DNA from: Candidatus Micrarchaeota archaeon
Lineage (GTDB): Archaea; Micrarchaeota; Micrarchaeia; Anstonellales; Bilamarchaeaceae
Reading direction: 5' to 3'
NCBI GenBank assembly: GCA_040757035.1
Contig: JBFLYM010000002.1
Location: 4,300 to 68,299, forward strand
Length of the DNA: 64,000 nt
Part shown: one piece after another, positions 1 to 64,000 of the stretch
Numbering within the stretch: the stretch's first letter is position 1
Layout of the letters: each line of letters begins with the position of its first letter
Notes under the pieces: generated by a model
Seen by the model: the letters and a program-made list of their open reading frames with translations, nothing else
The model's database searches: none
What the model was told of the DNA's origin: nothing
Position numbers and translations under genes: made by a program

Positions 1-219
1 ACCTTTGCGAAATCAAAACTCAAGACCAGAAACATGTTTTCCACAGTCCCCCACGCTACCAATACGCAGTTCCCTGTTTTCTGTTTTCAATTCCGAAATC
101 CAAAACCAATTCCGAAACAAAACCCATAAGGCAAAATTTGAAACCAAAAACTCAAGACCGAAAACTCTTACGCTATCATGGCCATCTAGTGGATTAGTAA
201 TTGGTTAGTACAATATAAA

Positions 220-1101
220 TTAAAATATCTTCAAATGTTTTTTTAAATATGTGCCATCACCGTGTACAAATTCTATCCTCTTTGCATTGGTTGATTTTAT
301 AAATTCAAGTAAATCGTAAAAATCAGCGTGATCGCTTAATAGAAATGAAATATCAGTATCAAAAAACCTGGAAAGCGCCCAACCAGTTGCAACCGCTACT
401 AAAGTCTTTCTTCCAAACGCTTGTGCCAATTTGTTTGCAAAATATCTCTTTGCTTTTTTCATTTCCACAATTCCGACAAACGGCTTTGTCATTAATTGCT
501 CTGCTTCTTCAGTTCCTACAACAGCGCGCTCCAATTTTACTCCAAACTTTTCGTAAATACAATTGAAATGTTCTATGTTTTTGTCCACTATAGGTACTAT
601 TCCAAAGGAATTAAGAATTTTAATCAGTTCTTGAGATTTCCCAAGTGCATAACCGCCTATGAGCAGATTACATTGCGAGTTTTTATTTACCCATTTTTCT
701 ATATCAGAATATATTTCGCAATAATCTGGAAACTTGTATTGCGGATTGCCATATGTTGATTCTATTATGAGAAAATCACATTCGACAATTTCCGCGCCTT
801 TAAAAAGAATTGACGAGCGCGTACGTATATCGCCAGTGTAAAGAATTTTTTCTCCCTTGTTTTCAACAACAAGCTGACGCGAACCCAAAATATGCCCTGC
901 ATTAAGAAGTTTTGTGTTTTGAAGTTTTGTGTTTTGACCCAAAAGATTGCCCAAAGCGATTGTTTCATCGCTCGCCATAATGCGCGTTTTATTTTTTACG
1001 CCAACAATATGATCGTTATGTGCGTGAGAAATAAACGAAACGTCGCCACCACCGCCAGCTCTATCCAAAGAAATAAGCGCTTCTTGAGATTGAATATGCA
1101 T
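220..1101 (-). CDS. MBL-fold / beta-CASP-like metallo-hydrolase (probable RNA-processing nuclease, short form)
   Basis: HAHNDH (HxHxDH) zinc motif plus ESTYG, SDHAD and HGD motifs typical of beta-CASP motifs A-C. Contains an in-frame tandem repeat QNTKLQNTKL from a 15-bp DNA duplication. Confidence 0.6.
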   Translation of the reverse strand: MHIQSQEALISLDRAGGGGDVSFISHAHNDHIVGVKNKTRIMASDETIALGNLLGQNTKLQNTKLLNAGHILGSRQLVVENKGEKILYTGDIRTRSSILFKGAEIVECDFLIIESTYGNPQYKFPDYCEIYSDIEKWVNKNSQCNLLIGGYALGKSQELIKILNSFGIVPIVDKNIEHFNCIYEKFGVKLERAVVGTEEAEQLMTKPFVGIVEMKKAKRYFANKLAQAFGRKTLVAVATGWALSRFFDTDISFLLSDHADFYDLLEFIKSTNAKRIEFVHGDGTYLKKHLKIF

Positions 1102-1142
1102 AACAATGTTTTACAAAAGCAATACATTTATTTCTATTATTT

Positions 1143-2222
1143 CTATTCAACAGTCTTAACCGTTGTGACAAAATATTGTTTTTTTCCGCATTCGCGGCAT
1201 CGCGAATCTTCAGTGATTAGGATTTCGGTTGCTCCAAATCCAAATCTTTTTACAAGAAGCGCGTTGCAATTGTAGCAATAAGTACTTTCTGTCTCAGCAT
1301 CTGCGCGATTGCCTGTATATGCGTATCTTAATCCTTCTTCAAACGCAATCGCTCTCGCTTTGCGCAGTGTTTCTAGCGGAGTTGCCGGCACGTTGATCAT
1401 TTTATACGCTGGATAAAACCCTATAAAATGTACAGGAATATTTTTGTCAACATCCGCTATCCATTTTGAAAGCGCGTGCAACTCATCCGCGCTGTCGTTT
1501 AATTTCGGAATTATCAGATTTATAATTTCTATGTGCATAATTTTGTGCAATGCTTTTATATTTTGCAAAACGGCTTCAAGTTTCGCATCTCCAACAACAT
1601 TACTGTATATTTTTTGATTGAACCCCTTTAAGTCTATGCGCGACGCGTCTATAAATGGTTTCATAAGATTTATCGCAGCAGCACTCATATAGCCATTTGT
1701 AACAAAAACATTATACATTTTTTTTTCTTTTGCGAGCTTCGCGGTATCTATTGCGTATTCCATAAATATTGTTGGTTCGGTATATGTATACGCAATTCCA
1801 TCTGCCTTCTCATATTCAGCAAGTTTTATCATTTGTTCTGGAGAGATATCTTCACCAGTGATGTTATCCCGTTGCTGGCTTATGTCCCAATTTTGACAAT
1901 ACTTGCACCGAAAATTGCAGCCTACTGTTGCGAAAGAAAGCGCATTGGTTCCTGGCATGAAATGATAAAATGGTTTTTTCTCTATCGGATCTGTTGCAAC
2001 AGCGATTGCTTTTCCATAATTCAGTGAATATAATATCCCGCCGATATTTTTTCTTACGCCGCAAAAACCTCTTTCGTTTTCTAAAATCTTGCAAAATCTA
2101 TTACACATAAAACAATTTACACTTTTATCTACACTTTTGGAATAAAGAAGCGCTTCTTTCATAATTGCTTCTTTCGTACGTATTGTCTTCATAACTACTT
2201 CCTTTATAGGTACTTCCTTCAT
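1143..2222 (-). CDS. AmmeMemoRadiSam-system radical SAM enzyme (PFL-activase-like)
   Basis: CNFRCKYCQNW matches the CxxxCxxC radical-SAM cluster motif. N-terminal Cys-rich region and overall length fit the AmmeMemoRadiSam radical SAM family. Confidence 0.65.
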   Translation of the reverse strand: MKEVPIKEVVMKTIRTKEAIMKEALLYSKSVDKSVNCFMCNRFCKILENERGFCGVRKNIGGILYSLNYGKAIAVATDPIEKKPFYHFMPGTNALSFATVGCNFRCKYCQNWDISQQRDNITGEDISPEQMIKLAEYEKADGIAYTYTEPTIFMEYAIDTAKLAKEKKMYNVFVTNGYMSAAAINLMKPFIDASRIDLKGFNQKIYSNVVGDAKLEAVLQNIKALHKIMHIEIINLIIPKLNDSADELHALSKWIADVDKNIPVHFIGFYPAYKMINVPATPLETLRKARAIAFEEGLRYAYTGNRADAETESTYCYNCNALLVKRFGFGATEILITEDSRCRECGKKQYFVTTVKTVE

Positions 2223-2225
2223 CCT

Positions 2226-3101
2226 TCATAATTCTAATCCGAGTCCATCTTCAGCAACTATTGTATTCGGAAATATCTTTTTTGCTTCTTTAAGGAGTTG
2301 CGAGAGTTGCAGAGCATTAGAATATCTTCCGCTTATATGCGTAAGCACAAGTTTCTTCACTTCTGCTTCGCTTGCAATTTCTGCGGCCTGCACCGCGGTA
2401 CTATGGCTGCGTTTTTTCGCTTCATCCTCTAGTTTTTTGTCATATGTAGCGTCGTGTATAAGCAAATCGGCATTCTTTGCTGATTTTATAACATTGCTGG
2501 ATGGTGAACAATCCCCACTGTAAACTATTTTTCTTCCTTTTTTCAACCATGTAACATCTTCAAGTTCAATTCTGTTTTTTCCTATTTTTATAAATCCCTG
2601 TTCCTGAATTCTGCGAAACATTTCTCCCTTTAATCCGAGCGCGTGCGCCTTTTCTTCGTAGAATTTCAAAATATCGTATTCTTTAAACACAAACCCAAAG
2701 CTTTCGCCAACATGTTTTACTTTAAACGCAGAGATTTCTCCTTCTCCATCCTTAAGCAATAATCCTGGTTTTATTTCGTTTATTTCAAGAAAATCCCATT
2801 TCTTTGGCAATAAAAGTTGAAATTTTTGCGGAGCGTAAATTAAAAGTTTTTGTGCAAACACCGATGAAAGCCGAAGCGTTTCTATAAGCCCGAACACTCC
2901 AAGAAAATGATCCAGATGTAAATGAGAAATAAATATTGCTTTCACGCTTCCGAATCCAATCCTGTATTTCATCATTTGTCTTTGCGTGCCTTCTCCGCAA
3001 TCCCACAAATAAAGTTCTTTTGCCTTTAGCGCAACAGAAGGCATGCTGCGATTTACTGTTGGTATGGATGCACTTGTACCAAGGAAAGTAATTTTAAGCA
3101 T
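2226..3101 (-). CDS. rnz: Ribonuclease Z (tRNA 3' endonuclease)
   Basis: MLKITFLGTSASIP N-terminus and HLHLDHFLG zinc motif. Length about 290 aa is typical of short-form RNase Z. Confidence 0.85.
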   Translation of the reverse strand: MLKITFLGTSASIPTVNRSMPSVALKAKELYLWDCGEGTQRQMMKYRIGFGSVKAIFISHLHLDHFLGVFGLIETLRLSSVFAQKLLIYAPQKFQLLLPKKWDFLEINEIKPGLLLKDGEGEISAFKVKHVGESFGFVFKEYDILKFYEEKAHALGLKGEMFRRIQEQGFIKIGKNRIELEDVTWLKKGRKIVYSGDCSPSSNVIKSAKNADLLIHDATYDKKLEDEAKKRSHSTAVQAAEIASEAEVKKLVLTHISGRYSNALQLSQLLKEAKKIFPNTIVAEDGLGLEL

Positions 3102-3260
3102 GCATTATTATAGTGTTTGATTTATATAATTATATAATTACTACAATCGTTTGTCAACTACCGTCAACTACCTCCTATTGAAATGATCAACTATGACCAG
3201 CTATGACTAAGTTGTAACCTATAGTTGTGAAAAAAAGCTTATTGCTAACTTGTTTTTGCT

Positions 3261-3358
3261 ATATACTCAACCAACTAAGTTTTTCCGATTTTGTTTTTTA
3301 GGTTTTATCTCGATTGGTTGAGTATATGCGATCCACGTTTTTTTAGTGGATCGGTATA
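3261..3358. repeat. 98-bp nested-hairpin intergenic repeat, copy A (family R1)
   Basis: Near-identical (1 mismatch) to the reverse complement of 12794-12891 and highly similar to 51748-51845. Stem 1 is atactcaaccaa/ttggttgagtat. Stem 2 is cgatccac/gtggatcg around a T-rich loop. It supplies the C-terminal 27 codons and stop of the upstream decarboxylase ORF. Confidence 0.9.
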
Positions 3359-4661
3359 ACCAACTTGCTTTTCTCTGTCCGGAAATTATTTTTTCGAACT
3401 CATCGTGTTTGCGCACTAATTCGTATTTTCCATTATTCACTAATATTTCCGCTGCTCTTGTTCTGAGATTGTAATTTGAGCTCATACTATATCCGTATGC
3501 GCCAGTAGTAAGCACGCACAATAAATCTCCTTCACTAAGTTTTGGCAAAGTTCGCGCGCGCGCAATGTAATCTCCGCTTTCGCATATTGGACCAACAACA
3601 TCATAAACATCATAAGTTTCCTGTTTTTTGTTTTTGGTTTCTGGTTTTCCATCCACAATTATGTGATGATAAGAATCGTACATAGTTGGACGCACCAAAA
3701 CATTAAAGCCTGCGTCTATTCCTGCAAATTTTTTATGCGGAGTTTGTTTGAGTGTATTTACGCGCGTGAGCAAAACAACCGCATCCGCAACTAAAAATCT
3801 TCCAGGTTCTATGCAAAAATACGGTTCGCCCAATTTATGCTCTTTAAGTTTTCGCACAAAAAGCCCGAGCACTTCATTCACATATTTGTCAAGATCGAAC
3901 TCATCTTCTGGTTTGTAAGGAACACCTAACCCGCCGCCTATATCTATAAACTCAAACTTTATTCCTGTTTTTTTCGCGATTTTGCCCGCTATGTCCATAA
4001 ATCGCGCAAGTGGTTGAATAAAATCCACTACATTTAGAATACCAGAACCTATATGCATATGAATTCCGAATTTTTTTACACCACCTATTGATTTGGCTCT
4101 TTCATAGAATTCAAGCGCATCGTGCTCCCATATCCCAAATTTTGAATCTGGACCAGCAGTAATGGTATGCGAATGATGGCCAGCGCCGATTTCTGGATTT
4201 ATTCTTGCGGAAATAAACTTGGATTTTACAATTTTAATTAATCGTTCAAGTGCGGAACGCGAATCCAGGTTCATGCGTATTTTTTTTTCAGAAAGCGCAC
4301 GCAATTCGTCATCTGTGACGTTTGTGCCAGTGAAAAGTATTTTTTCTTTTGCGAAACCTGCATCAAGCGCAGCGAGGACTTCGTTTAGAGAAAGCGCGTC
4401 AATATACGAACCTTCTGAATTAAGTATTTTGAGTATGTTAAGATTAGAATTTGCTTTCATTGCGTAATGAATCCGGACTTTGTTGATTTTGTATTTTTTT
4501 GCGAGCGCGTTTCTAAGCCGGATATAATTCTCTCGGATGCGGTTCTCGTTTATCACATAAAGTGGGGTGCGGAATTTTTTTGCGAGCAAAGCCGCGCTGA
4601 CACTCCCTATAAAAAGATTTCCATTTCTATTTACAATACCGGTTTTATAAAAATCTACCAT
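3267..4661 (-). CDS. lysA: PLP-dependent decarboxylase, diaminopimelate/ornithine/arginine decarboxylase fold (likely LysA)
   Basis: HYAMKAN PLP-lysine motif, TIM-barrel plus beta-sandwich organisation and CESGD motif. The C-terminal tail is encoded by repeat copy A. Confidence 0.7.
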   Translation of the reverse strand: MVDFYKTGIVNRNGNLFIGSVSAALLAKKFRTPLYVINENRIRENYIRLRNALAKKYKINKVRIHYAMKANSNLNILKILNSEGSYIDALSLNEVLAALDAGFAKEKILFTGTNVTDDELRALSEKKIRMNLDSRSALERLIKIVKSKFISARINPEIGAGHHSHTITAGPDSKFGIWEHDALEFYERAKSIGGVKKFGIHMHIGSGILNVVDFIQPLARFMDIAGKIAKKTGIKFEFIDIGGGLGVPYKPEDEFDLDKYVNEVLGLFVRKLKEHKLGEPYFCIEPGRFLVADAVVLLTRVNTLKQTPHKKFAGIDAGFNVLVRPTMYDSYHHIIVDGKPETKNKKQETYDVYDVVGPICESGDYIARARTLPKLSEGDLLCVLTTGAYGYSMSSNYNLRTRAAEILVNNGKYELVRKHDEFEKIISGQRKASWLYRSTKKTWIAYTQPIEIKPKKQNRKNLVG

Positions 4662-4703
4662 TTAAATCTCCTGCGGAATGCGAATCCAGGTTTATGCGTG
4701 TTT

Positions 4704-5966
4704 TTATTCCAATAACCACTTCCATAATGGAATTAGCTTTATTGCTTTGTTTTTCACCTTTAGTCCAGCTTCAAAATCTATGGTGATTATTGTTAAATTG
4801 TTGCACTTAAGTCTTTCACTTGCTGCAATAAGCGCATCAATTTCCCGTTCCTTCAGTTCATCTAGCAAGGATAGTGCAGTAACTTGAATTAGCTCTACGA
4901 TTTTTTGGCGTCTTTTCAAAACAAAGTCCACTTCCTTCTGGAAATAATCCTTCCAATAATAAACTTCCAATTCATGGTCCGTCTCTTTTTTCCGTTGAAG
5001 CTGAATAGCAACAATGTTTTCAAGAATTCGTCCTTTATTTTCTGAGAACTTGAAACCGATCAGATTAACAATTCCTGAGTCGATGCAATAAACCTTCTTG
5101 GGTGCAATAAACTGCTGTTTTAGCTTGAAGTCAAAACGTTCAACTTTAAAGACCAAAAAGCATTCTTCAAGATATGAAAACCACTTGGAAACAGTGGAAA
5201 CGTGTTTTACATCGAGCAGTTTTGCCAAAGAGCTATAAGTGAATTCTCCAGCAATGTTGGAAACAAGATATTTAGCCATTTGCTTTAGATTATCGCTTTT
5301 CTTTATTTTGTGTCTAACAACAATATCTTTGGTCAGAACGTCATCATATGTCCTTAGAAGTATCGTTTTGCCAAACTTGTAGGCCTCTGGCATGCCGCCG
5401 TTGATAAGGTAATCCTGAAGGTAATTGCCTATAATCGCCTTTTCCTGTGTAGTGTAGGCCTTTGAAAAGGTGAAATCCCGAAACGACAAATATTCTTTAA
5501 ATGAGAAGGGAAACAGCCTGATGGCTATGTGCCTGCCAGTGATGTGAGTGGCCAGTTCACTCGATAACAGACTGGAATTGCTGCCGGTGAGGATAACCCG
5601 CTTTGAACGCCTTAACCTATTGGCAAAAAGTTCCCAACCAACTATGTTCTGGATCTCATCCAAAACAATATAATCTATTTCCCTATAAAGCTCATAGAAG
5701 GCTTGCAAAACAGAGTCTAAATCGCTCGCCTTAAGCCCGAAAAGCCGCTCGTCGTCAAAGTTAACGTAGCCGAACTGGTGCCCTTGTTCAAGCAAATAGG
5801 AGAATATTGATTTACCGCACCGCCTAATCCCGGTAACTACAAGGATATTTGGGTAGTTGAGATAGGTCCGTGCTTCCGATAATCCTTCCCTCGGGATAAT
5901 ATGCTCGGTTTTTTGGATATTCTCCAATTCGAGCCTCTGCTCTTTGATAATTCCTTTTAAATCCAT
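4704..5966 (-). CDS. AAA+ ATPase, COG1373 type (AAA_14 plus DUF4143/PD-(D/E)xK-like C-terminal domain), paralog 1
   Basis: Walker A GIRRCGKS and Walker B VLDEIQ. C-terminal E..DFV..K motif. Ends ...LWKWLLE, as in the paralogs at 10086 and 21649. Confidence 0.75.
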   Translation of the reverse strand: MDLKGIIKEQRLELENIQKTEHIIPREGLSEARTYLNYPNILVVTGIRRCGKSIFSYLLEQGHQFGYVNFDDERLFGLKASDLDSVLQAFYELYREIDYIVLDEIQNIVGWELFANRLRRSKRVILTGSNSSLLSSELATHITGRHIAIRLFPFSFKEYLSFRDFTFSKAYTTQEKAIIGNYLQDYLINGGMPEAYKFGKTILLRTYDDVLTKDIVVRHKIKKSDNLKQMAKYLVSNIAGEFTYSSLAKLLDVKHVSTVSKWFSYLEECFLVFKVERFDFKLKQQFIAPKKVYCIDSGIVNLIGFKFSENKGRILENIVAIQLQRKKETDHELEVYYWKDYFQKEVDFVLKRRQKIVELIQVTALSLLDELKEREIDALIAASERLKCNNLTIITIDFEAGLKVKNKAIKLIPLWKWLLE

Positions 5967-6082
5967 GATAGATTATTAGAAAACAAATTTAAAAAGTTTT
6001 CTATTATGATAGATAACATTAAGTTGGACTAGTATATTTATAATTTGCGCTGTGATATTTCAGTGAGAGTTTGGTCGGGTAG

Positions 6083-6772
6083 TTGATAATGGTAACCGTA
6101 GCACATGTAGTATCAAAGCTTATAAGAATGGAGCCAATAATTGAGGACGCGCTTGCAAAGGATTTATTCAATTATTCAAAATTAGCCACGTATTTTCATT
6201 CTAAAGTTGAAAAAGAGATGAATAAACCGATCAAACTTTCAGCAATAATCATGGCAATAGCGCGCGCATCAGAAAAAATCAGGCAGGAATATCACAGGCA
6301 AGCGCATAAACTTTATTTTGCGCAAATAGAACTCAGCGTGCGTTCTGGTCTTGCGGAAATAACAATACAAAAATCCACATCATGTTTTAATAAAATCACT
6401 GAACTTTACAATATTGTTGATCTTTCTGCAGGGGATATTCTAAACATCAACTTGGGCGGAAGCGAAGTTTCAATAGTATATACTGCGCACTATATGAACG
6501 AATTCAAAAAAGCGCTTGAGGATGAGAATATAAAATTAGAGATTAGCGGTCTTGCTGAAATATCGGTGCGCTTTCCGAAAGATTGTTTATACGAACCTGG
6601 TTTTATTTACGCGATAACAAGACAATTTGCGTGGTATTCAATAAATATAGTTGAGATAATTTCTACTTTAAGCGAGCTTATATTAGTAATAAAAAATGAG
6701 GATACCACACGAGCATATAGCGCGCTTCAAGAACTTTTTTCGCAAAGTTCGCAACAGAGTTCGCAAAAATAA
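6083..6772 (+). CDS. hypothetical protein (possibly ACT-like regulatory domains)
   Basis: 229-aa ORF with good coding periodicity. No recognisable catalytic motif. Confidence 0.4.
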   Translation: MIMVTVAHVVSKLIRMEPIIEDALAKDLFNYSKLATYFHSKVEKEMNKPIKLSAIIMAIARASEKIRQEYHRQAHKLYFAQIELSVRSGLAEITIQKSTSCFNKITELYNIVDLSAGDILNINLGGSEVSIVYTAHYMNEFKKALEDENIKLEISGLAEISVRFPKDCLYEPGFIYAITRQFAWYSINIVEIISTLSELILVIKNEDTTRAYSALQELFSQSSQQSSQK

Positions 6773-6967
6773 ATAGCCCCGATCGGATTCTCGCCACTCA
6801 ATCCCAACGTTATCTAAAGAGGGTAAAGCCCCCTTGGGCTGACATTCGAACCGATGTTACAAGGTTTCTCCATTTTTTAGTGGATCAGTATATTTTGTGT
6901 TCCAAAATTGAAAACAGAAAACAAGGAAACCAGAGCCTTGTATCCTTGACCGCTAGAAGACGGGGCT
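6773..6967. ncRNA. candidate structured RNA / GC-enriched intergenic element
   Basis: Convergent intergenic region clearly GC-richer than its surroundings. Terminal inverted repeat agccccg...cggggct could close about 185 nt. Contains an R1-derived motif ttttttagtggatcagtata at 6874-6893. Confidence 0.2.
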
Positions 6968-7879
6968 TTATACAAATTCCAAAAACGCAGCTTCTATCGC
7001 ATCTTTTGCAACCGCATGTTTTACAAGCGGTTTTTCTTTTAATTGCGGGGTTTCGCTTTCATAGGTTGGCCTTTCTTCTCTATAAAAAATACCTATAGGT
7101 ATTTTTTCATAATTACTCGTAATTTCTTCAAACGCTTTTTCAAGTGCCGCAGTTTTATTTTTTTGATTGTATCCTTCTGATTGTCCTTCTAATCGTCCTT
7201 CTAATTTATAAATTCTCTGCTGCCACCATTGATAAGTATTTAATTTGTTAAAAGTAACGCAAGGTTGGAGCGCATCAACAAGCGCAAAACCCTTATGCGT
7301 TATTGCCTGCTTTAAAACATCTTTGGTGTGCATTATATCACCGGCAAACACGCGCGCGACAAAAGTCGCTCCGCTTGCTATTGCAGTGGCTAGTGGATTG
7401 AACGGGGTTTCAAGATTTCCATGCGGAGTGGATTTGGTTTTCATTCCTTTCTGAGTTGTTGGTGATGCCTGTCCTGTAGTAAGCCCATATAAAGCGTTAT
7501 TATGAACGATATAGGTCATATCAATATTACGTCTGAATGAATGTAAAAAATGCGCTGAACCTATACCATATCCATCTCCATCTCCGCTTTCAGCGATCAC
7601 TGTAAGTTCGTGATTCCCAAGTTTTATTCCTGCGGCTGTTGGAACGCTTCTTCCATGCAAAGATTCATATCCATAAACATTGATGTAATGATTGCTTTTA
7701 CTCGCGCATCCTATTCCTGTGACTATAACTATCTTTTCTCTTGGAATGTAAAGTTCAGCGAGCGCACTTTTGAACGCCATGTGCAAACTATAGTTTCCGC
7801 AACCAGGACACCACGGCGGTTTTTCTTTTGTGCTGAATTCTTGCACTGTATTTTGCACTGTATTTTGTATTGTACTCAT
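6968..7879 (-). CDS. korB: 2-oxoacid:ferredoxin oxidoreductase, beta (TPP-binding) subunit
   Basis: CPGCG Cys motif and the GDG..G TPP-binding motif (ESGDGDGYGIG). N-terminus carries the in-frame duplication NTVQNTVQ. Confidence 0.85.
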   Translation of the reverse strand: MSTIQNTVQNTVQEFSTKEKPPWCPGCGNYSLHMAFKSALAELYIPREKIVIVTGIGCASKSNHYINVYGYESLHGRSVPTAAGIKLGNHELTVIAESGDGDGYGIGSAHFLHSFRRNIDMTYIVHNNALYGLTTGQASPTTQKGMKTKSTPHGNLETPFNPLATAIASGATFVARVFAGDIMHTKDVLKQAITHKGFALVDALQPCVTFNKLNTYQWWQQRIYKLEGRLEGQSEGYNQKNKTAALEKAFEEITSNYEKIPIGIFYREERPTYESETPQLKEKPLVKHAVAKDAIEAAFLEFV

Positions 7880-7894
7880 TTTATCGTACTCGTT

Positions 7895-9787
7895 TTATTC
7901 ACTCGCTTTATTTCGCTCTATTTTTTGTTGTGTAGAAAAAATTTGTTGTGTAGAAAAATAATCATATTCAAAATCATCCATTATATGAATTTCTTTTTTT
8001 CCTTTCCAATTTTTTTCCTTAAGCCTTTTTACTTCAGCAACGATTTCTTCTGCAAAAAATTGCCGCGCATTATATTTGAGAAACTTGAAATTTGGTTTTA
8101 ATCCAGTATATTCCTTGAGGATACCTGCGAACTGCGCAGTCCTATTGTTTTCGATCATTATCGTCTTATTGAAAGCGCGAAATATTTTTTTGAGCTTTTT
8201 TGCGTTCAATGGAAATACGTAAATAAAATGAAGCGCGTTTGCTTTTATTCCATCTTTTGCGAGAAGGTTTATCGCATCCAAAACAATTCCCTTGTGCGAA
8301 CCCCAGCATATAAGCGTGATTTCTGCGTTAGGCATCCCATAAAGCTTTGGCACGAACAACTCAATTTCATTCTTAATTATATAATCAAGCTTGCGCATCC
8401 TTTTGTTTGCAAGCGCTGCGCGCGTTCCAAAGTGTTCTGTGCTGTAGCCGGTTTCATCGTGCTCATAAGAACTCGCAACATGTATTCCTCCTTTAACTCC
8501 TGGAATCGGGCGTGGCGAAACTCCATCCTTTGTAATCAGATATCTCTTGTATCGTGTCAAAAGGGGTAACTGAGGTAAATCTCCTCTATCACCTCTATCT
8601 TCGCTAATTATTCTACCGCGTTCAATTTTTATCTCATTTATGTTAAATTTCTCGCAGGAAAAATAAGTTTCTGAAAGATATTTATCGCTCAAAACAATTA
8701 CAGGAATTTGGTATTTTTCGGCTATATTGAGCGCGTTTGCGCTATGGATAAACGCCTCGGAAACATCTCCAGGCGCAACAATAACACGGGGAAATTCGCC
8801 TTGGCTTGCGTTTAGTGCAAACTTCAAATCTGCTTGCTCTGTCCATGTTGGCATTCCGGTGCTTGGGCCGGTCCGCTGTGCAAGAAAAACAGTAATCGGG
8901 GTTTCTGTCATTGCGGTCATTCCTATTGCTTCAACCATAAGCGAAAAACCGCCTCCGCTTGTTCCTGTTGCTGCTCTTACTCCTGCGTAACTCGCGCCGG
9001 CTGCATAAAGCACCGCAGCGATTTCATCTTCAGTTTGCTTTATCAAAATGTCAAAATCAAGTTCTTTTTGCGTAAGGTAATGCATTATGCCTGAAGAAGG
9101 CGTCATTGGGTAAACGGAATAAAACTTTAGTCCACCTGCCGCGGCTCCGAGCGCAAGCGCTTCGTTTCCTGTGATTATCATTTTCATTGCATCGCTCTTT
9201 TTTGAAATTTTGTACTGGAACGCGTTTAGTTCTGCACTATAATTTTCCAATATGTATCTATATCCAGCGTGAGCGATTTTTATATTTTGGTTTATTGTTT
9301 CCTGTCCTTTTTTTGCAAATGTTTCTGCGAGAACTTTTTCCAGCATGCCAATATCATAACCAATTATTGCGATGCTCGCTCCAAGTGCAACTGTATTGAT
9401 CATAATTACGCTACCGCGATTATCTGTAGCGAGTTTAAGTAGCGGAACATTGAACAATTTTATATCTTCGCGCAATTCTCCTGATTCTATTTTTGTTGTA
9501 TTCCCATCGTAAATCATTGCGCCATTCTGAGCAATCTGATCTTTAAGAAAATCTACGCTTGTTTTGTTCAGGCAAATTACCAGATGATTATTTATACATG
9601 GTGAGTGCGCTTCGCTGTCGCTTATTCTTATTTGAAACGTGTTTTCGCCCCCGCGCACAAGAGAAGGATATTCTGGATAACCAATAACATTGAATCCACC
9701 TCTTGTAAATATTTTGCTTAGAATCAGTCCAGAGGCCATTATGCCCATACCGGCTTCGCCGCCAATTTTCAATACAAATTCTACCAT
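7895..9787 (-). CDS. korA: 2-oxoacid:ferredoxin oxidoreductase, fused gamma-alpha subunit
   Basis: 630 aa with a GGEAGMGIMASG N-terminal gamma-like domain and alpha domains, as in two-subunit archaeal OFORs. C-terminus carries the in-frame duplication FSTQQIFSTQQ. Confidence 0.85.
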   Translation of the reverse strand: MVEFVLKIGGEAGMGIMASGLILSKIFTRGGFNVIGYPEYPSLVRGGENTFQIRISDSEAHSPCINNHLVICLNKTSVDFLKDQIAQNGAMIYDGNTTKIESGELREDIKLFNVPLLKLATDNRGSVIMINTVALGASIAIIGYDIGMLEKVLAETFAKKGQETINQNIKIAHAGYRYILENYSAELNAFQYKISKKSDAMKMIITGNEALALGAAAGGLKFYSVYPMTPSSGIMHYLTQKELDFDILIKQTEDEIAAVLYAAGASYAGVRAATGTSGGGFSLMVEAIGMTAMTETPITVFLAQRTGPSTGMPTWTEQADLKFALNASQGEFPRVIVAPGDVSEAFIHSANALNIAEKYQIPVIVLSDKYLSETYFSCEKFNINEIKIERGRIISEDRGDRGDLPQLPLLTRYKRYLITKDGVSPRPIPGVKGGIHVASSYEHDETGYSTEHFGTRAALANKRMRKLDYIIKNEIELFVPKLYGMPNAEITLICWGSHKGIVLDAINLLAKDGIKANALHFIYVFPLNAKKLKKIFRAFNKTIMIENNRTAQFAGILKEYTGLKPNFKFLKYNARQFFAEEIVAEVKRLKEKNWKGKKEIHIMDDFEYDYFSTQQIFSTQQKIERNKASE

Positions 9788-10085
9788 AATTTACATCTGT
9801 AATTCAATCATTCGTAACTTAATCATTCGTAATTAAGTTTGGTAATTAAGTTTGATCATTCGGTGATCACCCGGACAAACTAAAAATGATAGAAAACTTA
9901 ATATAACCTTACCTAAAAATATTTCGGCATTTGGCGAACTGCAACTAATCTTCCTTGAACTGCAGACCTAAATTTCCTTATCTTGAATCATACCGTTGGT
10001 GTGATGAGCTTAGATCGCATTCGCCGCATTTCGGCGCTCAGTAAAACGTAACATTTAAATATATTTTGTTACGTTATAATGTAAC

Positions 10086-11381
10086 ATGGGTATAGACAAA
10101 TTAAACGAATGGAATCCATGGTGGGAGAATAGAGAATCCTTATCTGAATTTACAGGCAAATCAAGGCCAGCATATCTTCAAATACTCAATTCTATAGACA
10201 TAAAGGAAATAACTATATTAACTGGTGTAAGAAGATCTGGAAAAAGTACGTTGATGTATCAGATGATTGATAATTTGCTAAAACAGGGAATTGATTCAAA
10301 ACAGATAGTTTTCGTAAATTTAGAAGATAAAAAACTTTCGAAAGATAGTTTGGATGATATTTACATAGCTTATAGAAAAGAACTCAATCCTGATAGAAAG
10401 GCGTATATTTTTTTTGATGAGATTCATAAGAAAAAGGATTGGGAGTTCTGGATAAGAAAAAAGTATGATTTAAAAACAAATGATAAATTCGTTATTTCCG
10501 GCTCTTGTTCTTATTTATTAAAAAAAGAATACTCTACTTTATTAACTGGGAGGAATATTTCTTATGAAATATTTCCTTTAAGTTTTGAAGAATTTTTATT
10601 GTTTAAAGGCATAGAGATCAATAAAGACAATTTGAAAAAAGGCATAATGATCGAAAAAACAAGATTCTTAATTCTTAAATTTCTTGATGAATACCTAGAT
10701 TTTGGCGGCTTTCCAGAGGTTTTTTTTAAACCAATAAATTTCAAAATAAAACTTTCGGAACAATATTTTGATGATATCCTCTATAAAGACATAATAGATA
10801 GATATAATCCAAATAGTCAAAAAACAAAGGATTTTGCATTATTTTTGATGACTAATTTTACGAGTTTGATTTCGTTAAGAAACATAAGAAATGCGCTTGG
10901 TATATCATATGACTCAATAAAGGATTATTTATCATATTACAAAGAAGCATTTTTATTTTTTATATTGAATCATTTTTCCTATTCCTTCAAAGAACAAAAA
11001 ACTTTGCCGTCCAAGATTTATTGTATAGACAATGGGTTAAGAAATGCCGTTAGCTTCAAATTTTCCAAAGACAAAGGAAAACTCGCAGAGAATGTTGTTT
11101 TTATTGAGTTAAGAAGACGAGGAAAAGATATTTATTATTGGAGAAATAAGGGTGAAATAGACTTTATAATAAAGAACAAGGATCAAACACTGACCGCCAT
11201 AAATGTTTCGTATACCGATGAGATTCCGGAAAGAGAAGTATTCTCATTAAAAGAATTTGAATCAGAATATAAAAACAAAGTGAAGGAACTCGTTTTGATA
11301 ACCGAAAGCATGGAAAAGGAAGAGGAAGGAATTAGGTTTGTTTCCCTATGGAAATGGTTGTTAGGGATGTTAGAAGAGTAA
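10086..11381 (+). CDS. AAA+ ATPase, COG1373 type (AAA_14 + DUF4143), paralog 2
   Basis: GVRRSGKST Walker A and FFDEIH Walker B. C-terminal GEIDFIIKNK (ExDxxxK). Ends SLWKWLLGMLEE. Confidence 0.75.
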   Translation: MGIDKLNEWNPWWENRESLSEFTGKSRPAYLQILNSIDIKEITILTGVRRSGKSTLMYQMIDNLLKQGIDSKQIVFVNLEDKKLSKDSLDDIYIAYRKELNPDRKAYIFFDEIHKKKDWEFWIRKKYDLKTNDKFVISGSCSYLLKKEYSTLLTGRNISYEIFPLSFEEFLLFKGIEINKDNLKKGIMIEKTRFLILKFLDEYLDFGGFPEVFFKPINFKIKLSEQYFDDILYKDIIDRYNPNSQKTKDFALFLMTNFTSLISLRNIRNALGISYDSIKDYLSYYKEAFLFFILNHFSYSFKEQKTLPSKIYCIDNGLRNAVSFKFSKDKGKLAENVVFIELRRRGKDIYYWRNKGEIDFIIKNKDQTLTAINVSYTDEIPEREVFSLKEFESEYKNKVKELVLITESMEKEEEGIRFVSLWKWLLGMLEE

Positions 11382-11402
11382 TTATATTATACGTTTGAGT
11401 AA

Positions 11403-12806
11403 TTATATCTTACTTTTCTTACTTTTGCCATGTTTTTTGTCATGTTTTTTCATCCATAAAATAAAATTTCCAAAGTCATGAGCCAATCCTTGGAATGGAT
11501 AAATCGTAACAATTTTTGCTATGAGTCTGCCAGTTGTTGCTTTTTTCAAAGGACGTACGATCTCTTTGGTGTTTGAAACAACGAAAAAACCAGTGATCAA
11601 TCTTGTCAATGCAATAATCAAAAAGAATATGTGAAAACTGAGAACGGCATTTCCCCCAAGAAACCCAAGAATCGCTCCGCCGAAAATTATTCCTGCAAAT
11701 GTTCCTGTACCACGAGAAAGAGAGAAATCTCCCATCGCGCTTACCCTTGAACGGACGGGTGTAATCTCGTAAAGGTAATTATATACCGTTGCGGATATAC
11801 CGCTCCAAATTATTCCGCTGTATGCTTCGGCAAGGAGAGATTGGACAAAATTGGAAACAAAAATCCAAGGCAATATCATTGTAAAGGAAAGCATACTTAC
11901 AGCGTTCAAGACCTTTTTAGTGCCGTATTTTTCTATCAATCTGCCCCAGTGTGGGGAAGCCAACGCGTAGCTTATTGTCCACAACGCTATTGTAAGTGAA
12001 AATTGGAAATAATCAAATTTAAGCATGTTGAACTTATATATTATTATGTACGGCGCAACCATATTGACTGAAAAGAAAACAAGAAAAATACAAACCAAAT
12101 ATTTCGTAAAATCGTTTCCGAGTTTGGATTTTGATTCTGCTTTTGGATTTGGGTCCCAATAAAGAGTAAGATAATAAGCACTAATGCTCCGAGTAACGAA
12201 TGCAATGAAAAAAAGCGTTCCGAAACCAAAGAATATGTTTGTTTTTGTGTAATCCAGAAAAATCCCTGCCAAAACAAGGGCAGCCAATCCTGCAAGATTC
12301 CACATTCTGTCCCTATAACCAAGCCAGCTCGCTCTTGTTTTTTCATGAACAACATCGCCTATAATTGCGAACCATGCTGGATTTACAACACCGCCAAAAA
12401 AATATATTGCAATTACAAGCAATATAAACGCAGTATTCGCAAAATCCTTAGAGAGTAAATTAAATTGGAACGCGAGCATCGCCACTCCGAACCATGTCAA
12501 AGCTTGTAGCGCAACTCCATAAATCAATATTTTTTTTCTTTCCCATCCAAAATCTGTGAAAAACGAGCCGATTTTCTGCGCAATGCCATCAAAAAGTGCA
12601 GGAAAAGAACCGAGCGCGGTTATGAAAAAAAGCGGAGCTTTGATTGCAATTGCAAACGGTGTCAGAAATACTGTGCCCGTATTCATCATTATTGCCCATA
12701 CTACTCCGTCTAGCGTGGAATAATGCATTGTTTTTTCTATTTTTTCTTTAACATTTTTTTCTTTAGCATTCATAATTATATCCTTGTCCAAATTATACCG
12801 ATCCAC
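11403..12806 (-). CDS. MFS transporter
   Basis: About 12 predicted TM helices and the GxxxDRxGRR-like loop (GYRDRMWN). Confidence 0.65.
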   Translation of the reverse strand: MDRYNLDKDIIMNAKEKNVKEKIEKTMHYSTLDGVVWAIMMNTGTVFLTPFAIAIKAPLFFITALGSFPALFDGIAQKIGSFFTDFGWERKKILIYGVALQALTWFGVAMLAFQFNLLSKDFANTAFILLVIAIYFFGGVVNPAWFAIIGDVVHEKTRASWLGYRDRMWNLAGLAALVLAGIFLDYTKTNIFFGFGTLFFIAFVTRSISAYYLTLYWDPNPKAESKSKLGNDFTKYLVCIFLVFFSVNMVAPYIIIYKFNMLKFDYFQFSLTIALWTISYALASPHWGRLIEKYGTKKVLNAVSMLSFTMILPWIFVSNFVQSLLAEAYSGIIWSGISATVYNYLYEITPVRSRVSAMGDFSLSRGTGTFAGIIFGGAILGFLGGNAVLSFHIFFLIIALTRLITGFFVVSNTKEIVRPLKKATTGRLIAKIVTIYPFQGLAHDFGNFILWMKKHDKKHGKSKKSKI

Positions 12807-12891
12807 TAAAAAAACGTGGATCGCATATACTCAACCAATCGAGATAAAACCTAAAAAACAAAACCGGAAAAACTTAGTTGGTTGAGTATAT
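12794..12891. repeat. 98-bp nested-hairpin repeat, copy B (family R1, opposite orientation to copy A)
   Basis: Reverse complement differs from 3261-3358 at one base. Confidence 0.9.
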
Positions 12892-12929
12892 CATCTGGAT
12901 AGTGTATTGGTGTACAAGCGCATCCAAAA

Positions 12930-13598
12930 TTATTTTATTCTAATAAATATCTCTCCAAAAAAATCATCTTGTCTTAGATCTATTATTTTTTTTTGCGAAA
13001 GATGGAGAAGCGGCATTAGAGTGTTCACTATTTCATTTGCATCTCTATTTTCTAGTAATCCTGAAAATGTCGCCCATCCTTCGCTATCCGCTTTTTGTTT
13101 TAAGCACAGAAAAACGCTACTCATGCGTTCTTCTATATCAAATCTTGGAATTGCAATAGTTATTATCTCTTCTATTTTTTTAGGCTTGGGTTCAACAGGA
13201 TTATCATAAGCAATTATTCGTTCCATTTCTTTTAGCAGATCTTCAAGCGCTATTGGAGCTTTTGGTGGTATGCGCGAAACAAGCTCTAATTTCGGTATTT
13301 CTTCGCACGCGCCCAATGTTCCAGATTCTTCAGCATGAACATCTTGTATTGGTAATTCTTCAGCTATTTTGAGTGCGTTGCTTTTATACTTTAGAAGGAT
13401 TGCGGCAGCGAGTATGAGATTTGCTGGAACATACAATTCAAGCGTTTTCATTTTTTTTAGATTACGAAGAAAACTATCTGCCAACAGCGTTATATCTATA
13501 TTCCAGGGATCAAGCCGTTCACTAGCCATCATCTCCATTAGCATTTCTTTCCACATTGGTTTAAGAATCATCTTTTCTATATTTTCTTCTGCAGACAT
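12930..13598 (-). CDS. scpA: segregation and condensation protein A (kleisin ScpA)
   Basis: N-terminal LDPWNIDITLLADSFL resembles the ScpA 'DIYDIPIAEITDQYL' helix. Length about 220 aa. Confidence 0.55.
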   Translation of the reverse strand: MSAEENIEKMILKPMWKEMLMEMMASERLDPWNIDITLLADSFLRNLKKMKTLELYVPANLILAAAILLKYKSNALKIAEELPIQDVHAEESGTLGACEEIPKLELVSRIPPKAPIALEDLLKEMERIIAYDNPVEPKPKKIEEIITIAIPRFDIEERMSSVFLCLKQKADSEGWATFSGLLENRDANEIVNTLMPLLHLSQKKIIDLRQDDFFGEIFIRIK

Positions 13599-13715
13599 AG
13601 TTGAATTTTAAAATATTCCTTTTATAATCATTATGTAAAATTATTTTATGTGTAAAATCATTTCATGAAGGTAACACGATAGCATAATTAACTAAGTAGA
13701 TAAGCGGGTGACGAT

Positions 13716-14819
13716 GTGAACATGCTAGAATCAAAACTCTTTGATGCGTCAGAACAACTATCAAAGGTGTTCAACGAAATATTGCGAACAGGAACTGCTG
13801 TTTTTATTACAAAAAACAACATACTTTTCGGCCTTATAGACGATAGAAACATGCGAATTGGAATAGCAAATGCGAGTAAAATGAAATGCGAGAATGCGTG
13901 TGTAAAATGCCCTGCGATAGCCGAAAACGCCTCAATTTTGGAATGCATTAACGCATTTCTTTCTGGACATTTCAAAGCACTTCCTGTTTTGAACGCAAAG
14001 AAAAAAATAGTAAATGCAATATCGCGCGTAGATGTTTTAAAAGAACTCAGTGCAAAAAGACTGATTCCGCGTGCGCAGATTTGCAGATATATGAACGCTC
14101 CGGTTTGCACTATAGAAACAGAACAAAGTGTTGCGGATGCGAAATCCAAAATGAAGAAATTTAGAGTACATCATTTAGTTGTAACTCAGAAAGGTAACAT
14201 AGTTGGGATTATTTCAACTTTTGATTTTGTGGGTCTTTTCGCAACACGAAAAGAAAGACAGTCTTACCAGCTAATAAGCGAAATAAAGAATTTTGATTCA
14301 AAAAAAATTAATGAGATTTACAGAGAAAATTTTGTTACTTTGGATGAAAACGCGACACTTGATGAAGCGGTACTAAAAATGATAGATGAGGATACTTCTT
14401 CAATAATAATTGTCGCCAATAAAAAACCTGTTGGCGTACTTACAGCCATGGATATATTCAAACTTGTGCGCAAACTTTGCGCTGAAGAAAGAGATATATC
14501 TATAAATGGCTTAGATAATACCGATGTCGAAGTACGCGTGCATTACGATAAAATAAAACAATATATAATTAATACTATAAATAAATTTGATAGATCATTT
14601 AAAATAGAGAATATCGCAATCCACATGAAAAAAGGAAAGGGCAGATACGAAGCACGCGCGCAGTTTTATCTTAACAATAAACAAATCGCGTTCAAGTGCG
14701 AAGCTTATAGTTTAGGTGAGATTGCATCAACGCTTTCAAGCGAATTTAAAACAATATTGGAAAAGAGAAAGAGCGAAAAAATGGAGAAAAAAAAGCGCTC
14801 GCCTGTAGAAGACCGATAA
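13716..14819 (+). CDS. CBS-domain (4 CBS motifs) protein fused to a C-terminal HPF/RaiA (S30AE)-like domain
   Basis: Four CBS-like segments in residues 1-270. The last ~95 aa (VEVRVHYDKIKQYIINTINKFDRSF...AFKCEAYSLGEIASTLSSEFKTILEKRKSE) align in order with the HPF beta-alpha-beta-beta-beta-alpha pattern (…A.AEG.DMY.AID..DKLARQL.K). Confidence 0.55.
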   Translation: MNMLESKLFDASEQLSKVFNEILRTGTAVFITKNNILFGLIDDRNMRIGIANASKMKCENACVKCPAIAENASILECINAFLSGHFKALPVLNAKKKIVNAISRVDVLKELSAKRLIPRAQICRYMNAPVCTIETEQSVADAKSKMKKFRVHHLVVTQKGNIVGIISTFDFVGLFATRKERQSYQLISEIKNFDSKKINEIYRENFVTLDENATLDEAVLKMIDEDTSSIIIVANKKPVGVLTAMDIFKLVRKLCAEERDISINGLDNTDVEVRVHYDKIKQYIINTINKFDRSFKIENIAIHMKKGKGRYEARAQFYLNNKQIAFKCEAYSLGEIASTLSSEFKTILEKRKSEKMEKKKRSPVEDR

Positions 14820-14866
14820 AAATATTCGGTCCTCTGAAAAACGTGGATCGCATATGGGGTAATTTC

Positions 14867-15283
14867 ATGAAAAAAGGACAGATTAGTATGGAATTGCTTA
14901 TCATAGTTGGATTTGTAATGCTACTTTTCATTCCGCTTATTCTCATCGTATCTCATAAAACAAATGAAATGGATGTTGATATGAAAGCAAGTCAAAGTCA
15001 TCTTATTTTATCTAAATTCACGTATATTGCTAATTCGCTAGGTTCAATGGGCGAAGGCAGTGCACTCAAGTTTGAACTTACGCTTCCAGAACAGGTAAAA
15101 ACGCTTCATTTTAGAGCACTTGGAGATGGAGGAGAGGTGATGCTTACAACGAACGATGGAAGTCAAATCTCTCAAATTACGCGATTTCCATTTAATAGTA
15201 CACAAAATTATTCTGGAGGTACAGCCTATAAATTTGAATTTCTTTCTCAAAATGGATATATTGTCATCTCGCTTTCGCAGTAA
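14867..15283 (+). CDS. type IV pilin-like protein (class III signal peptide)
   Basis: MKKGQ|ISMELLIIVGFVMLLFIPL is a K/R-G-Q cleavage motif followed by a hydrophobic helix. ORF opens at 14843 but the start is probably 14867. Confidence 0.6.
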   Translation: MKKGQISMELLIIVGFVMLLFIPLILIVSHKTNEMDVDMKASQSHLILSKFTYIANSLGSMGEGSALKFELTLPEQVKTLHFRALGDGGEVMLTTNDGSQISQITRFPFNSTQNYSGGTAYKFEFLSQNGYIVISLSQ

Positions 15284-15330
15284 ACAAATAAACAAAAACC
15301 TTATTAATTTTTCATACAAATAAAATCCTT

Positions 15331-15849
15331 ATGCTTACTTATTCTGAATTGCGTGAAATACAAAAAAAAGAGATTGAATCGTTTGAACTAGTGAAAGTTG
15401 AAAAGGATTTTTACTCCCAGCTTAAATTGTTTATAGAGTCTAAAAAAGCATGCGCACTCAAAAACCAATCATTTGATGAAATGCGAGAATTTGAAAACGC
15501 GAAGAAGATCGTGCGAAGTATAATAACAAAAAGAAGAGAAAAAATTTCAATGCTTTTCACGCTCCAAAACCAAGAAATAGAAGGGCTTGCAAACGAAGAA
15601 CGACTGTTTTTAGCCCAAATAAGAAAAATTGCTAGCGAATCTTTTGAACAATTTGATTCATTGTTTTTAGAACCAAAAAACGAAATCCTGCGTAGGACAA
15701 GAATAAAAATTGTTAAAACATTAGAAGCTTATAAAGGTTTTGATAACAATATATATGGACCGTACAAAGAAGGTGAGGAAATTTTTCTTCCAGAAGAAGA
15801 AGCCGAATGGCTCTTGAAAAACAAAATGGCTGAGCATATTAGTAATTAG
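15331..15849 (+). CDS. hypothetical protein, possible GINS subunit (Gins51/Gins15-like)
   Basis: N-terminal L..EL....E...L.....DFY..L..FI pattern resembles archaeal GINS A-domains. This is weak. Confidence 0.3.
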   Translation: MLTYSELREIQKKEIESFELVKVEKDFYSQLKLFIESKKACALKNQSFDEMREFENAKKIVRSIITKRREKISMLFTLQNQEIEGLANEERLFLAQIRKIASESFEQFDSLFLEPKNEILRRTRIKIVKTLEAYKGFDNNIYGPYKEGEEIFLPEEEAEWLLKNKMAEHISN

Positions 15850-15959
15850 ATAATCTTTAGATAATTAATAGAAAATCATATTGCTATAATTGATAATGCT
15901 ATAATTGATAAATTCCTGTGGTCTAAAGGTTAAAGGTCTGGAAATTTAGGTGATATAAA

Positions 15960-16241
15960 ATGAAATATCCAAAGGAAATTAATACCTATTGCCCAAATTG
16001 TAATTCGCACCAACTGCATAAAGTTAAAATGGCGAGCAAAGGACGCACCAGAACTATGGCAGTTGGAAACAGAAAACATGAAAAAAGATTGCACGGTCAC
16101 GGCGGTAAACGCGCTGGTGAAAAAACAGTAAAAAAACAAGGAAAACGACAAAAAGTGATAATTGAATGCCAAACTTGCAAAAAAAAGCATGAGCGTGTGA
16201 TCCGTGGGAGAACAAAAAAAAAGTTGGAAATAAAAGCGTGA
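15960..16241 (+). CDS. rpl44e: 50S ribosomal protein L44e (eL42)
   Basis: CPNC...CQTC zinc-ribbon motif, very basic 93-aa protein and conserved operon position. Confidence 0.9.
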   Translation: MKYPKEINTYCPNCNSHQLHKVKMASKGRTRTMAVGNRKHEKRLHGHGGKRAGEKTVKKQGKRQKVIIECQTCKKKHERVIRGRTKKKLEIKA

Positions 16242-16294
16242 TTAATAAGAAGAATAGTTAATAAGAAAAGTAATTACTAAAAAAGGATGACAAT

Positions 16295-16456
16295 ATGGCA
16301 AAATTTATAGTTATAAAATGCGAATGCGGAAACGAACAAAAAGTTTTTAGTACTCCGTCAACGAATGTTAAATGCAGAGTGTGCAATAAAATAATTGCAA
16401 TCGCAACTGGAGGAAAAGCAGCGTTTTTGGGAAAACGAATAAGAAGCGCAGAATAG
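16295..16456 (+). CDS. rps27e: 30S ribosomal protein S27e (eS27)
   Basis: 53-aa ORF MAKFIVIKCECGNEQKVFSTPSTNVKCRVCNKIIAIATGGKAAFLGKRIRSAE with C4 zinc finger. Below the ORF-track length cutoff. Confidence 0.85.
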   Translation: MAKFIVIKCECGNEQKVFSTPSTNVKCRVCNKIIAIATGGKAAFLGKRIRSAE

Positions 16457-16468
16457 CAGGAAATATTC

Positions 16469-17233
16469 ATGGAACCCACAACACTTCCCGAGGAAAGCGA
16501 ATTTGTGCTTGCAACCATAAAAAAAATAATGCCATACGGCGCACTTTGCGTCCTTCCTGAATACAAAAATGCCGAAGCGTTCTGTCATGTATCAGAAGTT
16601 GCTTCGCGCTGGATAAAAAATATTCATGAATTCATTTCTGAGAATGATAAAATAGTTGTAAAGGTTTTGCGTGTTGACCGCGAAAAAAGGCAGATTGATG
16701 TTTCAATCAGGCGCGTTAATGAAGAAGAAAAACGAAACAAGCTTGAATCAGTAAAAAGAGCGGCACGAGCGGAAAAATTGCTTCAGTTTGCACTTAGTAA
16801 ATCCAAATGTCAATTAAACCTAAATGAGATAGTATCAAAACTCGAGGATGTTTATGGCGAAGCATACTCAGCGCTTGAAAATGCGCTTGAAAATGATGAC
16901 GCCTTTGCAAAAATACAAATTCCTAATACGCTTAAGAAGGAGATTATAGACGTTGTACGAAAAAGCATAAAAAAAGCAAAAATTTTTGTAAGCGCCAAAT
17001 TTAATTTAAAGTGCTTCGGCGCTAATGGAGTAAACAGTATAAAAAAAGCACTAACAATAGACAAATCCGATGCGAATGATGTGCATATACTTTATATGGG
17101 CGCTCCGAATTATAAAATAGTGGTTTCTGCGTCAGAATATAAAGATGCAAATAAAAAGTTGGAGAAGATACTGGAAAAAATTAGCTCTTCATTGGATAAG
17201 GATTGCATATTTGAATATAGACTTGAAAAATAG
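16469..17233 (+). CDS. eif2a: translation initiation factor 2 alpha subunit (aIF2-alpha)
   Basis: N-terminal S1 domain (GALCVLPEYKNAEAFCHVSEVAS), length and operon context between S27e and Nop10. Confidence 0.85.
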   Translation: MEPTTLPEESEFVLATIKKIMPYGALCVLPEYKNAEAFCHVSEVASRWIKNIHEFISENDKIVVKVLRVDREKRQIDVSIRRVNEEEKRNKLESVKRAARAEKLLQFALSKSKCQLNLNEIVSKLEDVYGEAYSALENALENDDAFAKIQIPNTLKKEIIDVVRKSIKKAKIFVSAKFNLKCFGANGVNSIKKALTIDKSDANDVHILYMGAPNYKIVVSASEYKDANKKLEKILEKISSSLDKDCIFEYRLEK

Positions 17234-17277
17234 ATTTGAAAAGTAAAAAATGCTACGGAGAATAGGAAAGAATATAA

Positions 17278-17430
17278 ATGAAAAAAATGCGCAAATGTGG
17301 TATATGCAAGGTATATACATTTAAGGAATTACATTGCAATTCCTTAACGGCTTCGGCACATCCAGTGCGTTTCAATCCAAATGAAAGATACGCGGAACAG
17401 CGAAGAAAAACAAAAAACCTTGGTGGATGA
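17278..17430 (+). CDS. nop10: H/ACA ribonucleoprotein complex subunit Nop10
   Basis: 50-aa ORF MKKMRKCGICKVYTFKELHC...AHPVRFNPNERY matching the Nop10 zinc-ribbon and AHPxRFSP motif. Not in the ORF track (<60 aa). Confidence 0.85.
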   Translation: MKKMRKCGICKVYTFKELHCNSLTASAHPVRFNPNERYAEQRRKTKNLGG

Positions 17431-18197
17431 ATACTATGAAAGAAACTATTATTATAGAAAAATGTAAAATAAATCTTAGATCGCCGATTCTCCTTGTCGG
17501 ATTACCTGGTATTGGACTTATTGGGCAGGTGGTATGTAAATATGTGGCGCACAAAATGAATGGAAAAAAGATTGCGGATCTGTTTTCTCCACACTTTCCG
17601 CACCAGGTATTAATGACTAAAAAAGGTACAATTAGATCAATTAAGAACATGTTTTATCATGTTAAGATAAATAAATTAGATCTTGTTCTTCTTTTAGGGG
17701 ATGTACAGGCGATAACCCCAGAAGGACAATATGAAGTTGCAGGCAAGATAGTTGATTATGCGAAAACTATTGGAGTGAAAAATATTATTTGTATAGGTGG
17801 GTATAGCACAGGTAAGTTCAACGAAAATAGAAGGGTTTTTGGAGTGGTTACACACAGGCATCTTATTCCGAAATTCAAAAAGGTCAATGTTATTTTTGGC
17901 GAAGCAAGAGGCGCCATCTTAGGGGCTGCTGGTATTATACCTGCGATCGCAAAAATAAACGGAATGCACGCCGCGTGTATAATGGGTGAAACACACGGCG
18001 GATATGTCGATGCGATTTCGGCGCGCAATGTGATTAATGTTCTTGAAAAGCTTCTTAATTTCAGTATTGATCTTACTGATTTAGAGAAACAAGCTAAGGA
18101 AGGCGAAAAAATAATCAAAAAAATAGAAGATGAAATACAAAAACAGGTGATTGCGCCTTATGAAACAGAAAAAAAAGATATTTCTTATATTCGCTAA
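17427..18197 (+). CDS. PAC2-family proteasome assembly chaperone-like protein
   Basis: LLVGLPGIGLIGQV motif of the PAC2/DUF75 family. Start overlaps the Nop10 stop (ATGA), as in the conserved archaeal operon. Confidence 0.5.
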   Translation: MNTMKETIIIEKCKINLRSPILLVGLPGIGLIGQVVCKYVAHKMNGKKIADLFSPHFPHQVLMTKKGTIRSIKNMFYHVKINKLDLVLLLGDVQAITPEGQYEVAGKIVDYAKTIGVKNIICIGGYSTGKFNENRRVFGVVTHRHLIPKFKKVNVIFGEARGAILGAAGIIPAIAKINGMHAACIMGETHGGYVDAISARNVINVLEKLLNFSIDLTDLEKQAKEGEKIIKKIEDEIQKQVIAPYETEKKDISYIR

Positions 18198-18222
18198 ATA
18201 TTCGCTAACTTGAGGTGATAAT

Positions 18223-18444
18223 TTGAAAGGGCAACTCTCGGCGGAAATGATAATATTGATTGCGGTTATTCTTGCGGTAGTAGCGATAGTGGCTATTAGT
18301 ATGATAAAGTCTGCTGAAAAGGCGAGTAAAACATTTGAAAACCAAAGCGACACAATATTAGACCGCAGTGCTGATATTGTAAATAATCTTAGCGCTGAAA
18401 TTCCGCAAAACCAAAGCGCGGTTTCATTTGCAAAGATAGAATGA
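18223..18444 (+). CDS. type IV pilin-like protein (class III signal peptide)
   Basis: MKGQ|LSAEMIILIAVILAVVAIVAI. Confidence 0.6.
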   Translation: MKGQLSAEMIILIAVILAVVAIVAISMIKSAEKASKTFENQSDTILDRSADIVNNLSAEIPQNQSAVSFAKIE

Positions 18445-18839
18445 AAGATAAAATGAAGATGATCAGAGGTCAGCTCACTATAGAATATCTTTTTCTTGCA
18501 CTTATTTCGCTTTGTTTGATTACTATCTCATTAGGTGCGCTCATTAAATTGCAAGAAGCAGGCACACGTATTTTTCATTCCGGGGCGTTCAAATCCTCAG
18601 TACTTGATATTTATAATTCTGGTGAAGAATTATGTGCGATGGGTCCTGGAAATACTATGAAAATAAAAATAAAAGAAAACGTTTCTATTGCGCAAAACGA
18701 AACCAAAACAATATTTTCTAATCAAGACCTGAATATCTCAATTTCGCAAGATACGAATTGCAAATATCAAGATATAGATCTTTTGGCTAATTCAGAAATA
18801 ACAATAAAGAACGAGAATGGAGAGATAAGGATAGAATAA
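18441..18839 (+). CDS. type IV pilin-like protein (class III signal peptide)
   Basis: MIRGQ|LTIEYLFLALISLCLITISL. Translationally coupled to the preceding pilin gene. Confidence 0.6.
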   Translation: MKDKMKMIRGQLTIEYLFLALISLCLITISLGALIKLQEAGTRIFHSGAFKSSVLDIYNSGEELCAMGPGNTMKIKIKENVSIAQNETKTIFSNQDLNISISQDTNCKYQDIDLLANSEITIKNENGEIRIE

Positions 18840-19239
18840 AGTTACAAAAATAAGATTGATGAGGAGGTACGAAATGAAATTAGTTGAAATTAAGGATCTT
18901 TCTGTTGTTTTCGAAGAGCTTGAGCCAAAACAGGTGGCGTTCACGAACCCGAAATCGTTGTAAAAGCGCGCGCGTTTTGTAAAGTCAAGTTTGATGCTTC
19001 GGCTAAAGTCGGTAATATGAATGACTTGATAATCTGCCTTGAGGACTTGCTTAAACAAAGGGGCTAACATAGCCAAACCGAGATAAAAAACCGCCCGCTT
19101 GAGGTAAAGTGTGGTTGTTCTATTACAGAGATATATTTTTTGTTTATTTTTTATTCGTATTCGAACAAGTTGGCGGACAGCGAATCAATTAGGTATTGGT
19201 TGCGATATCTTATTAAACAATATTACGTAATATTAAAAA

Positions 19240-20994
19240 ATGAACGGGGCAGAACTTTTAACAAAAACGCTAATTGCGCATAATGTTAAGATAACATGGG
19301 GCATAACCGGAGGAGTGCTTATACCTTTATTTGACGCTATGCTTAACGAAAGCGACAACATAAAAAATATTCTTACAAGGCATGAACAAGGCGCAGTCCA
19401 TGCTGCTGAAGGATATTCACGCGCACTCGGAAAGCCAGGTGTGTGTATAGGAACGAGCGGTCCTGGAGCAACAAATTTAGTTACTGGAATAATGGACGCG
19501 TATATGGATTCTGTTCCGATAATCGCATTGGGCGGACAGGTTGCAACCCATCTTATAGGAAATGACGCGTTCCAAGAAACCGATATGTATGGAATAACTA
19601 TGCCGATAACCAAGCATAGTTTTGCGCTCCGCGATTCCGATAAAATTGGAATCACGCTGACAAAGGCATTCAAAATCGCAACAGAAGGGAGACCTGGTCC
19701 TGTTTATATAGATATGCCTATAGATGTACTAAAAAAAGAAGTTGGATCTCATCATGCTCATTACGCCCATCATATAAAACAAGCGTATATTGAAGGATTT
19801 CAGCCAACGCTAATACCAAATCACAGACAAGTCGTACGCGCAGCAGAACTCATACTCAAAGCAGAGCGGCCAGTTCTTATTGCAGGCGGAGGAGTTATAA
19901 TCGCAAATGCATCAAATGAACTTGCAGAACTCGCAACCCTATTATTTATTCCTGTTGTGACTACGCTCCAAGGTAAAGGTTGTTTTGACGAAAGACATCC
20001 GCTCGCTTTAGGAGTTATTGGCATGCATGGAAAAAAAGTCGCCAACTACGCACAAATAAACGCAGATGTAATTATAGCAATAGGTACAAGATTTTCTGAC
20101 AGAATTACCGGAAATCTTGCGAGTTATGCAGAACATGCGAAAGTTATACATGTGGATATTGATCCAGCAGAAATAGGCAAAAATGTAAAAGTTGAAGTAC
20201 CTATTGTTGGCGATGCAAAAAATACTCTTATTGCGTTGATACAGGTTATAAAAAAATTGATGAGAAAAAATGAAAAAAATGCGTGGAGCGAAAAATTAAT
20301 GCAGTTTAAAGAAATATGCGACAAGTGTATACTAATAGGTAAAATAGGCGGAAAGGAGGCTAATGTGCCTAATGTGCGGATTCATCCGCGGCAAATAATA
20401 GATGTGTTGAATTTCGTGCTTAAAGAAGATGATATCGTAACCACCGGAGTTGGGCAGCATCAAATGTTTGCAATGCATTTTCTTAAGCGTTCGCGGCCAA
20501 GAACGTTTATATCATCTGGCGGTTCTGGAACAATGGGTTTTGGACTTCCTTCTGCAATGGGTGCGAAGATTGCGATGCCGAATAAAAACGTAATTAATAT
20601 AGATGGCGATGGTTCGTTTCAGATGAACATTCAAGAACTTGGTACAATAAAAGAAAACAACATAAACATTACATCTATGATATTCAATAATTCGTACTTA
20701 GGAATGGTGCGCCAATGGCTTGAGATATTTTATGGAAAGAGATATGCGCAGGTAAATTTAGGTAAAAATATTCAATTCGCAAAAATAGCCGAAGCATATG
20801 GACTTAATGGCGAAGTTGTTGAGCGCTCTTCTGAATTAAATGAAAAAATAAAAAATGCGATTAAATCAGATGTTGCCACTGTGTTAGATGTGCGCATAGA
20901 GGAAGAATCAAACATCCTTCCAATGCTGCCGCCAGGAGGCAATCTCAAACAAATGTTCGGTCCCTGCATAAAAGGACCTGATCAGTGGTTTTGA
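19240..20994 (+). CDS. ilvB: acetolactate synthase, large (catalytic) subunit
   Basis: TPP-enzyme three-domain architecture with GTSGPGATNL, the FAD region and the C-terminal TPP motif GDGSFQMN. Confidence 0.9.
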   Translation: MNGAELLTKTLIAHNVKITWGITGGVLIPLFDAMLNESDNIKNILTRHEQGAVHAAEGYSRALGKPGVCIGTSGPGATNLVTGIMDAYMDSVPIIALGGQVATHLIGNDAFQETDMYGITMPITKHSFALRDSDKIGITLTKAFKIATEGRPGPVYIDMPIDVLKKEVGSHHAHYAHHIKQAYIEGFQPTLIPNHRQVVRAAELILKAERPVLIAGGGVIIANASNELAELATLLFIPVVTTLQGKGCFDERHPLALGVIGMHGKKVANYAQINADVIIAIGTRFSDRITGNLASYAEHAKVIHVDIDPAEIGKNVKVEVPIVGDAKNTLIALIQVIKKLMRKNEKNAWSEKLMQFKEICDKCILIGKIGGKEANVPNVRIHPRQIIDVLNFVLKEDDIVTTGVGQHQMFAMHFLKRSRPRTFISSGGSGTMGFGLPSAMGAKIAMPNKNVINIDGDGSFQMNIQELGTIKENNINITSMIFNNSYLGMVRQWLEIFYGKRYAQVNLGKNIQFAKIAEAYGLNGEVVERSSELNEKIKNAIKSDVATVLDVRIEEESNILPMLPPGGNLKQMFGPCIKGPDQWF

Positions 20995-21479
20995 TGGAGA
21001 AAAGGCATACTATTGCGATAACAGTGGAAGACCAGCCTGGCGTGCTAACGCGTATCGCAGGGCTTTTTTCGCGTAGAAGTTTTAATATAGACACTATCAC
21101 AGTAGGCAAAAGCGAAAGAGAAGGAATAAGTAAAATGATAATTAGTGTAATTGGCGATGACCACGATCTTGAACAAATTGAAAAACAAATAAACAAACTC
21201 ATAGACACAATAAAAGTAAGCGAAATGCCTGAGAAAAGTGCATTTATCGCTGAATTATGCATGATAAAGGTTGCGGTTTCGGACAAAAAAATTAAAGATG
21301 ATATATTTAGTTATGCGAGCGTATACAATGCAAAAATTGTTGGAATGACGAATAAAACTATGACCATGTACATAGTCGGCGAACCTGAAAATATTGAATC
21401 ATATATCAGGCTTATGAGTCAATTCGGAATAAAAGAGATAAGCAGAACAGGAATTACAGCGATTTCAAAGGATTGGTAA
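20985..21479 (+). CDS. ilvN: acetolactate synthase, small (regulatory) subunit
   Basis: ACT domain HTIAITVEDQPGVLTRIAGLFSRRSFNI. Overlaps ilvB. Confidence 0.85.
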   Translation: MVLMEKRHTIAITVEDQPGVLTRIAGLFSRRSFNIDTITVGKSEREGISKMIISVIGDDHDLEQIEKQINKLIDTIKVSEMPEKSAFIAELCMIKVAVSDKKIKDDIFSYASVYNAKIVGMTNKTMTMYIVGEPENIESYIRLMSQFGIKEISRTGITAISKDW

Positions 21480-21496
21480 TATACATATATGCGATC

Positions 21497-21516
21497 GATT
21501 TAGCGGCTCAGTAAAA
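21497..21516. repeat. 20-bp motif cgatttagcggctcagtaaa (left boundary of the two-ATPase block)
   Basis: Identical 20-mer at 24318-24337. A related 15-mer tcggcgctcagtaaa at 10036-10050 lies upstream of ATPase paralog 2. Confidence 0.7.
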
Positions 21517-21648
21517 AACAAAGGTTTTATGAAAAAAGCGAAGAAACTCGTTCGATTGTTACTACTATTGAGCAATAAAATTTCCAGCTATTATAAACTC
21601 GTATTTATAGAATTTGCGAAAAATCCATCATCCTAGAGGAACGAGGTG

Positions 21649-22899
21649 TTATCTCGACATCCACTTCCAAGCTGGTTCAATTACTATTCTTTTCTTATCT
21701 ATTTCTAATTTATCTTCTTGATCGAGCGTTATTATTATTCCTTCTTTCAAATTGTATCTATCTAATGCTTCCAAAAGCCCGCCCAGCTCCCGATCTTTAT
21801 TCTCATCTCCAACCTTAAAACAAACCTGCACTGCGAAAATTATCTTGTTGGCATCTTTGACCAGGAAATCGCATTCGCGCTTGCCTTTAAAATAATAAAT
21901 ATTTCTATATTTTTTTCTGAGATGCACATAAACAAGGTTTTCCAATAGTCTTCCCTTATCTTCAGATAGCGAAGTTGAGTTTATTCTTGATAATCCGTTG
22001 TCTATGGAGTATAATTTTTTTGGATTTACTAATTGTTTTCTCATTGAATAATCAAATCGAGGAACCGTAAACGCAAGATAACTATCTTCAAAAAACGAAA
22101 TGAAAGAAATAACACTATTGACCGAACCCAGTTCGAATATTTTCTTAAGAGAATTGTAGCTAAATTCCTTTCCAAAATTTGATAGAATGTACAGTGCCAT
22201 TTCATTTAAGGTTTTCAAATTCCTTATTTTGTGCCTTATAGATATATCTCTTGCGACAATATCGCCCAGCAAATGCCTGAGAACCTCGGGGTTTCGTTCT
22301 TTTAGATATTCCGGAAAGCCGCCGTTCCTTAGGTATTCCTCAAACGAATCCACGTCCGGATTCTGTTTCGTAAATTCTAAAAATTCAATATAAGAGAAGG
22401 GGTATAATTCATAAGTTAAGTGTCTGCCTGTCAAACGCGTTCCCAATTCTTTGCTTAGTAATGAAGCGTTGGAACCAGTTATAACAACATATTTTTTCTT
22501 TTCCAGGAGAGATCTTATATAGAGTTCCCATTTGTCCACGCTCTGTATCTCATCAAAAAAATAACAATTCTGTTCCCCTAATTCTTCTTTAAAAGCCTCA
22601 TCCAATCGCTGGAAGTCATTCAGTCCGAAACCAAATGCACGTGGGTCGTCGAAGTCGAAATAATAAAACGACTGATATTTCTTCATTAATTGGCGCATTA
22701 GTGTACTCTTGCCGCATCGTCTTATCCCAGAGATAATTATCGCAAAATTGGTAATTACTGGCATCTCTTTTAATTTTTCCCGTTCTACTCCATAATCCCG
22801 TTGTTTGAACTCTTTATTTTGGGATCGTACAATTTCCTTTAGAACATCCTTTAATATCATGGATGTAGTTTCTACATCTCTCTTTATAAATGTTTTCAT
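21649..22899 (-). CDS. AAA+ ATPase, COG1373 type (AAA_14 + DUF4143), paralog 3
   Basis: GIRRCGKST and FFDEIQ motifs. C-terminal RECDFLVKD. Ends PAWKWMSR. Confidence 0.75.
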   Translation of the reverse strand: MKTFIKRDVETTSMILKDVLKEIVRSQNKEFKQRDYGVEREKLKEMPVITNFAIIISGIRRCGKSTLMRQLMKKYQSFYYFDFDDPRAFGFGLNDFQRLDEAFKEELGEQNCYFFDEIQSVDKWELYIRSLLEKKKYVVITGSNASLLSKELGTRLTGRHLTYELYPFSYIEFLEFTKQNPDVDSFEEYLRNGGFPEYLKERNPEVLRHLLGDIVARDISIRHKIRNLKTLNEMALYILSNFGKEFSYNSLKKIFELGSVNSVISFISFFEDSYLAFTVPRFDYSMRKQLVNPKKLYSIDNGLSRINSTSLSEDKGRLLENLVYVHLRKKYRNIYYFKGKRECDFLVKDANKIIFAVQVCFKVGDENKDRELGGLLEALDRYNLKEGIIITLDQEDKLEIDKKRIVIEPAWKWMSR

Positions 22900-22953
22900 T
22901 GATAGTGCACACTATTGCTCATTGGCAATGAAATGGTGCTTACTTAATAATAT

Positions 22954-22995
22954 TCTTTTCCGATGCGATTAACCGCGCATGCAAATATTCCATTT
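22954..22995. repeat. 42-bp intergenic copy of an internal segment of the CN-hydrolase gene
   Basis: Exact 42/42 identity with 24514-24555 (minus strand encodes NGIFACAVNRIGKE). Together the two copies flank the ATPase gene 23020-24102 in direct orientation. Confidence 0.9.
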
Positions 22996-23019
22996 CATTG
23001 ATTATATTTATCTCTAGCG

Positions 23020-24102
23020 CTACAAACCCTGATCGCGTCTCACAGCCGAAAACTTCAAGGCTTCTTTTATAATTGGGTCTCCGAGATTGTATTTTCCCCC
23101 TTTTTCTTCTATGAACCCATATTCCTGCAGCTGATCAAGAAGATTGGAAAGCCTGCTATCTGGAATTGGTTGACCTGATTTCGCTATGATAAAATTTTTT
23201 ATTTCGTTCCATGAAAGCGGCTCTTGGCTGAGAGACGCCAATATAAACAGATAGCGCTCCTTTGCCGCGATTCTCATGTTTAGGAACTCCTTAAGTTCAG
23301 CCGCTATAATCTTTGAGCTGTCTTTTAGTGTTTTTGAAAGAGCAACTTCATGGAACAATTCCTGCCTATAAAAACCATAATAAGTAAGCCAGCCAATCAC
23401 ACCGTCAAGCTTATCAACCGCTGTTTCAATTTCATTTTCTCGAATATTTATTTTCAACTGAGCAAAACCGGTCCTTAAAAACGTGATAGAATCCTTGCGT
23501 TCCAGCCTCCTTAAATTTATCACTTTTTTTGGCCGCCCATACAGTAGGCTCCCGATCTCGGAGCCTATAAACTTGTCCAATATGCCTATTTCGGAACCGG
23601 CAAGTATGATTTTTATTCTTTTTAGTCTATCGTAGATGAAAGCCAAGAAACGGTCAAATCCTGAGGGTTTTAGAAGCTGAACTTCGTCAATAAAAAGGCA
23701 GAAAAAATCATTTCTATCCTCCATCATCTTATCAATTCTTTTTGCCAACTCGCTCAGGCCCTTTTCTTCCCTAAAGCTTAATTTTACATAAATATCCAGG
23801 CCTTCAAGATAGGATTTCGCTTTCTCGTACATGCTTATACTTCTTAGAAAATCGTAAAATGTCCTTCCAATATGTTCATAAACTGCTTTCCTCCCCTTCG
23901 CAATTTCCCTAGAATCGATAAAAAGCTTTGGATGTTTGATTTCGCTGTAAACTACATTCATTAAACTAGTCTTGCCTGTTCTTCGCAATCCGCGCAACAC
24001 TATGAGCCGCTGCTGTTCGAGTACCCTTTCTATTTCCGCACATTCCTTATCGAAACCGAACAAATCTTTTCTGCTCGTCTTTGGTGTGATGTCAAAGTAC
24101 AT
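23020..24102 (-). CDS. archaeal ATPase (Arch_ATPase/COG1672-like, with C-terminal wHTH)
   Basis: LRGLRRTGKTSL Walker A and LFIDEVQ Walker B. Architecture differs from the COG1373 paralogs. Confidence 0.65.
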   Translation of the reverse strand: MYFDITPKTSRKDLFGFDKECAEIERVLEQQRLIVLRGLRRTGKTSLMNVVYSEIKHPKLFIDSREIAKGRKAVYEHIGRTFYDFLRSISMYEKAKSYLEGLDIYVKLSFREEKGLSELAKRIDKMMEDRNDFFCLFIDEVQLLKPSGFDRFLAFIYDRLKRIKIILAGSEIGILDKFIGSEIGSLLYGRPKKVINLRRLERKDSITFLRTGFAQLKINIRENEIETAVDKLDGVIGWLTYYGFYRQELFHEVALSKTLKDSSKIIAAELKEFLNMRIAAKERYLFILASLSQEPLSWNEIKNFIIAKSGQPIPDSRLSNLLDQLQEYGFIEEKGGKYNLGDPIIKEALKFSAVRRDQGL

Positions 24103-24317
24103 GAAGAACGTTTAAGTGGAAAGGCTTTTAATACTAACGGGGCGTTAGTTACTAACGGGACGTTAGTAATTGTATGCTAATTATATGAAACTAAATCGAA
24201 AGGCATACCTTTTGAGATAGATACAACTACTGTAGATCAAATGACCGTAATGGCAGAGCCAATAAACCAAAAATATATCGATGAAGTGCTCAAGATTTCT
24301 CAAATTTCTGGATTTAG

Positions 24318-24337
24318 CTCGATTTAGCGGCTCAGTA
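24318..24337. repeat. 20-bp motif cgatttagcggctcagtaaa (right boundary of the two-ATPase block)
   Basis: See 21497-21516. Preceded by a local tandem gctaaatc x2. Confidence 0.7.
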
Positions 24338-25205
24338 AATGAGTATAACATTCAGATCTGCGATTATTGAGGAATTGCCAGCCGTTTCTTATTTTTTTAC
24401 ACATGGTTAAATCAACAACCGCAATAGAAGTGGTTTCGTTTCTACCAGCGCGCTTTATTATTTTGCCAAACGCATCGCATACGAACGAACCACCCCAAAA
24501 AGTTATTCTATCTTCTTTTCCGATGCGATTAACCGCGCATGCAAATATTCCATTTGCAATACAATGTCCGCGCATTACATTTTCCCACGCGCTTTTCCAA
24601 TTACCTTCGGTTTGTTTTATTCCTTTTATCGTACCTATTGCGGTGGGATAAAATATGATGTCCGCTTTCATAAGCGCGCTTATTCTTGCGGCTTCTGGAA
24701 ACCATTGGTCATAGCATATAAGTACGCCAATATTTCCATAATTTGTTTTGAACACTTTGAATTCTTCTCCGGGCGCAAAATAGTCCTTTTCCCAATAGCA
24801 TTCATCATATGGGATGTGAACTTTGCGGTATTTTCCTATTATGTTTCCGTTCTGGTCAAAAATTATAGAAGTGTTATATATTCTTTCGCCCGCTTTTTCG
24901 CATACCGAACCGCCTACGAGTATTATATTGTTATCACGCGCCGCTTTCGCAAGCGCATCTATAATTCTTTCAAAATTATCAGTGTATTCCGCGGTATATT
25001 TCGCGCGCTCATTTGTTTTTTTATATTGTGCGAAATATTTTGAAGCGAAAAGTTCAGGGAGACAAACAATGTTTGCGCCTTTTTTTGAGGCCATTGCGAT
25101 TTGTTTTACAGTACGCGCCAAATTTTCAGTAACGCTGTTGGACATACGCATTTGTATTAACCCTATCTTTGTCTTTCTTTTAGTTAACTCTAAGCGTTTG
25201 ATCAT
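24324..25205 (-). CDS. aguB: carbon-nitrogen hydrolase (N-carbamoylputrescine amidase-like)
   Basis: E-K-C triad context with PELF, RKVHIP and GVLICYDQWFPE. ORF opens at 25277 but the start is probably MIKRLELTK at 25205. Confidence 0.7.
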   Translation of the reverse strand: MIKRLELTKRKTKIGLIQMRMSNSVTENLARTVKQIAMASKKGANIVCLPELFASKYFAQYKKTNERAKYTAEYTDNFERIIDALAKAARDNNIILVGGSVCEKAGERIYNTSIIFDQNGNIIGKYRKVHIPYDECYWEKDYFAPGEEFKVFKTNYGNIGVLICYDQWFPEAARISALMKADIIFYPTAIGTIKGIKQTEGNWKSAWENVMRGHCIANGIFACAVNRIGKEDRITFWGGSFVCDAFGKIIKRAGRNETTSIAVVDLTMCKKIRNGWQFLNNRRSECYTHLLSR

Positions 25206-25380
25206 ACAAATCCGCATATTTTCTCTTAAGCTCCTCAAAAAATTATTTTCATAATAGTTTATAAGGCTTCCGCACATTCCCTTCCATTCCTTGCTGTAGT
25301 GAGCAACCCTATCCTCTTTTAAGATAGGATTATTTTTCTACTCCTTATCTGTTCTATAATGATTCTCAGTTTATCATTAC

Positions 25381-26562
25381 CTACTGAATTATTCCGAATG
25401 CCCTAAGGAAATCTAATGCAGCACTCTTTCCTGCTTCCCATGCAAGCGGGAGTTTCTCAAAATCAGTGAGTCCAATGTCCCATATACCTCTACCTATTTG
25501 GCAATGAATTGTGTTGAAAGGAAGCGATCTCATCATGGTTGTATCCATCTGTCCACGGGTAGCGATGTTAGTTTGCATAGAAAGTGCATTTCTTATCCTA
25601 TTCCACCAAGCGTGGAGATCGATTTCACGGTGACCTGGGAAAGCAGTACAAAGATCTATGACAATGTCGTTTGGCATCATATTAGCAAGTAATATGCCTA
25701 ATGGATAGTTGTACATATATCCGCCATCAAAAAGAGCGCCGCGTTCTGTAGCTTGTACGGGATACAATGAAACTATTCCATCTCCTTCTCTAATTGCCTG
25801 AAATGTTTCGCCGTGCGGACATCTCAAATTCTCAAATATTGGTAAGGACATTGATGCGTAAAGCGCCTCATATATTTTGAATCGTGGACTATACTCTGAA
25901 GAAAGAACAATTTTTTCAAAACTAGATACCTCATCATCGCGCATTGAATTCATAAGGGTCGCCATTATATACAGACCCGGAATATCTTCCATTGTTTTAT
26001 TTCCGTATTTTTGATCAAGTATTTCATCTATAAACATCATTATTTTATCGCCCTTGAGGGGAGGAAAAAAAAACTCTTTAAAATTTAGATCCCACATTAG
26101 AGCGCGCAGCAATTTCGCATTAAATACTTCCTTTACAACATCAAAATCGCATCCCATCTTGATTAACAACCCTGCAAGCGCGCCGCCAGAAGTACCAGCT
26201 ATATTTGTTATTGGAATGTTATGTTCATACAGAGTATTTACGAGTGCGAGAAATGCAAAAAATTTTATCCCAGCGCCACTCAATGCCAAATGGATGTTTA
26301 CTTTATCCAGATCAACGTTATTGTCAAGTTGCGTGGCATCTCCTAAGTAGAATATGTCTCCGCCAGTAATTAACTCTCTATGCCCGTTGAATTCGTTACG
26401 TGGTAAATTATGGTTTTTGAACACATCATAAAACTCTTTAATATTGGCGGTTTTCGCGAGCCGATCGGGTGCTTCAGAATATCTATTAGACACTGCATTA
26501 TTCCCTATTTCTTTTGCTGCACGCCGTATAATTTTATCTGGAAAAAGTACTGGGTATAACAT
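25381..26562 (-). CDS. patatin-like phospholipase
   Basis: LSGAGIKF oxyanion motif and GTSGG (GxSxG) nucleophile elbow. Confidence 0.65.
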   Translation of the reverse strand: MLYPVLFPDKIIRRAAKEIGNNAVSNRYSEAPDRLAKTANIKEFYDVFKNHNLPRNEFNGHRELITGGDIFYLGDATQLDNNVDLDKVNIHLALSGAGIKFFAFLALVNTLYEHNIPITNIAGTSGGALAGLLIKMGCDFDVVKEVFNAKLLRALMWDLNFKEFFFPPLKGDKIMMFIDEILDQKYGNKTMEDIPGLYIMATLMNSMRDDEVSSFEKIVLSSEYSPRFKIYEALYASMSLPIFENLRCPHGETFQAIREGDGIVSLYPVQATERGALFDGGYMYNYPLGILLANMMPNDIVIDLCTAFPGHREIDLHAWWNRIRNALSMQTNIATRGQMDTTMMRSLPFNTIHCQIGRGIWDIGLTDFEKLPLAWEAGKSAALDFLRAFGIIQ

Positions 26563-26746
26563 ACTAGATACCTTGTGTTATTGACACTATGTGATGAACA
26601 AGATAAATGGCACATATTCTCACTATAGCGAACATAATATCCCGCAAAATATAACGCACATAAAGAATTTAAATCTTTGTGTGTATTTATGTATATATAC
26701 ACATACATATTCTTATAAAATGAAAAATTGATGATGTGATAGATAT

Positions 26747-28555
26747 ATGATAGAAGGAGAAATATCAGAATTACGAAAAAAAATTGCCACCATCGCAACA
26801 CTAGCTATAACTGATATAGCTAAAATCCAAGGAGAAATAAAAAGTGATATAGAAAAGTTGCCAGAGACAGATTCACAAAGAAACACATTATCTAATGCAC
26901 TTGATGAGGCAGTACGCAATCGAATTAAAACTGAACTAAATTTTGAAAAATCATTAGCATCTAATATTCTACAAAAGGTGGTAACAGAGATACGCAAGAA
27001 TTTTGAATTGAACGCTGAGCTACTTTTTATCCTTGATATCGAATTAGACGAAGGAATTAAATCTGAAATAGAAAAAATTATCCGGAGTACAGATCCACCT
27101 TTTAAAAAAGGCCTTAAACTATATACTCGGTGGAGTATATTAACAAAACTTGGAATACCTGGCGACACAACTGGATCAATTAACGAGCGTATTACCCCCG
27201 AAGCAAGCAAATTACTCACACAATTAATTGCAGAAGCAGAACCAAAAGTGACCAACGCAATAAATGAAAACTCGGTATCGAAAAATGAAGAAGTGCTTAG
27301 ATATTTTCCTCTTATTATAAAACTCAATGGAATAGTTAAAGGAGATAAAGAAAAAGAAATAAATAAAACAATATCAGAACAAATAACAAAGTTATTTGAA
27401 ATTGTACAAAAAGAAGACAATATCAATAAAACAGAAATAATTTCTCAGTTTGTTGGTTTGATTCCATCATTACATGGAAAAAAAGAACTTATGGGTATAT
27501 TTCTACATCTATATGAAAAAAAGATAGATATTACTCCGATTCCAGAAGATAGAAAAAAGTTCATTGAGACTTTTAAGACTTGGAATGTTGAAATTAAAGA
27601 TTTAGCAATATCAGGAGAAGAAAAAAACAAATTGATTATATATCTCTGTGAAAAAATAATAAAAGAGTGTGATATACAATCTAATTCAGACTTATCTTCA
27701 TATGCTAATAAAATACCAGCGATTTATAAGGTCTTGGAAGTATTGAAATCTATTACCGGAGAGGCAAGAAGTTTAACCACACAATTAATTGCAGAAGCAG
27801 AAACAAAAATAGATGAAATTGCTGCAAAAGTGTTTGATTTAATACAAAAAGATGTTGATAAAAACTCCAATATAGAAGTACAGAAAAAAATTAGACTGCT
27901 GTTTGATGTAATAGAAAATGCACAAGAATTTGTTGAAAAATACGAATCAAAAATACAAGGCCAATTAATAGATGTATATATAAATGCTATTTGTTCTCGT
28001 GTTCTGCAACAAGGATCAGTTAGCGGAAGGCTTAACGATCCGGATGCATTCCTTTTTGTAGCTATTAGAGATGTTATAGACCAATTATTACCAAATCTTT
28101 ATAAATTCTATAAATGCCACCCTGAGATAGCTTCTCCTGCAGTGTATGCAGTTGAAGAAGACATTGAAACATTATATAAATTATATGTACAATCTAAATG
28201 GGCAGAAAAAAGAGATGAGTTAAAAAATGGACAACAAGCAAGTTGTTGGGTATCAACTGAAGGATTAGAAAAGATAATTAGGGAAGAAATTGACCCTAAG
28301 ATTGCTAAACAGGATATGCAAGAGATTAAAGAATTGCTTGCCAGATGTAAATATGCAATAACGAGATATTGTTTGGATTTTGATAAACGAATGACGACAG
28401 TTGAAGCGATACAAAACGATATAATGACTAAAACTGATGCACAACCGCTTGAGCCAACAAAAGTTCGTGAATTGATTTTGAGGATTATTAATGGCCAAAA
28501 AACTTTGCAACTTAGTGTTGTAAGTCAACTAATTACGCAAAAGTTAGTAAGATAA
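26747..28555 (+). CDS. hypothetical protein, predicted helical with an internal repeat
   Basis: 602 aa rich in charged, helical residues. Repeated segment LT(Q/T)QLIAEAE(P/T)K at two positions. No catalytic motif. Confidence 0.4.
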   Translation: MIEGEISELRKKIATIATLAITDIAKIQGEIKSDIEKLPETDSQRNTLSNALDEAVRNRIKTELNFEKSLASNILQKVVTEIRKNFELNAELLFILDIELDEGIKSEIEKIIRSTDPPFKKGLKLYTRWSILTKLGIPGDTTGSINERITPEASKLLTQLIAEAEPKVTNAINENSVSKNEEVLRYFPLIIKLNGIVKGDKEKEINKTISEQITKLFEIVQKEDNINKTEIISQFVGLIPSLHGKKELMGIFLHLYEKKIDITPIPEDRKKFIETFKTWNVEIKDLAISGEEKNKLIIYLCEKIIKECDIQSNSDLSSYANKIPAIYKVLEVLKSITGEARSLTTQLIAEAETKIDEIAAKVFDLIQKDVDKNSNIEVQKKIRLLFDVIENAQEFVEKYESKIQGQLIDVYINAICSRVLQQGSVSGRLNDPDAFLFVAIRDVIDQLLPNLYKFYKCHPEIASPAVYAVEEDIETLYKLYVQSKWAEKRDELKNGQQASCWVSTEGLEKIIREEIDPKIAKQDMQEIKELLARCKYAITRYCLDFDKRMTTVEAIQNDIMTKTDAQPLEPTKVRELILRIINGQKTLQLSVVSQLITQKLVR

Positions 28556-28580
28556 AAATAAGTATGACTTGTTTTGTTAT

Positions 28581-30335
28581 CTATATATTAAACGACGAAA
28601 CAAGCCTTTCAATTTGAAGCAATATCTCTTTTTCTTCTTGGCTCAACAGTTCAATTTTCTTTTTCCATTTTTCCAATTCGTTCTTTGTCATATATGTAAT
28701 AAGTATATCCTCCTGAAATACATCATTATTTAATGTTACTTCATCTATTGAGATAGCTGTTTGGAGACCTTTTTCAGCGATATTTAGTGCTTCTTTTTCC
28801 CTTTGTATTGTCTTTATTTCTCCTAAAACAACCCCGTTTTTATTCATGATTTTGAAGTGTGGTTTAAGTCTTCCGGCTAAAACTTCTATCCCAAAGATAG
28901 CAGGTTTGCTCATGCGAAAGAAACAATTTGGCAGTACTTTTATCGCGCATGGCCACGGCATCTTTTCAAAAACTTCTTTTTTCTCTTTTTCTTTTTCTTC
29001 TGACTTCCATTCATTGTAATTATCAACAAGTTTGTAAATTATATTGCTGTATATTATCGGAATATTTGTTTCTCTGCACGCAGTTCTCGCATCTGGCAAA
29101 ATCTGTACATTAAATGCAAATACTATACCGGTATATTTATCCTGCGCACCGACATTCGCGGCTATGAAAACATCGTTTTTTGTTACCGCACCCACATTCG
29201 CTGTTTTTATTGGAATTTTTTCATCTGTAAGTATTTTGAGTATCGCTTCTATGCTTCCCAAACTATCCGCTTTTATTATTGCGCCTAATCCAGAATTTTC
29301 AAAAATAAGTTTGCTTACCTGTGCTTCTATTTCTTTTTTGTTTTTTTCATAATCCTTATGGTCTTTGATTGCGACAAATGGGGAACCGCTTAGCGCATCT
29401 TCTAAATTTGGTGCCAAAATTTTAATCCCGGCTGCAGCAGCGATTTGTTTCACGCGCATAAACTTTTCTTTCGCACCATCTAAACTAGGTTCAAGCAACG
29501 CACGGATTTTTGTTTTTTTCACACCATGCTTGCCGAGAAAAAGAATTTCTTCGCCTTCGCTTAGTATTCCATCATAAATAATTATGTTTATTGTTGGTCC
29601 AAGCCCGCGTTCATCCTTTACTTCTATTATACTACCCTTTGCGCCTTTATCTGAATGAAAATGAAGCTCATTTTCTAAAAATTTTTGACTTAGTCCTGCG
29701 ATCAAAAGAAGAATTTCCGCGATGCCTTCATGCGTTTTAGCGCTTAGAGGTACTATTCCAAGCTGCTTGGTAAAGTCCGCTACCCTGTCAAAACGCTCTG
29801 AATCAAAATTATATTCAGAAAGCGCGCCAATCAATTCATATATTTTGTTATTTAAGTTGCTCTTCACATGTTCGGATTGTTTCGCAAATGATTCTAAAAA
29901 AGAATTTGTATTTTGCGTTTTCCATCCGGTGATCAAATCAATTTTATTCGCTGCGATTAAAAAAGGGGTTTTCGCATTCTTTAATATTTTCAGGCTTTCT
30001 ATTGTTTGCGGTTGAAACCCCTGCGCAATATCTACAACCAGCACCGCCATGTCGGCAATGCTTCCTCCGCGTTCCCGCAAATTAACGAATGCCGCATGGC
30101 CAGGAGTATCTATAAAAAGAATTCCTGGTATATGCAAATGCATCGTCATTTTTTTTGCAATTGATTTTGAAATTTCATCTATATTCTCTTTTCGGATGTA
30201 ACTTGCGCCGATCATTTGCGTAATGCCACCGGCTTCTTTCTTGGCAATACACGTGCCTCGCACAGCGTCAAGTAGCGAGGTTTTTCCATGATCAACATGA
30301 CCTAATACAGCGATTATTGGAGAACGAATACGCAT
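28581..30335 (-). CDS. infB: translation initiation factor IF-2 (aIF5B)
   Basis: GHVDHGKTSLLD (G1), DTPGH (G3) and NKID (G4) with aIF5B domain order. Probable start MRIRSP at 30335 (ORF opens at 30347). Confidence 0.9.
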   Translation of the reverse strand: MRIRSPIIAVLGHVDHGKTSLLDAVRGTCIAKKEAGGITQMIGASYIRKENIDEISKSIAKKMTMHLHIPGILFIDTPGHAAFVNLRERGGSIADMAVLVVDIAQGFQPQTIESLKILKNAKTPFLIAANKIDLITGWKTQNTNSFLESFAKQSEHVKSNLNNKIYELIGALSEYNFDSERFDRVADFTKQLGIVPLSAKTHEGIAEILLLIAGLSQKFLENELHFHSDKGAKGSIIEVKDERGLGPTINIIIYDGILSEGEEILFLGKHGVKKTKIRALLEPSLDGAKEKFMRVKQIAAAAGIKILAPNLEDALSGSPFVAIKDHKDYEKNKKEIEAQVSKLIFENSGLGAIIKADSLGSIEAILKILTDEKIPIKTANVGAVTKNDVFIAANVGAQDKYTGIVFAFNVQILPDARTACRETNIPIIYSNIIYKLVDNYNEWKSEEKEKEKKEVFEKMPWPCAIKVLPNCFFRMSKPAIFGIEVLAGRLKPHFKIMNKNGVVLGEIKTIQREKEALNIAEKGLQTAISIDEVTLNNDVFQEDILITYMTKNELEKWKKKIELLSQEEKEILLQIERLVSSFNI

Positions 30336-30452
30336 AAGGAACACCATGTTTATTATTTATATACAATCCATACAATTCGCGTTTTTTAGCGGATCGGTGT
30401 ATATAAAGGATCGGTATATATAAATAAAGAAAGATATTATAAAAGGAAATCT

Positions 30453-31460
30453 ATGAAAATTATGAGAACCACAAAAATTACCATTTCAAAGGACGCGCGT
30501 ACTCGTTGGGAAGCGAGTTACAGCATAATTGGAAATCATTCGGGAATCCAGATTTGTACATGGACAAAAAAAGCGTTGCGTGGAAAAGGAGTGTGCTACA
30601 AACAAAAATTTTATGGAATTGATACGCACAGATGCGCGCAAATTTCTCCAGCACTCGCATGGTGCAACGAAAATTGTATTTTTTGCTGGCGTCCGAACGA
30701 GTGGATGGAAAATATTAAAATGAAGCGCAATGAAGTGGACGAGCCTGCTGAAATAATCTCTGGCGTTTTGGAAAAAAGAAAAATCCTGATTTCCGGCCTA
30801 AAAGGCGCGCACGATGCGCAGAAAGAAAAATGGGAGGAAAGTTTCAAGTTTTTTCCATCGCATTGGGCAATATCTCTTTCCGGTGAACCAACTCTTTATC
30901 CAAAATTGGCAGAGCTAATAAAAGAACTAAGAAATCATAAAGAAGTGAAGAGTATTTTTTTGGTTTCGAATGGTCAGCTTCCGAGCGCAATTTTGAGATT
31001 GGTCAAAAAAGATGCACTTCCAACCCAGCTTTATATAAGTGTGAATGCCTGCAACAAAAAGATGTTTGAAAAAATAAATAGACCAAAATATTGCGATGGT
31101 TGGAAACGATTGAATAGAACAATTTCTCTGCTTCCTAAATTAAATTGCAACACTGTAATCAGGTTCACTATTATAAAAGGACAGAACGATTCTGAAAAAC
31201 ATTTAAAAAAATTTGCCAGAATATTTGAAAAATCCAGGGCAGATTTCATAGAAATAAAAGGATATATGTTTTTGGGTGATTCGCGCAAACGCTTGGTTTT
31301 TGAAAACATGCCAACGCATGAACATGTAAAAGAATATTCTCAGCGCATTATAAAAATGCTTCCGAACTATTTCATCAAAGATGAGGATTTTTCTTCTCGC
31401 ATAGTTCTGCTGAAAAGAAATAAGATAAATAAGATGATGTCTTTAGGCTGCGTTTCATAA
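30453..31460 (+). CDS. taw1: tRNA 4-demethylwyosine synthase (radical SAM TYW1/Taw1)
   Basis: CNENCIFCW radical-SAM cluster motif and the conserved N-terminal Cys region (ICTWTKKALRGKGVCYK). Confidence 0.7.
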   Translation: MKIMRTTKITISKDARTRWEASYSIIGNHSGIQICTWTKKALRGKGVCYKQKFYGIDTHRCAQISPALAWCNENCIFCWRPNEWMENIKMKRNEVDEPAEIISGVLEKRKILISGLKGAHDAQKEKWEESFKFFPSHWAISLSGEPTLYPKLAELIKELRNHKEVKSIFLVSNGQLPSAILRLVKKDALPTQLYISVNACNKKMFEKINRPKYCDGWKRLNRTISLLPKLNCNTVIRFTIIKGQNDSEKHLKKFARIFEKSRADFIEIKGYMFLGDSRKRLVFENMPTHEHVKEYSQRIIKMLPNYFIKDEDFSSRIVLLKRNKINKMMSLGCVS

Positions 31461-31488
31461 GTATATTAAGAGGAAAGTTAAAAACCTA

Positions 31489-32196
31489 ATGGTAGATATA
31501 TTTAGCATGAAAAAACAAATAATTTGCGATTCAAGTGCGTTAATTTCGCTTACAGGTTCCTGCCTTGTTGAATCGCTTTCTTTTCTTGCAAAAAAATTCG
31601 ACCTCTCTTTCATAATTACGGATACAATAGAATATGAATCAATAATTCATCCGCTTAATCTTGCGACAAAAGAATATGCGTTCTCAGCACTGAAAATAAA
31701 AAATGCAATTCAAAACGGCGCGCTCATAAAAATGACATCTGATGCGTACGTAATGCAAAAAAGAGACGAAATTCTTTCTCTTTCAAATAATATTTTTTTC
31801 GCGCGTGGGCGTCCGATAAATCTTGTACATGCAGGCGAAGCCGAAATGCTCGCGCTCGCGGATAAACTAAAAACAAACTATCTATTTATGGACGAGCGCA
31901 CTCTCAGAGTGCTTATAGAGGCTCCGTTCAAAATAAAGGAGCATTTTGAAGAAGAATTTAATACCAGCGTTATGATAAACAAAGATAATCTGGAAAAATT
32001 AGGCGTAATAGCAAAAGGACTAAATATTTTTAGAAGCGCAGAACTGATTTCGTTTGCTTATCTTAACGGCTTTTTTGACCAGTATAATGAGCTTAAGAAA
32101 GATATATATTCCGCTGCGCTTTACCATCTCAAATATTCTGGCTGCGGTATTCGCTACGACGAAATCGCAGAATTAACTACGGCTTTGATTTCATGA
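31489..32196 (+). CDS. PIN-domain-like protein (hypothetical nuclease)
   Basis: QIICDSSALISL (N-terminal Asp), ITDTIEYE, HAGEAEMLALA and LFMDERTL fit the PIN-fold acidic residue pattern. Extra ~85-aa C-terminal region. Confidence 0.35.
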   Translation: MVDIFSMKKQIICDSSALISLTGSCLVESLSFLAKKFDLSFIITDTIEYESIIHPLNLATKEYAFSALKIKNAIQNGALIKMTSDAYVMQKRDEILSLSNNIFFARGRPINLVHAGEAEMLALADKLKTNYLFMDERTLRVLIEAPFKIKEHFEEEFNTSVMINKDNLEKLGVIAKGLNIFRSAELISFAYLNGFFDQYNELKKDIYSAALYHLKYSGCGIRYDEIAELTTALIS

Positions 32197-33782
32197 AACA
32201 AGCATACGATACACTGAATAATGCGTGGAAATCCACTTGCAAAGTTCTGTTTGGAGAAGAGATTGGTGAATTAAAGGAATACGAAGAATGGTTAAAGGAA
32301 TATATGCCGATAATCGGTAGAAGAAAATCATGTATTTCTGGAAAAGAGGTTATTTTTGCTGTTGATAAGTATCATGGAACCAAAAATTTTGTTTCGTTAG
32401 ATGAAATTAATGAAAATAAGGAAAAGTCAATTGATCCGTTGACAATCAATGAAATAAAGGATATTGATTCAATCATTACTGCACTTTCTGAGAAATGGGA
32501 ATATTGCGGAAATAAAATTCTTGGAAATTCAATAGCTGTTGAACAATCGGATACCGTTAAGGATTCGCAATATATACTTGAATCCGCAGCCATTGAAAAA
32601 TCAGTCTATATTTATTCTTCTTTTCAGTGTACAAACTGCAAATATGTTTTCGGAGGAATAAGAGTAGCTGATGGCGAATTTATAATAGGAGGATTAAGGG
32701 GATTTGGAAAACGCTCTTTTAATTACTATTGGTCGCAAGATAATAGTGATCAATATGTTTGTTCCAATTGCCAAAATTGTAACAATATTATTTTTTGCTT
32801 TAACCAAATAAACAAAAATTACCGTATAGGAAATCTACAATTGGATAAAGAAAAATATTTTTCACTCAAAAGCAAATTAGTGAGTGAAATCAGAGATGAG
32901 TTGAAAAAGAACAAGAGGTTTCCTTCAATTTTCGAACTTGTTCCTGATGAAAAACCTAATGAAAATGCTATTAAAATAATAGAAAGTGTACCTACAAAGA
33001 AAGAAGGCGATATGAAATTGATAGAAGATGCTTTTAAGTCCACATTTAAAGTAATTTTCAGAAAGGATATAGAAGGAATAACTCCATATGAGGAATGGTT
33101 TTATCAAACCATACCAAAACAAAAAGAAATTGTTACAATTATAGGGTCTAAGGTATATAGTTTAGATCCTAAATTTTACAAAATTTATTCAAAAGTACCG
33201 AAAAAAAGAATGTTAAAGTTTGAAGAGACTATGATGTTAGATAATTTACATCTAAATGAAACTGAGATTACTTCTATCAAAAACATAATAACAAGATTGT
33301 CAGAAATAGCCTATATTACTGATGAGTTTTTTGGCGGAAAAATTCATAATCTTATTCAATGTAGATGTGGGTTAAACCTTTTTCATGCGTACAAAAGCAA
33401 TGGACAACGTGCAGAATACTTAGGATTAAACGATTTTCCTTTTGATTCCAAATACATCTTTGGTTCTGAAAGGGTGAGTAATTCGCAGTTTTGTATAAAA
33501 TGTTATTATATCCTTGATTGCGTGCGATGCTTTGAACTGGATTCGTGCGAGAAATGTTCGGACTCGTATTTTTGTCACAATTGTGAGGGTTTATCCAGCG
33601 CAATGTTCTGCTTTAATGTGAAAGCAAAAAGGTCAGCAATTGGCAATCTGGAAATGCAATTGGATCAATATAAAAAAATAAGAGATTCTTTAGTTGAACA
33701 AATGGCAAATGATATTCTAGGAAAAAAGGAATTGAAATATAATATTTTCAATATCATAAGCAGAATTAACAATTCGACTTGA
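32193..33782 (+). CDS. hypothetical Cys-rich protein made of two homologous ~260-aa halves
   Basis: Residues ~1-265 and ~275-529 are parallel: NAWKSTCKVLFGEEIGELKEYEEWL vs DAFKSTFKVIFRKDIEGITPYEEWF, plus CxxC-rich blocks (FCIKCYYILDCVRCFELDSCEKCSDSYFCHNCEG...FCFN). Start overlaps the stop of 31489 (ATGA). Confidence 0.5.
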   Translation: MKQAYDTLNNAWKSTCKVLFGEEIGELKEYEEWLKEYMPIIGRRKSCISGKEVIFAVDKYHGTKNFVSLDEINENKEKSIDPLTINEIKDIDSIITALSEKWEYCGNKILGNSIAVEQSDTVKDSQYILESAAIEKSVYIYSSFQCTNCKYVFGGIRVADGEFIIGGLRGFGKRSFNYYWSQDNSDQYVCSNCQNCNNIIFCFNQINKNYRIGNLQLDKEKYFSLKSKLVSEIRDELKKNKRFPSIFELVPDEKPNENAIKIIESVPTKKEGDMKLIEDAFKSTFKVIFRKDIEGITPYEEWFYQTIPKQKEIVTIIGSKVYSLDPKFYKIYSKVPKKRMLKFEETMMLDNLHLNETEITSIKNIITRLSEIAYITDEFFGGKIHNLIQCRCGLNLFHAYKSNGQRAEYLGLNDFPFDSKYIFGSERVSNSQFCIKCYYILDCVRCFELDSCEKCSDSYFCHNCEGLSSAMFCFNVKAKRSAIGNLEMQLDQYKKIRDSLVEQMANDILGKKELKYNIFNIISRINNST

Positions 33783-33788
33783 TCTAAT

Positions 33789-35213
33789 TTGCAAACGATC
33801 GGAAAAATTTGGTTGGTTGAGTATATGCCTGGAAAAATATTTGCAGTTGTTGGCAATCCAATACTCCATAGTAAAAGTCCAGAGATGTTCAATGCAGCAT
33901 TTAAGAAATTAAAGATAAACGCTATCTATATAAGAATTGCCGCATTTGATGCAGAAGAAGTGATGCGCACCGCAGATGATATTGGGCTATGTGGTTTAAA
34001 CATTACTTCGCCATTTAAGGAAGAATTAAAGAAAAAAATGCGCGTTTCGAATTCGTTAAACACACTCATAAATACAATCATTATAGATAAAAACGCAAGA
34101 GAAATCGATGCAATAAACTGTATAATTTGCAAAAATGATCCAAAATCAAAGTGTCCGAAGAAACAATTACTGGTTGGTTATAATACCGATGTTGCTGGCG
34201 TTATTGGTGCGCTCAAACATAATTCTTGCGATTTTGTTGGTAAAAAAATCATAGTGCTCGGTGCTGGAGGTGCGGCAAAGGCAGCGATATACGCACTTGT
34301 TTCTAAAAAAGCGGATGTAGTGGTGGTAAACCGCACATTCAAAAAGGCAAAAAAACTTGCGCAGCGATTTGGTTGCAGAGTCTCAAAATTTGATGAAATT
34401 GCGCAAGAACTCGAACATGCGAACATTCTAATCTCATGCGTTCCTACTGGCGAACGAATAATTCCAAAATCAGCGCTACGCAAAACGCTTAGTGTATTAG
34501 ATGCAAATTACTCAATAGATACAGCACTCAAAAAAGATGCAAAGAGCAATAATTGTAAAATAATTGATGGAAGAGAATGGTTACTTTTTCAGGCAATTCC
34601 GTGTTTTAAATATTTTATTGGTAAAAAAGCACCAGTCGCAGCGATGCGCAAAGTGCTTTACTCAAAAAAGAAAAGAAAAAAAAATATCGCTCTTATTGGT
34701 TTTATGGGTAGCGGAAAAACAGCGGTTGCTAAAGAACTCGCAACACTTAACGGAATGAAATCCGTAGATATAGACGCTAACATAGAAAAAAACATGAATA
34801 TGAAAATAGCGCAAATTTTTGAAGATATGGGAGAACGCGAATTTAGAAAAATAGAAAACGCGGAATTAAAAAAGGCGCTTGAATCCGAAAACGCAATAAT
34901 TTCCTGCGGAGGCGGGTTAGTGTTAGATCCGCGCAATGTAGACATGCTAAAAAGAGATTGCACTGTTTTTTGGTTATGGGCAGATATAACAACCATAATG
35001 GAAAGAATAAGTAAAGATGATTCAAGACCATTGATCAGAACTAAAAACAAAGGCGATCTCAAAACCAAAATCGAAATCGCCAAAAAAATATTAGAGCAGC
35101 GGTTATTTGTTTACGCAAACGCTTGCGATGCTCTAATAAATACAGTTGGAAAAAAACCAAAAGAAATTGCCGCAAGGATAGATTATGAAATTAACGAAAT
35201 TAATAAAGCCTAG
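33789..35213 (+). CDS. aroE: bifunctional shikimate dehydrogenase / P-loop shikimate kinase (AroE-AroK fusion)
   Basis: N-terminal AVVGNPILHSKSP with a Rossmann GAGGAAKA (AroE). C-terminal IALIGFMGSGKTAVAKELA...ISCGGG (bacterial-type shikimate kinase I). Probable start MPGKIF at 33825. Confidence 0.8.
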   Translation: MQTIGKIWLVEYMPGKIFAVVGNPILHSKSPEMFNAAFKKLKINAIYIRIAAFDAEEVMRTADDIGLCGLNITSPFKEELKKKMRVSNSLNTLINTIIIDKNAREIDAINCIICKNDPKSKCPKKQLLVGYNTDVAGVIGALKHNSCDFVGKKIIVLGAGGAAKAAIYALVSKKADVVVVNRTFKKAKKLAQRFGCRVSKFDEIAQELEHANILISCVPTGERIIPKSALRKTLSVLDANYSIDTALKKDAKSNNCKIIDGREWLLFQAIPCFKYFIGKKAPVAAMRKVLYSKKKRKKNIALIGFMGSGKTAVAKELATLNGMKSVDIDANIEKNMNMKIAQIFEDMGEREFRKIENAELKKALESENAIISCGGGLVLDPRNVDMLKRDCTVFWLWADITTIMERISKDDSRPLIRTKNKGDLKTKIEIAKKILEQRLFVYANACDALINTVGKKPKEIAARIDYEINEINKA

Positions 35214-36480
35214 TGAAGTAAATGGAGTGATAAATGCGCCTCCTTCAAAAAGCATTATGGGTAGAATTACTGCGGCCGCGCTACTATCAGATGGCATAAC
35301 AAAAATCCGTAATGCATCATTGTGCGATGATGGATTAACGGCATTAGATATTATAGAAACGCTCGGCGCGCACGTTACGCGTGTCGCGCACATCAAAGTC
35401 GATGCAAAAAAATTTGTGAATGAAGTCATAGTCAAAAGTAAAGGTATATTCAAAACAGTTCCGAAAAGTGATGTTATTAATTGTAAAGAATCTGGACTAT
35501 GCATGCGAATGTTTGCGCCTATACTTTCACTTTTGAAAAGACAATTTACGCTTAATGCAACCGACTCGCTGCAAAAAAGACCGATGAAAATGCTGGAAGC
35601 ACTTGCACAATTAGGCGCGCATTGCAAAACTTCAGCAGCCGGTTATTCTCCGATCAAATTAAAAGGAGCAATAAAGGGAGGAAAAATTAAAATTGATGGT
35701 TCGGATAGCTCGCAATTTCTTACAGGTTTGCTTATGGCCCTGCCATTATGCAAAAAGAATTCAATAATTGAGGTTTTGAATCTGAAAAGCAAGCCGTATG
35801 TCCAAATGACGATTTCGCTCCTTGCGCGTCTTGGAATAAAAATAGATAGCTGCGGTAATTTCCAAAAATTTAAAATTAGCGGACATCAAAAATATAAAAC
35901 AAACATAAATTATTCTGTTGAAGGTGATTGGTCTGGCGCTTCATTTATGCTTGTTGCAGGTGCGATTGCAGGGAAAGTTAGAATCAACTGGCTTAGTATA
36001 AATTCGTTTCAGGCCGATAAAGAAATAATCTCTGCACTAAAACGCGCTGGCGCAAAAATAAAAATCCAAAAGAACAATATTATTGTTGAGAAAGATAGAC
36101 TGAATGCGTTTGAATTTGATGCGAATGATTGTCCAGATCTTTTTCCGCCATTGACAGTGCTTGCAATAAATTGCAGTGGGATATCTGTAATCAAAGGTGT
36201 AAAAAGATTAAAATATAAAGAAAGCGACCGCGCGACCGCGCTTGCACAAGAATTTGGAAAAATAGGCGCAAAAATAAAAATCGTAGGAAATAACATGAAG
36301 ATCATTGGAACAAAACTCAGGGGAGGAAAAATAGACTCACACAATGATCACAGAATTGCGATGGCTGGTGCGATTGCGGCGTTAAACTCAGAAAAAGGTA
36401 TTTATTTATTAAATCCGAAATGTGTTTCCAAATCATATCCAGAATTTTTTGATGATCTTGAAAGGTTGAAAGAAAGATAA
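35185..36480 (+). CDS. aroA: 3-phosphoshikimate 1-carboxyvinyltransferase (EPSP synthase)
   Basis: PPSKSIMGR motif, GSDSSQF-type region and length. Confidence 0.85.
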   Translation: MKLTKLIKPSEVNGVINAPPSKSIMGRITAAALLSDGITKIRNASLCDDGLTALDIIETLGAHVTRVAHIKVDAKKFVNEVIVKSKGIFKTVPKSDVINCKESGLCMRMFAPILSLLKRQFTLNATDSLQKRPMKMLEALAQLGAHCKTSAAGYSPIKLKGAIKGGKIKIDGSDSSQFLTGLLMALPLCKKNSIIEVLNLKSKPYVQMTISLLARLGIKIDSCGNFQKFKISGHQKYKTNINYSVEGDWSGASFMLVAGAIAGKVRINWLSINSFQADKEIISALKRAGAKIKIQKNNIIVEKDRLNAFEFDANDCPDLFPPLTVLAINCSGISVIKGVKRLKYKESDRATALAQEFGKIGAKIKIVGNNMKIIGTKLRGGKIDSHNDHRIAMAGAIAALNSEKGIYLLNPKCVSKSYPEFFDDLERLKER

Positions 36481-36496
36481 AGGAAAGGTTAAAAAA

Positions 36497-37522
36497 ATGA
36501 ATACGCTTGGAAGATTATTGCGAATAAGCATTTTTGGAGAATCGCATGGTGAATGTGTCGGAATAGTAATTGACGGATGTCCGCCAGGACTTCATCTTAG
36601 TGCATCAGACTTAATTTTTGATTTAGAGAGAAGAAAAGGAAGCCAAAGGAAAATTGGTACAACTTCGCGCATTGAAGCAGACGTTCCGCTGATAAAAACC
36701 GGAATTTTTAACGGCAGAACTACTGGTGCGCCGATTTTAATAATGTTTGAGAATAAAGACGTAGATTCGAAAATGTATGAAAAACTTAAGGATAATCCAA
36801 GACCAGGACATGCGGATTTGGTTGCAAAACAAAAATTTGATGGATTTAACGATTATCGCGGAACCGGACATTTCTCGGGACGACTTACAATTGGGCTAGT
36901 TGCTGCAGGCGTAATAGCAAAAAAGATTATAGCAAAAAAACTTCTGAAAAATGCGAAAAATGTCAAAATCAAAGCAACAATAATTGAAGTTGGCGGTATA
37001 AAGAACATAAAAAAAGAGAGCATAAAAAAAGCTATAGATCATGCGGTAAAAAAGAACGATTCTGTAGGTGGAATTATAGAATGTAGAATAAGTGGACTAC
37101 CTTGTAGTTTGGGTGAACCGTTTTTTGATTCTGCAGAATCTCTTATTTCTCATGCAATATTCTCTATACCAGGAGTAAAAGGAATAGAATTTGGTTCTGG
37201 TTTTAAATGCGCGTCTATGTATGGAAGCGAATGTAATGATGAGATAATTGACATAAAAGGAAAAACAAAGACAAACAATGCCGGAGGAATAAATGGTGGA
37301 ATAACCAATGGAAACGATGTAGTTTTTCGTATAGCAATAAGACCAACTTCAAGCATAAGTAAAATTCAGAACATCATTGATCTAAAAACAGGTAAAATAT
37401 CAAAGATTTCAATCGAAGGAAGGCACGATAGGTGCATAGCTCTCAGAATACCGGTTATAGTTGAAGCAATTTCTGCTTTGGTTTTTGCCGATTTAATGCT
37501 TTTAAATGAGAATGTTAGATGA
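36497..37522 (+). CDS. aroC: chorismate synthase
   Basis: N-terminal RISIFGESHG signature. Confidence 0.9.
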   Translation: MNTLGRLLRISIFGESHGECVGIVIDGCPPGLHLSASDLIFDLERRKGSQRKIGTTSRIEADVPLIKTGIFNGRTTGAPILIMFENKDVDSKMYEKLKDNPRPGHADLVAKQKFDGFNDYRGTGHFSGRLTIGLVAAGVIAKKIIAKKLLKNAKNVKIKATIIEVGGIKNIKKESIKKAIDHAVKKNDSVGGIIECRISGLPCSLGEPFFDSAESLISHAIFSIPGVKGIEFGSGFKCASMYGSECNDEIIDIKGKTKTNNAGGINGGITNGNDVVFRIAIRPTSSISKIQNIIDLKTGKISKISIEGRHDRCIALRIPVIVEAISALVFADLMLLNENVR

Positions 37523-37550
37523 AAATTTTAGATAAAAAAAGGGTAATCTT

Positions 37551-38627
37551 ATGAATGATGAAAAGATGCGGAATATTGAAAAGATGCGGAAAAAAGTGGA
37601 ATTGATAGATTACGAAATACTAAAACTCATAAATGAGCGTATGGAGTTCGCGGTAAAACTGAAAAAACTGAAGACCACTATCGCGGATCCAAAGCGAGAA
37701 GAAGAAGTAATTAATTATGTGTGTAATCGTTCGCACAATATATTATCTCCAAGTTTTTCTAAGACATTAATTATGCAGATAATAGAAGAAAGCAAAAGAT
37801 TACAGGCAAAGGATATGAAACTAATCGGATTCCAAGGCGAACATGGTGCGTATAGCGAACTCGCAGCGCGTTCTTACAATAATTCGCTGGTTCCAATTCC
37901 ATGCGCAGAATTTGCGGAAATCTTTGAAAGTATAGAAAAAGGGATACTTGATTATGGAATAGTTCCTGTGGAAAATTCGCTCGAAGGTTCGGTTGTTCAA
38001 GTGAACGATCTTTTTATTGAGACTGACTTAAAAATAATTGGAGAAATTAACATGCCAATCCATCATAATTTACTCGCTCTTCCAGAAACAAACTATCGCG
38101 ATATAAAATCGGTGTACTCGCATTCGCAAGCGCTCGCACAATGCCATCAATTTATTTCAAGGAATAATCTTGAACCAAGACCTTTTTATGATACTGCTGG
38201 CGCTGCAAAAATGCTCTCAAAAGAAAGATTGCCGGATACAGCGGTAATTGCGAGTAGTCTTTGCGCGCAACTTTACAATTTAGAGGTAATAAAGGAAAAT
38301 ATTGAAGATCACGCATCAAATTCAACAAGATTTGTGATAATTTCTCGCGAAGAAAGCGCGGAAAACGGAAACAAGTGTTCAATACTTTTTTCTACTAAGC
38401 ATGAAGCTGGGGCGCTATTCAGAATACTTAAAATTTTTTCAGATGCGCGCGTAAATCTCACGCGAATAGAATCTCGGAGAATTAGAGGCGATCAGCGTAA
38501 CTATGCGTTTCTTTTGGATTTTCAAGGCTGTAAAGATAATAAGAAAATAGAGGATGCACTTAACGAAGTTAAGAAGGATGCGATCATGTACAAATTCATG
38601 GGTTGTTATAAGGAAGCATGTGAGTAA
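37551..38627 (+). CDS. pheA: bifunctional chorismate mutase / prephenate dehydratase (P-protein) with ACT domain
   Basis: N-terminal AroQ-type CM helix (IDYEILKLINERMEFAVKLKK), a PDT domain (IGFQGEHGAYSELAA...TRF) and a C-terminal ACT domain. Confidence 0.8.
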   Translation: MNDEKMRNIEKMRKKVELIDYEILKLINERMEFAVKLKKLKTTIADPKREEEVINYVCNRSHNILSPSFSKTLIMQIIEESKRLQAKDMKLIGFQGEHGAYSELAARSYNNSLVPIPCAEFAEIFESIEKGILDYGIVPVENSLEGSVVQVNDLFIETDLKIIGEINMPIHHNLLALPETNYRDIKSVYSHSQALAQCHQFISRNNLEPRPFYDTAGAAKMLSKERLPDTAVIASSLCAQLYNLEVIKENIEDHASNSTRFVIISREESAENGNKCSILFSTKHEAGALFRILKIFSDARVNLTRIESRRIRGDQRNYAFLLDFQGCKDNKKIEDALNEVKKDAIMYKFMGCYKEACE

Positions 38628-38644
38628 ACATCTAAAGTGGACGT

Positions 38645-39430
38645 ATGCGCATAGCGATTATAGGAACTGGAAATATAGGAAGTTGGCTTACAAAGGAATT
38701 TTCATCAGAGCATGAAATAGCAGTATACAACCGTACGTTAGAAAAAGCTGAACTGCTTGCAAAGAAAATCAAAAAAGTGCGCGTGCTTTCTGGATTTAGC
38801 GAGCTTAATGATTTTGCTCCAGAACTTCTGATAAATGCGGTTAGTCTTCCAAACACCGTTTCTGTATTTCAAGAAGCAGTGAAATATATTCCAAAAGGTT
38901 GCGTTATTTGCGATGTTGCTTCAATAAAAGGTGAAATTCCAAAATACTACAAAGAATCTGGTTTTAAATTTGTATCGGTACACCCAATGTTTGGCCCAAC
39001 ATTTGCAAATATTAAAAATTTAAGTGAAGAAAGCGCAGTAATAATAAAAGAATCCGATCTCCAAATTGCGGCATTTTTCAGGAAGTTTTTTCAGTCGTTA
39101 AAATTAAAAATTTTTGAATACACTTTTGACGAACATGATAAAATAATGGCATATTCACTTACCATTCCATTCATATCCACTCTTGTGTTTGCTGCATGTA
39201 TAGATAAAACTACGGTCCCTGGCACAACGTTTAAAAAGCATATTCACATCGCAAAAGGATTACTTTCAGAAAACGATTGGCTTCTTGCAGAGATTCTGTT
39301 CAATTTGGATTCTTTAAAAGAATTAGAAAAAATTATTTCAAGGCTGGAATTCTTGAAGCACATAATAAAAGGAAAGGATTACGAAGAAGCAAAACGTTTC
39401 TTCAGAAAGTTAAGGAAAAATGTTTACTAA
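38645..39430 (+). CDS. tyrA: prephenate dehydrogenase
   Basis: MRIAIIGTGNIGSWL Rossmann fold and HPMFGP motif. Confidence 0.75.
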   Translation: MRIAIIGTGNIGSWLTKEFSSEHEIAVYNRTLEKAELLAKKIKKVRVLSGFSELNDFAPELLINAVSLPNTVSVFQEAVKYIPKGCVICDVASIKGEIPKYYKESGFKFVSVHPMFGPTFANIKNLSEESAVIIKESDLQIAAFFRKFFQSLKLKIFEYTFDEHDKIMAYSLTIPFISTLVFAACIDKTTVPGTTFKKHIHIAKGLLSENDWLLAEILFNLDSLKELEKIISRLEFLKHIIKGKDYEEAKRFFRKLRKNVY

Positions 39431-39442
39431 TAATTGCGAAAG

Positions 39443-40750
39443 TCAGGTAGATTGCTTCAATAAATCCAATGGTTTCACATTAAATGTGGGTGAAAAACAC
39501 TTGTTACATATTCTATCAATAAATCTACCTAAGAAAATCTTGGTCATTAGATGAACATAATACATGCCATTTTTTGTTACCTTAAATTCACCATTATTTA
39601 GATTTATAATTCCTAAAAAGCGAAGTGCATGTAGAAGACCTTTTATCCGAGAATTATTTATATCACATCCAAAAATATTCTTAAATTCATTTTGTTTAAA
39701 ACCCATTGAGTATAAGCTCATCATCACAAATTCCGCCATTCTTTCCTCCACCGAGAAATCGATCCCACACACTATCGGTAGATGTTCATTACTTAAGGCT
39801 TTAATATATTCATCTACCAAATTCGTATTCCCGTACATTTGACCATCTACTTTCGATAACGCACCTGCTCCAAATCCGAAATATTCATCTCTCTCAACAG
39901 AGCCGTATGGGGTATAACCTTCTTTAATAAAACTCCAGACCGAGCAAGGTTTATACCCTCTATCCAGTAGAAACTTGGTGAGAATATCGTACATTGTTCT
40001 ATCACTTTTCTTACCTGGAAGTTTTAAAAGCCCTCTTTTAACGTCTTTATACCATCGATTAAAAGAAAATAGAACTACAGGATAAGTTGCTATTTGAGGT
40101 ATACCTAAGGATGTTGCAATCTCCAAATCGGAAATTAAATTTTCAACTCTCTGAGATGGTAAAGAGAACATTAGATCAATACTGAAAGTATCAAAATATC
40201 CACAATCTACAATCAGTTTTATTGCATTTATTGCTGTTTCGGACGTGTGACTTCTCCTTCCTATAGCTTTTAAGATACTATCGTTAAAAGATTCAACTCC
40301 CATGCTGATTTTCCTTACTCCGACACTGGAAAGCATCTCAAGTACTTTTTGGGTTATGTCATCTGGATTAGCTTCTACGCCTATTTCTTTAATGTCAAAA
40401 TTCTCGTTAACATATTCTATTATTGAGCAAAGAGCATTTGGATTTATAGTAGGGGTTCCTCCACCAATATATAAACTGTTTATTTTGAGATTATCTAATA
40501 AGTCTTTGTATAGTTTGATTTCTCTTTTGAGGGATTCAACATATCCTTCTATTTTTTGGGCATTGTATTTAAATCTAATAAATCCGCAATAAGGACATGG
40601 AATTTTACAAAAGGGAATATGAATATATAATCCAATTTCACCTTCACTCTTGTAAATGCGTGGAATAAATCCACTTTTTATTTCAATTTGATCAAGCATC
40701 ATTCTTGTCGTTTCTTCTATAATTTTTTCCTTGATCACAATTCTCATCAT
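39443..40750 (-). CDS. radical SAM protein, HemN/HemW-like (oxygen-independent coproporphyrinogen oxidase family)
   Basis: HIPFCKIPCPYCGF cluster motif and GGGTP motif. About 435 aa. Confidence 0.6.
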   Translation of the reverse strand: MMRIVIKEKIIEETTRMMLDQIEIKSGFIPRIYKSEGEIGLYIHIPFCKIPCPYCGFIRFKYNAQKIEGYVESLKREIKLYKDLLDNLKINSLYIGGGTPTINPNALCSIIEYVNENFDIKEIGVEANPDDITQKVLEMLSSVGVRKISMGVESFNDSILKAIGRRSHTSETAINAIKLIVDCGYFDTFSIDLMFSLPSQRVENLISDLEIATSLGIPQIATYPVVLFSFNRWYKDVKRGLLKLPGKKSDRTMYDILTKFLLDRGYKPCSVWSFIKEGYTPYGSVERDEYFGFGAGALSKVDGQMYGNTNLVDEYIKALSNEHLPIVCGIDFSVEERMAEFVMMSLYSMGFKQNEFKNIFGCDINNSRIKGLLHALRFLGIINLNNGEFKVTKNGMYYVHLMTKIFLGRFIDRICNKCFSPTFNVKPLDLLKQST

Positions 40751-40756
40751 ATTTCT

Positions 40757-41110
40757 TTATTTTGAAAACTTCGTTGCCACAACATCTGCAATAACTCCAT
40801 ATACTATGCCAAAAGCAAGAAGTGGTAAACCGCCAATGACATTTCCATCAACTATTGGAATAATGCTCATAGCCATTGTTATTATTACTCCGATTGCAGC
40901 ACCTCTCAAAACTGGATGTAGTTTTATGCTATCTCCGATGCCGATAAAAAATCCAATCAGTACCCTATTGTACACGATGGAAGCCAGGATTCCGGTGGTT
41001 ACTACAAAATTCGCTCCCCCGCTATCGGCCATCATCTTGGCACCGTAGGCACAAAAAAGCCCGCATAGCAATCCTATCGCCGTTGCGATTAAAATTCTTT
41101 TTGTGTTCAT
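40757..41110 (-). CDS. small integral membrane protein
   Basis: 117 aa with 3-4 predicted TM helices. Confidence 0.4.
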   Translation of the reverse strand: MNTKRILIATAIGLLCGLFCAYGAKMMADSGGANFVVTTGILASIVYNRVLIGFFIGIGDSIKLHPVLRGAAIGVIITMAMSIIPIVDGNVIGGLPLLAFGIVYGVIADVVATKFSK

Positions 41111-41230
41111 TTTATTTTCACCTCCTTTTGTTTTTTATTTTAATTTTGTTCGACCTTTAGGTATTTTAGATTTTTAATATTTTCATTTTTGCGTCCTCAA
41201 TAATCCAATTCATGGTTTTTTGGTTTTAAT

Positions 41231-42082
41231 TCACGTTAGCATAAGCATAAAAACATCTCCTATAATTACGCTTATAATCAGTCCTAAAAGTATAAATGGA
41301 AGAAATGGTGGAAGTTTTGTATATACATATATTTCTTTTATCTTTAATTGTTTCAACCTTTCGAGTTCTTTTGCATCCAACAATCTTTTTATGTTATGTT
41401 CTTTTACCAGTAAAGGCATAAGCTCAAGTACTGCAATCTCTTCCTCATCTACTTTGGAAATAGGAACTTTTCTTGCCATGCATTCCATTATCCGTTCTTT
41501 ATAAATCATGAATAATATTAGCGAAATTATAAGCACGCTTAATGTAATCAAATATACCGGACCAAAAATTCCAACCGAATAAATAAAATAGATAAGTATT
41601 GCGTATATTGGTGCGAGCAATAAATACTCAAATTTACCTTTTATTCTTTTGAGAATTATATTCTGCAATATGAAATAAATAAAATAAAGGGCAAAGAACA
41701 GACCTGATAAAATTATGATTGAAAACACAATTGGAATGTTGAGCGATACATTTGTGTAGGATGGAAATATCGGTACAAGTAGTGCAATTGAAGTCAATAC
41801 ATAAATGTCAGCACCGCCTATATAGCCCATTCTATAAAAAAAGTACCCGAATAGAAAAATTATTGCAGCAACAAAAACGGAATAAACAAAAACATCATAC
41901 TGAAAAAAAACAAGATTCACAGCAAATGCTATTGCAAGAAACGCATAAAGCAAATTATTAGGAACGTTTTTATTGTTTTTAATATCGTACCAACTTGCGA
42001 TTGCTGTTCCAATTACAGCGACTACAACGCGTACTAATTCGCCAGACATCGTCATTTTTTCAATAAAACAATTTTCAAGCAT
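41231..42082 (-). CDS. prepilin/preflagellin peptidase (A24 family, FlaK/PibD-like)
   Basis: Polytopic membrane protein with the two catalytic Asp contexts ASWYDIKNN and GGADIYVL (GxGD-like). Confidence 0.5.
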   Translation of the reverse strand: MLENCFIEKMTMSGELVRVVVAVIGTAIASWYDIKNNKNVPNNLLYAFLAIAFAVNLVFFQYDVFVYSVFVAAIIFLFGYFFYRMGYIGGADIYVLTSIALLVPIFPSYTNVSLNIPIVFSIIILSGLFFALYFIYFILQNIILKRIKGKFEYLLLAPIYAILIYFIYSVGIFGPVYLITLSVLIISLILFMIYKERIMECMARKVPISKVDEEEIAVLELMPLLVKEHNIKRLLDAKELERLKQLKIKEIYVYTKLPPFLPFILLGLIISVIIGDVFMLMLT

Positions 42083-42106
42083 TTACTAAACCTTTAATCC
42101 TCAATC

Positions 42107-43189
42107 TCATTGGTTCTGAATATCCTGAAGGAATTCATCGTATATCTTTACAACTGAAAGATTTAAACACTTTACTTTTTTTCCTAATTTTTCTGCAATG
42201 TTCGGTTTGGTTCTTCCATTATCCCCGTTTATGAATTCTTTTATGTATGTACCTGCTTCGGCAACTATATAAATCTTGGACGAACCGATTATCTGCAAAT
42301 CAAGGATTTTTCGTTTTCTTATCAAATTACTTCTTCTGTGCAAAACCCTTTCCGGTGTTTGCTGATATATTGTTTTACCACCGAAAGAAAGGATTTTCTT
42401 TTTATCTGTAGAAGAAAGCCTTATTCCTATCTCCGCTTGATAGGCCTTGTCAAAATGCGAGTCTGATACCAAAGCGACTTCGGAGTTTGAAACGTATTTT
42501 AGGTCGCTTATTTTCACTTTTTTTGATTTATTCACGCGATTTAACAAAATTTTCAGATCAAGTTTGTTTTTTGTTGGGGCGCGCAGTTCAAGAACAAAGG
42601 CTCTTCCGGCAACATTAAGGACATCGATATCCTCTCTGCCAGAACAATGCAGTTCGGCATCTTTCGCTCCGTAAATTTCTCTGGCTTCTTTTCCGATTAT
42701 CGCTTCAATTGAATTATATTTTATGCCGGCAAAACCGCATTTTTCGCATCCTTTTCCGTTGCATGACTTACATGTCCATTCGCTTTGCGCAAGATTTGTA
42801 CAAAATTTTTTGTATTTTCCAAAAATGAAAATATCCGAATTTGAGAAATATACGCTATTTTTTATGAAATCAAACGTTATTTTTCCATCATTTTTGAAAA
42901 CGTTGTACTCCACTCCTTTTTTTACGAGCGCAGAAACGATTTTTTTATTAAAATCATTTTTTATGCTTTCTGCAATTCCGAAATCCCAGACTTCTTCTTC
43001 GCGCGCCATTATTTCGCGCGGAATTTCTGTACTTATTGCGAACGATTTCCATTCTTTCGGAAGTGACAGATTTTTAAGCATTTTGTTCAAGCGTGCGCTC
43101 GCGCCTTTGCATATAAAACATTGTTCATTCGCGCATTTTTTGAATTTTGATAAGTTCCTTTTTTTACAGTATATACAAAGTTTTATCAT
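42107..43189 (-). CDS. pus10: tRNA pseudouridine(54/55) synthase Pus10
   Basis: N-terminal CxxC...CxxC zinc module, internal CKSCNGKGCEKC, and the catalytic region with HCSGREDIDV and GTYIKEF. Confidence 0.7.
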   Translation of the reverse strand: MIKLCIYCKKRNLSKFKKCANEQCFICKGASARLNKMLKNLSLPKEWKSFAISTEIPREIMAREEEVWDFGIAESIKNDFNKKIVSALVKKGVEYNVFKNDGKITFDFIKNSVYFSNSDIFIFGKYKKFCTNLAQSEWTCKSCNGKGCEKCGFAGIKYNSIEAIIGKEAREIYGAKDAELHCSGREDIDVLNVAGRAFVLELRAPTKNKLDLKILLNRVNKSKKVKISDLKYVSNSEVALVSDSHFDKAYQAEIGIRLSSTDKKKILSFGGKTIYQQTPERVLHRRSNLIRKRKILDLQIIGSSKIYIVAEAGTYIKEFINGDNGRTKPNIAEKLGKKVKCLNLSVVKIYDEFLQDIQNQ

Positions 43190-43246
43190 ATCATTTATCT
43201 CAATTCAAATTCATCCCAATCCAAGTTTGTTATTTGGATAGATTTA

Positions 43247-43963
43247 TTACCTAATTATTTTTCCATCGCTGGAAATCATCCAATATGTTTTATCAAAGTC
43301 GCTGTTCATTGGAATGAACTCTGCGTTTATCTTTTCATGCGCGCTTAAAGATTTCTTCAGTTTTTCAAACTCGCTTGGCGTTATTTCAAATATTTTTTTA
43401 TTTGCTCTTGCTTCACCTAATTTTGGATCAAATTGAAATATTCTCCATTGTTTTATTGGTCTGTTTTTGAGTAGTGCTGCAATTTTTTTGATTTCATTTA
43501 AGTTTGTTTTAGTTGCAACTGTTGTGATGCGTACGTTGCGTTTTGTTGCGAGTAAATCTAAAACTTTGAGCGTATGCTTCAGGCTTCCTCTTCCTATGGC
43601 ATAATTTGTTGTTTCATTTGCTCCGTCAATAGGCAAATTAATCAAATCAAAATGCTTGATAATATTACTTATATTATTTTCGTCAATTAAAACTCCATTC
43701 GTATGCAAAAATACTTTCATTCCAAGTTTTCTCACGAAATCCGCGAGAATAAAAATATCCCTTCTCAAAAGCGGTTCGCCACCTGAAAAAACAAAATATT
43801 TTATCTTCCGTGCGCTTATTTTTTTGATTAATTTTTTTGCGTGTTCTGTATTCAACTCTAAGCGTTTCTCCTTTCCGAAGCAAAATTTACAATTAAGATT
43901 ACATGCGTTTGTACATGTCCACACTGCAATCTTTCTTTTATTTTCTGCCTGCAATAAATCCAT
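43247..43963 (-). CDS. radical SAM protein (small, function unknown)
   Basis: CTNACNLNCKFC cluster motif and FSGGEPLL motif. 238 aa. Confidence 0.6.
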   Translation of the reverse strand: MDLLQAENKRKIAVWTCTNACNLNCKFCFGKEKRLELNTEHAKKLIKKISARKIKYFVFSGGEPLLRRDIFILADFVRKLGMKVFLHTNGVLIDENNISNIIKHFDLINLPIDGANETTNYAIGRGSLKHTLKVLDLLATKRNVRITTVATKTNLNEIKKIAALLKNRPIKQWRIFQFDPKLGEARANKKIFEITPSEFEKLKKSLSAHEKINAEFIPMNSDFDKTYWMISSDGKIIR

Positions 43964-43964
43964 A

Positions 43965-44651
43965 TTATTCCTTCGCTGAAGTGTGTAGTATGTTCAAAAG
44001 TTTTTCCCTATCCATGTACCCCTCATATTTTTTATTATTAACAATAATCGCTGGCACTCGCGTAACATTTTGCATTCTAATAAACATTTTGACAGGAGGG
44101 CTGTCTACATGTATATCAAATGCATAAACCGTAATATTAATCTTTGAACGTATTTGATCTATTATAATTCCCTGATCAACCCGTGCATCATAGTTTTCAT
44201 TTGAATAGAAATAGAGAAGGATGGTATGCGTTGCATTGCATTTTTTCTGAGTTTTTTCTAATAAAAGATAGTTTCTAAGCTGAAGTAGATTGTAGCTTGC
44301 CTTGAATCTCATTACTTCTGAATCCATCTTTCCTTTTTGATTTTCCATAAAATCTATTTTTTTCCCAAACTCTATTGCTTCTTCACCAAATTTGTTTAAC
44401 TGCTCCTTATAAAGCTCGCATACAAATTCATCGCTATAATTCATAAGAAACATAACCTCCAGAGCATAATCACTAACCCTCAGTTTTTCGTATTCATCCT
44501 TAATCTGTGAGATTGCTGAAAAAGCAATCTGCCATCCAATGAATATTCCAAGTAGAAATAGAATGCTCGCAATGATGAATGCGGTTATATAAATTGAGAT
44601 ATTTATCTTCCTTTCCATAGCTCTTGCCTTCCAATCATTTTCATTATACAT
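43965..44651 (-). CDS. membrane-anchored hypothetical protein
   Basis: Single N-terminal TM helix and a soluble domain with a lone CNATHTILLY motif. Confidence 0.35.
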   Translation of the reverse strand: MYNENDWKARAMERKINISIYITAFIIASILFLLGIFIGWQIAFSAISQIKDEYEKLRVSDYALEVMFLMNYSDEFVCELYKEQLNKFGEEAIEFGKKIDFMENQKGKMDSEVMRFKASYNLLQLRNYLLLEKTQKKCNATHTILLYFYSNENYDARVDQGIIIDQIRSKINITVYAFDIHVDSPPVKMFIRMQNVTRVPAIIVNNKKYEGYMDREKLLNILHTSAKE

Positions 44652-45814
44652 TTTCTAGTAATAATATATAACCAGAAAAATATTAAAAGAAAGGAGAATA
44701 CCATATAGGAGATGAAAAATACTACTGGGTTCTGCTCGTTAAACTGTCTTGAAATCAAATATAATACGAAAAAGATTAATAATGCTACTATAAAAAACAA
44801 GCCCAGATCGTATCCTTGAAGGTAAAACAGGTCAATGGAAAAGGATGGTAGACCAGCAAGATAGCCTGAATAAAGATATCTGTAGAGCGTATGAGTAGCA
44901 TTGGAAAAAGTATAGACGAATATGAATAAACCGAGGAATAAAAGTATGAGTCTCATTGGAAACATCAAGACTCCAAAATCGCCATATTTTTTAGAACATA
45001 GAAACCTATATCTATATGCATTTTCTAAAAAACCAGTATACCATCTGATTCTCTGTTTTAATAATTTCTGAATATTAACTGGTGATACCGTATGGACCCT
45101 CGTATTATATGAACTTTTTATCTTGTACTGCGCACTTTGGATTCTTAACGCTATCTCGGTATCCTCTGTAATGTTATTTTCATCAAAATAACCTATTTTT
45201 TCAAATATGCTTGCCTTATATACAGTAAAGGGACCCGGAGTTACCATAATCGCATCAAGAAAGGATAGAATTTTTGTGAAAAACGCAGAAACAAGGTATT
45301 CTATATATTGCATACTCTGAATAATATTTTCTGGTTCATGAACCTTTAAGACAAGCACCACGGCAGCTACTTTCTCATCCTCTTCAAAATAACCTAACAT
45401 ATAATTCAGGGCATTGGATTCAACAAAAGAATCCGCATCCAATGTTGCTATGAATTCACCCTTTGCCTTTTTTATTCCAATATTCACAGAATTTGCCTTT
45501 CCTGTATTTTTCTTGTTGATTAATACAACTTCCTTAAAAGTTTTTACAAACTCTGCGGTTTTATCAGTACTGCCATCGTTTATAACTATTATTTCAAGCT
45601 TTTCTTTGGGATAATTCAGCTTAAGTACCGATTCAATTGTTTTAGAAATTGTCTTTTCTTCATTATAAGCGGGTATAATTATACTAACCATCGGATTTCG
45701 CTTTGGAGATGGATCTGACAGATTCTGTATATTCTTAAAATAAATAAGCAGATAGAATACAATACTATATAATGATAAAAAATAGAATAGATACATAAAA
45801 AATACAAAGGACAT
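44603..45814 (-). CDS. family 2 glycosyltransferase with C-terminal TM region
   Basis: SIIIPAYNEE...VINDGSTD...DADS (DxD) motifs, QRIRWYTG motif, and flanking TM helices. Confidence 0.75.
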   Translation of the reverse strand: MSFVFFMYLFYFLSLYSIVFYLLIYFKNIQNLSDPSPKRNPMVSIIIPAYNEEKTISKTIESVLKLNYPKEKLEIIVINDGSTDKTAEFVKTFKEVVLINKKNTGKANSVNIGIKKAKGEFIATLDADSFVESNALNYMLGYFEEDEKVAAVVLVLKVHEPENIIQSMQYIEYLVSAFFTKILSFLDAIMVTPGPFTVYKASIFEKIGYFDENNITEDTEIALRIQSAQYKIKSSYNTRVHTVSPVNIQKLLKQRIRWYTGFLENAYRYRFLCSKKYGDFGVLMFPMRLILLFLGLFIFVYTFSNATHTLYRYLYSGYLAGLPSFSIDLFYLQGYDLGLFFIVALLIFFVLYLISRQFNEQNPVVFFISYMVFSFLLIFFWLYIITRKCIMKMIGRQELWKGR

Positions 45815-45837
45815 AAAAGATCTTGCTTTGTTTATTC

Positions 45838-46644
45838 TTAAACTTCATTTTTAATTATCGGTTTCGGAACAATAGTACCAAGTGATGAACGTATATCTTC
45901 AGTATGTGCTGTTTGTACGGCTTCTATATTAGCACGTATTATGGCCTCTATATCATCGTTATTCAATCCATTTTTCTTCATATCCCTAATCAATTCAACA
46001 AAATCCGCTGCATTCTCTTTTTTCTTTTCTTTGTTTTCCTCGCTTTCATTTGCAGTTATAATGTCTATAACTTTGGAATTATCTTTCTCTTCTATTATTT
46101 TATTTACTATATTATAAGCTTGATCGAGCATAGAAGGACTAAGCTTTTGAAGAAGATTTTGCATAATAATATTTTGCGTGTTTTTAATAATTCGATCAAC
46201 TTCCATTCTGATTCTATCGAATTCGCGTTCGTAGCCGTGGTCGATTGCGAAATCTTGCAGTTGCTTCATTGTACGAATATTATTCCAATTATCTAGGAGG
46301 GATTGTTGTTTTTCAGGGCTTGCTATTTTATAGATCCAACGCTTAGCAAGGTCAACCCCAATAGATTCGGAAATATCATTTATTACCTTGTCAGTTAATT
46401 TAATTGTTTTTAAATAAGAAACTAATTCTTTAGATACCTCGTCCTTTTCCTTTTTTGATAGTAGAGATATGCATAATTTATTATATAAATCTTTTATATT
46501 ATTTTTTTGATCATCGGTCAGAGTTTTTTCTTTCTGTATAATATTTATAATGTTTTCAACGTCACTCTTTACGCATTCCTGAGGAAATTGATCTTGAATC
46601 CGCTTCTTACTGTTATCAGCTCCAACGCTTATTAGACTGTTCAT
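45838..46644 (-). CDS. hypothetical protein
   Basis: 268 aa, helical and charged. Its 3'-proximal 85 bp (45971-46053) is duplicated at 47655-47739. Confidence 0.4.
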   Translation of the reverse strand: MNSLISVGADNSKKRIQDQFPQECVKSDVENIINIIQKEKTLTDDQKNNIKDLYNKLCISLLSKKEKDEVSKELVSYLKTIKLTDKVINDISESIGVDLAKRWIYKIASPEKQQSLLDNWNNIRTMKQLQDFAIDHGYEREFDRIRMEVDRIIKNTQNIIMQNLLQKLSPSMLDQAYNIVNKIIEEKDNSKVIDIITANESEENKEKKKENAADFVELIRDMKKNGLNNDDIEAIIRANIEAVQTAHTEDIRSSLGTIVPKPIIKNEV

Positions 46645-46695
46645 ACAAACAACACCAAAACGAATGTGTAATTATATTATTCTATTTTACATTAA

Positions 46696-47634
46696 TTACT
46701 TCGTTAGTTTTGCTAGACACGTATTAGAACCTATAATTGGGAGAGCGTATTCAGAATTTTTAGATTGAGAAACGATAATTAGAACAAATTGCATAGAACT
46801 ATTGCAATCACGTTTTGCTAACTCATAATCTTGTTCATCACATACGATGATATATTTTGAATTATTTATATCTGTTATAATTACTTTTGGTAATTTTTTT
46901 ATAGGTAGGTAAGGGTCGCGAGTTCCATCTTCACATGTTCTTCCATCTAAATAAATTATTGTACCCTCAATTTTCTTCTCTTTGTAATTAGGTTGAAATA
47001 TCTCAATCATTTCAGGTGAAACAGCAACAGTGTACCATATAGGTCCAAGTTTAAATGCATAAAATTCACATTTCAGATTATCTTTACCATAAGTTGGAAA
47101 AACATTATAACCAAAATTCACGTGCGCCCACCCCTTAGGGACATAATATAACATAGGACACACAATCCGAGAAGGTAAGTTTAGAAACCAACCATTAGTC
47201 TTTTTAAAATCTACCTGCTGGCCCCTGGTTGCCTTAGGATCATAATTAAAGCGTTGTATATTTGGATTAAGTTTCATCTCTTTTTCAGCATTTTCTAGCT
47301 CTGAAAATGGAATTGTCTGTAGTTCTTTTGCACACGCAAGCGGAATTTTAAACATACCTAGAATTTTGTCAACTGGAGTCGTATTTGTTTTTTGATTTTG
47401 TGGTAGAACTTGCTCAATTCCAGGTTTTTTGTTGTTATCTAGGGGGTTTTTAGTTTGAGTATTATACAGTGCGGGTCCAGATAATGGACTTATTAAAGAT
47501 GCCACCAATAAGGAACTTGCTAACTTTTTTGCTATTTCTTTTTTTCTTTGTATTTTCGGAGGTGTAATCTTCTCCACTTTTTTTTCATGTCCTACCATAA
47601 TCTTATTTATGAGACAAAAAATATATAAAACCAT
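46696..47634 (-). CDS. secreted hypothetical protein
   Basis: Signal-peptide-like KKLASSLLVASLISPLSGPALY and several Cys in the mature part. Confidence 0.4.
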   Translation of the reverse strand: MVLYIFCLINKIMVGHEKKVEKITPPKIQRKKEIAKKLASSLLVASLISPLSGPALYNTQTKNPLDNNKKPGIEQVLPQNQKTNTTPVDKILGMFKIPLACAKELQTIPFSELENAEKEMKLNPNIQRFNYDPKATRGQQVDFKKTNGWFLNLPSRIVCPMLYYVPKGWAHVNFGYNVFPTYGKDNLKCEFYAFKLGPIWYTVAVSPEMIEIFQPNYKEKKIEGTIIYLDGRTCEDGTRDPYLPIKKLPKVIITDINNSKYIIVCDEQDYELAKRDCNSSMQFVLIIVSQSKNSEYALPIIGSNTCLAKLTK

Positions 47635-47739
47635 AGGTTCGTTCGTAACAGTTCGTTTTTCTTCATATCCTTAATCAATTCAACAAAATCCGCTGCATTC
47701 TCTTTTTTCTTTTCTTTGTTTTCGTCGCTTTCATTTGCA

Positions 47740-47787
47740 TTCTGGCAATTGTGGCATAGTAGCTGTTTGCCGGTATTTGCCAATATT
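47740..47787. repeat. 48-bp direct repeat, left copy, flanking the AlbA_2 gene
   Basis: ttctggcaattgtggcatagtagctgtttgccggtatttgccaatatt matches 49120-49168 with 3 mismatches. Internally palindromic (tggcaa/ttgcca, ggca/tgcc). Confidence 0.85.
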
Positions 47788-47815
47788 TAAAAATACTTAG
47801 TATTAAAAATATATC

Positions 47816-49120
47816 ATGAAGCTAACCGAATCTCAGCATGCTGAATTTAAGGAAAGTCTTGCTAATCTTGATGCTATTGTAATTAGTGTGGTAGCCTTTG
47901 CGAATAACGGTGGCGGTAAAATATATATTGGAATAAAGGATGATGGAACAATAAAGGGTATTGATGTCGGAAAAAATACAATTGAAAATCTGGCTGCTGT
48001 AATCACAAAAAATACTGAGACAGCAATACTGCCAAGGATTTATATTGAAGGAATTGAAAAAAAAATCATAATAGTCGTTGAAGTTGAAGAAAGCTCGGCC
48101 AAACCTCATTTTTATCGTAAAATTGCATATAAAAGGGTTGGAAAATCCAATATTCAAATGGACATTTTAGAAATAAAACAAATGATCTTAGATCAATCTG
48201 AACGTAGTTTTGATGAAAGCCTTTTTGAGTTTGATTTATCAGAAATTAATACCTCTGTTTTCAATCGGTTCCTGGAAAAATGTAAGCAGAGCGGTAGATT
48301 AAACGTCAAAGAAGATGCGAGTTTAGAAGATCATATTGAAAAGTTGGGCGCATTAAAAGAAAGAAAGGTAAAATTAGGATTTTTACTAATGTTTGCTCAA
48401 AACCCAACCCATTTTCTTCCTCATTTTGGGGTAAAACTTGCAAAAATATCTTCACAAACATTTTCAATTGGTTCGCTTGAACGCAGTATATTTTATACCG
48501 AATCAATATTCAGAGTGATAGATGAGATAGTATTTGAAATAGTCAAAGAACTACCTAAAAGAGTGTACTTAGATGGCTCCAAACGTATAGAAGAACCTAT
48601 AATTCCAACTTCAGCAATTAGAGAATTTGTAGCCAATGCTTTGGTTCATTGTGATTATAGGATTGCATCATCTATTTCGATTTTGCTTACCCCAACTTGT
48701 TTAGAAATATCCAACCCAGGCAGATTGATGGGTTTGAAAATCCAGGATCTTTACAAAAAACACCGCTCAATACTTCGTAATCCATTTCTTGCCAGATTAA
48801 TGTTCCTTTCAGGAGATATTGAAGAATGGGGATCTGGAATTGAAAATGCAAATATAGCTGTACTAAAATCTGGCCTAAGTTTGCCACAATTCAATGTTAA
48901 TTCTGGTTTTTTCAGCGTACGAATAAATTTTGGTACTTCTCAAATTTCTGCTTCGGATAAAATTATCAAAATGCTCAAAGCAGGTCCATTAAGTAGTAAA
49001 CAAATAGCCAAAAAACTAGATATTGCAGACCGAACCGTGAGGGCGGAATTAAAGAAACTTGTGGATTTGGAAGCAATAAAAAAACAGCGAAAAGGTCGCA
49101 AAATTACCTATAAAATTTGA
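47816..49120 (+). CDS. AlbA_2 (Schlafen-like) + HATPase_c_4 + C-terminal HTH protein (putative DNA-binding/regulatory ATP-binding protein)
   Basis: N-terminal ESQHAEFKESL...AFANNGGGKIYIGIKDDGTIKGIDVG matches the AlbA_2 domain signature. C-terminal KQIAKKLDIADRTVRAELKKL is an HTH. Confidence 0.65.
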   Translation: MKLTESQHAEFKESLANLDAIVISVVAFANNGGGKIYIGIKDDGTIKGIDVGKNTIENLAAVITKNTETAILPRIYIEGIEKKIIIVVEVEESSAKPHFYRKIAYKRVGKSNIQMDILEIKQMILDQSERSFDESLFEFDLSEINTSVFNRFLEKCKQSGRLNVKEDASLEDHIEKLGALKERKVKLGFLLMFAQNPTHFLPHFGVKLAKISSQTFSIGSLERSIFYTESIFRVIDEIVFEIVKELPKRVYLDGSKRIEEPIIPTSAIREFVANALVHCDYRIASSISILLTPTCLEISNPGRLMGLKIQDLYKKHRSILRNPFLARLMFLSGDIEEWGSGIENANIAVLKSGLSLPQFNVNSGFFSVRINFGTSQISASDKIIKMLKAGPLSSKQIAKKLDIADRTVRAELKKLVDLEAIKKQRKGRKITYKI

Positions 49121-49168
49121 TTCTGGCAATTGTGGCATAATAGTTGTTTGCCAGTATTTGCCAATATT
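49120..49168. repeat. 48-bp direct repeat, right copy
   Basis: See 47740-47787. Begins at the stop codon of the 47816-49120 gene. Confidence 0.85.
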
Positions 49169-49173
49169 CAGAT

Positions 49174-50418
49174 TTATGAGAGCCGTTTTTTATAATCAGA
49201 ATATCCAAATTTTCGCACTATGCGCAAGTTTTCTTTACCGTTTAGTTTATGCGGATTGTAAATAGCAATTGAAGGATGCCTTACACCATTAAACATTGTT
49301 GTTTTCACCATGGAGTAATGCGCCATATCCAGAAAAACCAGCTTATCTCCAACACCGAGAGGTTTTGCAAACGAATAATCCCCGATTATATCTCCAGCAA
49401 GGCAGGTCACTCCAGTTAATTGATAGGTATATTTTTGTTCGCCTGGTTTTCCAGCCCCAATAATTTCTGGGCGATAGGGCATCGCAAGCACATCAGGCAT
49501 ATGAGCTTCTGCAGAAGTGTCCAATATCGCAATTTTCATTTTGCTTTTGATTATTACATCTAAAACGCTTGCTACGAGCACACCCGCATTAAGCGCAACC
49601 GCTTCGCCTGGTTCAAGATAAACTTGCACAGAATATTTTTTCTTAAAATCGTTTATTGTTTTGCATAACAAATCAACATCGTAATCATTCCTTGTGATAT
49701 GATGACCGCCACCAAAATTTATCCATTTCATTTCAGAAATATAATTTTTGTACAATTTTTCAAACGATTTCAAAACGCGCACAAGTACATCTGAATTTTG
49801 TTCGCATAACGCATGAAAATGCAGTCCGTCTATTTTTGAAGCAATCTCGTCCAAATCCTCGCATTCGAGGTCTTCTGGTCGCACACCGAGCCTTGAACCT
49901 GGAACGCATGGATTGTAAAGCCTTGTTTTTATCTCAGAATATCCTGGATTTACCCTGAGTCCAACTTCTATTTTTTTTCCCAATTTTTTTTCAGATTCGG
50001 TTATCGCATCGCGATATTTTTTCCATTGCGAAATTGAGTTGAAAATTATGCAATTAGAATAGCGAATTACTTCATCCATGTCGCGTTTAGAATAAGCCGG
50101 CGCAAATGTATGAACTTCTTTTCCAAATTCTTCTTTGCCGAGTCGCGCTTCAATCGCTCCGCTTGCGCACACGCCATCAAGATATTTTTTTATTAATGGA
50201 AAAGTGGAATGCATCGCAAATGCTTTCAGAGCAAGAAAAATTTTTGTATTTGTACGCTTCCGAACCGAACTCAAAATTTTCAAATTCTTTTTCAGCAAAT
50301 CTTCATTCACGATAAAGCATGGCGTTTCTATTTTATCTGTAATTTTTTTCGGGAAATTTTCTAATTCCCTGATATTGAACTTATCTGCGTTCATAGTTTC
50401 ATTCATAGTTTTATTCAT
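49174..50418 (-). CDS. nspC: carboxynorspermidine/carboxyspermidine decarboxylase (PLP-dependent)
   Basis: FLALKAFAM PLP-lysine motif, GGG..HHITRNDYD and the overall fold II decarboxylase layout of NspC. Confidence 0.75.
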   Translation of the reverse strand: MNKTMNETMNADKFNIRELENFPKKITDKIETPCFIVNEDLLKKNLKILSSVRKRTNTKIFLALKAFAMHSTFPLIKKYLDGVCASGAIEARLGKEEFGKEVHTFAPAYSKRDMDEVIRYSNCIIFNSISQWKKYRDAITESEKKLGKKIEVGLRVNPGYSEIKTRLYNPCVPGSRLGVRPEDLECEDLDEIASKIDGLHFHALCEQNSDVLVRVLKSFEKLYKNYISEMKWINFGGGHHITRNDYDVDLLCKTINDFKKKYSVQVYLEPGEAVALNAGVLVASVLDVIIKSKMKIAILDTSAEAHMPDVLAMPYRPEIIGAGKPGEQKYTYQLTGVTCLAGDIIGDYSFAKPLGVGDKLVFLDMAHYSMVKTTMFNGVRHPSIAIYNPHKLNGKENLRIVRKFGYSDYKKRLS

Positions 50419-51641
50419 TACAGAAGTTTTCCTTTGAACTCAATTTGCTGCCATTTGAGTCCATATTTATTAAGCGCTTCCATGAACATATCAGGATCCA
50501 ATTGTTCAACATTAAACACGCCTGCTCCTTTCACTTTCCATACGCCTTTGAGTACTAACATCGCACCTATCATTGCAGGAACTCCTGTAGTATAAGAGAC
50601 CGCTTGCGCCTGAACTTCTTTGTATGCTTCTGCGTGATCGCACATATTATAGATATACGTTTTCTTTTTTTTGCCGTCTTTGGTAATACCGTCAAATATA
50701 CATCCTATTACCGTTTTGCCAGTGTAGTTCACGCCAAGCGAAGCCGGATCAGGAAGTAGAGCCTTCAAGAATTTCAGCGGTACTATTTTTTTACCTTCAA
50801 AATCAATTTCATCTATTCGCGTCATCCCGATATTCTGAAGTACTCGCAGATGCGTTAAATAATTTTCAGAGAACGTCATCCAAAATCGTATGCGCTTCAA
50901 TCCGCGTATGTTTTTTATAAGCGATTCCAGTTCTTCATGATAAAGGAGATAACTTTCTTTTGGACCAACTACTGGATAATCGAACGAAAAATGCACGCTT
51001 TTAGGATTTAGTATTGGCGGTGTTTCAATCCATTTGCCGTTTTCCCAATGCTTTACTATTTGTGTGACTTCGCGAATATTTATTTCGGGATTAAAATTCG
51101 TTGCAAATGGGTGGCCATGACTACCGGCGTTGCAATCTAAAATATCTATGTTCGTTATCTCTTTATAGATATGCTTTTGCGCGTATGCACAAAAAACATT
51201 TGAAACACCTGGATCAAAACCACAACCAAGCACTGCAATTATTCCTCTTTTTTTGAATTTTTCTTGGTACGCCCATTGCCAACTATACTCAAAATGCGCT
51301 TCATCAGGTGGCTCATAATTTGCCGTGTCCAGATAGTGCACTCCTGTTTCAAGGCATGCGTCCATTATAGTTAAATCTTGGTAAGGAAGCGCGACGTTGA
51401 TTACTATGTCCGGTTTGAATTTATTTATAAGTTTGATTAATTCGGGAACTTTATCAGCGTCAACTTGCGCGGTTTTTATTTTTCTACCTGTATTTTTTTC
51501 TATTTCGGCAGCTATTTTATCGCATTTTTCCACAGTTCTGCTGGCGATGCAGATTTCGGTAAAAACTTCAGGAACCTGCACGCATTTTTTTGCAACAACA
51601 TTTCCAACTCCGCCTGCACCAATAATTAATACTCTTCCCAT
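50418..51641 (-). CDS. carboxynorspermidine synthase/dehydrogenase (saccharopine dehydrogenase family)
   Basis: MGRVLIIGAGGVGNVVAKK NAD(P) fold and saccharopine-DH C-terminal domain. Overlaps the nspC start. Confidence 0.75.
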   Translation of the reverse strand: MGRVLIIGAGGVGNVVAKKCVQVPEVFTEICIASRTVEKCDKIAAEIEKNTGRKIKTAQVDADKVPELIKLINKFKPDIVINVALPYQDLTIMDACLETGVHYLDTANYEPPDEAHFEYSWQWAYQEKFKKRGIIAVLGCGFDPGVSNVFCAYAQKHIYKEITNIDILDCNAGSHGHPFATNFNPEINIREVTQIVKHWENGKWIETPPILNPKSVHFSFDYPVVGPKESYLLYHEELESLIKNIRGLKRIRFWMTFSENYLTHLRVLQNIGMTRIDEIDFEGKKIVPLKFLKALLPDPASLGVNYTGKTVIGCIFDGITKDGKKKKTYIYNMCDHAEAYKEVQAQAVSYTTGVPAMIGAMLVLKGVWKVKGAGVFNVEQLDPDMFMEALNKYGLKWQQIEFKGKLL

Positions 51642-51747
51642 ATTTTGTTCACCAGAATTAATATTTGCGATTTAACTTGTTAATTCGCATATAATTCGCA
51701 TATGAAAGTTTTTAAACAGGATAGATAAAAAAGATATATAAAAATAA

Positions 51748-51845
51748 TATACCGATCCACTAAAAAAACGTGGATCGCATATACGCAACCTGTCGAGATA
51801 AAACCTAAAAAACAAAACCGGAAAAACTTAGTGGGTTGCGTATAT
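51748..51845. repeat. 98-bp nested-hairpin repeat, copy C (family R1) with compensatory stem substitutions
   Basis: Same architecture as copies A and B, but the outer stem is acgcaacc/ggttgcgt instead of actcaacc/ggttgagt. A paired T>G / A>C change preserves the hairpin. Confidence 0.85.
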
Positions 51846-51928
51846 GATGAAATTGGATGATGAAATTAGTAGGACCGGTGGTTGGTTTAATAGTTGACTT
51901 GATGGCGAGATTAATGATGGGTTAATGG

Positions 51929-53398
51929 TTGGTTATTTTGATTAATTCTAAAAATTGTTCCAAGGATTTGTATTTTGAGCATATAAAAAAACAAATGCAC
52001 AACGGCGAAAAACTTGCATCATCTAGTTCAATGAAAGAAATGAACATAGGTGCGATTTCAGAAAAAGATGAAGGTAAAACTGTTACTATTGCAGGTTGGA
52101 TACATTCATTGAGAGAAATAGGAACTATTAGTTTTCTAACATTGCGCGACTCCAGCGGTAAAATTCAGGTCAAACTCTCCAAATCTCTTAAGTTCTCTAA
52201 ACCAAATAAATCAAACAACAAATCAGAAGAAGAATTAGAAAGAGAGAAAGAAGGAGAGAGTGTTGAATTAGTAGGAGAAAGCACTGAACTAGATAGAGAA
52301 AGCGCCGTACAGATGTGCGGAAAAGTAAGAAAAGACGCTCGCGCACCGAACGGAATAGAACTTGAAGCGCAAAGCGTGAAAGTACTTGGAAAGATTTATC
52401 AGTTGCCACCATTTTACCCTTTACAAAAAAACGAGCCTAATCTTAATGTAAGACTTGACAATAGATCACTCGACTTGCGTGGAGAAAGAACACGCGCGAT
52501 TTTCAATATACGCGCAGCGCTTGAAAGCGGATTTAGAGATGCGGTTATCGCACTTAATTTTGAGGAAATAAACCCAGCGTGTATAGTTAGTTCTTCAACC
52601 GAAGGAGGCGCACAATTATTTAAGATTGATTATTTTGACCGACCGGCGTTTTTGGCACAAAGCCCGCAATTTTATAAACAGCTTGCGGTAATAGGCGGAA
52701 TGGAGCGCGTTTTTATGACCATGCCTGTTTTCAGAGCCGAAAAACACGAAGGTCCGTTTCATATAAACGAAATTCATCAAATGGATATAGAAATCGCATT
52801 CGCTGATGATGGCGATGCAATAGCGTTACTTTCTGAAGTTTTTTTGCACATGCTCGGGTCGGTAAAGGAAAACAATGAAAACGACCTAAACTCGCTCAAT
52901 GTTAAAATGAATGTCCCGAATAAGGCTTCGCTGTACACATATTCGGATTTGGTTGAAACGCTTTCTGCAAACGGCGAAAAAATAACATGGGGCGAGGATT
53001 TTTCAAGGGAGCATGAAATGAAAATTTGCGAATTTGCGAAAAACGATGTTGTAATAGTAAAAGATTATCCAACCGCGATGCGTGCCTTCTATTCAATGCC
53101 TTATAAAGATAATCCAAAAATATGCAAAGCGTACGATCTTATATACAAAGGACTTGAAGTTGCTTCGGGCGCGCAGCGTATTCATGTTCCTGAATTGCTT
53201 AAAAAACAAGCGCTCGCAAAAGGCATGGATTTAGAAAGCCAAAGTCTTGCTTCTTACATTAGCGCGTTCAACTACGGCGCACCACCGCATGCTGGCTGGA
53301 GTATGGGTTTGGATAGAATAACCATGCAGGTGTGTGGATTGGATAACATACGAGAAGCAGTGATGTTCCCGCGCGACAAACAACGCGTTAAACCGTAG
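51929..53398 (+). CDS. aspS: aspartyl-tRNA synthetase (archaeal/eukaryal type)
   Basis: Class II motifs FRAE (motif 2) and GAPPHAGWSMGLDR (motif 3). N-terminal OB domain interrupted by a ~45-aa low-complexity K/E/S-rich insertion. Probable start near 52031. Confidence 0.85.
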   Translation: MVILINSKNCSKDLYFEHIKKQMHNGEKLASSSSMKEMNIGAISEKDEGKTVTIAGWIHSLREIGTISFLTLRDSSGKIQVKLSKSLKFSKPNKSNNKSEEELEREKEGESVELVGESTELDRESAVQMCGKVRKDARAPNGIELEAQSVKVLGKIYQLPPFYPLQKNEPNLNVRLDNRSLDLRGERTRAIFNIRAALESGFRDAVIALNFEEINPACIVSSSTEGGAQLFKIDYFDRPAFLAQSPQFYKQLAVIGGMERVFMTMPVFRAEKHEGPFHINEIHQMDIEIAFADDGDAIALLSEVFLHMLGSVKENNENDLNSLNVKMNVPNKASLYTYSDLVETLSANGEKITWGEDFSREHEMKICEFAKNDVVIVKDYPTAMRAFYSMPYKDNPKICKAYDLIYKGLEVASGAQRIHVPELLKKQALAKGMDLESQSLASYISAFNYGAPPHAGWSMGLDRITMQVCGLDNIREAVMFPRDKQRVKP

Positions 53399-53437
53399 TT
53401 AAAATGTTTTAAATATTGCGCAATACAAATTTCAATT

Positions 53438-54031
53438 ATGTCAATTGTAATTGAAATATTTGTAAATTTTTTTTCTGCGCTCATTTACTTACTTATTATA
53501 ATAGATCCGTTTGCGAGCCTTCCAATATTCGCAACTCTTACTCGAAAAATGACTGATTCAGAAATGCGTTTCTGCGCAAATCAAGCAGTGTTTATTGCAG
53601 GAGCACTCGCTTTGTTGTTCATATTTGCAGGCACTCAAATACTTTCTTTAATACAAGTAGATCTTCAATCATTTAAAATAGGAGGTGGAATAATTCTTGG
53701 TCTTCTTGGTCTTGAAACTGTGTTTGGATTTAGCTTTTCGAACAATGCAAAAAATAAGAATAACGCAATCATAACTCTCATCGCAACTCCATTGCTTACT
53801 GGACCCGGCCTTATAACTTCGCTTATAGTAATGACAAATGAGCAAGGTTATGTAATTCCGCTGACAGCAACCATTTCCGCACTTTATATTTCATTACTAA
53901 TACTTGAAAATTCGGCCAGGATAAGCAAAAAGCTTGGTTCTGGAACAATTAATATTATCACTAGAGTTTTTGGCTTATTTTTAGTTGCACTTGGAGTTTC
54001 TTATATACGCGCAGGTATTATCGCTACATAG
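53438..54031 (+). CDS. MarC-family (UPF0056) integral membrane protein
   Basis: 197 aa, six TM helices, N-terminal IIDPFASLPIF motif. Confidence 0.65.
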   Translation: MSIVIEIFVNFFSALIYLLIIIDPFASLPIFATLTRKMTDSEMRFCANQAVFIAGALALLFIFAGTQILSLIQVDLQSFKIGGGIILGLLGLETVFGFSFSNNAKNKNNAIITLIATPLLTGPGLITSLIVMTNEQGYVIPLTATISALYISLLILENSARISKKLGSGTINIITRVFGLFLVALGVSYIRAGIIAT

Positions 54032-54101
54032 TATCCAATGCTTTTTTGATAAATCTCGAACGGAAAATTTTTCGTCGCGAAGAGAGATATGGAGAAAAAA
54101 T

Positions 54102-54153
54102 TTGTTCAGACTTACGACCATTTTCGACTATTTTTGGTCGGTTTTCTGAACAA
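54102..54153. repeat. 52-bp palindromic direct repeat, left copy, flanking ATPase paralog 5
   Basis: ttgttcagacttacgaccattttcgactatttttggtcggttttctgaacaa. Nested inverted repeats ttgttcaga/tctgaacaa and cgacca/tggtcg. Matches 55381-55432 with 1 mismatch. Confidence 0.9.
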
Positions 54154-55342
54154 AACCAAGAACAATAAGCGCATCGTCGTTCATGACAACTCCTTTCTTT
54201 CCTTCGAATTGAGAGGTTCCTTTGGAACTTCCACCTATTTCGAACAAAACAGTTTTCTCACCAATTTTAACTAGATAATCAGGAACTTTTCTCATTTTTT
54301 TAGGTATGAAAATTGGAAATCCGAGTTCGGAAATGTGAAAGACAAAATATTCTTCTCGCAGTGCACCCAATTCCGCTTCGCGCATGAGTTGGTCTGCAAA
54401 AGCCGAACGTAGATTCGGATGCGAAAAAATCAGTTTAACCGTTGCCTTTGCTTTTGCTTTCGGGGAGTCTTCTTCTATATATCTTATTATCCCCAATTCG
54501 TACAACATGCGTGCGGCCTCATAAACCGTTGATTTTGCATATCCGCTCATTAAGGAGAATGAAGTATAACTAAATTCTCCTGGTTTGGATGATGCCAAAA
54601 AAGAAAGAAGTCGTTCTGCAACATCAACCTTGTTTTCACTAAGGCTGAATTCTGCGAGTGCGTCTTCGTATATCATTTTTTTCATGAGTCGGAATATCGC
54701 ATCTTTTGCCGAAATTCCAGACGGAAATCCGCCTAAATTCAAGTATGTTCGATAATGTTTTTCAATATCCGGATGAGCCGCAAGCCAGTGTATTGTATTT
54801 TTTTTATCCACTGCTTCTTCTAAACTGGCAGAATAATCCGCACAATCCAAAATGTAAACAAATTCGCGGAAAGTTAGCGGGGACAGGGGCATTTCGATTG
54901 CCCGACGCCCTAACGTTATCGCGCCTTTTTTCAACGCAGCTGTAGAAGACCCAGAAACTACAATCGTCAAATCAAAATTATCACAAATATTTTTCAGTTC
55001 GTTTATCCATCTCACGTATTGATGAATTTCGTCTATGAATATTATCTTGTATCCGTTTCTGTATAAATGCTCTATAGTATTATAAAGACCTTCGGATTTG
55101 ATTAGCACAGAATCTGCTGAAAAATAAAAAGATTCTTTATATTCGTCGAACAATTGAATAAGAAGAGTGGTTTTTCCAATTCCTCGTATTCCAGGAACGA
55201 TTATTACTGGTTTCTTCATATTTTGCCCTTTGAATTCCTCAATAAGGCGTTTTAGTTTCGGATATAATAAGCGCTTCCTATAATCCTTTACAAGTAAGGT
55301 ATTTTCCACGGCTACTCGATAGAGTTTTTCTATTTCGATCAT
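54128..55342 (-). CDS. AAA+ ATPase (COG1373-like), paralog 5
   Basis: GIRGIGKTTLL Walker A and FIDEIHQ Walker B. Last 8 codons and stop lie inside the left 52-bp repeat. Confidence 0.7.
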   Translation of the reverse strand: MIEIEKLYRVAVENTLLVKDYRKRLLYPKLKRLIEEFKGQNMKKPVIIVPGIRGIGKTTLLIQLFDEYKESFYFSADSVLIKSEGLYNTIEHLYRNGYKIIFIDEIHQYVRWINELKNICDNFDLTIVVSGSSTAALKKGAITLGRRAIEMPLSPLTFREFVYILDCADYSASLEEAVDKKNTIHWLAAHPDIEKHYRTYLNLGGFPSGISAKDAIFRLMKKMIYEDALAEFSLSENKVDVAERLLSFLASSKPGEFSYTSFSLMSGYAKSTVYEAARMLYELGIIRYIEEDSPKAKAKATVKLIFSHPNLRSAFADQLMREAELGALREEYFVFHISELGFPIFIPKKMRKVPDYLVKIGEKTVLFEIGGSSKGTSQFEGKKGVVMNDDALIVLGFVQKTDQK

Positions 55343-55380
55343 ATCAAAATATATACCGTATTTATTTTTAATTCTTTCTT

Positions 55381-55432
55381 TTGTTCAGACTTACGACCAT
55401 TTTCGGCTATTTTTGGTCGGTTTTCTGAACAA
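55381..55432. repeat. 52-bp palindromic direct repeat, right copy
   Basis: See 54102-54153. Confidence 0.9.
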
Positions 55433-55468
55433 ATGATTAGCTTTTCCGTTCGCAATAGATAAAAAATC

Positions 55469-56026
55469 TTATAATATAAAAACCGCAACCGCAATTACTG
55501 TATTCCACATTCCGTTTTTATCGCATATCGCTGATTGAGTGATATTTGTGGTTCTAACAATTTCTTTGCTCATTTTGAAATATTTTTCTTTTTCGTTCCA
55601 CGCTTGAGCTGGATTAAATGGAATGCCAAGTGTGGTTGCAAGCATTGAAGCCGCAAGATCTTCTGAGTACTCTCCTGCTTTTTCATCTGTTTGCCCATAT
55701 GCATGATGCTCGCTTAGATAGCCATATTTTTTCTTATCTTTTGGAAGAGCACAACCAATGCTTGCAGCTATAAGTCTGTTTGGTTCATCCGATGCAATTC
55801 TTGCCATCACACAGAAAATTACTTGACCCGCTTTTAGTTGTTTTAATCCTCTTTCTTTTGAAATAGTTTTGCATCCAGGCGGAAAAATACTTGAAACACT
55901 GACAATATTAAATTGAGCTATACCCGCATCGCGCAATGCACTCTCAAATGAAGAAAGTGTATCCCGACCTTTTCCCACACCTTTCGTAAGAAACATTTTT
56001 TTCGGTACAAGTACCATAAGAACCAA
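55469..56026 (-). CDS. pdaD: pyruvoyl-dependent arginine decarboxylase
   Basis: VPKKMFLTKGVGKGRDTLSSFESALRDAGIAQFNIVSVSSIFPP matches the PdaD N-terminus including the Ser-Ser self-cleavage region. Confidence 0.8.
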   Translation of the reverse strand: MVLMVLVPKKMFLTKGVGKGRDTLSSFESALRDAGIAQFNIVSVSSIFPPGCKTISKERGLKQLKAGQVIFCVMARIASDEPNRLIAASIGCALPKDKKKYGYLSEHHAYGQTDEKAGEYSEDLAASMLATTLGIPFNPAQAWNEKEKYFKMSKEIVRTTNITQSAICDKNGMWNTVIAVAVFIL

Positions 56027-56037
56027 ATATTTAGGAA

Positions 56038-56340
56038 CTAGCCAAAAAGGTTTGCTAGTCCTTCGGCTGCTTGTTCTTCCTTTTTCGCTTTATCTTCTTC
56101 TGGTTTTTCCTCTTTTTTGGTTTCTGTTGTTGTTGCTGGTGCAACTGTAGCCACGCTTGCATTTTTGAGAAGCTCTTCTATATTTGTATCTTTTGTTGCA
56201 TCAACAAGTAGTTTCACTTTTGCGTTGTCAATCTCAATTCCGGACGCATTAAGTACAGAGATTATATTTGATTCATTTATCTCTTTTCCTGCCCCATAAA
56301 GAAGCAATACTGCGTGCAAATATGGATCTATTTTTGTCAT
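56038..56340 (-). CDS. rpl12: 50S ribosomal protein P1 (L12)
   Basis: LLLYGAGKEINESNIISVLNASGIEID and an acidic/Ala-rich C-terminal tail ending GLANLFG. Confidence 0.9.
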   Translation of the reverse strand: MTKIDPYLHAVLLLYGAGKEINESNIISVLNASGIEIDNAKVKLLVDATKDTNIEELLKNASVATVAPATTTETKKEEKPEEDKAKKEEQAAEGLANLFG

Positions 56341-56391
56341 GTATCATTCACCTACCTTTGCTTATTTTTATCTTTTGTTATTTATCTTTTA

Positions 56392-57231
56392 TTACTTGTT
56401 TATTCCCGAAATTGCCATCCCTTGCCTTATCGCTTGGGTGAGAAGCTGCGCAATCGAGTTATAAGAATAATAATTTGCATTTATTGCTGCATTTTTTGCA
56501 TCGCAGAATGCGTGAGCTAAGTTTTGTCTAAACATTTCATTGTCAAATGAAAGCAATTCGCCTCCATATAGATACTTTCCGTCGTACGCAAAAACTATCT
56601 CGGCCCCGACTTCAAAAGGAAAAATACCAAGCATTTGGAGTGCTTTAGCTTTTCCTGCTGTTATAGTTTCACCTTGTTTCGCGATTATAGAATCTTTATT
56701 TACAGAAATTTTTCCTGCTTTTATCATAACATTAATCCCGGCTGTTTTGAGTTCTGAAAGTGCTGGTCCTGGAGGAAGTGCGGTATCTCCAGCAGGCACT
56801 ATAATCTCATAAGGTGCAACTTGTCTTGCTTTTGCTGCAACCTTTTTCCTATTTTTTCTAAAAAAGTTTATAAGTCCATATACACTCTGATTTGTAAGAA
56901 TTAATGCTGATGGATTAACAATATTACTAGCTTCATTAGTTAATCCAATATTTTGAAGCACTTTTTTGAGTACTATAAGCTTTGAAACTTTTATAATAGT
57001 TCCATCCTTTTCTCGTAAATTCTTTTTTATGGATTGGAGAAGATCATCCGGAAGATTATTTAGATTAAGTACCGCAATAACAGGATATTCCTTTGTTTTT
57101 GCACACAATTCGGAAATCAATTGTTTCTTTTTTATAATAGCGATTCTTTCATTCTTTTTATTAATATTATCAACATCTTTTTTTATATTTCCTATGGTTT
57201 TTATGACATTTTTTCCCATGATATCACGCAA
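56392..57231 (-). CDS. rplP0: 50S ribosomal protein P0 (L10)
   Basis: Position between L1 and P1, length and conserved central region. Confidence 0.8.
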   Translation of the reverse strand: MRDIMGKNVIKTIGNIKKDVDNINKKNERIAIIKKKQLISELCAKTKEYPVIAVLNLNNLPDDLLQSIKKNLREKDGTIIKVSKLIVLKKVLQNIGLTNEASNIVNPSALILTNQSVYGLINFFRKNRKKVAAKARQVAPYEIIVPAGDTALPPGPALSELKTAGINVMIKAGKISVNKDSIIAKQGETITAGKAKALQMLGIFPFEVGAEIVFAYDGKYLYGGELLSFDNEMFRQNLAHAFCDAKNAAINANYYSYNSIAQLLTQAIRQGMAISGINK

Positions 57232-57311
57232 TTGTCAATTATTATATAGACATTGTATAGTTATTATATGATTATATATGATTACATTTTTCTTTTCTAA
57301 TTCTTATTGGA

Positions 57312-57944
57312 TTACATAATTCTTATTGGCTTCCCCATAGTTAGTTTGAGATAAACCGATTTTATATTTCCTTCTGCTGTTTTATTCTTTATCGCATCAT
57401 AAACAGCTTCTGCATTATCAATTAAATTATCAATTAGCATGTCTTCAGTTCCTATAAATGTCTGGACGGTTGGAAGATATTTTCCTTTAGAAACAATTCG
57501 TACGCTTTTCCTTGCTCTTTCTATCGCTTCTTTTACATTATCTATAAGTGGTTTTGGAAGCTTGCCGCGCGGACCCAAATATTGCCCAACATTTTTAGCT
57601 ACAATGGACATTTGATTTGGTTGTGCAAGCATACTATATTCGTTTGCAAGCATTGCAAGTTTATCCTTTGCAGTATAAGAAGATATTTCTGTTGGTAATA
57701 TTGTAAGTTCTGCACCAGAATTTTTTGCTTCCCTGACTATTCCTTCATCGCCAACAACAGCAACTTTAGGCGATTTAGCGCCTTTCCCTTTTGGAAGCAC
57801 TATATCTAAATTTAATCTATTTTCTGATTTTGAAAAATCAATGCTCCTGAAATTGAATATCATCTCAACGCTTTGTATAAATTTTCGTTTTCCTTTTTCC
57901 TCAAGCATTTTTTGCATAGCTTCAATAATTTTATTTTTGTCCAT
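57312..57944 (-). CDS. rpl1: 50S ribosomal protein L1
   Basis: FIQSVEMIFNFRSID...LDIVLPKGKGK motifs. Probable start MDKNKIIEAM (ORF opens at 57995). Confidence 0.85.
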   Translation of the reverse strand: MDKNKIIEAMQKMLEEKGKRKFIQSVEMIFNFRSIDFSKSENRLNLDIVLPKGKGAKSPKVAVVGDEGIVREAKNSGAELTILPTEISSYTAKDKLAMLANEYSMLAQPNQMSIVAKNVGQYLGPRGKLPKPLIDNVKEAIERARKSVRIVSKGKYLPTVQTFIGTEDMLIDNLIDNAEAVYDAIKNKTAEGNIKSVYLKLTMGKPIRIM

Positions 57945-58021
57945 AAAAATCAATGAATCCGCAAATAAATAAAAAGCTTCGCATTTCCGGATCATTTATA
58001 GAATTTGCGAAATTTCGGTAA

Positions 58022-59617
58022 CTAAAATTTTGAAACATATGGACCATCCAAAAAATATCCTCGTTTATAATAATACGGTCTAACACCTACCGCGCTCAAT
58101 ATAACCATTTTCTTTTTATCAAATTCTTCGCTTGCTATTTTCTCAGCTTCGGCGAGCAATGAAGAACCAAATCCTCTATGTTGGACGCTTCCTTTTTTTC
58201 CTAATAAGGTTTCTTCGCCGTACACATGAAGTTCGCGCACAAGCGCGGTTTTATCTGTTATTTCAGGGCGAAAGGTTGAATTTGGAATACGAACTCTGAT
58301 AAATGCCGCGATCGTGTTGTTAATCTTGTCTTCAACTGAAAGAAATATCTCTTCTCCGCCGCTTGCGCTGTAATCGGTGCGCATGAAAACAGGTTCAACT
58401 ATTGGTTTTGCGCTAAGACCGGTTTCCCTATATCTTATTTCTCTTATATTTATTCCAAGCGACGCTGCTTTTCGCTCCACAATTTCGCGCAAATTGCTTT
58501 TTCTCACTCCGTCAGCAATCAAATTAGATGGAATATCGCGCTGAATGCGCATCACTCTTACATATTTCGGAATGTAGCGATATGCGCTTACTATTATTTG
58601 CGCTGCATCTTCTGTTGAATACGCGTCATATTCTTCCTTTTTCATCATTTCATAGAGATGAGTACCTGGAATAATGAGCGTAGGATATATTTTGAGCATA
58701 TCTGGTCTAAATCTTTTGTCAGAAAAAATCTTTTTAAACATTTCAATATCTTTTTTTGGAGATGAACCAGGAAGACCAATCATGATATGATATGCGATTT
58801 TAAATGCCGAATCTCTCAGGAGTTTTGTCGCTTCTATCACATGAGAAACGAAATGACCACGATTAATTATTTTATAGATGCTGTTAGAAATGTGCTGTAC
58901 GCCAAGCTCAACCTTTGTCACTCCGTACTTAAGCATTCTGTTTATTTCGTCTTGTCCGCAAACATCTGGTCGCGTTTCTATTGTAAGTCCGACCATTCTG
59001 TGAGCTGAAGTTTCATTGCGTCTTTTTGCGTTTTCAAGCGAATCTAATTTTTCTTCATTTAACGCATTATTGTTCAGTATATCATTATTTAGTGCATCAG
59101 CATTTAGCGTATCATAAAGCGATTTCACAAAATTTTCTTGATATGCAAATGGGGTGGAAAGAAAAGTGCCGCCCATTATTATTACATCACATTTTTCGGT
59201 TTTATGACAATTAAGTTTAAATTGTTTCAATCTGGTTTTTATCTGTTTTATAGGATCAAAACCATTGCTTCGCGCCCGCAATGCCGCTGGTTCGCTACCA
59301 GTATAACTTTTTGGTGCTTTTCCAGTATACGGGCAGTATATACAGTTCCACCTGCAAGAATTTTCCGGCGCGATCATCACCGCTATTGGAGTTACACCAG
59401 ACAGTGTGCGCACAGGTTTCCTTTTCAAAAGTTTTATTATTTTCTGGCTAAATTTATTTTTAGGAAATTTTTCTACAATTGAAGTATTTTTTATAAATTT
59501 GTTTAAACAAAATTTCACTGAAGCTTGGCGTTTGAGCTTTTCCAGATTAGTTTCACCATTAAGAATTTTATCTATAATATAAGAAATCGCCTTTGCTTTT
59601 GCGTCCATCTGATTCAC
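58022..59617 (-). CDS. elp3: Elongator protein 3 homolog (radical SAM + GNAT, tRNA U34 modification)
   Basis: CRWNCIYCP cluster motif, large radical-SAM core and C-terminal GNAT motif QHRGFGSSLLAEAEKIA. Confidence 0.8.
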   Translation of the reverse strand: MNQMDAKAKAISYIIDKILNGETNLEKLKRQASVKFCLNKFIKNTSIVEKFPKNKFSQKIIKLLKRKPVRTLSGVTPIAVMIAPENSCRWNCIYCPYTGKAPKSYTGSEPAALRARSNGFDPIKQIKTRLKQFKLNCHKTEKCDVIIMGGTFLSTPFAYQENFVKSLYDTLNADALNNDILNNNALNEEKLDSLENAKRRNETSAHRMVGLTIETRPDVCGQDEINRMLKYGVTKVELGVQHISNSIYKIINRGHFVSHVIEATKLLRDSAFKIAYHIMIGLPGSSPKKDIEMFKKIFSDKRFRPDMLKIYPTLIIPGTHLYEMMKKEEYDAYSTEDAAQIIVSAYRYIPKYVRVMRIQRDIPSNLIADGVRKSNLREIVERKAASLGINIREIRYRETGLSAKPIVEPVFMRTDYSASGGEEIFLSVEDKINNTIAAFIRVRIPNSTFRPEITDKTALVRELHVYGEETLLGKKGSVQHRGFGSSLLAEAEKIASEEFDKKKMVILSAVGVRPYYYKRGYFLDGPYVSKF

Positions 59618-59696
59618 TGATAATATCGCTGAGAGTTCCGCTTCCGCTTGTTTTTTTTTTTGCGAAGCGAATTATCATTATATCCTGCAAATACTT

Positions 59697-60860
59697 CTAT
59701 TGTGCTCTTTTCCTTACTTCAGAAACACAATATGCTTGCTGACTGATATTAGCTACGAGCGTGCAAAGTGTTTCATTTTTTGCGTACCACGCAGTTTCAA
59801 TCAAGCATATATCTCTTATTGATTCATTGCCTATCTTCAAACATAAATCACCGCGCTGCATCATGGGAGAAATCATCGCTATACAGTTATCTTTAGATTG
59901 ATTGGCAAATAGACATATTTCCGGAATGCGTTGCTGAATTGCATAAGTTTTTACACATTCATCTTTAGTAGTTTTATCCTTCAAACATGCCAATATCTGT
60001 TGTTCATTGTTTTTTGCATTGAAAAAAAGTTCATGCGTTGCTGTTTCATTTTCTGATATACGAAAGACAAATTCGCTTCGGTTTGCTTTGTTCCACCCAT
60101 TTTCTATAATCTTAGTTACCGCTCTTTTTGGTGTTCCAAAATAAGAGTAATCCATACTAACTGATAATACGTTGCTATCATTATCTACACAATACTCAAA
60201 CGAATAAGTTTTAGAAACGAATAATACCGGATCATCCTGATTCAAACCGATTTCTTTAAGGTCATCAAGTGTTAATTTTGAATAATCAAGTGTATATCTC
60301 ACTATGTTACATTCCGTTCCGTTTATATTTCCCTTTTCTATTTTTTCATTGAATTTTGCTGCGCCGCTTTCTAGGTATATCTTCATAGCTTTGGTGGGGT
60401 CGCTAATTTTATTTGAAATCAATTTATTTTTCATTCCCTCAAGTTCTGGCATTAAAGTTGAATTTTGCCCAATCTCTGAGCAGGAAGTGTTTTCAAAGTA
60501 AGTTACACATAGTACACTTGTATTAGAACCAAAATAACCTGATTTTTCAAAAACTGGCGTTTTTATCTTTACTATTGAGAAATCCGGCGAATGCACAATC
60601 CGAGTTTGAATTGAATAATCGTCAGGTTGGTCTACATATTCATAAGTATAGTTTTGATATTTATATGGCTTTTCTATTGCGGCAAGAACAATATTTGCCC
60701 CAATGGACAGATCTTCTTTTTGGAGCTCTTTTGAGACCCCCTCTATTGTACCGTGTGGATTTTTTTCAAGAGATCCCACTCCAACAGAGTATATTACATA
60801 ACCGGCTAGAAGCGTAACTATTAGTGCAGCAAATGGCATTATAAAATTTCTGATTTCCAT
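59697..60860 (-). CDS. hypothetical surface/secreted protein (N-terminal TM anchor, many N-x-S/T sequons, Cys-rich C-terminus)
   Basis: TM helix at residues 8-28, more than 12 NxS/T sites, and paired Cys in the last 120 aa. Confidence 0.4.
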   Translation of the reverse strand: MEIRNFIMPFAALIVTLLAGYVIYSVGVGSLEKNPHGTIEGVSKELQKEDLSIGANIVLAAIEKPYKYQNYTYEYVDQPDDYSIQTRIVHSPDFSIVKIKTPVFEKSGYFGSNTSVLCVTYFENTSCSEIGQNSTLMPELEGMKNKLISNKISDPTKAMKIYLESGAAKFNEKIEKGNINGTECNIVRYTLDYSKLTLDDLKEIGLNQDDPVLFVSKTYSFEYCVDNDSNVLSVSMDYSYFGTPKRAVTKIIENGWNKANRSEFVFRISENETATHELFFNAKNNEQQILACLKDKTTKDECVKTYAIQQRIPEICLFANQSKDNCIAMISPMMQRGDLCLKIGNESIRDICLIETAWYAKNETLCTLVANISQQAYCVSEVRKRAQ

Positions 60861-60864
60861 AAAA

Positions 60865-62016
60865 TCACCCTGAAATTATTTTGATTACATCACCATCTTT
60901 AAGGATATGATCTTTGCCGATATGCATGTTTCTTTTTGCATCCACAGAAGAAATAAAATTTTTTGCAAGTTCTGTATGTACTTTTGTAGCCAAATCCAAA
61001 GGTGTAGAATTTTTTTGAAGGAGGAAAACATTTGGAAGTATTGTACCTTTTTTGTCGCTCCATTTATGCTCATCTTCAACCGGATAAACAGCAATCATAC
61101 CGAGCATTTCATTCACTGCTTTTTCAAGCACATTCTGCACGCCTGTATTTCCATTTTCTTTTAGATATACCACTATCTTTTCAAGCGCTCTGTGTTGTTC
61201 GTCATTCGCATTTATTATTTTGAATTCTGAAGAACCGGGGATATACTCTATTACACCGCTTTTCGCCGCTTTTCTAAGCGCAAGCTCATACATTGATGAA
61301 CAAAAAGCTATTCGTGGGGCGAATTTTTCCTTTAATATATTCATGGTTTCTATACATGCCAAATCTGCTTTGTTCGCTGCTATGAAAATTGGTTTTGTCT
61401 TAGTTATTTCCTTTGCAAAACTTAGTTTTTGTTCTTCATCCCAATCCAATATTTTATGCAATTCCAATTTACCAACTATAGCTTCTACTTGCGCATTGCT
61501 CACTTTCATTGAATTGAAGATATCATAAATCGCAGAAATTGGTTTTCCTTTGACTTTATTCCAATTTCTTTCCAGAATTCCACTAATCCAATACATTATT
61601 TCTTTTTCTAGAAATTCAACTTCTTTCGCAGGATCGCAATTTTCGGTTGTTTTGCCCTCCAAATCACTTTTTCCGCTTGCGTCTATAACCTGAATAAGGG
61701 CATCGACTTGCCTGATATCATCTAAAAATTGCAATCCCAGCCCCTTTCCCAAATGTGCTTCTGGTACCAATCCAGCAACATCTATGATCTGTATTGGAAC
61801 AAATCTAGTTCCATCTATGCAAGAAGAGTCACGCGGTTCGCACTTCTTTCTGAGAATTGTATGGGGGCATTGCTTCCTTATATATGCTATCGCTTTATTC
61901 GGTTCGATTGTTGTAAACGGATATGGTGCGATTTTTACGTCAGCCATTGTCAACGCAGAAAAAAAAGTGCTTTTGCCAGTATTCGGTTTCCCAACAATTC
62001 CAAGTGAAACAGCCAT
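60865..62016 (-). CDS. ychF: P-loop GTPase/ATPase of the YchF/OLA1 family with C-terminal TGS domain
   Basis: GIVGKPNTGKSTFFSAL (G1), IAPYPFTTIEPN (G2) and DVAGLV (G3). TGS-like C-terminus ...KDGDVIKIISG. Confidence 0.55.
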   Translation of the reverse strand: MAVSLGIVGKPNTGKSTFFSALTMADVKIAPYPFTTIEPNKAIAYIRKQCPHTILRKKCEPRDSSCIDGTRFVPIQIIDVAGLVPEAHLGKGLGLQFLDDIRQVDALIQVIDASGKSDLEGKTTENCDPAKEVEFLEKEIMYWISGILERNWNKVKGKPISAIYDIFNSMKVSNAQVEAIVGKLELHKILDWDEEQKLSFAKEITKTKPIFIAANKADLACIETMNILKEKFAPRIAFCSSMYELALRKAAKSGVIEYIPGSSEFKIINANDEQHRALEKIVVYLKENGNTGVQNVLEKAVNEMLGMIAVYPVEDEHKWSDKKGTILPNVFLLQKNSTPLDLATKVHTELAKNFISSVDAKRNMHIGKDHILKDGDVIKIISG

Positions 62017-62087
62017 CTTATAACACGTTTTTCTGCGATTTTCTGTGAATTAAGTACAGATATATATTAAGTACAAGCATATATGAA

Positions 62088-62777
62088 TTAAGAAGTATAT
62101 AATGGGTCTTCTTCTTTGGTATAGGTCTCGTGAATTGTTTTCCATACTGCTCTTGCTTTCTTTTCACCAAGACCTTCAATTTTTAAAAAATCTTCCTCGC
62201 TCGCGCAAAAGAGCGCTTCCAAACTCCCAAAATGAATAAGCAGTTTTTTCGCCATACACGGACCTATCATCGGAAGCATCTCAACAACAGAGCGCTGGGT
62301 TTGCGCAAGGGTAAGCGATTTTCTTTTTGCGAATATTCTCATTTTTATTTTCTTCGCAAGTTGTTCGTGTTTCGCAATCGAATAAACAAGTTCGGCAGTG
62401 GATTTTTCATTTTTTGTGAAAAAAAGCGACGCGCCAAAATCTGTTATCACAGAAACATAAGCGCCCATAAGTGCTGCGCGACTAAGCGAATGTCCACTTG
62501 TTTTTTCGTTTCCCATTCCCTCTATTACAACTATTACATTTTCAAAATTTGCACGCAAATTCCGGAGTTGGGAAAAAAACCTGCCGTCCAATATAGATGC
62601 TTCAAAATCGCTGCGCGTTTTTCTTTCTACAATTGTTTTTTCAGAACAAACAAAATCTCCAACTTCAAGCATTTTCTCTTCTACTTCTGCACCGAATTCA
62701 GAGAGAAGATTCGCAAATCCGCGCTCGCGTTTATCAACTGCAATTTTTGCTTTTTGCTCTTGCATATACTCAGCCAA
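62088..62777 (-). CDS. short XPF/ERCC4-type structure-specific endonuclease with (HhH)2 domain
   Basis: GDFVCSEKTIVERKTRSDFEASILDGR contains the ERK/GDxn motif of the ERCC4 nuclease. C-terminal LEALFCASEEDFLKIEGLGEKKARAV is an HhH2. Confidence 0.55.
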   Translation of the reverse strand: MAEYMQEQKAKIAVDKRERGFANLLSEFGAEVEEKMLEVGDFVCSEKTIVERKTRSDFEASILDGRFFSQLRNLRANFENVIVVIEGMGNEKTSGHSLSRAALMGAYVSVITDFGASLFFTKNEKSTAELVYSIAKHEQLAKKIKMRIFAKRKSLTLAQTQRSVVEMLPMIGPCMAKKLLIHFGSLEALFCASEEDFLKIEGLGEKKARAVWKTIHETYTKEEDPLYTS

Positions 62778-63126
62778 TCAAATTACTCCGCTAACCAAAT
62801 TTTTCCGATCGTTTGCGAATCTTCAATATCATTTCTTCACTATCATTGGTTTTATATAGAGGCGATCAGACATGTTGGGACATGTTGGCTCATAAATCCC
62901 AGAAAAAATTTAAAAATTTTCCTGTGCGAAAAATTTTCCTGTGCGCAAAGCGGAAAGATGCGCAAAATAATTGTAAAATAGCAGCTTTCGGCTAAGTTTA
63001 ATCCGAAATGCGAAGCTTTTTATTTATTTGCGGATTTATTCCCATTAGACGAATATAGACAAATACCCTTTTTCTAAAAAGAGTAAGATCAAGAAAAAAA
63101 AGAGTAAGACTAAAAATGATGAAAAA

Positions 63127-63822
63127 ATGGTCGGTCTTGATAAGGCGATAATCGCCGATATCACTATAAATGGCGATGTATTTGAAATTTATGTAGATCC
63201 AGAAATGGCGAATGCGTATAAGGAGGGTAGAAAACCAGATACAAAAAATATTCTTGTAGTTGAAGAAGTATATTCTGATGCAAAAAAAGCAGAGCGCGCG
63301 AAAAGCAATGCGCTCCAGAAAGCATTTGGTACTACAGACGTGATGAAAATTCTTGAAATAATCTTAAAGAAAGGAAATCTTCAATTAACCACAGAACAAA
63401 AAAGAAAAAAAAGCGAAGAAAAATATAAACAAATTGTAACTATCCTTATGCAAGAAACCATAGATCCAAGAACGAATGCCCCACATACTCAATCTAGAAT
63501 AGAAGAAGCTTTAGAAAAAGCGCAGATTCATATCGATCCGTTTAAAGATGCGAGAGATCAACTTCCAGATATTATTAAAGAGATAAGAGCGATAATTCCA
63601 CTTAAATTTGAAAAGCTCAAAATAGCCGTGAAAATACCTGTTGAATATGCGCGTCGTTCTTACGGTACGCTAAAAAGTTGGGGAATTCTTAAAGAACAAT
63701 GGATGGGCGACGGTTCACTTATTGTAGTTATAGAAATTCCGGCAGGTATACAAGGCGAGTTTTACAGTAAAATAAATAAAATGACTGCAGGAAATAACGA
63801 AACTAAGATTATAGAAAAATAA
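63127..63822 (+). CDS. sdo1: ribosome maturation protein SBDS (Sdo1)
   Basis: FYSH-domain N-terminus (DVFEIYVDPEMANAYKEG) and the three-domain length. Confidence 0.8.
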   Translation: MVGLDKAIIADITINGDVFEIYVDPEMANAYKEGRKPDTKNILVVEEVYSDAKKAERAKSNALQKAFGTTDVMKILEIILKKGNLQLTTEQKRKKSEEKYKQIVTILMQETIDPRTNAPHTQSRIEEALEKAQIHIDPFKDARDQLPDIIKEIRAIIPLKFEKLKIAVKIPVEYARRSYGTLKSWGILKEQWMGDGSLIVVIEIPAGIQGEFYSKINKMTAGNNETKIIEK

Positions 63823-63849
63823 GCATTTGAAAGTAAATATAATTATTAG

Positions 63850-64000
63850 ATGCGAAATAATAGGGAAAGTATGGATATAGCTAATGCATTCAAATCCACG
63901 TTTAGAATAATTTTCGGTAGTGAATGCAATGTCCAACTTGAAGAATTGCGAGATTACCTTTGGAAATATCATTATCCTTCTTTCAAAAAAAAATCTTCGC
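63850..64000 (+). CDS. partial CDS, third paralog of the NAxKSTxK(V/I)(I/L)FG module seen twice in 32193-33782
   Basis: M..MDIANAFKSTFRIIFGSECNVQLEELRDYLWKY parallels NAWKSTCKVLFGEEIGELKEYEEW and DAFKSTFKVIFRKDIEGITPYEEW. Truncated by the window end. Confidence 0.45.
   Translation, partial: MRNNRESMDIANAFKSTFRIIFGSECNVQLEELRDYLWKYHYPSFKKKSS

Follow-up and report, generated by a model that had tools for sequence, protein, structure and literature searches.

A hibA-family gene in Micrarchaeota encodes a CBS tetrad with an HPF/RaiA-like domain and is very likely orthologous to HibA, a ribosome hibernation factor of archaea

The gene and its product

We report that the 64-kb stretch of DNA analysed here (the window), which derives from an archaeon of the Micrarchaeota (DPANN), carries at 13716..14819 on the + strand a gene of the hibA/AHA family encoding a CBS tetrad followed by an HPF/RaiA-like domain. 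The open reading frame begins with GTG and corresponds to 367 aa, and translation from ATG 13722, which is in frame, yields 365 aa, a product identical to MEW6528354.1 (P0078), which in GenBank is labelled merely "CBS domain-containing protein [Ca. Micrarchaeota archaeon]". Because of this identity, and because a Shine-Dalgarno-like motif read from the sequence (GGGTGA, 13706..13711, + strand) is positioned 10 nt before the ATG (and 4 nt before the GTG), ATG 13722 appears more likely to be the start than GTG 13716. The gene ends with a TAA stop codon (14817-14819, + strand) and its product is basic, with computed pI values of 9.4 for the whole protein and 9.6 for the C-domain.

Comparative analysis identified 54 full-length orthologs and 58 species loci in Micrarchaeota; the family is thus conserved in at least 58 species-level Micrarchaeota genomes, with identities among the orthologs down to 30% and with one relative, P0001, being 99% identical to the window protein. 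The orthologs are currently named 'CBS domain-containing protein', 'IMP dehydrogenase' or 'predicted transcriptional regulator', and two carry the JGI name 'CBS domain-containing protein/ribosome-associated translation inhibitor RaiA'. In the window, hibA is located between scpA and a GINS51-like gene, and the divergent intergenic region is AT-rich and 117 bp long. Besides hibA, no second HPF or CBS-tetrad gene was found in the 64-kb window, and neither was any tRNA gene.

Fusions of CBS and HPF domains were described in 2025-2026 as the widespread HibA/AHA proteins, and the window gene adds a new member to this family. For HibA of Pyrococcus abyssi and Thermococcus barophilus, a role as ribosome hibernation factor was shown by experiment (Madru et al., Nat Commun 2026; PMC13324472); members include P. 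abyssi PAB0961, T. kodakarensis TK1186 and T. barophilus TERMP_00697, structures are available as PDB 9SR9-9SRF and 9T7H, and the four CBS motifs occupy residues 1-269 and the HPF domain residues 270-392 (PMC13324472). AHA is the ribosome hibernation factor HVO_2384 of Haloferax volcanii (Souza et al., bioRxiv 2026; PMC12934967). Both block the mRNA/tRNA sites and bind AMP, and in both the CBS module binds 50S and reaches with a loop into the peptidyl-transferase centre (PTC; PMC13324472, PMC12934967). The survey of HibA, with ~130 Micrarchaeota genomes in its genome database, detected it in ~47% of the archaeal genomes, with another 8% having HPF-like proteins that stand alone (PMC13324472), while the AHA survey spans 17 phyla (PMC12934967). 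Hence, the prevailing view, cited in a preliminary description of the window, that archaea lack HPF is outdated, although the same description, reasoning from the raw sequence, independently reached the recently published discovery of archaeal HPF-CBS hibernation factors.

The N-terminal CBS module

Residues 1-258 (13716..14489, + strand) constitute a module of four CBS motifs in tandem (two Bateman pairs) arranged as a disk, as seen using Pfam, AlphaFold2, Foldseek and a colinear alignment with P. abyssi HibA (Pa-HibA). Specifically, Pfam matched CBS in the window protein in three stretches (E=2.8e-27), the AlphaFold2 model (pLDDT 86.9) has four beta-alpha-beta-beta-alpha CBS units, and Foldseek aligned 260-290 columns of the model to the four-CBS proteins SSO3205, SriA/B/D, Dri, MJ1225 and AMPK-gamma.

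Adenosine-ribose-binding-type motifs of the form G-h-h-S/T-x-x-D are kept in CBS3 (GIISTFD, residues 164-170; 14205..14225, + strand) and in CBS4 (GVLTAMD, residues 240-246; 14433..14453, + strand), i.e. in the AMP/ATP-binding region of HibA and AHA. In CBS3 the G is present in 52, the S/T in 53 and the D in 53 of the 54 orthologs, and in CBS4 both G and D are present in all 54. From these motifs and by analogy with HibA and AHA we infer that the Micrarchaeota protein binds adenine nucleotides at CBS3/CBS4. It had been proposed that the CBS motifs act as an adenylate sensor that couples energy charge to ribosome binding. Adenylate binding as such agrees with the binding of AMP/ATP by HibA (Kd for AMP of 12 μM for Pa-HibA; PMC13324472), but in vitro the binding of HibA to the ribosome is unchanged by AMP or ATP (PMC13324472). 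Nor is the module a sensor alone, given that in HibA and AHA it also binds 50S and enters the PTC; by homology, the CBS module of the window protein would likewise be the part that binds both 50S, at the tRNA sites, and adenylates.

CBS3 is followed by an extended loop (residues ~177-196, ATRKERQSYQLISEIKNFDS; 14244..14303, + strand) that corresponds in position to the 'PTC loop' of HibA (Pa 190-207) and to 'loop 3' of AHA. In the alignment its length differs by one residue from Pa-HibA 187-208, and residue identity is partial, with L186 and E189 conserved and a Tyr that is ambiguous. Residues 180-190 are the sole internal segment with pLDDT <50 in an otherwise confident AlphaFold2 model. By analogy with HibA and AHA, the loop has a putative role in the PTC.

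The C-terminal HPF/RaiA-like domain

Profile homology, structure models and fold search place an HPF/RaiA-like domain at residues 259-360 (14490..14795, + strand). According to the model, it comprises beta1 (261-264), alpha1 (271-290), beta2 (297-306), beta3 (311-319), beta4 (322-330) and alpha2 (333-360). The presence in an archaeon of a CBS tetrad with a C-terminal HPF/RaiA (S30AE) fold, as first suggested in the preliminary description, is accordingly borne out by three approaches that agree (profile searches, structure prediction and fold search), while the segment map given there has to be corrected in part. Both the helix YDKIKQYIINTINKF and the helix at the end (the 'AEGxDMYAAID..DKLARQL' region) match, but beta1 was misplaced: in the AlphaFold2 model 'VEVRVH' (residues 271-276) begins helix alpha1, and beta1 is ISIN (261-264), which lies inside a family-conserved I-S-G-L motif.

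For the window protein alone, PF02482 scored 15.1-15.3 bits (E=0.03-0.04), which is below the Pfam gathering threshold of 23.7 bits. When the C-terminal 116 aa were used as a single sequence, NCBIfam gave no match and phmmer against PDB gave just one spurious match, to colicin E3, and no HPF. Searches with the C-domain as a single sequence are too weak and therefore family profiles are needed. Thus, a profile of 41 orthologs retrieved E. coli HPF at E=6.9e-9 from PDB, together with ~20 further HPF/YfiA/RaiA chains. Moreover, PF02482 matched 23 of the 41 orthologs (best 3.3e-10), several of them above threshold, and a precomputed PF02482 match is present in four orthologs, so that the family-level signal greatly exceeds what chance would give; the profile check put forward earlier consequently fails for the window sequence but succeeds for the family.

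The structural comparison that had also been suggested, prediction followed by superposition on HPF, gave a clear outcome, since the models have the HPF topology and HPF/RaiA/pY proteins make up nearly all of the ~30 best Foldseek matches to the domain model, with TM-scores of 0.6-0.82 and rmsd values of 2.2-3.5 Å against 3tqm, 4hei, 8fmw, 8rd8, 6h4n and 4y4o. Residues that bacterial HPF proteins have in common are kept in the C-domain, namely K-F where alpha1 ends, K-x-x-K within beta2, an E in beta4 and a K in alpha2. The domain is followed by a basic tail, KRSPVEDR (14796..14816, + strand), that continues the K/R-rich end of alpha2 and has the family consensus LxKxKSxKxxxKK. It is the counterpart of the HibA tail, which is located at the mRNA exit channel where it contacts h23, h24, uS7 and uS11 (PMC13324472), and a corresponding role may be suggested for it.

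Relationship to HibA and AHA

We consider it highly probable that the window gene is the Micrarchaeota ortholog of the gene for the archaeal ribosome hibernation factor HibA (alias AHA). The full-length family profile matched 9sr9_H (Pa-HibA, 392 aa) at E=3.8e-32 as a single colinear alignment (9-347 to 17-370). HibA being the best colinear match in PDB, the CBS module of the window protein may belong to the monophyletic HibA-CM clade, which is sister to CM-5/SriA-like modules. With the window protein alone the match to Pa-HibA (E=4.2e-14) is limited to the CBS region and does not surpass that to MJ1225, which has no HPF domain. The reconstructed Pa-HibA chain reproduces the published numbering 283SAL285 and 324KFRGVHL330, and the reference structure of HibA-PTC, 9SRE (PMC13324472), has the same chain sequence as 9sr9_H. 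HibA was absent from the Foldseek PDB matches of the full-length model (library to 2026-04-08), in which the 9SR9-series chains did not appear.

Compared with Pa-HibA, the window protein is without the insertions at beta13-alpha11 (283SAL285) and in the beta14-beta15 hairpin (324KFRGVHL330). These 'archaeal-specific' insertions make contacts with uS19 and uS12 as well as with decoding bases A1461 and G496 (PMC13324472), and relative to the Micrarchaeota profile Pa-HibA shows insertions of 4 and 6 residues at exactly these two sites; at the first of them, the window protein and P0001 have a 3-residue insertion of their own. Since the HibA-deltadelta variant, in which both insertions are missing, still inhibits translation in a luminescence assay (PMC13324472), the insertions do not strictly define the HibA family, and Micrarchaeota HibA is in effect a natural 'deltadelta', i.e. 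a minimal form with a hairpin of bacterial length. We also mapped the rRNA-contact residues listed in Supplementary Data 1 for Pa-HibA onto the window protein. In the N-domain 7 of 24 are identical and in the C-domain none of 24 is identical and four are of the same class, figures that come from an uncertain alignment (~20% identity), in particular with respect to the loops of the C-domain. Among those keeping their class is Pa R299, which corresponds to K290 and is K or R in 53 of the 54 orthologs.

The small number of contact residues kept and the absence of both insertions would also fit a CBS-tetrad regulator that does not act on the ribosome, such as a regulator of transcription akin to HhpR/CM-3 or a metabolic sensor resembling AMPK gamma. 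Such a function would be in keeping with a weak CBS-only likeness to HhpR, CcpN and PrdR (NCBIfam) and with a pairwise score of the CBS module that is as good against MJ1225 as against HibA, and its proponents could point to the links with replication/recombination proteins that the authors of HibA noted in pull-downs (PMC13324472) together with the two genes that flank hibA in the window. However, the HhpR, CcpN and PrdR scores are far under the NCBIfam cut-offs and involve CBS motifs only, and the inhibition of translation by HibA-deltadelta weakens the argument from the insertions. Moreover, the C-domain is homologous to HPF at the commonly conserved sites, tail and pI are basic, and it is HibA, rather than an HhpR-like or Sri-like protein, that is matched colinearly over the full length, with the position of the PTC loop occupied. 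We judge a non-ribosomal regulator to be decidedly improbable.

The downstream pilin-like gene

A type-IV-pilin-like gene with a class III signal peptide (MKKGQ|ISMELL) is present at 14843..15283 (+ strand), with ATG 14867, 7 nt after GGGGT, as the likely start. Pfam, NCBIfam and PDB profile searches with its product revealed no feature other than the class III signal peptide, and in a homolog search the family was restricted to Micrarchaeota. The gene is positioned directly 3' of hibA in 56 of 57 Micrarchaeota species loci, the gaps ranging from -4 to +56 nt with a 4-nt overlap being frequent. In the window no terminator-like site was detected between the two genes; a scan of 13400-15500 for sigma-70-type promoters and terminators gave the same result as shuffled sequence, this model not being applicable to archaeal promoters. 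The two genes are probably co-transcribed and probably also translationally coupled. The phylum-wide pairing is possibly new, and neither it nor the minimal, insertion-free form of Micrarchaeota HibA is mentioned in the papers on HibA and AHA (PMC13324472, PMC12934967).

It is conceivable, albeit unlikely, that HibA and its lineage-restricted pilin-like partner form a phylum-conserved two-gene module that ties hibernation to the envelope or to host attachment. If true, HibA might be sequestered at and released from the membrane, or dormancy and attachment might be co-induced, in these episymbiotic DPANN archaea. That HibA acts together with the membrane protein, or is sequestered or anchored by it, would agree with an adjacency retained despite divergence of hibA to 30% identity and with the 'sequestering partner', so far unknown, that the authors of HibA postulated (PMC13324472). 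On the other hand, it is not obvious how a secreted or membrane-bound pilin-like protein would gain access to ribosomes in the cytoplasm, and the adjacency may reflect inherited gene order because phylum-wide synteny extends to the whole block (SepF, ScpA, HibA, pilin-like, DHOase-like); we regard this explanation of the role of HibA as very improbable. The pairing is a small new lead and not yet evidence of a new mechanism.

That the product might be a subunit of an enzyme related to IMP dehydrogenase, or of another 'dehydrogenase', is suggested by the name of ortholog P0010 ('Inosine-5'-monophosphate dehydrogenase'; NCBI/nr), by weak NCBIfam IMPDH matches and by the name 'Dehydrogenase' in the PDB deposit of Pa-HibA. 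The chance of this is negligible, domain content ruling it out: TIGR01302 matches the CBS sub-domain only (profile positions 90-199), with 25.6 bits where the cut-off is 481, no catalytic TIM-barrel ((beta/alpha)8) was found by Pfam, model or fold search, and the name is a carry-over from the CBS pair of IMPDH.

Predicted mode of action and implications

As an ortholog of HibA, the Micrarchaeota protein would, by analogy with HibA and AHA, bind the ribosome at the same sites, inhibit translation, bind nucleotides and possibly be regulated by them. Low energy or growth arrest might be the trigger, upon which the basic HPF/RaiA-like domain (259-360 plus tail) would enter the mRNA/tRNA channel of 30S between head and body and block the A site and the P site, with the tail reaching towards the mRNA exit channel. 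The four-CBS disk, held on a short linker, would dock on 50S across the tRNA sites such that the flexible loop after CBS3 (~177-196) could reach the peptidyl-transferase centre. In this way, a single polypeptide would clamp both subunits, leaving the 70S idle and protected from nucleases. The pocket at CBS3/CBS4 probably prefers AMP over ADP and ATP and might thereby provide the energy-state input.

For this gene and its orthologs, which are present in at least 58 Micrarchaeota species, the label can be changed to HibA/AHA-family ribosome hibernation factor. Genome-reduced, host-dependent DPANN archaea thus retain a full-length hibernation factor, trimmed of the two archaeal insertions, and such a factor is of the kind expected to be needed for survival away from the host. 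Furthermore, the minimal Micrarchaeota HibA could reveal which of the ribosome contacts are dispensable.

Comparison with known systems

AMPK gamma, MJ1225 and SSO3205 share the fold of residues 1-258 (target-normalised TM-score 0.6-0.76) as well as adenosine-binding motifs, but they are devoid of a ribosome-binding domain and are not known to associate with the ribosome. The same four-CBS disk fold is present in Dri (Thermoproteota, 9E6Q/9E7F), SriA-D (Methanosarcina, 9ZNF/9ZNG/9ZNI) and ARC-P/ARC-A (Methanolobus), of which 9znf_4 and 9e7f_3 ranked second and third in the Foldseek search with the full model and 9zni_6 was among the strongest sequence matches. These factors bind the ribosomal subunit interface and sense adenylates, as described in the papers on HibA and AHA (PMC13324472, PMC12934967). 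Unlike the window protein, they are without an HPF domain and block 30S with a second CBS tetrad or an 'occlusion element', and their sequence matches to the window family are out of register or repeat-driven rather than colinear.

The C-domain is homologous in fold and sequence pattern to bacterial and plastid HPF/RaiA (YfiA, pY; PF02482), and the beta2-beta3 hairpin of E. coli HPF has the same length as in the Micrarchaeota profile, to which it aligns gap-free. By analogy with bacterial HPF, the C-domain is expected to bind in the mRNA/tRNA channel of 30S. Short HPF/RaiA proteins are stand-alone (~95-115 aa), whereas the window domain is C-terminal to a CBS tetrad of 258 residues; long HPF has an N-terminal HPF and a C-terminal dimerisation domain, a layout that the window protein does not share; and the last helix of the window domain (28 residues) is longer than that of bacterial HPF.

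AHA has an AMPK-gamma-related CBS tetrad and a C-terminal HPF domain with an elongated terminal helix, as does the window protein; in AHA, loop 3 of CBS3 enters the PTC and AMP is found at the CBS3/CBS4 junction, and two bound AMP molecules were observed (PMC12934967). The hosts of the HibA proteins named above are hyperthermophiles whereas the window host is a mesophilic, low-GC DPANN archaeon, and the window protein (365-367 aa) is ~25 residues shorter than HibA (392 aa), yet both are composed of a CBS tetrad and a C-terminal HPF domain, with G-h-h-S/T-x-x-D in both CBS3 and CBS4.

The hibA gene and its product

The open reading frame (ORF) that the preliminary description had placed at 13716..14819 is found at exactly this position on the + strand in the ORF listing of the window, where it has a GTG start and encodes 367 amino acids. 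An alternative in-frame start, ATG 13722, is located 10 nt 3' of a GGGTGA motif and gives a 365-residue product identical to a database protein of the same family (P0078; GenBank MEW6528354.1 / MFZ5340562.1) with the record title 'MAG: CBS domain-containing protein [Candidatus Micrarchaeota archaeon]'. Given this identity the gene, here referred to as hibA after the published archaeal ribosome hibernation factor HibA, is real and already deposited, under a generic name only. The hibA stop codon (TAA, 14817-14819) lies within a short inverted repeat with the arms GACCGA-(9 nt)-TCGGTC (14811..14831, +). The repeat lacks a downstream T-run, the terminator scan gave nothing at this site, and it may be a chance occurrence.

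The CBS module

CBS was detected by Pfam in three stretches of the protein (E=2.8e-27), the first CBS motif being too divergent for Pfam detection. An AlphaFold2 model built on 54 orthologs (pLDDT 86.9, pTM 0.70) has four beta-alpha-beta-beta-alpha units across residues ~5-256, and using Foldseek 260-290 columns of the model were aligned to four-CBS disk proteins (E down to 1e-17), i.e., SSO3205 with AMP, the ribosome-bound SriA/B/D and Dri, MJ1225 and AMPK-gamma; the four CBS motifs described from the sequence are correct. The adenosine-ribose motif G-h-h-S/T-x-x-D reads GIISTFD in CBS3 and GVLTAMD in CBS4, and its Asp is kept in 53/54 and 54/54 orthologs, respectively. The sole internal low-confidence segment of the model is a loop at residues ~177-196.

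The HPF-like C-terminal domain

At least 54 full-length orthologs (350-390 amino acids; identity 99% down to 31%) make up the family of the window protein. Precomputed matches to PF02482 (Ribosomal_S30AE, HPF/RaiA) are present on four of these, and two orthologs carry the JGI name 'CBS domain-containing protein/ribosome-associated translation inhibitor RaiA'. A single-sequence search of PDB sequences with the C-terminal region of the window protein gave nothing meaningful. A profile of 41 C-terminal domains of the family (A2) matches, among PDB chains, E. coli HPF at E=6.9e-9 and ~20 other HPF/YfiA/RaiA chains from ribosome structures. Moreover, searched one by one, 23 of the 41 domains match PF02482 (best 3.3e-10), which is the only Pfam family to recur among them. 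The window protein alone (E=0.03-0.04, 15 bits) is below the PF02482 cut-off of 23.7.

The domain model (pLDDT 84.9) points in the same direction. Strands are predicted at residues 261-264, 297-306, 311-319 and 322-330 and helices at 271-290 and 333-360 (full-length numbering), and nearly all of the top ~30 Foldseek matches in PDB are HPF, RaiA/YfiA/pY or RafH from hibernating ribosomes (TM-score ≤0.82, rmsd 2.2-3.5 Å). The A2 profile, the PF02482 matches of the orthologs and the fold search thus agree with the HPF-fold C-terminus previously proposed, and since both profile and fold matches were obtained, an unrelated fold is not indicated. One detail is revised: VEVRVH, previously taken as beta1, is the first turn of helix alpha1 according to the model and the ortholog alignment, while the true beta1 is ISIN, inside the family-invariant I-S-G-L motif. 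Between beta1 and alpha1, within DVEVRVH, there is a three-residue insertion (residues ~271-275; 14526..14540, +) confined to the window protein and the 99%-identical database protein P0001; it is absent from the other 52 aligned orthologs.

Distribution and gene neighbourhood

Scanning of GTDB species representatives gave 58 hibA loci, all in Micrarchaeota, with Bilamarchaeaceae and Anstonellales among them. Within the 64-kb window, hibA was the only gene found with an HPF domain or a CBS tetrad. The genes around hibA are archaeal housekeeping genes (ScpA, GINS51-like, L44e, S27e, aIF2-alpha, PAC2, aIF5B, Tyw1 and PFOR) and the GC content is 32-40%. A syntenic block across the Micrarchaeota loci comprises SepF (30 loci), divergent ScpA (50/62), hibA, a small pilin-like ORF and a DHOase-like gene (41/62), whereas the downstream side in the window is occupied by GINS51-like, L44e, S27e, aIF2-alpha and PAC2. 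Between hibA and the divergently oriented gene for the condensin subunit ScpA (12930..13598, -) lie 117 bp of AT-rich intergenic DNA, and the divergent arrangement recurs in related loci (L001, L003, L005 and others).

The most constant neighbour of hibA is the pilin-like homolog, present directly 3' on the same strand in 56 of the 57 loci with enough sequence to judge; the spacing ranges from -4 to +56 nt, and the two genes often overlap by 4 nt. In the window this gene (14843/14867..15283, +; likely true start ATG 14867) begins 23-47 nt after the hibA stop. Its product, ~140 amino acids, has a class III (type IV prepilin-like) signal peptide, MKKGQ|ISMELL, conforming to the family pattern K-G-Q|V/I-S-x-E with invariant Q and E, and the C-terminal part is beta-rich. 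Beyond the signal peptide the family has no match in Pfam, NCBIfam or PDB; it is confined to Micrarchaeota (31 clusters, all annotated hypothetical). The pairing is unmentioned in the HibA (PMC13324472) and AHA (PMC12934967) texts. Common inheritance of the gene order could explain it without any functional link, and we therefore consider it as a lead only. A second small ORF with a class III signal peptide (18223..18444, +; 73 amino acids; PF04021, E=4.9e-6) is positioned directly after the PAC2 gene and aligns with the N-terminal portion of the profile of the pilin-like family (E~1e-7).

Other features of the window

Pfam domains identify four ATPase genes, 4704..5966 (-), 10086..11381 (+), 21649..22899 (-) and 23020..24102 (-), a density that is unusual for a small genome. 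Three are AAA_14 + DUF4143 paralogs within 20 kb; the fourth is a related ATPase (ATPase_2/AAA_14) with a winged-helix domain of the MCM type at its C-terminus. An AroE-AroK fusion is encoded by a single 474-residue ORF (33789..35213, +), with shikimate dehydrogenase (N-terminal, NAD-binding) and shikimate kinase (SKI, E=1.8e-41) domains. Four ORFs, all +, lack Pfam matches at E≤1e-4: 26747..28555 (602 amino acids), 32193..33782 (529), 31489..32196 (235) and 6083..6772 (229). ARAGORN predicted no tRNA genes in the window (1..64000).

Relationship to HibA and AHA

The CBS + HPF architecture has already been discovered and characterised. HibA was found in cryo-EM maps of stressed Pyrococcus abyssi ribosomes (Madru et al., Nat Commun 2026, PMC13324472). 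Its C-domain occupies the 30S mRNA/tRNA channel, while the CBS module has three positions on the 50S (PTC, uL5 and L1 stalk) and a 'PTC loop' (190-207) that is wound around A2834, a universally conserved nucleotide. In isolation, the module has a higher affinity for AMP (Kd 12 μM) than for ADP or ATP. Thermococcus barophilus without hibA shows delayed recovery and depleted 70S ribosomes. Of 4026 archaeal genomes, 47% encode HibA and 8% a stand-alone HPF-like protein, the latter chiefly in DPANN and Nitrososphaerales (PMC13324472). AHA of Haloferax volcanii is the same protein (Souza et al., bioRxiv 2026, PMC12934967), with two AMP molecules at the CBS3/CBS4 junction, a CBS3 'loop 3' inserted into the PTC, and homologs in 2,723 species from 17 phyla. 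ATP-triggered release is reported for ARC, a related complex.

The full-length profile of the window family (A1) aligns with PDB chain 9sr9_H in one colinear stretch (profile 9-347 to chain 17-370, E=3.8e-32), whereas other CBS-tetrad ribosome factors (9zni_6, Sri) match via out-of-register repeats. Chain 9sr9_H is a 392-residue 'Dehydrogenase' in entries 9SR9-9SRF and 9T7H; the HibA-PTC reference structure named in the HibA paper is 9SRE (PMC13324472). Because the chain sequence rebuilt from the alignment reproduces the published numbering of 283SAL285 and 324KFRGVHL330, 9sr9_H is the P. abyssi protein, Pa-HibA. The observation is confirmed, and its interpretation as a CBS/HPF fusion in an archaeon is supported.

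HibA and AHA use the CBS3/CBS4 site, where at the sequence level the motif is nearly invariant in the window family, and loop ~177-196 fills the position of the Pa-HibA PTC loop at about the same length. The window protein is basic (pI 9.4; C-domain 9.6), and its K/R-rich helix end and tail resemble the HibA tail, which reaches h23, h24, uS7 and uS11. By homology we infer ribosome binding, translation inhibition and ligand sensing. Specifically, the C-domain would plug the channel for decoding and mRNA on the 30S, and on the 50S the CBS disk would lie over the tRNA sites, from where its loop could extend into the PTC. Both parts would thereby keep the 70S idle and protected from nucleases. Adenylate binding at CBS3/4 would provide an energy-state input, its consequence for ribosome binding being putative for HibA as well.

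At ~20% overall identity and with uncertain loop alignment, 7/24 N-domain ribosome contacts of Pa-HibA are identical in the window protein, and of the C-domain contacts 0/24 are identical and 4/24 of the same class. A few positions stay basic, e.g. R299 (K290 here; K or R in 53/54 orthologs), and the HibA authors remark on 'fast evolution of the domain' (PMC13324472). Both insertions that they call archaeal-specific are missing from the Micrarchaeota family: relative to its profile, Pa-HibA has 4- and 6-residue insertions exactly at these two sites, the first being the site of the three-residue insertion within DVEVRVH of the window protein. The Pa-HibA insertion in the beta14-beta15 hairpin extends to uS12 and to the decoding bases A1461 and G496 (PMC13324472), whereas the window-family hairpin aligns with E. 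coli HPF without gaps. The absence of the two insertions is not disqualifying since the engineered HibA-deltadelta variant still inhibits translation (PMC13324472). Our data establish the architecture, folds and homology of the window protein, which belongs to the published HibA/AHA family and does not represent a new class; its value is in the correct annotation of a DPANN ortholog, in a naturally insertion-less variant and in a possible partner gene.

What the first reader, a model, noticed from the sequence alone, without database searches (positions are those of the whole stretch)
21497..24555. Two-ATPase block bounded by identical 20-mers, with one ATPase flanked by a 42-bp duplicate of neighbouring coding sequence
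The 20-mer cgatttagcggctcagtaaa occurs at 21497-21516 and 24318-24337 in direct orientation. The two copies enclose ATPase paralog 3 (COG1373) and the Arch_ATPase gene. Inside this block, 22954-22995 is an exact 42/42 copy of 24514-24555, which lies within the intact CN-hydrolase coding sequence. So ATPase 23020-24102 is itself flanked by 42-bp direct repeats 1.56 kb apart. A perfect 42-bp coding fragment stranded in an intergenic region points to a recent insertion, duplication or illegitimate-recombination event centred on the ATPase genes.
Basis: seen in the sequence. Interest (0 to 1): 0.7.

Follow-up and report, generated by a model that had tools for sequence, protein, structure and literature searches.

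The report
Insertion scars around two ATPase genes
Two accessory, candidate anti-virus ATPase genes sit between two housekeeping genes of a tiny uncultured archaeon, and short exact copies of the neighbouring DNA mark the joints; these are most likely scars of how the genes were inserted, which makes this an ordinary kind of event preserved unusually cleanly.

Summary
Both repeats are real. A 21-mer lies at 21495-21515 and 24319-24339. A 43-mer (46 nt with one mismatch) lies at 22953-22995 and 24513-24555. The window is from a Candidatus Micrarchaeota MAG.

The repeats bracket a PDC-S01-type AAA_14+DUF4143 ATPase and an ATPase_2+winged-helix ATPase. These sit between convergent ilvN and an aguB-like CN-hydrolase gene.

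B1 keeps its native left flank, the second half-site of a promoter-like palindrome family. B2 keeps its native right flank, the hydrolase stop codon. That is the pattern a 21-bp target duplication predicts.

The 43-mer in the hydrolase is native conserved coding sequence. The intergenic copy lies exactly at the joint between the two ATPase cassettes.

The four copies are interleaved, not nested, so no single simple insertion explains them.

Best reading: insertion scars. Either a 21-bp target duplication plus a templated filler patch, or a 237-bp duplication whose interior a second cassette replaced.

Independent k=31 contigs reproduce three of the four junctions. No close relative exists, so no empty site can be shown.

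Eight of nine comparable repeat pairs in the window border accessory NTPase genes.

One of those pairs proved to be a conserved about 50-nt hairpin at both ends of an ATPase gene across Micrarchaeota, which is more interesting than the finding itself.

The parts
20985..21479 (+). ilvN (acetolactate synthase small subunit), the left host gene, convergent with the hydrolase
   Evidence: Pfam ACT_AHAS_ss and ALS_ss_C. Contiguous with B1 and the COG1373 gene in an independent Logan contig, L026.
21486..21496 (-). Second half-site (GATCGCATATA) of the window's palindromic promoter-like element family. This is the native left flank of B1.
   Evidence: Four occurrences in the window against 0.03 expected. 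The other three are the full 100-nt elements. Alignment.
21495..21515 (.). B1: the 21-nt direct repeat TCGATTTAGCGGCTCAGTAAA, 16 nt after the ilvN stop
   Evidence: Contains the family motif TTTAGYGGNTCRGT.
21516..21648 (.). 133-nt tail downstream of the COG1373 gene, of unknown origin. Contains a 19-mer (21603-21621) identical to the leader of the L1 ribosomal protein gene (57994-58012).
   Evidence: No Pfam match for its small ORF.
21649..22899 (-). AAA_14 + DUF4143 ATPase (COG1373 paralog 3), a PADLOC PDC-S01 candidate defence protein
   Evidence: Pfam. PADLOC PDC-S01 E=2.7e-111, full length. 32-37% identical to the two other paralogs in the window.
22900..22952 (-). 53-nt upstream region (promoter) of the COG1373 gene
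   Evidence: Sequence. Contiguous with the first 30 nt of A1 in Logan contig L026.
22953..22995 (.). A1: the 43-nt exact copy (46 nt from 22950 with one mismatch) of hydrolase coding sequence, stranded exactly at the joint between the two ATPase cassettes
   Evidence: No significant secondary structure, z=+1.0.
23020..24102 (-). ATPase_2 (archaeal AAA+) with a C-terminal MCM_C-type winged helix. Weak PDC-S27/S01 similarity.
   Evidence: Pfam. PADLOC. Orthologs of 55-70% identity lie in unrelated contexts.
24133..24170 (.). Tandem 18-nt palindromic operator-like site (TTACTAACGGGGCGTTAG, two copies) upstream of ATPase_2. It marks the 5' edge of the cassette.
   Evidence: Conserved upstream of the orthologs in L002, L003, L004 and L005.
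24171..24318 (.). 148 nt of unknown origin between the operator and B2. Ends with a partial B-like octamer GATTTAGC (24311-24318).
   Evidence: No similarity to anything in the window or the loci. The octamer alone is not significant.
24319..24339 (.). B2: second copy of the 21-mer. On the minus strand it encodes the last 4 codons and the stop of the hydrolase (L-S-R-stop region).
   Evidence: The hydrolase ends at the same position as its closest ortholog.
24324..25205 (-). Intact CN-hydrolase, aguB-like (N-carbamoylputrescine amidase family, below the NCBIfam cut-off), the right host gene
   Evidence: Pfam CN_hydrolase 1e-60. TIGR03381 E=1e-73 but 248 bits against a cut-off of 410. 100% match to NCBI MAG protein P0001, 293 aa.
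24513..24555 (.). A2: the original of the 43-mer, inside the hydrolase CDS (NGIFACAVNRIGKE)

Best explanation
The repeats are scars of non-homologous insertion. Before the event, convergent ilvN and the aguB-like hydrolase were separated by about 20 nt. That spacer was a promoter-like palindromic element which overlapped the hydrolase stop codon.

Two single-gene ATPase cassettes, each with its own promoter or operator, were captured at this point. One is the PDC-S01-type COG1373 gene. The other is the ATPase_2/winged-helix gene. The target 21 nt was duplicated. B1 stayed with its native left flank and B2 with its native right flank.

The joint between the two cassettes was filled with a 43-46-nt patch copied from the hydrolase gene. 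In the ancestral arrangement the source lay only about 174 nt beyond the break. This is templated filler, made by template switching during repair or replication.

Shown: the repeats, the direction of copying, the native and foreign flanks, cassette edges that coincide with repeat edges, and the accessory nature of the genes. Inferred: the ancestral adjacency, the order of events and their number (one complex event or two successive ones), and the enzymology.

One consequence follows. Recombination between B1 and B2 would delete both ATPases and restore the ancestral junction. Recombination between A1 and A2 would delete ATPase_2 but truncate the hydrolase by 62 residues.
For: 1. B1 abuts GATCGCATATA, the second half-site of the family palindrome. 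That half-site occurs 4 times against 0.03 expected, and the other 3 are the full elements (alignment). B2 lacks this half-site but carries the hydrolase's native stop. Native outer flanks with foreign inner flanks are the signature of a target duplication.

2. A2 is native conserved coding sequence. A1 has foreign sequence on both sides. It sits 24 nt after the ATPase_2 stop and 53 nt before the COG1373 start, which is exactly the cassette joint.

3. Cassette edges are defined independently. ATPase_2 orthologs share only the gene plus the upstream 18-nt tandem operator, and their neighbours begin within 5-14 nt.

4. The ATPases are accessory. PDC-S01 scores E=2.7e-111. [quoted passage not shown] Homologs sit in unrelated, often ATPase-rich contexts.

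5. The same kind of patch recurs at other accessory-gene joints in this window. An 84-91-nt fragment of the hyp268 CDS abuts the repeat flanking the COG2865 gene, with an ATTTG overlap. A 34-40-nt decarboxylase fragment lies next to COG1373 paralog 1. A 19-mer of the L1 leader lies in the COG1373#3 tail. Eight of 9 non-family repeat pairs touch intergenic DNA bordering one of the 6 accessory NTPase genes.

6. Only 3 of 57 genes have strong flanking direct repeats, and all three are accessory NTPases (plus the 43-mer).

7. Three junctions are reproduced at 100% identity in independent k=31 Logan contigs of run SRR32167786.
Against: No empty site or close relative exists. The nearest hydrolase ortholog is 70% identical and has different synteny, aguB followed by aguA. 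So the ancestral ilvN/hydrolase adjacency is inferred only.

A 21-bp target duplication matches no well-known transposase stagger. No transposase, integrase or terminal inverted repeats are present.

Templated filler of 40-90 nt is well documented for eukaryotic end joining, which I state from general knowledge. I found no report of it for archaea.

The data fit the 237-bp-duplication rival equally well.

The enrichment statistics are post hoc and limited to one 64-kb window. One coding-fragment copy (L1, 57952-57987 to 63005-63040) lies away from any ATPase.
Confidence: 0.4

Rival explanations
1. A 237-bp duplication followed by a second insertion. The ATPase_2 cassette (22996-24318) entered with a duplication of the whole 237-bp target, from B through the 174-nt hydrolase tail to A. 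Two routes are possible: Campbell-type integration of a circle carrying that host fragment, or a replication-based tandem duplication. The COG1373 cassette later landed in the non-functional left duplicate and deleted its 171-174-nt interior. Only the 21-nt and 43-46-nt edges remained.
For: It explains the interleaved order B1<A1<B2<A2 with two ordinary events. It also predicts that all four inner repeat edges coincide with cassette ends, which they do. The structure A2...ATPase_2...A1 is formally one unit plus a short overlap of a 1,560-bp circle. Repeat-flanked single-gene units of 1.1-1.4 kb are common among related ATPases.
Against: No trace of the 174 nt survives between B1 and A1. A 237-bp duplication has no parallel elsewhere in the window. 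The model does not explain the other junction patches, whose sources lie 0.4-36 kb away. It needs a donor that already carried the cassette at this locus if the Campbell route is invoked.
Confidence: 0.3
2. A and/or B are recombination sites in active use. A trans-acting recombinase, or homologous recombination, excises and reintegrates the ATPase block as 1.56-kb or 2.82-kb circles. The repeats are then functional att-like sites rather than passive scars.
For: Direct repeats bracketing single accessory genes recur in this group. For the AAA_14 family the repeat-bounded unit is what is shared between unrelated contexts: L006 and L010 are 95% identical only from repeat to repeat. The two copies also evolve in concert. 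The k=31 assembly graph at the 43-mer is compatible with a loop.
Against: A is ordinary conserved coding sequence with no structure. A and B are absent from the loci of ATPase_2 orthologs. No integrase or recombinase was detected in the 64 kb. Excision at A would truncate the hydrolase.
Confidence: 0.12
3. Assembly artefact. The 43-mer is a node shared by two molecules or strains, and the MAG assembler traversed a loop that does not exist in any one genome.
For: The source is a metagenome-assembled genome. Logan k=31 contigs break exactly 30 nt inside the 43-mer from both sides, so those contigs do not prove linkage across it.
Against: All flanks exist at 100% identity in an independent assembly. 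A 43-nt repeat is shorter than the final k of common metagenome assemblers and much shorter than the reads, so it should have been spanned; this is inference. The alternative linkage leaves the hydrolase truncated and puts its native 3' end, which shares the CKK(I/V)R(N/D)GW signature with the nearest ortholog, on a 1.56-kb circle. Similar roughly 50-nt flanking repeats, with mismatches between copies, appear in 14 independent assemblies.
Confidence: 0.06
4. The 21-mer pair is two independent members of the intergenic motif family TTTAGYGGNTCRGT and not a duplication. This rival concerns B only.
For: The motif occurs 7 times in the window against 0.14 expected. B shares 13-14 of 17 positions with the other members.
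Against: B1 and B2 are identical at all 21 positions. This includes 4-5 positions where they differ from every other member. It also includes the TCGA prefix, which in B1 is the edge of a B1-specific 6-nt deletion in the palindrome. Other members differ from one another at several of these positions.
Confidence: 0.04

Closest known systems
Small genomic islets or defence islands bounded by short direct repeats of the target (insertion with target duplication)
   Same: Accessory candidate-defence genes lie between housekeeping genes. The outer 21-nt direct repeats keep native outer flanks. Recombination between them would restore the ancestral junction.
   Different: No transposase, integrase or inverted ends. 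The 21-nt length fits no standard stagger. An additional 43-nt host fragment lies inside the insert, interleaved with the outer repeats.
Campbell-type integration of archaeal integrative elements into the 3' end of a gene (SSV-type or pTN3-type elements, casposons at gene 3' ends); recalled from general knowledge
   Same: Direct repeats of 20-50 nt, one of which overlaps the 3' end or stop codon of an intact host gene. The flanked unit is formally one circle plus an overlap.
   Different: No integrase or casposase. The hydrolase 3' end appears native and was not supplied by the element. The repeat A is internal coding sequence and is not conserved with the cassette.
Templated insertions (filler DNA) and microhomology-mediated template switching at repair or replication junctions (MMBIR/FoSTeS, polymerase-theta end joining); recalled from general knowledge
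   Same: Short exact patches copied from nearby sequence, in direct orientation, located exactly at novel joints. Several such patches occur in one genome. There is a 5-nt overlap (ATTTG) between adjacent patches at 47733-47739.
   Different: These mechanisms are described mainly in eukaryotes and a few bacteria. No enzymology is known for DPANN archaea. Microhomology at the A1 and B joints cannot be assessed without the pre-insertion sequences.
Integron gene cassettes with attC sites (including the archaeal integrons reported in 2022; recalled, not read here)
   Same: Single promoter-proximal ORFs bracketed by imperfectly palindromic repeats of about 50 nt. This applies to the AAA_14 R-gene-R units noticed in passing.
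   Different: No IntI. No RYYYAAC/GTTRRRY core. No cassette array. A and B are not palindromic, and A has no structure.

Membership tests
IS element or transposon with target-site duplication | Element-encoded transposase | tested here: not met
   Only the two ATPase genes lie between B1 and B2. Pfam finds AAA_14, DUF4143, ATPase_2 and MCM_C and no transposase domain.
IS element or transposon with target-site duplication | Terminal inverted repeats at the insert ends | tested here: not met
   No inverted repeat joins 21516... with ...24318 in the repeat searches. The ends were also read directly.
IS element or transposon with target-site duplication | Short direct duplication of the target, native on the outside and foreign on the inside | tested here: met
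   B1 has its native left flank, the family half-site. B2 has its native right flank, the hydrolase stop. The inner flanks are unrelated.
Integrative element with att sites (tyrosine or serine recombinase) | Integrase gene in or next to the element | tested here: not met
   No recombinase domain in any of about 57 ORFs of the window. The rest of the genome was not available.
Integrative element with att sites (tyrosine or serine recombinase) | The element supplies a replacement 3' end for the target gene | tested here: not met
   The hydrolase segment after A shares lineage-specific residues, CKK(I/V)R(N/D)GW, with the nearest ortholog. The apparent identity drop is tail divergence in both lineages.
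Integron cassette / attC | attC core sites RYYYAAC...GTTRRRY and a folded hairpin | tested here: not met
   A has no significant fold, z=+1.0. B is 21 nt. Neither carries the cores.
PADLOC PDC-S01 (candidate single-gene defence: ATPase + PD-(D/E)XK) | Full-length match to the PDC-S01 profile | tested here: met
   21649-22899(-): PDLC04787 E=2.7e-111, residues 37-415 on profile positions 10-407 of 412.
PADLOC PDC-S01 (candidate single-gene defence: ATPase + PD-(D/E)XK) | Demonstrated protection against viruses | not testable with these tools
PADLOC PDC-S27 | Full-length match to the PDC-S27 profile | tested here: inconclusive
   23020-24102(-): PDLC04984 E=8.7e-7, 26 bits, residues 14-333.
Diversity-generating retroelement (template and variable repeat pair) | Reverse transcriptase nearby and adenine-specific differences between the repeats | tested here: not met
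   No RT domain in the window (the Pfam calls). The 43-mers are identical.
N-carbamoylputrescine amidase (aguB, TIGR03381) | Score above the NCBIfam equivalog cut-off | tested here: not met
   248 bits against a cut-off of 410. It is the best-scoring family, and the closest ortholog is followed by a PAD_porph agmatine deiminase. I therefore call it 'aguB-like' only.

The most novel reading that the evidence does not exclude
The single-gene NTPase cassettes of Micrarchaeota would be a previously undescribed class of mini mobile elements with no recombinase gene of their own. The group includes PDC-S01-type COG1373, ATPase_2, COG2865 and the AAA_14 family with its conserved 50-nt terminal hairpin repeats. 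They would move through circular or longer-than-unit-length intermediates and leave or use terminal direct repeats. The A and B duplications at ilvN/aguB would be the same machinery acting on host sequence. Repeat-mediated excision would give reversible gain and loss of defence genes.
Probability: 0.13. Interest if true: 0.8.

Novelty: new member of a known kind. Interest (0 to 1): 0.4.

Why it matters
DPANN archaea are reported to rely on compact single-gene candidate defence systems such as PDC-S01 and PDC-S27 (PMC12988326). How these genes spread without recognisable mobile-element genes is not known.

This locus preserves the joints of such an acquisition at single-base resolution. It shows a duplicated 21-nt target and a 43-nt patch copied from the neighbouring gene. 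The same window shows further patches at other accessory-gene joints.

If read-level and population data confirm this, it gives a concrete, testable picture of recombinase-independent gene capture, and possibly of reversible loss through the flanking repeats, in very small genomes.

On its own the finding is a well-preserved example of a familiar kind of event and not a new system.

Tried and rejected
1. Empty-site and synteny comparison. Scans of genome and metagenome collections with the hydrolase gave one locus at 69-70% identity with different synteny, and nothing closer. The insertion therefore cannot be dated or an empty site shown.

2. Foreign replacement 3' end. Identity to the nearest ortholog drops after A: 72% falls to 55%, which is the lowest 2% of comparable pairs, and max-chi2 gives p=0.0005. 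The alignment shows shared lineage-specific residues after A, and the divergence is confined to the last 25-35 residues in both lineages. Rejected.

3. Residual homology between the inner flanks of the repeats at DNA and protein level: none.

4. Identity of the 148-nt and 133-nt filler segments and their small ORFs: no Pfam or tblastx match.

5. RNA explanations. There are no Rfam families in the window, and A has no structure.

6. Bacterial promoter and terminator scan. Uninformative for an archaeon.

7. Viral origin. No relatives of the COG1373 or COG2865 proteins, or of the R hairpin, in IMG/VR.

8. Integron attC and DGR readings were rejected on their defining features.

9. Retrieving the Logan contig across B2 and A2 with the predicted 72-aa partial product: not on record. 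Junction J4 and the linkage across the 43-mer remain unverified.

10. Covariation in the R hairpin is not above the shuffled controls.

11. Literature searches for DUF4143, COG1373, AAA_14 and Micrarchaeota mobile elements found nothing on repeat-flanked ATPase genes.

Full report
OBSERVATION

Both repeats exist. The 20-mer is exact at 21496-21515 and 24320-24339. It extends to 21 nt, TCGATTTAGCGGCTCAGTAAA, at 21495-21515 = 24319-24339. The coding-fragment repeat is 43 nt exact at 22953-22995 = 24513-24555, or 46 nt from 22950 / 24510 with one mismatch. Neither repeat appears twice in any shuffle. The self-blast E-values are 2e-3 and 3e-16. Similarity ends sharply at the repeat edges.

WHERE WE ARE

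The hydrolase and both ATPases are 100% identical to proteins of an NCBI MAG named Candidatus Micrarchaeota archaeon, on a 77,725-bp contig. An archaeal aIF5B at 28581-30347 agrees with that origin. GC content is about 36% and does not change across the block.

Gene order is as follows:
- ilvB 19240-20994(+)
- ilvN 20985-21479(+)
- AAA_14+DUF4143 ATPase 21649-22899(-)
- ATPase_2 with an MCM_C-type winged helix 23020-24102(-)
- CN-hydrolase 24324-25205(-)
- patatin 25381-26562(-)

The hydrolase is aguB-like. TIGR03381 is its best family but scores below the cut-off. In the closest relative the ortholog is followed directly by a PAD_porph agmatine deiminase.

ANATOMY

Read on the minus strand, the order is:
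- hydrolase 5' part
- A2
- 174 nt of native hydrolase tail
- B2, which holds the last codons and the stop
- 148 nt of unknown origin
- an operator-like tandem palindrome at 24133-24170
- ATPase_2
- 24 nt
- A1
- 53 nt
- the COG1373 ATPase
- 133 nt
- B1
- 16 nt
- the ilvN stop

The four copies are therefore interleaved (B1<A1<B2<A2), not nested.

A2 encodes NGIFACAVNRIGKE, which is conserved in orthologs. So A2 is the original and A1 the copy.

The hydrolase ends at the same alignment position as its nearest ortholog. After A it shares with that ortholog the lineage-specific CKK(I/V)R(N/D)GW. Its 3' end is therefore native. An apparent drop in identity after A comes from divergence of the extreme tail in both lineages.

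THE 21-MER IS NOT AN ARBITRARY SEQUENCE

It contains TTTAGYGGNTCRGT, which occurs 7 times in the window against 0.14 expected. This motif is one half of a palindrome, ATATGCGATCCAC-N9-GTGGATCGGTATA. The palindrome lies in a roughly 100-nt element repeated at 3261-3359, 12793-12891 and 51748-51848, with partial copies elsewhere, nearly always just upstream of gene starts.

The other half-site, GATCGCATATA, occurs four times (0.03 expected). Three are in the full elements. The fourth is at 21486-21496, abutting B1.

So B1 sits in a genuine, slightly deleted member of this family and keeps its native left flank. B2 has only the 21 nt and keeps its native right flank, the hydrolase stop. The inner flanks are unrelated. 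That is exactly what a 21-bp target duplication predicts.

B1 and B2 are identical at every position, including those where they differ from all other family members. They also share the TCGA edge of the B1-specific deletion. This argues against two independent motif copies.

THE ATPASES ARE ACCESSORY CASSETTES

The COG1373 protein matches PADLOC PDC-S01 over its full length (E=2.7e-111). ATPase_2 matches PDC-S27 and PDC-S01 weakly. [quoted passage not shown] They are reported as enriched in Archaea, with DPANN enriched in several such candidates (PMC12988326). DUF4143/COG1373 is listed in the PD-(D/E)XK superfamily (PMC3424549).

ATPase_2 orthologs of 55-70% identity lie between unrelated housekeeping genes, or beside other ATPases, in other contigs. 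What they share with the window is the gene plus the upstream tandem 18-nt palindrome TTACTAACGGGGCGTTAG. Neighbouring genes start within a few bases of these limits. This defines the cassette. It places A1 and B2 at or beyond the cassette edges.

The window holds six such accessory NTPase genes: three COG1373 paralogs that are only 31-37% identical to each other, one AAA_14-only gene, ATPase_2 and a COG2865 Schlafen/AlbA_2 protein.

ARE SUCH FRAGMENTS TIED TO THE ATPASE GENES?

Within this window, yes.

Among 57 genes, only three have strong direct repeats on both sides, and all three are accessory NTPases (plus the 43-mer, which lies just outside that script's flank).

In a census of all self-matches with E<=0.05, and apart from the 100-nt family and one intra-protein repeat, there are 9 pairs. 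Eight of them touch intergenic DNA that borders an accessory NTPase gene.

There are four copies of coding sequence in intergenic DNA:
- hydrolase to A1
- hyp268 45971-46054 to 47656-47739, directly abutting the repeat that flanks COG2865, with an ATTTG overlap
- decarboxylase 4251-4284 to 4672-4705, next to COG1373 paralog 1
- one exception, L1 57952-57987 to 63005-63040, upstream of SBDS, which may be regulatory

These statistics are post hoc and cover 64 kb only.

ASSEMBLY

Independent Logan (k=31) contigs of run SRR32167786 match the window at 100%.
- L026 = 18965-22982. It covers ilvB, ilvN, B1, COG1373, the 53 nt and the first 30 nt of A1.
- L025 = 22966-24220. It covers the last 30 nt of A1, the 24 nt, ATPase_2 and the operator.

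Three of the four novel junctions are thus reproduced. Both contigs stop exactly k-1 nt inside the 43-mer, as a repeat longer than k forces. They therefore do not test which left flank is joined to which right flank. The alternative linkage would leave a truncated hydrolase and a 1.56-kb circle carrying its native tail. I consider that unlikely but could not exclude it without reads.

MECHANISM

Two scenarios fit equally many facts.

(T) Capture of the two cassettes at the ilvN/hydrolase junction, with a 21-bp target duplication and a 43-46-nt templated filler at the joint between the cassettes. The filler was copied from a source that lay only about 174 nt beyond the break.

(D) Insertion of the ATPase_2 cassette with duplication of the whole 237-bp segment from B to A, by Campbell-type or replication-based means. 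A COG1373 insertion then replaced the interior of the left duplicate.

I favour T slightly because other junction patches in the window have sources 0.4-36 kb away, which D does not explain. The preference is weak (0.4 against 0.3).

Active att-like function of A and B (0.12), assembly artefact (0.06) and independent motif copies for B (0.04) are less likely.

No transposase, integrase, inverted ends, attC cores or reverse transcriptase were found.

SIDE FINDING THAT CHANGES THE CONTEXT

The 54-nt pair at 54101-54154 / 55380-55433 flanks the AAA_14-only gene (54128-55342, minus strand). It is not a scar.

The gene belongs to a family of about 400 aa with about 50 members at 51-63% identity in Micrarchaeota.

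In 14 of 16 metagenome loci with enough flank, the gene is bracketed by the same element of about 50 nt, TTTGTTCAGAAAACCGACCAAAAATAGCnAAAAATGGTCGGAAGTCTGAAC. The upstream copy ends 24-50 nt before the ATG, just before a TATA-like box. The downstream copy covers the last eight codons, FVQKTDQK, and the stop.

The two copies of a locus differ by 1.4 positions per 48. Copies from different loci differ by 7.3. All 26 copies are closest to their own partner.

L006 and L010 share 95% identity only from repeat to repeat, in unrelated flanks. Two strains that are 98% identical have the loop variants swapped between the two copies.

The element folds into a stable hairpin (-19.9 kcal/mol, z=-4.9), but covariation is not above the controls.

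A 38%-identical paralog in L005 has its own 52-nt pair at the homologous codon. An ATPase_2 paralog there has a 31-nt exact pair.

This repeat-gene-repeat unit may be mobile, or it may be a looped operator kept uniform by gene conversion. Either way it is the more interesting object. It shows that 'ATPase flanked by direct repeats' has more than one cause in this lineage.

VERDICT

The structure is best read as the scars of inserting two candidate-defence ATPase cassettes between ilvN and an aguB-like gene. It is a clean example of a known kind of event, of moderate interest. The exact mechanism is unresolved, and a read-level check is outstanding.

Noticed in passing
window 54101-54154 and 55380-55433 (gene 54128-55342, minus strand); loci L006-L019, L021: A conserved hairpin element of about 50 nt (GTTCAGAAAACCGACCA...TGGTCGGAAGTCTGAAC) brackets an AAA_14-only ATPase gene in the window and in 14 of 16 Micrarchaeota metagenome loci. 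The upstream copy lies just before the TATA-like box. The downstream copy covers the last 8 codons (FVQKTDQK) and the stop. The two copies evolve in concert: 1.4 differences within a locus against 7.3 between loci, per 48 nt. L006 and L010 share 95% identity only from repeat to repeat. I found no published description.
   Followed up: partly
L005 7087-7138 / 8347-8398 (gene 7109-8317, minus strand) and L005 3928-3958 / 5044-5074 (gene 3944-5020, minus strand): A 38%-identical AAA_14 paralog has its own 52-nt 98% flanking pair, which starts at the homologous codon (LVGK against FVQK). An ATPase_2 paralog is flanked by 31-nt exact palindromic repeats (TACTTCCGCCCGGAAGTTACTTCCGCCCTAA), with one copy over its stop codon.
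   Followed up: partly
window 47733-47787 and 49115-49168 (gene 47816-49120, plus strand); 47649-47739 and 45964-46054: The COG2865 (Schlafen AlbA_2 + HATPase_c_4 + HTH) gene is flanked by 49-55-nt 94% direct repeats. The downstream copy starts at its stop codon. Directly abutting the upstream copy is an 84-91-nt 95-98% copy of internal coding sequence of the hypothetical gene 45838-46644, with an ATTTG overlap between the two patches.
   Followed up: partly
window 4251-4290 and 4672-4711: A 34-40-nt 88-91% copy of internal Orn/Arg-decarboxylase coding sequence fills most of the 42-nt spacer between that gene's start and the stop of COG1373 paralog 1 (4704-5966).
   Followed up: no
window 3261-3359(-), 12793-12891, 51748-51848; partial copies at 33787-33826, 62784-62820, 14837-14855, 6873-6897, 30385-30398: A repeated intergenic element of about 100 nt (94-99% identity) with the core palindrome ATATGCGATCCAC-N9-GTGGATCGGTATA. 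It is almost always just upstream of gene starts, several of them polyamine genes. It looks like a shared bidirectional promoter or operator module. At 3261-3359 it overlaps the last 31 codons of the decarboxylase ORF.
   Followed up: partly
window 24133-24170; L002 4832-4867; L004 about 5338-5375; L005 5934-5969: ATPase_2 orthologs of 55-70% identity share an upstream tandem 18-nt palindrome, TTACTAACGGGGCGTTAG in two copies, 30-70 nt before the ATG. It is probably the operator of the protein's own winged helix.
   Followed up: partly
window 57952-57987 and 63005-63040; 57994-58012 and 21603-21621; 28088-28116: The first roughly 12 codons of ribosomal protein L1 have a 36-nt 97% sense-oriented copy 87 nt upstream of the SBDS gene. 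This could be a second L1 autoregulatory site. The 19 nt just upstream of the L1 start recur exactly in the tail of COG1373 paralog 3 and, at 79%, inside ORF 26747-28555.
   Followed up: no
L025 and L026 (Logan contigs of SRR32167786) against window 22953-22995: Both independent contigs end exactly 30 nt (k-1) inside the 43-mer. L025 also starts at 24220 with no repeat in the window to explain the break. This could reflect strain variation or low coverage there.
   Followed up: partly
L001 6028-6894 and 6899-7957, against window 24324-25205: In the closest relative, the hydrolase is followed after 4 nt by a PAD_porph agmatine deiminase, forming an aguB-aguA pair. The window has no PAD_porph gene among the ORFs of at least 100 aa that I scanned with Pfam, and the ATPase block occupies the position downstream of the hydrolase.
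   Followed up: partly
window 7084-7107: A perfect 24-nt palindrome inside the pyruvate:ferredoxin oxidoreductase beta subunit gene.
   Followed up: no
protein list (P0228, P0243, P0247, P0253, P0255, P0261, P0263): Seven Logan contigs carrying AAA_14 family members are 1,272-1,300 nt long. That is the length expected if k=31 assembly breaks at both flanking R copies. It suggests the repeat-gene-repeat layout holds in many more samples.
   Followed up: no

Follow-up and report, generated by a model that had tools for sequence, protein, structure and literature searches.

We present evidence that the cysteine-rich protein of 529 amino acids encoded at 32193..33782 (+ strand) of the window, by which we mean the whole 64,000-nucleotide stretch analyzed here, is a fused member of a large unnamed protein family that appears to be confined to Micrarchaeota, the origin of nearly all of its named sources. 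The observations as a whole are best explained, with a probability of about 0.6, by a Micrarchaeota family of scaffolds built from two paired solenoid modules, A and B, in which the cysteines serve as packing and the PIN-domain gene lying immediately upstream is incidental. Micrarchaeota are tiny, host-dependent DPANN archaea with genomes of about 1 Mb, and some of them devote 2-3% of their coding capacity to this family, which, being so large and so conserved, is likely to be central to their cell biology.

A large family of paired modules

At least 676 homologs of the 529-aa protein were recovered, and the family comprises at least 1721 clusters at 50% identity (E<=1e-3). It was confirmed in 283 stretches from GTDB species genomes, whose named sources are nearly all Micrarchaeota/Micrarchaeia; two MAG records with the family (L040 and L057) bear an Iainarchaeum-like name. 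The protein has no match in Pfam, NCBIfam, PADLOC, PDB or BFVD, in agreement with the earlier note on this DNA, which had recognized no characterized family. When 67 members were searched against Pfam, the best recurring family was matched by four of them, all under the cut-off, and no zinc-ribbon family was matched consistently. Sequence profiles of PDB yielded no credible match, either to the full protein or to a profile mixing A and B modules. A phycobilisome-linker match in PDB (E 0.008) covers the helical part of module B only, and the ribosomal protein uS7 chains that topped the Foldseek list have E values of ~2-9, probabilities of at most 0.03 and TM scores below 0.2 and are disregarded here. 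A scan of viral contigs revealed no relatives, and literature searches on Micrarchaeota, on 12-residue solenoids in archaea and on the paper that describes the LFW genomes turned up no account of the family. One homolog is labelled 'zinc ribbon domain-containing protein' (NCBI) and another 'methanogenesis marker protein 9' (JGI), and the present analysis corrects both labels.

The tandem duplication that had been proposed for the 529-aa protein is borne out by a single BLASTP comparison, in which its halves align over ~250 residues with 27% identity (E 2e-18). Module A comprises residues 1-262 (32193..32978, + strand) and module B, with a like layout and a more variable N-terminal part, residues 263-529 (32979..33779, + strand); the AF2 model of the whole protein has a pLDDT of 85 and a pTM of 0.87. 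The N-terminal signature, likewise reported before as conserved, is kept in both modules, with the consensus LNkaWKsTCrvLfGeEiGeL.eYe.WL in module A and IEkAFssT.k.llgKel.gid.Ye.WL in module B (849 family modules, A and B together). A further copy, suspected at 63850, is also genuine: the signature and a family-profile match (E 5.6e-5) mark the 5' end of a second A-B paralog at 63850..64000 (+ strand), which 27 nt separate from the SBDS gene that precedes it (63127-63822). On Logan contig L088, which has an identical SBDS neighbor, this open reading frame extends across a complete A module and on into a B module, with 341 aa read before the contig ends.

The two modules also occur as separate genes. 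Among 85 family loci with 261 family genes there are 42 single-module A genes and 42 single-module B genes, and adjacent single-module pairs, read in the order of transcription, are A-then-B in 28 cases, A-then-A in two and B-then-B in none; the B-then-A order is seen eight times, between consecutive A-B pairs. A single genome contributed, from its sampled loci, no fewer than 12 fused family genes and 3 split ones. In 91% of cases an A-B gene finds its best match in another genome, and the median identity is 59% across genomes versus 42% within a genome; by these comparisons the family appears to consist of many old paralogs.

A predicted β-solenoid with 12 residues per turn

Each module is predicted to contain ~9-10 turns of a solenoid with 12 residues per turn and every third residue buried, at residues ~102-216 in module A (32496..32840, + strand) and ~376-487 in module B (33318..33653, + strand). 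The prediction draws on covariation at separations 12 and 3. In a mean-field DCA of the 849 modules (Meff 761) the coupling at separation 12 averaged 0.93 and that at any other separation from 4 to 29 at most 0.23, and the separation-12 signal, the pattern of turns stacked with a period of 12, spans ~105 columns in both modules. Couplings at separations 12 and 3 emerged in both modules from a DCA run independently on the fused alignment. A TmAFP-like helix has four inward positions per turn, three residues apart (PMC8038014), and the cysteine-rich family presents four small or uncharged positions per turn with this same spacing: in the 12-residue register, phases 2, 5, 8 and 11 hold Cys (12-28%) and small or aliphatic residues, and charged residues make up 1-9% at these phases versus 14-36% at the others. 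Strong couplings at separation 3 pair a small with a large residue (449-452, 467-470). In the AF2 model the strands of module B start at 379, 392 and 403; the three long strands that DSSP assigns at 379-411 can also be read as a meander, and it is covariation alone that argues for parallel stacking there. The later solenoid turns have a pLDDT of 64-78.

In the arrangement that we propose, each module would consist of an N-terminal helical hairpin, a small α/β subdomain, the ~9-10 solenoid turns and a long C-terminal helix that packs back onto the N-terminal helices, and in the solenoid core Leu, Val or Ile would face Cys, Ser or Ala. The strongest inter-module coupling is 61-523; others are 22-519, 88-520, 104-522, 48-521, 250-375 and 243-362. 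Modules A and B would thus be joined by exchanged C-terminal tails, the tail of B lying on the subdomain of A and the linker of A on the subdomain of B, an exchange that would create a pseudo-symmetric heterodimer.

Cysteines as probable core residues

Four CxxC motifs (C434/437, C443/446, C452/455 and C461/464; 33492..33584, + strand) lie on inward-facing solenoid positions of module B with a period of 9. The earlier note took them for stacked zinc knuckles; the motifs and their spacing are indeed present in the query, but the knuckles are no feature of the family, since all four occur in one of 240 members (0.4%), the query itself. The frequencies of knuckles 1 to 4 among these members are 54%, 1.7%, 36% and 28%; position 443 is Leu in 185 members, as in the consensus, and position 452 is Ser in 127 and Cys in 103. 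The CxxC pairs of 32193-33782 are thus not conserved across its homologs as metal ligands would be. Rather than zinc fingers, they most likely represent the buried interior of a very narrow β-solenoid: if every third solenoid residue points inward, CxxC pairs repeated every 9 residues fall on neighboring core positions.

Metal binding may nevertheless occur in part of the family, which is three times richer in Cys than the genomic background (3.4% versus 1.0%) and in which a correlated ladder of cysteines, 437/446/455/473, is complete in 67% of members. A column of thiols within the solenoid could coordinate Zn, Fe or Cu for storage, redox chemistry or the carriage of Fe-S clusters, and the query would then have two Cys4 sites, one made of C434/437/443/446 and the other of C452/455/461/464. 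The inward positions of adjacent turns, four per 12-residue coil, could meet at the axis, and C61 and C523, the residues of the strongest inter-module coupling, co-vary with r 0.8. We nonetheless regard a metal-binding or Fe-S family as unlikely: at every Cys position many members have Ser, Ala, Val or Leu instead, few members possess a complete Cys4 set (0.4% for knuckles 1 and 2, 14% for knuckles 3 and 4), module A of the query keeps the fold signature despite having lost most of these cysteines, and the small-large pairs at separation 3 fit the steric packing of a core.

The upstream PIN-domain gene

The gene 5' of the cysteine-rich gene (31489..32196, + strand) spans 235 aa as an open reading frame. 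Its real start is probably the ATG at 31507 (Met7), where the PIN homologs start, giving a protein of 229 aa; residues 1-5 of the open reading frame have a pLDDT below 50. The AF2 model (pLDDT 93.3, pTM 0.87) has the three-layer α/β/α fold with a central parallel sheet that is found in solved PIN domains, with a PIN core at residues ~8-150 and, C-terminal to it, a helical extension of ~80 aa. In a Foldseek comparison with PDB, ranks 1-14 are all VapC/PIN proteins (probability 1.0, target-normalized TM 0.57-0.70, best E 1e-3). D14, E50, E117, D135, E136 and R137 are invariant across 34 PIN homologs, and D14, E50, E117 and D135 appear to occupy the places expected of PIN acidic residues (behind strands 1, 3 and 4 and within helix 2), which upholds the earlier assignment. 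Judged by this model, the gene encodes a true PIN-domain protein. A Pfam check of the 34 members gave no match at E<=0.01, to a PIN-clan model or to any other, and the homologs have just faint precomputed matches to PF11848.

In fold and acidic residues the protein is like VapC-type PIN nucleases, from which it differs by its C-terminal extension and by the setting of its homologs: instead of forming a mobile toxin-antitoxin pair, these belong to a conserved operon that also encodes a 180-aa helix-turn-helix-like protein and an ERCC4 nuclease. The small antitoxin gene directly upstream and the mobile, patchy distribution of a VapBC pair are lacking for 31489-32196; the upstream gene is TYW1, and the window holds no VapB-like gene.

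The overlap of the PIN and A-B genes that had been noted is read directly in the sequence as ATGA at 32193..32196 (+ strand), where the stop codon TGA of the PIN gene overlaps the next ATG. Co-transcription of the two genes is probable, since the last 90 nt of the PIN gene show no archaeal TATA-like element that would be obvious. Together with the genuine PIN fold and the four CxxC motifs of the 529-aa protein, these features speak for the proposal, made in the earlier note, that translational coupling joins a PIN nuclease to a multi-zinc-ribbon partner in a two-gene module for RNA processing or of toxin or defense type. The distribution of the genes has largely refuted that proposal, and we hold it to be very improbable. 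The PIN family, with 36 homologs, is ~20 times smaller than the cysteine-rich family with its at least 676. The PIN homologs of five other genomes are coupled to an upstream gene of ~180 aa (5/5 loci), absent from the window, and are followed 3' by an ERCC4 gene (4/5 loci); a family-profile scan of +/-5 kb detected no cysteine-rich family gene at three of these loci, and the genes called at the remaining two include no evident member. Conversely, PIN is not a recurrent neighbor in ~80 loci of the cysteine-rich family, the present genome being the only one in which the PIN gene precedes a family gene, and the full CxxC set belongs to the query alone (1/240). The PADLOC search for known anti-phage defense systems, without a match for the 529-aa protein, gave marginal partial-stretch matches for the PIN protein (best E 0.0017). 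The position of the PIN gene, including its overlap with the A-B gene, probably stems instead from a rearrangement in this compact genome, with no functional module of two genes, and a false inference of a nuclease partner is thereby removed.

A candidate cytoplasmic scaffold

The A-B unit is most likely a soluble, non-enzymatic cytoplasmic scaffold, the flat faces of whose solenoids would serve protein-protein binding or self-assembly. The argument is one from absence: there is no catalytic motif, no ligand motif and no fusion partner. No transmembrane segment was found in the family proteins and no extra domain in its members, apparent N-terminal extensions, considered as informative domain fusions, having proved to be artefacts of ORF calling. 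A secreted or membrane protein was discarded for want of a transmembrane or signal-like segment, and a DNA mimic was ruled out by the near-neutral median pI of 6.8.

An enzyme or ligand-binding protein, with its site in the N-terminal subdomain of module A and the solenoid as a rigid body, would account for the location of the strongest conservation in the family (PLxINEIKDIDSIxEAISEKWEYxGNxxLGNSxFVESSDxVxDSQYV and RKSxxSGKEV). The most conserved patch lies in this α/β subdomain, where S46, K89, D90, Y104 and S125 are invariant in 67 sequences and the module B equivalent is variable. However, no enzyme family was matched by sequence or by fold, the conserved stretch is partly solenoid and covaries as such, and a single enzyme would not usually be present as 15 or more paralogs in a genome; we consider this reading distinctly unlikely.

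The genes that recur beside the family are those for a HerA-like ATPase (31/80 loci), an Lrp/AsnC-type regulator (25/80) and an HTH_10 regulator (23/80). Whether a family gene follows HTH_10, precedes the ATPase or follows the Lrp-type regulator bears no relation to sequence subfamilies, all comparisons giving ~37% identity. The family might be the cargo or adaptor of a HerA/FtsK-like translocation machine, acting in host interaction or in the transfer of DNA or protein, or part of a nucleic-acid-processing complex. The ATPase, with DUF87 and TrwB_AAD_bind domains, lies at most two genes from a family gene in 28/80 loci, typically closing the array, and in 20 loci an HTH_10 regulator opens such an ATPase-closed array. 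Yet the ATPase gene is usually convergent to the family genes, not co-transcribed with them in one operon, and many family genes, including both in the window, have no such neighbor within the window. The loci all come from one phylum, so their synteny may be inherited, and neither a membrane partner nor relatives in viral contigs were found. A role in such a machine is thus improbable, about as much so as metal binding.

For the scaffold itself, we envisage a family that diversified into many old paralogs, often placed under a dedicated HTH_10 or Lrp-type regulator and adjoining the HerA/FtsK-like ATPase. In a bolder extension, slightly less improbable than metal binding or a role in the ATPase machine and still tentative, A-B units from the many old paralogs would be the building blocks of a hetero-polymer or lattice of ultra-narrow β-solenoids, a cytoskeleton- or organelle-like structure inside the cell that is specific to Micrarchaeota; the dedicated HTH_10 or Lrp-type regulators would switch it on, and the ATPase would remodel or load it. 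If true, archaea would have a cell-structural system of a new kind, and the 12-residue β-helix would for the first time be seen in use outside insects and in a cytoplasm.

Comparison with known systems

With zinc-ribbon and zinc-knuckle proteins the 529-aa protein shares CxxC pairs, which are not conserved in its family. Pentapeptide-repeat proteins (MfpA/Qnr) are cytoplasmic four-sided β-solenoids that act by surface mimicry or binding, not by catalysis. They have a regular inward/outward pattern, as does the cysteine-rich family, but each of their turns takes up 20 residues and their repeat is A(D/N)LXX, the family has no Pfam Pentapeptide match, and its near-neutral charge is not that of a DNA mimic. 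A SufB/SufD-like β-helix scaffold, considered for the A/B pairing, was set aside on the lack of a Pfam SufBD match and a different coil length. Bactofilins and other polymer-forming β-helix proteins likewise have a soluble β-solenoid core without catalytic residues, and the paralog multiplicity of the cysteine-rich family is compatible with a structural role; the family differs from them in having no sequence match, another coil length and helix-covered solenoid ends.

The closest geometry is that of the hyperactive beetle antifreeze proteins (TmAFP, PDB 1EZG; DcAFP; DhbAFP), with 12 residues per turn and inward Cys, Ser and Ala, as at phases 2, 5, 8 and 11 of the family. No sequence or Foldseek similarity to them is detectable. 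The family lacks the strict C2-C8 disulfide of each turn, a C2/C8 pair occurring in one turn only (43% of members) and Cys usually facing Leu or Val; it also lacks the Thr-x-Thr ice-binding face, its consensus rows being without the TxT of the beetle repeat TCTxSxNCxxAx, and has neither a signal peptide nor a hydrophobic N-terminus. Its proteins are cytoplasmic and archaeal, with ~9-10 turns set between helical domains and A paired with B. The likeness is one of convergent geometry, not of membership in the antifreeze family. If the predicted solenoid is correct, the tightest known β-helix geometry, so far seen in secreted, disulfide-locked beetle proteins, would exist in a reducing archaeal cytoplasm, with a core of Cys/Ser against Leu/Val in place of the disulfides.

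A two-module protein from a large Micrarchaeota family

The two adjoining genes described in the earlier note exist as drawn, an ORF of 235 aa at 31489-32196 (+) and a Cys-rich ORF of 529 aa at 32193-33782 (+), joined by an ATGA overlap. The tandem duplication proposed for the longer protein is borne out by alignment of its halves, module A (residues 1-262) and module B (263-529), over ~250 residues at 27% identity (E 2e-18). The further copy of the N-terminal signature at 63850 was likewise found in an ORF, which begins 27 nt past the SBDS gene; on a Logan contig encoding an identical SBDS protein, this ORF continues across the whole of an A module and enters a B module. The window thus contains a full two-module (A-B) paralog together with the beginning of another.

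As the note had supposed, the 529-aa protein belongs to no characterised family: it had no match in any library searched, namely Pfam (the query and each of 67 members), NCBIfam, PADLOC, PDB sequences (full-length and module profiles), and Foldseek against PDB and BFVD. Searching 1.84 billion cluster representatives with a profile yielded 1721 proteins at E<=1e-3, of which 329 reached E<=1e-30. With each GTDB species sampled by a single genome, 283 family stretches were confirmed, whose named sources are nearly all Micrarchaeota/Micrarchaeia (Anstonellaceae, Bilamarchaeaceae or unclassified). Two MAG records (L040 and L057) carry an Iainarchaeum-like name, and no relatives were found in viral contigs. 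The Cys-rich protein is a member of a large unnamed Micrarchaeota family, itself undescribed.

Predicted structure of the modules

We rate these proteins, from covariation in their sequences, as probable beta-solenoid repeat proteins by kind. In the AF2 model of the query (67 sequences; pLDDT 85, pTM 0.87), each module starts with two helices, goes on with a small alpha/beta part and an extended series of very short strands, and ends in a long helix. The solenoid geometry was derived from covariation rather than read from the AF2 coordinates. In mean-field DCA on 849 aligned A and B modules (Meff 761), the strongest medium-range couplings form a ladder at sequence separation 12 across ~105 columns, with a mean APC-corrected score of 0.93 versus at most 0.23 for any of the remaining separations between 4 and 29. 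An independent DCA of 379 fused proteins, with A and B columns kept separate, recovered separation-12 and separation-3 couplings in each module. When the consensus is written in rows of 12, phases 2, 5, 8 and 11 hold Cys (12-28%) together with small or aliphatic residues, and charged residues account for 1-9% at these phases versus 14-36% at the others. R445-D457 (R174-D186 in module A), N463, N475 and N485 are invariant; the Arg-Asp pair is read as a putative stacked salt bridge from the 174-186 coupling, and the Asn residues as likely structural ladder positions by analogy with the Asn ladders of other beta-helices.

The N-terminal helices couple to the C-terminal helix (22-238, 29-241 and 36-242 in the 849-module DCA) and to the solenoid (11-153). 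Between modules, the fused-protein DCA couples the B tail (519-523) with residues 48-61 and 88-104 of the A subdomain, and ties the A linker (243-253) to the matching part of B (362-375). This pattern points to A and B forming a putative pseudo-symmetric dimer held by exchanged tails, which would fit the strict A-then-B pairing of the genes.

Cysteines of the predicted solenoid core

The earlier note had read the cysteines as stacked CxxC zinc knuckles recurring every ~9 residues. That rhythm arises because each successive turn places Cys an inward position earlier (437, 446, 455, 464, 473), and as a family feature the knuckles do not survive comparison: among 240 members the full set of four CxxC occurs in the query only, position 443 is Leu in 185, and relatives often have Ser, Ala, Val or Leu at every Cys position. 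The core is narrow, with Cys or Ser usually opposite Leu or Val, and pairs of this sort (449-452 and 467-470) give the strongest couplings at separation 3. Metal binding by internal thiols in part of the family is a less probable alternative. Position 61 is Cys in 40% of members and position 523 in 44%; the two cysteines tend to occur together (r 0.8), and no inter-module DCA coupling is stronger than that of these positions. In some members they could be linked by a disulfide, or share a metal site, that would fasten the B tail to module A. The query has His at 61 and Ser at 523.

The upstream PIN gene

The PIN assignment of the upstream gene holds. Its AF2 model (34-sequence alignment) has pLDDT 93, its best PDB Foldseek matches are all VapC/PIN (probability 1.0, target-normalised TM 0.6-0.7), and D14, E50, E117 and D135 are invariant in the alignment; Pfam matches were below significance. 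The note had further likened the pair, a nuclease with a multi-zinc-ribbon partner, to RNA-processing and toxin/defence modules; a functional module of this kind we consider the least likely reading of the family. The ATGA overlap favours it at first sight; the variable Cys and the distribution of PIN homologs oppose it. The PIN family has 36 members in a 5.8-billion-protein collection versus at least 676 for the Cys-rich protein, and their adjacency is specific to the source genome and its 98%-identical relatives (P0003, P0121). No Cys-rich family gene was found within 5 kb on either side at three PIN-homolog loci scanned with the family profile. Instead, in five of five other genomes examined a ~180-aa gene with a helix-turn-helix-like C-terminus ends 1-3 nt before the PIN homolog, and in four of the five an ERCC4/XPF nuclease gene comes after it; the closest non-identical homolog (73% identity) is at one of those four loci. 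We conclude that the gene encodes a true PIN-domain protein, but its distribution argues against partnership with the Cys-rich protein. The ATGA overlap is ordinary gene packing; neighbouring genes within family arrays overlap by ~35 nt.

The conserved operon of PIN homologs (L085 4454-6394, L087 4451-6387, L089 5450-7348, L090 899-2798) comprises the 180-aa helix-turn-helix-like protein, the PIN-like protein, the ERCC4/XPF nuclease and a ~292-aa protein, and suggests a role in DNA repair or processing rather than as a toxin. It is broken up in the window, where the 180-aa gene was not found and the ERCC4 gene (62088-62777, -) lies 30 kb from the PIN gene and two genes from the second A-B paralog.

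Gene organisation and neighbours of the family

Genes were called on 85 loci and family members marked by profile, yielding 261 family genes: ~170 fused A-B (~525 aa) and 84 single modules, split 42 A and 42 B when scored against separate models. Read in the direction of transcription, neighbouring single modules run A-then-B in 28 cases, B-then-A in 8 (between successive pairs), A-then-A in 2 and B-then-B in none; the unit is thus always A then B, fused or split. The largest arrays have 9-10 genes (e.g. L003/L017, L020/L073, L007), and genome JBAZLG has 12 fused and 3 single genes already in its sampled loci. The paralogs are old: 91% of A-B genes have their best match in another genome (median identity 59%), and best same-genome matches have a median of 42%.

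Among 80 loci, a ~650-aa HerA/FtsK-like ATPase (DUF87, TrwB_AAD_bind) occurs at 31, usually convergent at the array 3' end; a 323-aa double Lrp/AsnC regulator at 25, usually divergent from a solitary A-B gene; a 240-aa HTH_10 regulator at 23, directly upstream; and a PLP-dependent enzyme at 10. A functional link to the HerA-like ATPase is a less probable alternative that draws on these counts; because essentially all the loci belong to a single phylum, common descent may account for part of the neighbourhood conservation. None of the four genes is in the window.

Several arrays have other neighbours. An AbiEi/AbiEii toxin-antitoxin pair sits between two co-directional A-B paralogs (L001 7718-9066, the same as L002 4584-5932), so small mobile modules evidently land within family arrays. 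At L007 (1-10524), an IS605 OrfB/TnpB gene comes after a tandem series of seven or more fused A-B genes, each sharing ~35 nt with the next. Some arrays (L004 1-6961, L006 2-5006) have very large ORFs (1283, 899, 764, 682 and 649 aa) divergently upstream; these ORFs have no Pfam matches and may encode cell-surface proteins.

Other genes of the window

Archaeal housekeeping genes surround the PIN and A-B genes in this AT-rich window (35.6% G+C). The aIF5B gene (28581-30347, -), identified by reading the ORF translation, is followed by a TYW1-type radical-SAM gene (30453-31460); the order aIF5B (minus strand) then A-B gene recurs at L001, L029, L032, L033 and L038. Near the A-B gene, at 33789-35213, shikimate dehydrogenase is joined to a bacterial-type shikimate kinase (Pfam SKI), heading a row of aroA, aroC, chorismate mutase/prephenate dehydratase (pheA) and prephenate dehydrogenase (tyrA). 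Its TTG start is doubtful, and the ATG at 33825 looks more likely. Since shikimate kinase in archaea is normally GHMP-type, this row may be an operon that a DPANN archaeon gained by horizontal transfer. A Lys/Glu-rich, putatively helical 602-aa ORF (26747-28555, +) has no Pfam match and no transmembrane segment. Two adjoining archaeal ATPase genes (21649-24102, -), AAA_14/DUF4143 and AAA_14/ATPase_2 with an MCM-type winged helix, are separated from aIF5B by a nitrilase-family (CN_hydrolase) gene and a patatin-like phospholipase gene. ARAGORN found no tRNA genes in the 64 kb (1-64000).

Proposed function and comparison with known systems

Every functional statement on the family is inferred. 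Its members have near-neutral pI, no transmembrane or signal-like segment and no other domains, and no library searched revealed a catalytic or ligand motif. The role proposed for them is that of a soluble scaffold without enzyme activity, its flat solenoid faces binding either to one another or to partners; the scaffold would have diversified into many specialised paralogs. Alternatively, the highly conserved N-terminal patch of module A could be a binding or active site; the conserved solenoid residues are readable as structural.

The closest known geometry is the 12-residue beta-helix of the TmAFP type. The Micrarchaeota family is not a member of that group, having no sequence or fold match to it and lacking its per-turn disulfide, its Thr face and its secretion. 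In its mode of working, a scaffold of this kind would stand nearer to pentapeptide-repeat proteins, bactofilins and similar solenoid scaffolds of the cytoplasm, from which it differs in coil length, core chemistry and A-B swapped-tail architecture.
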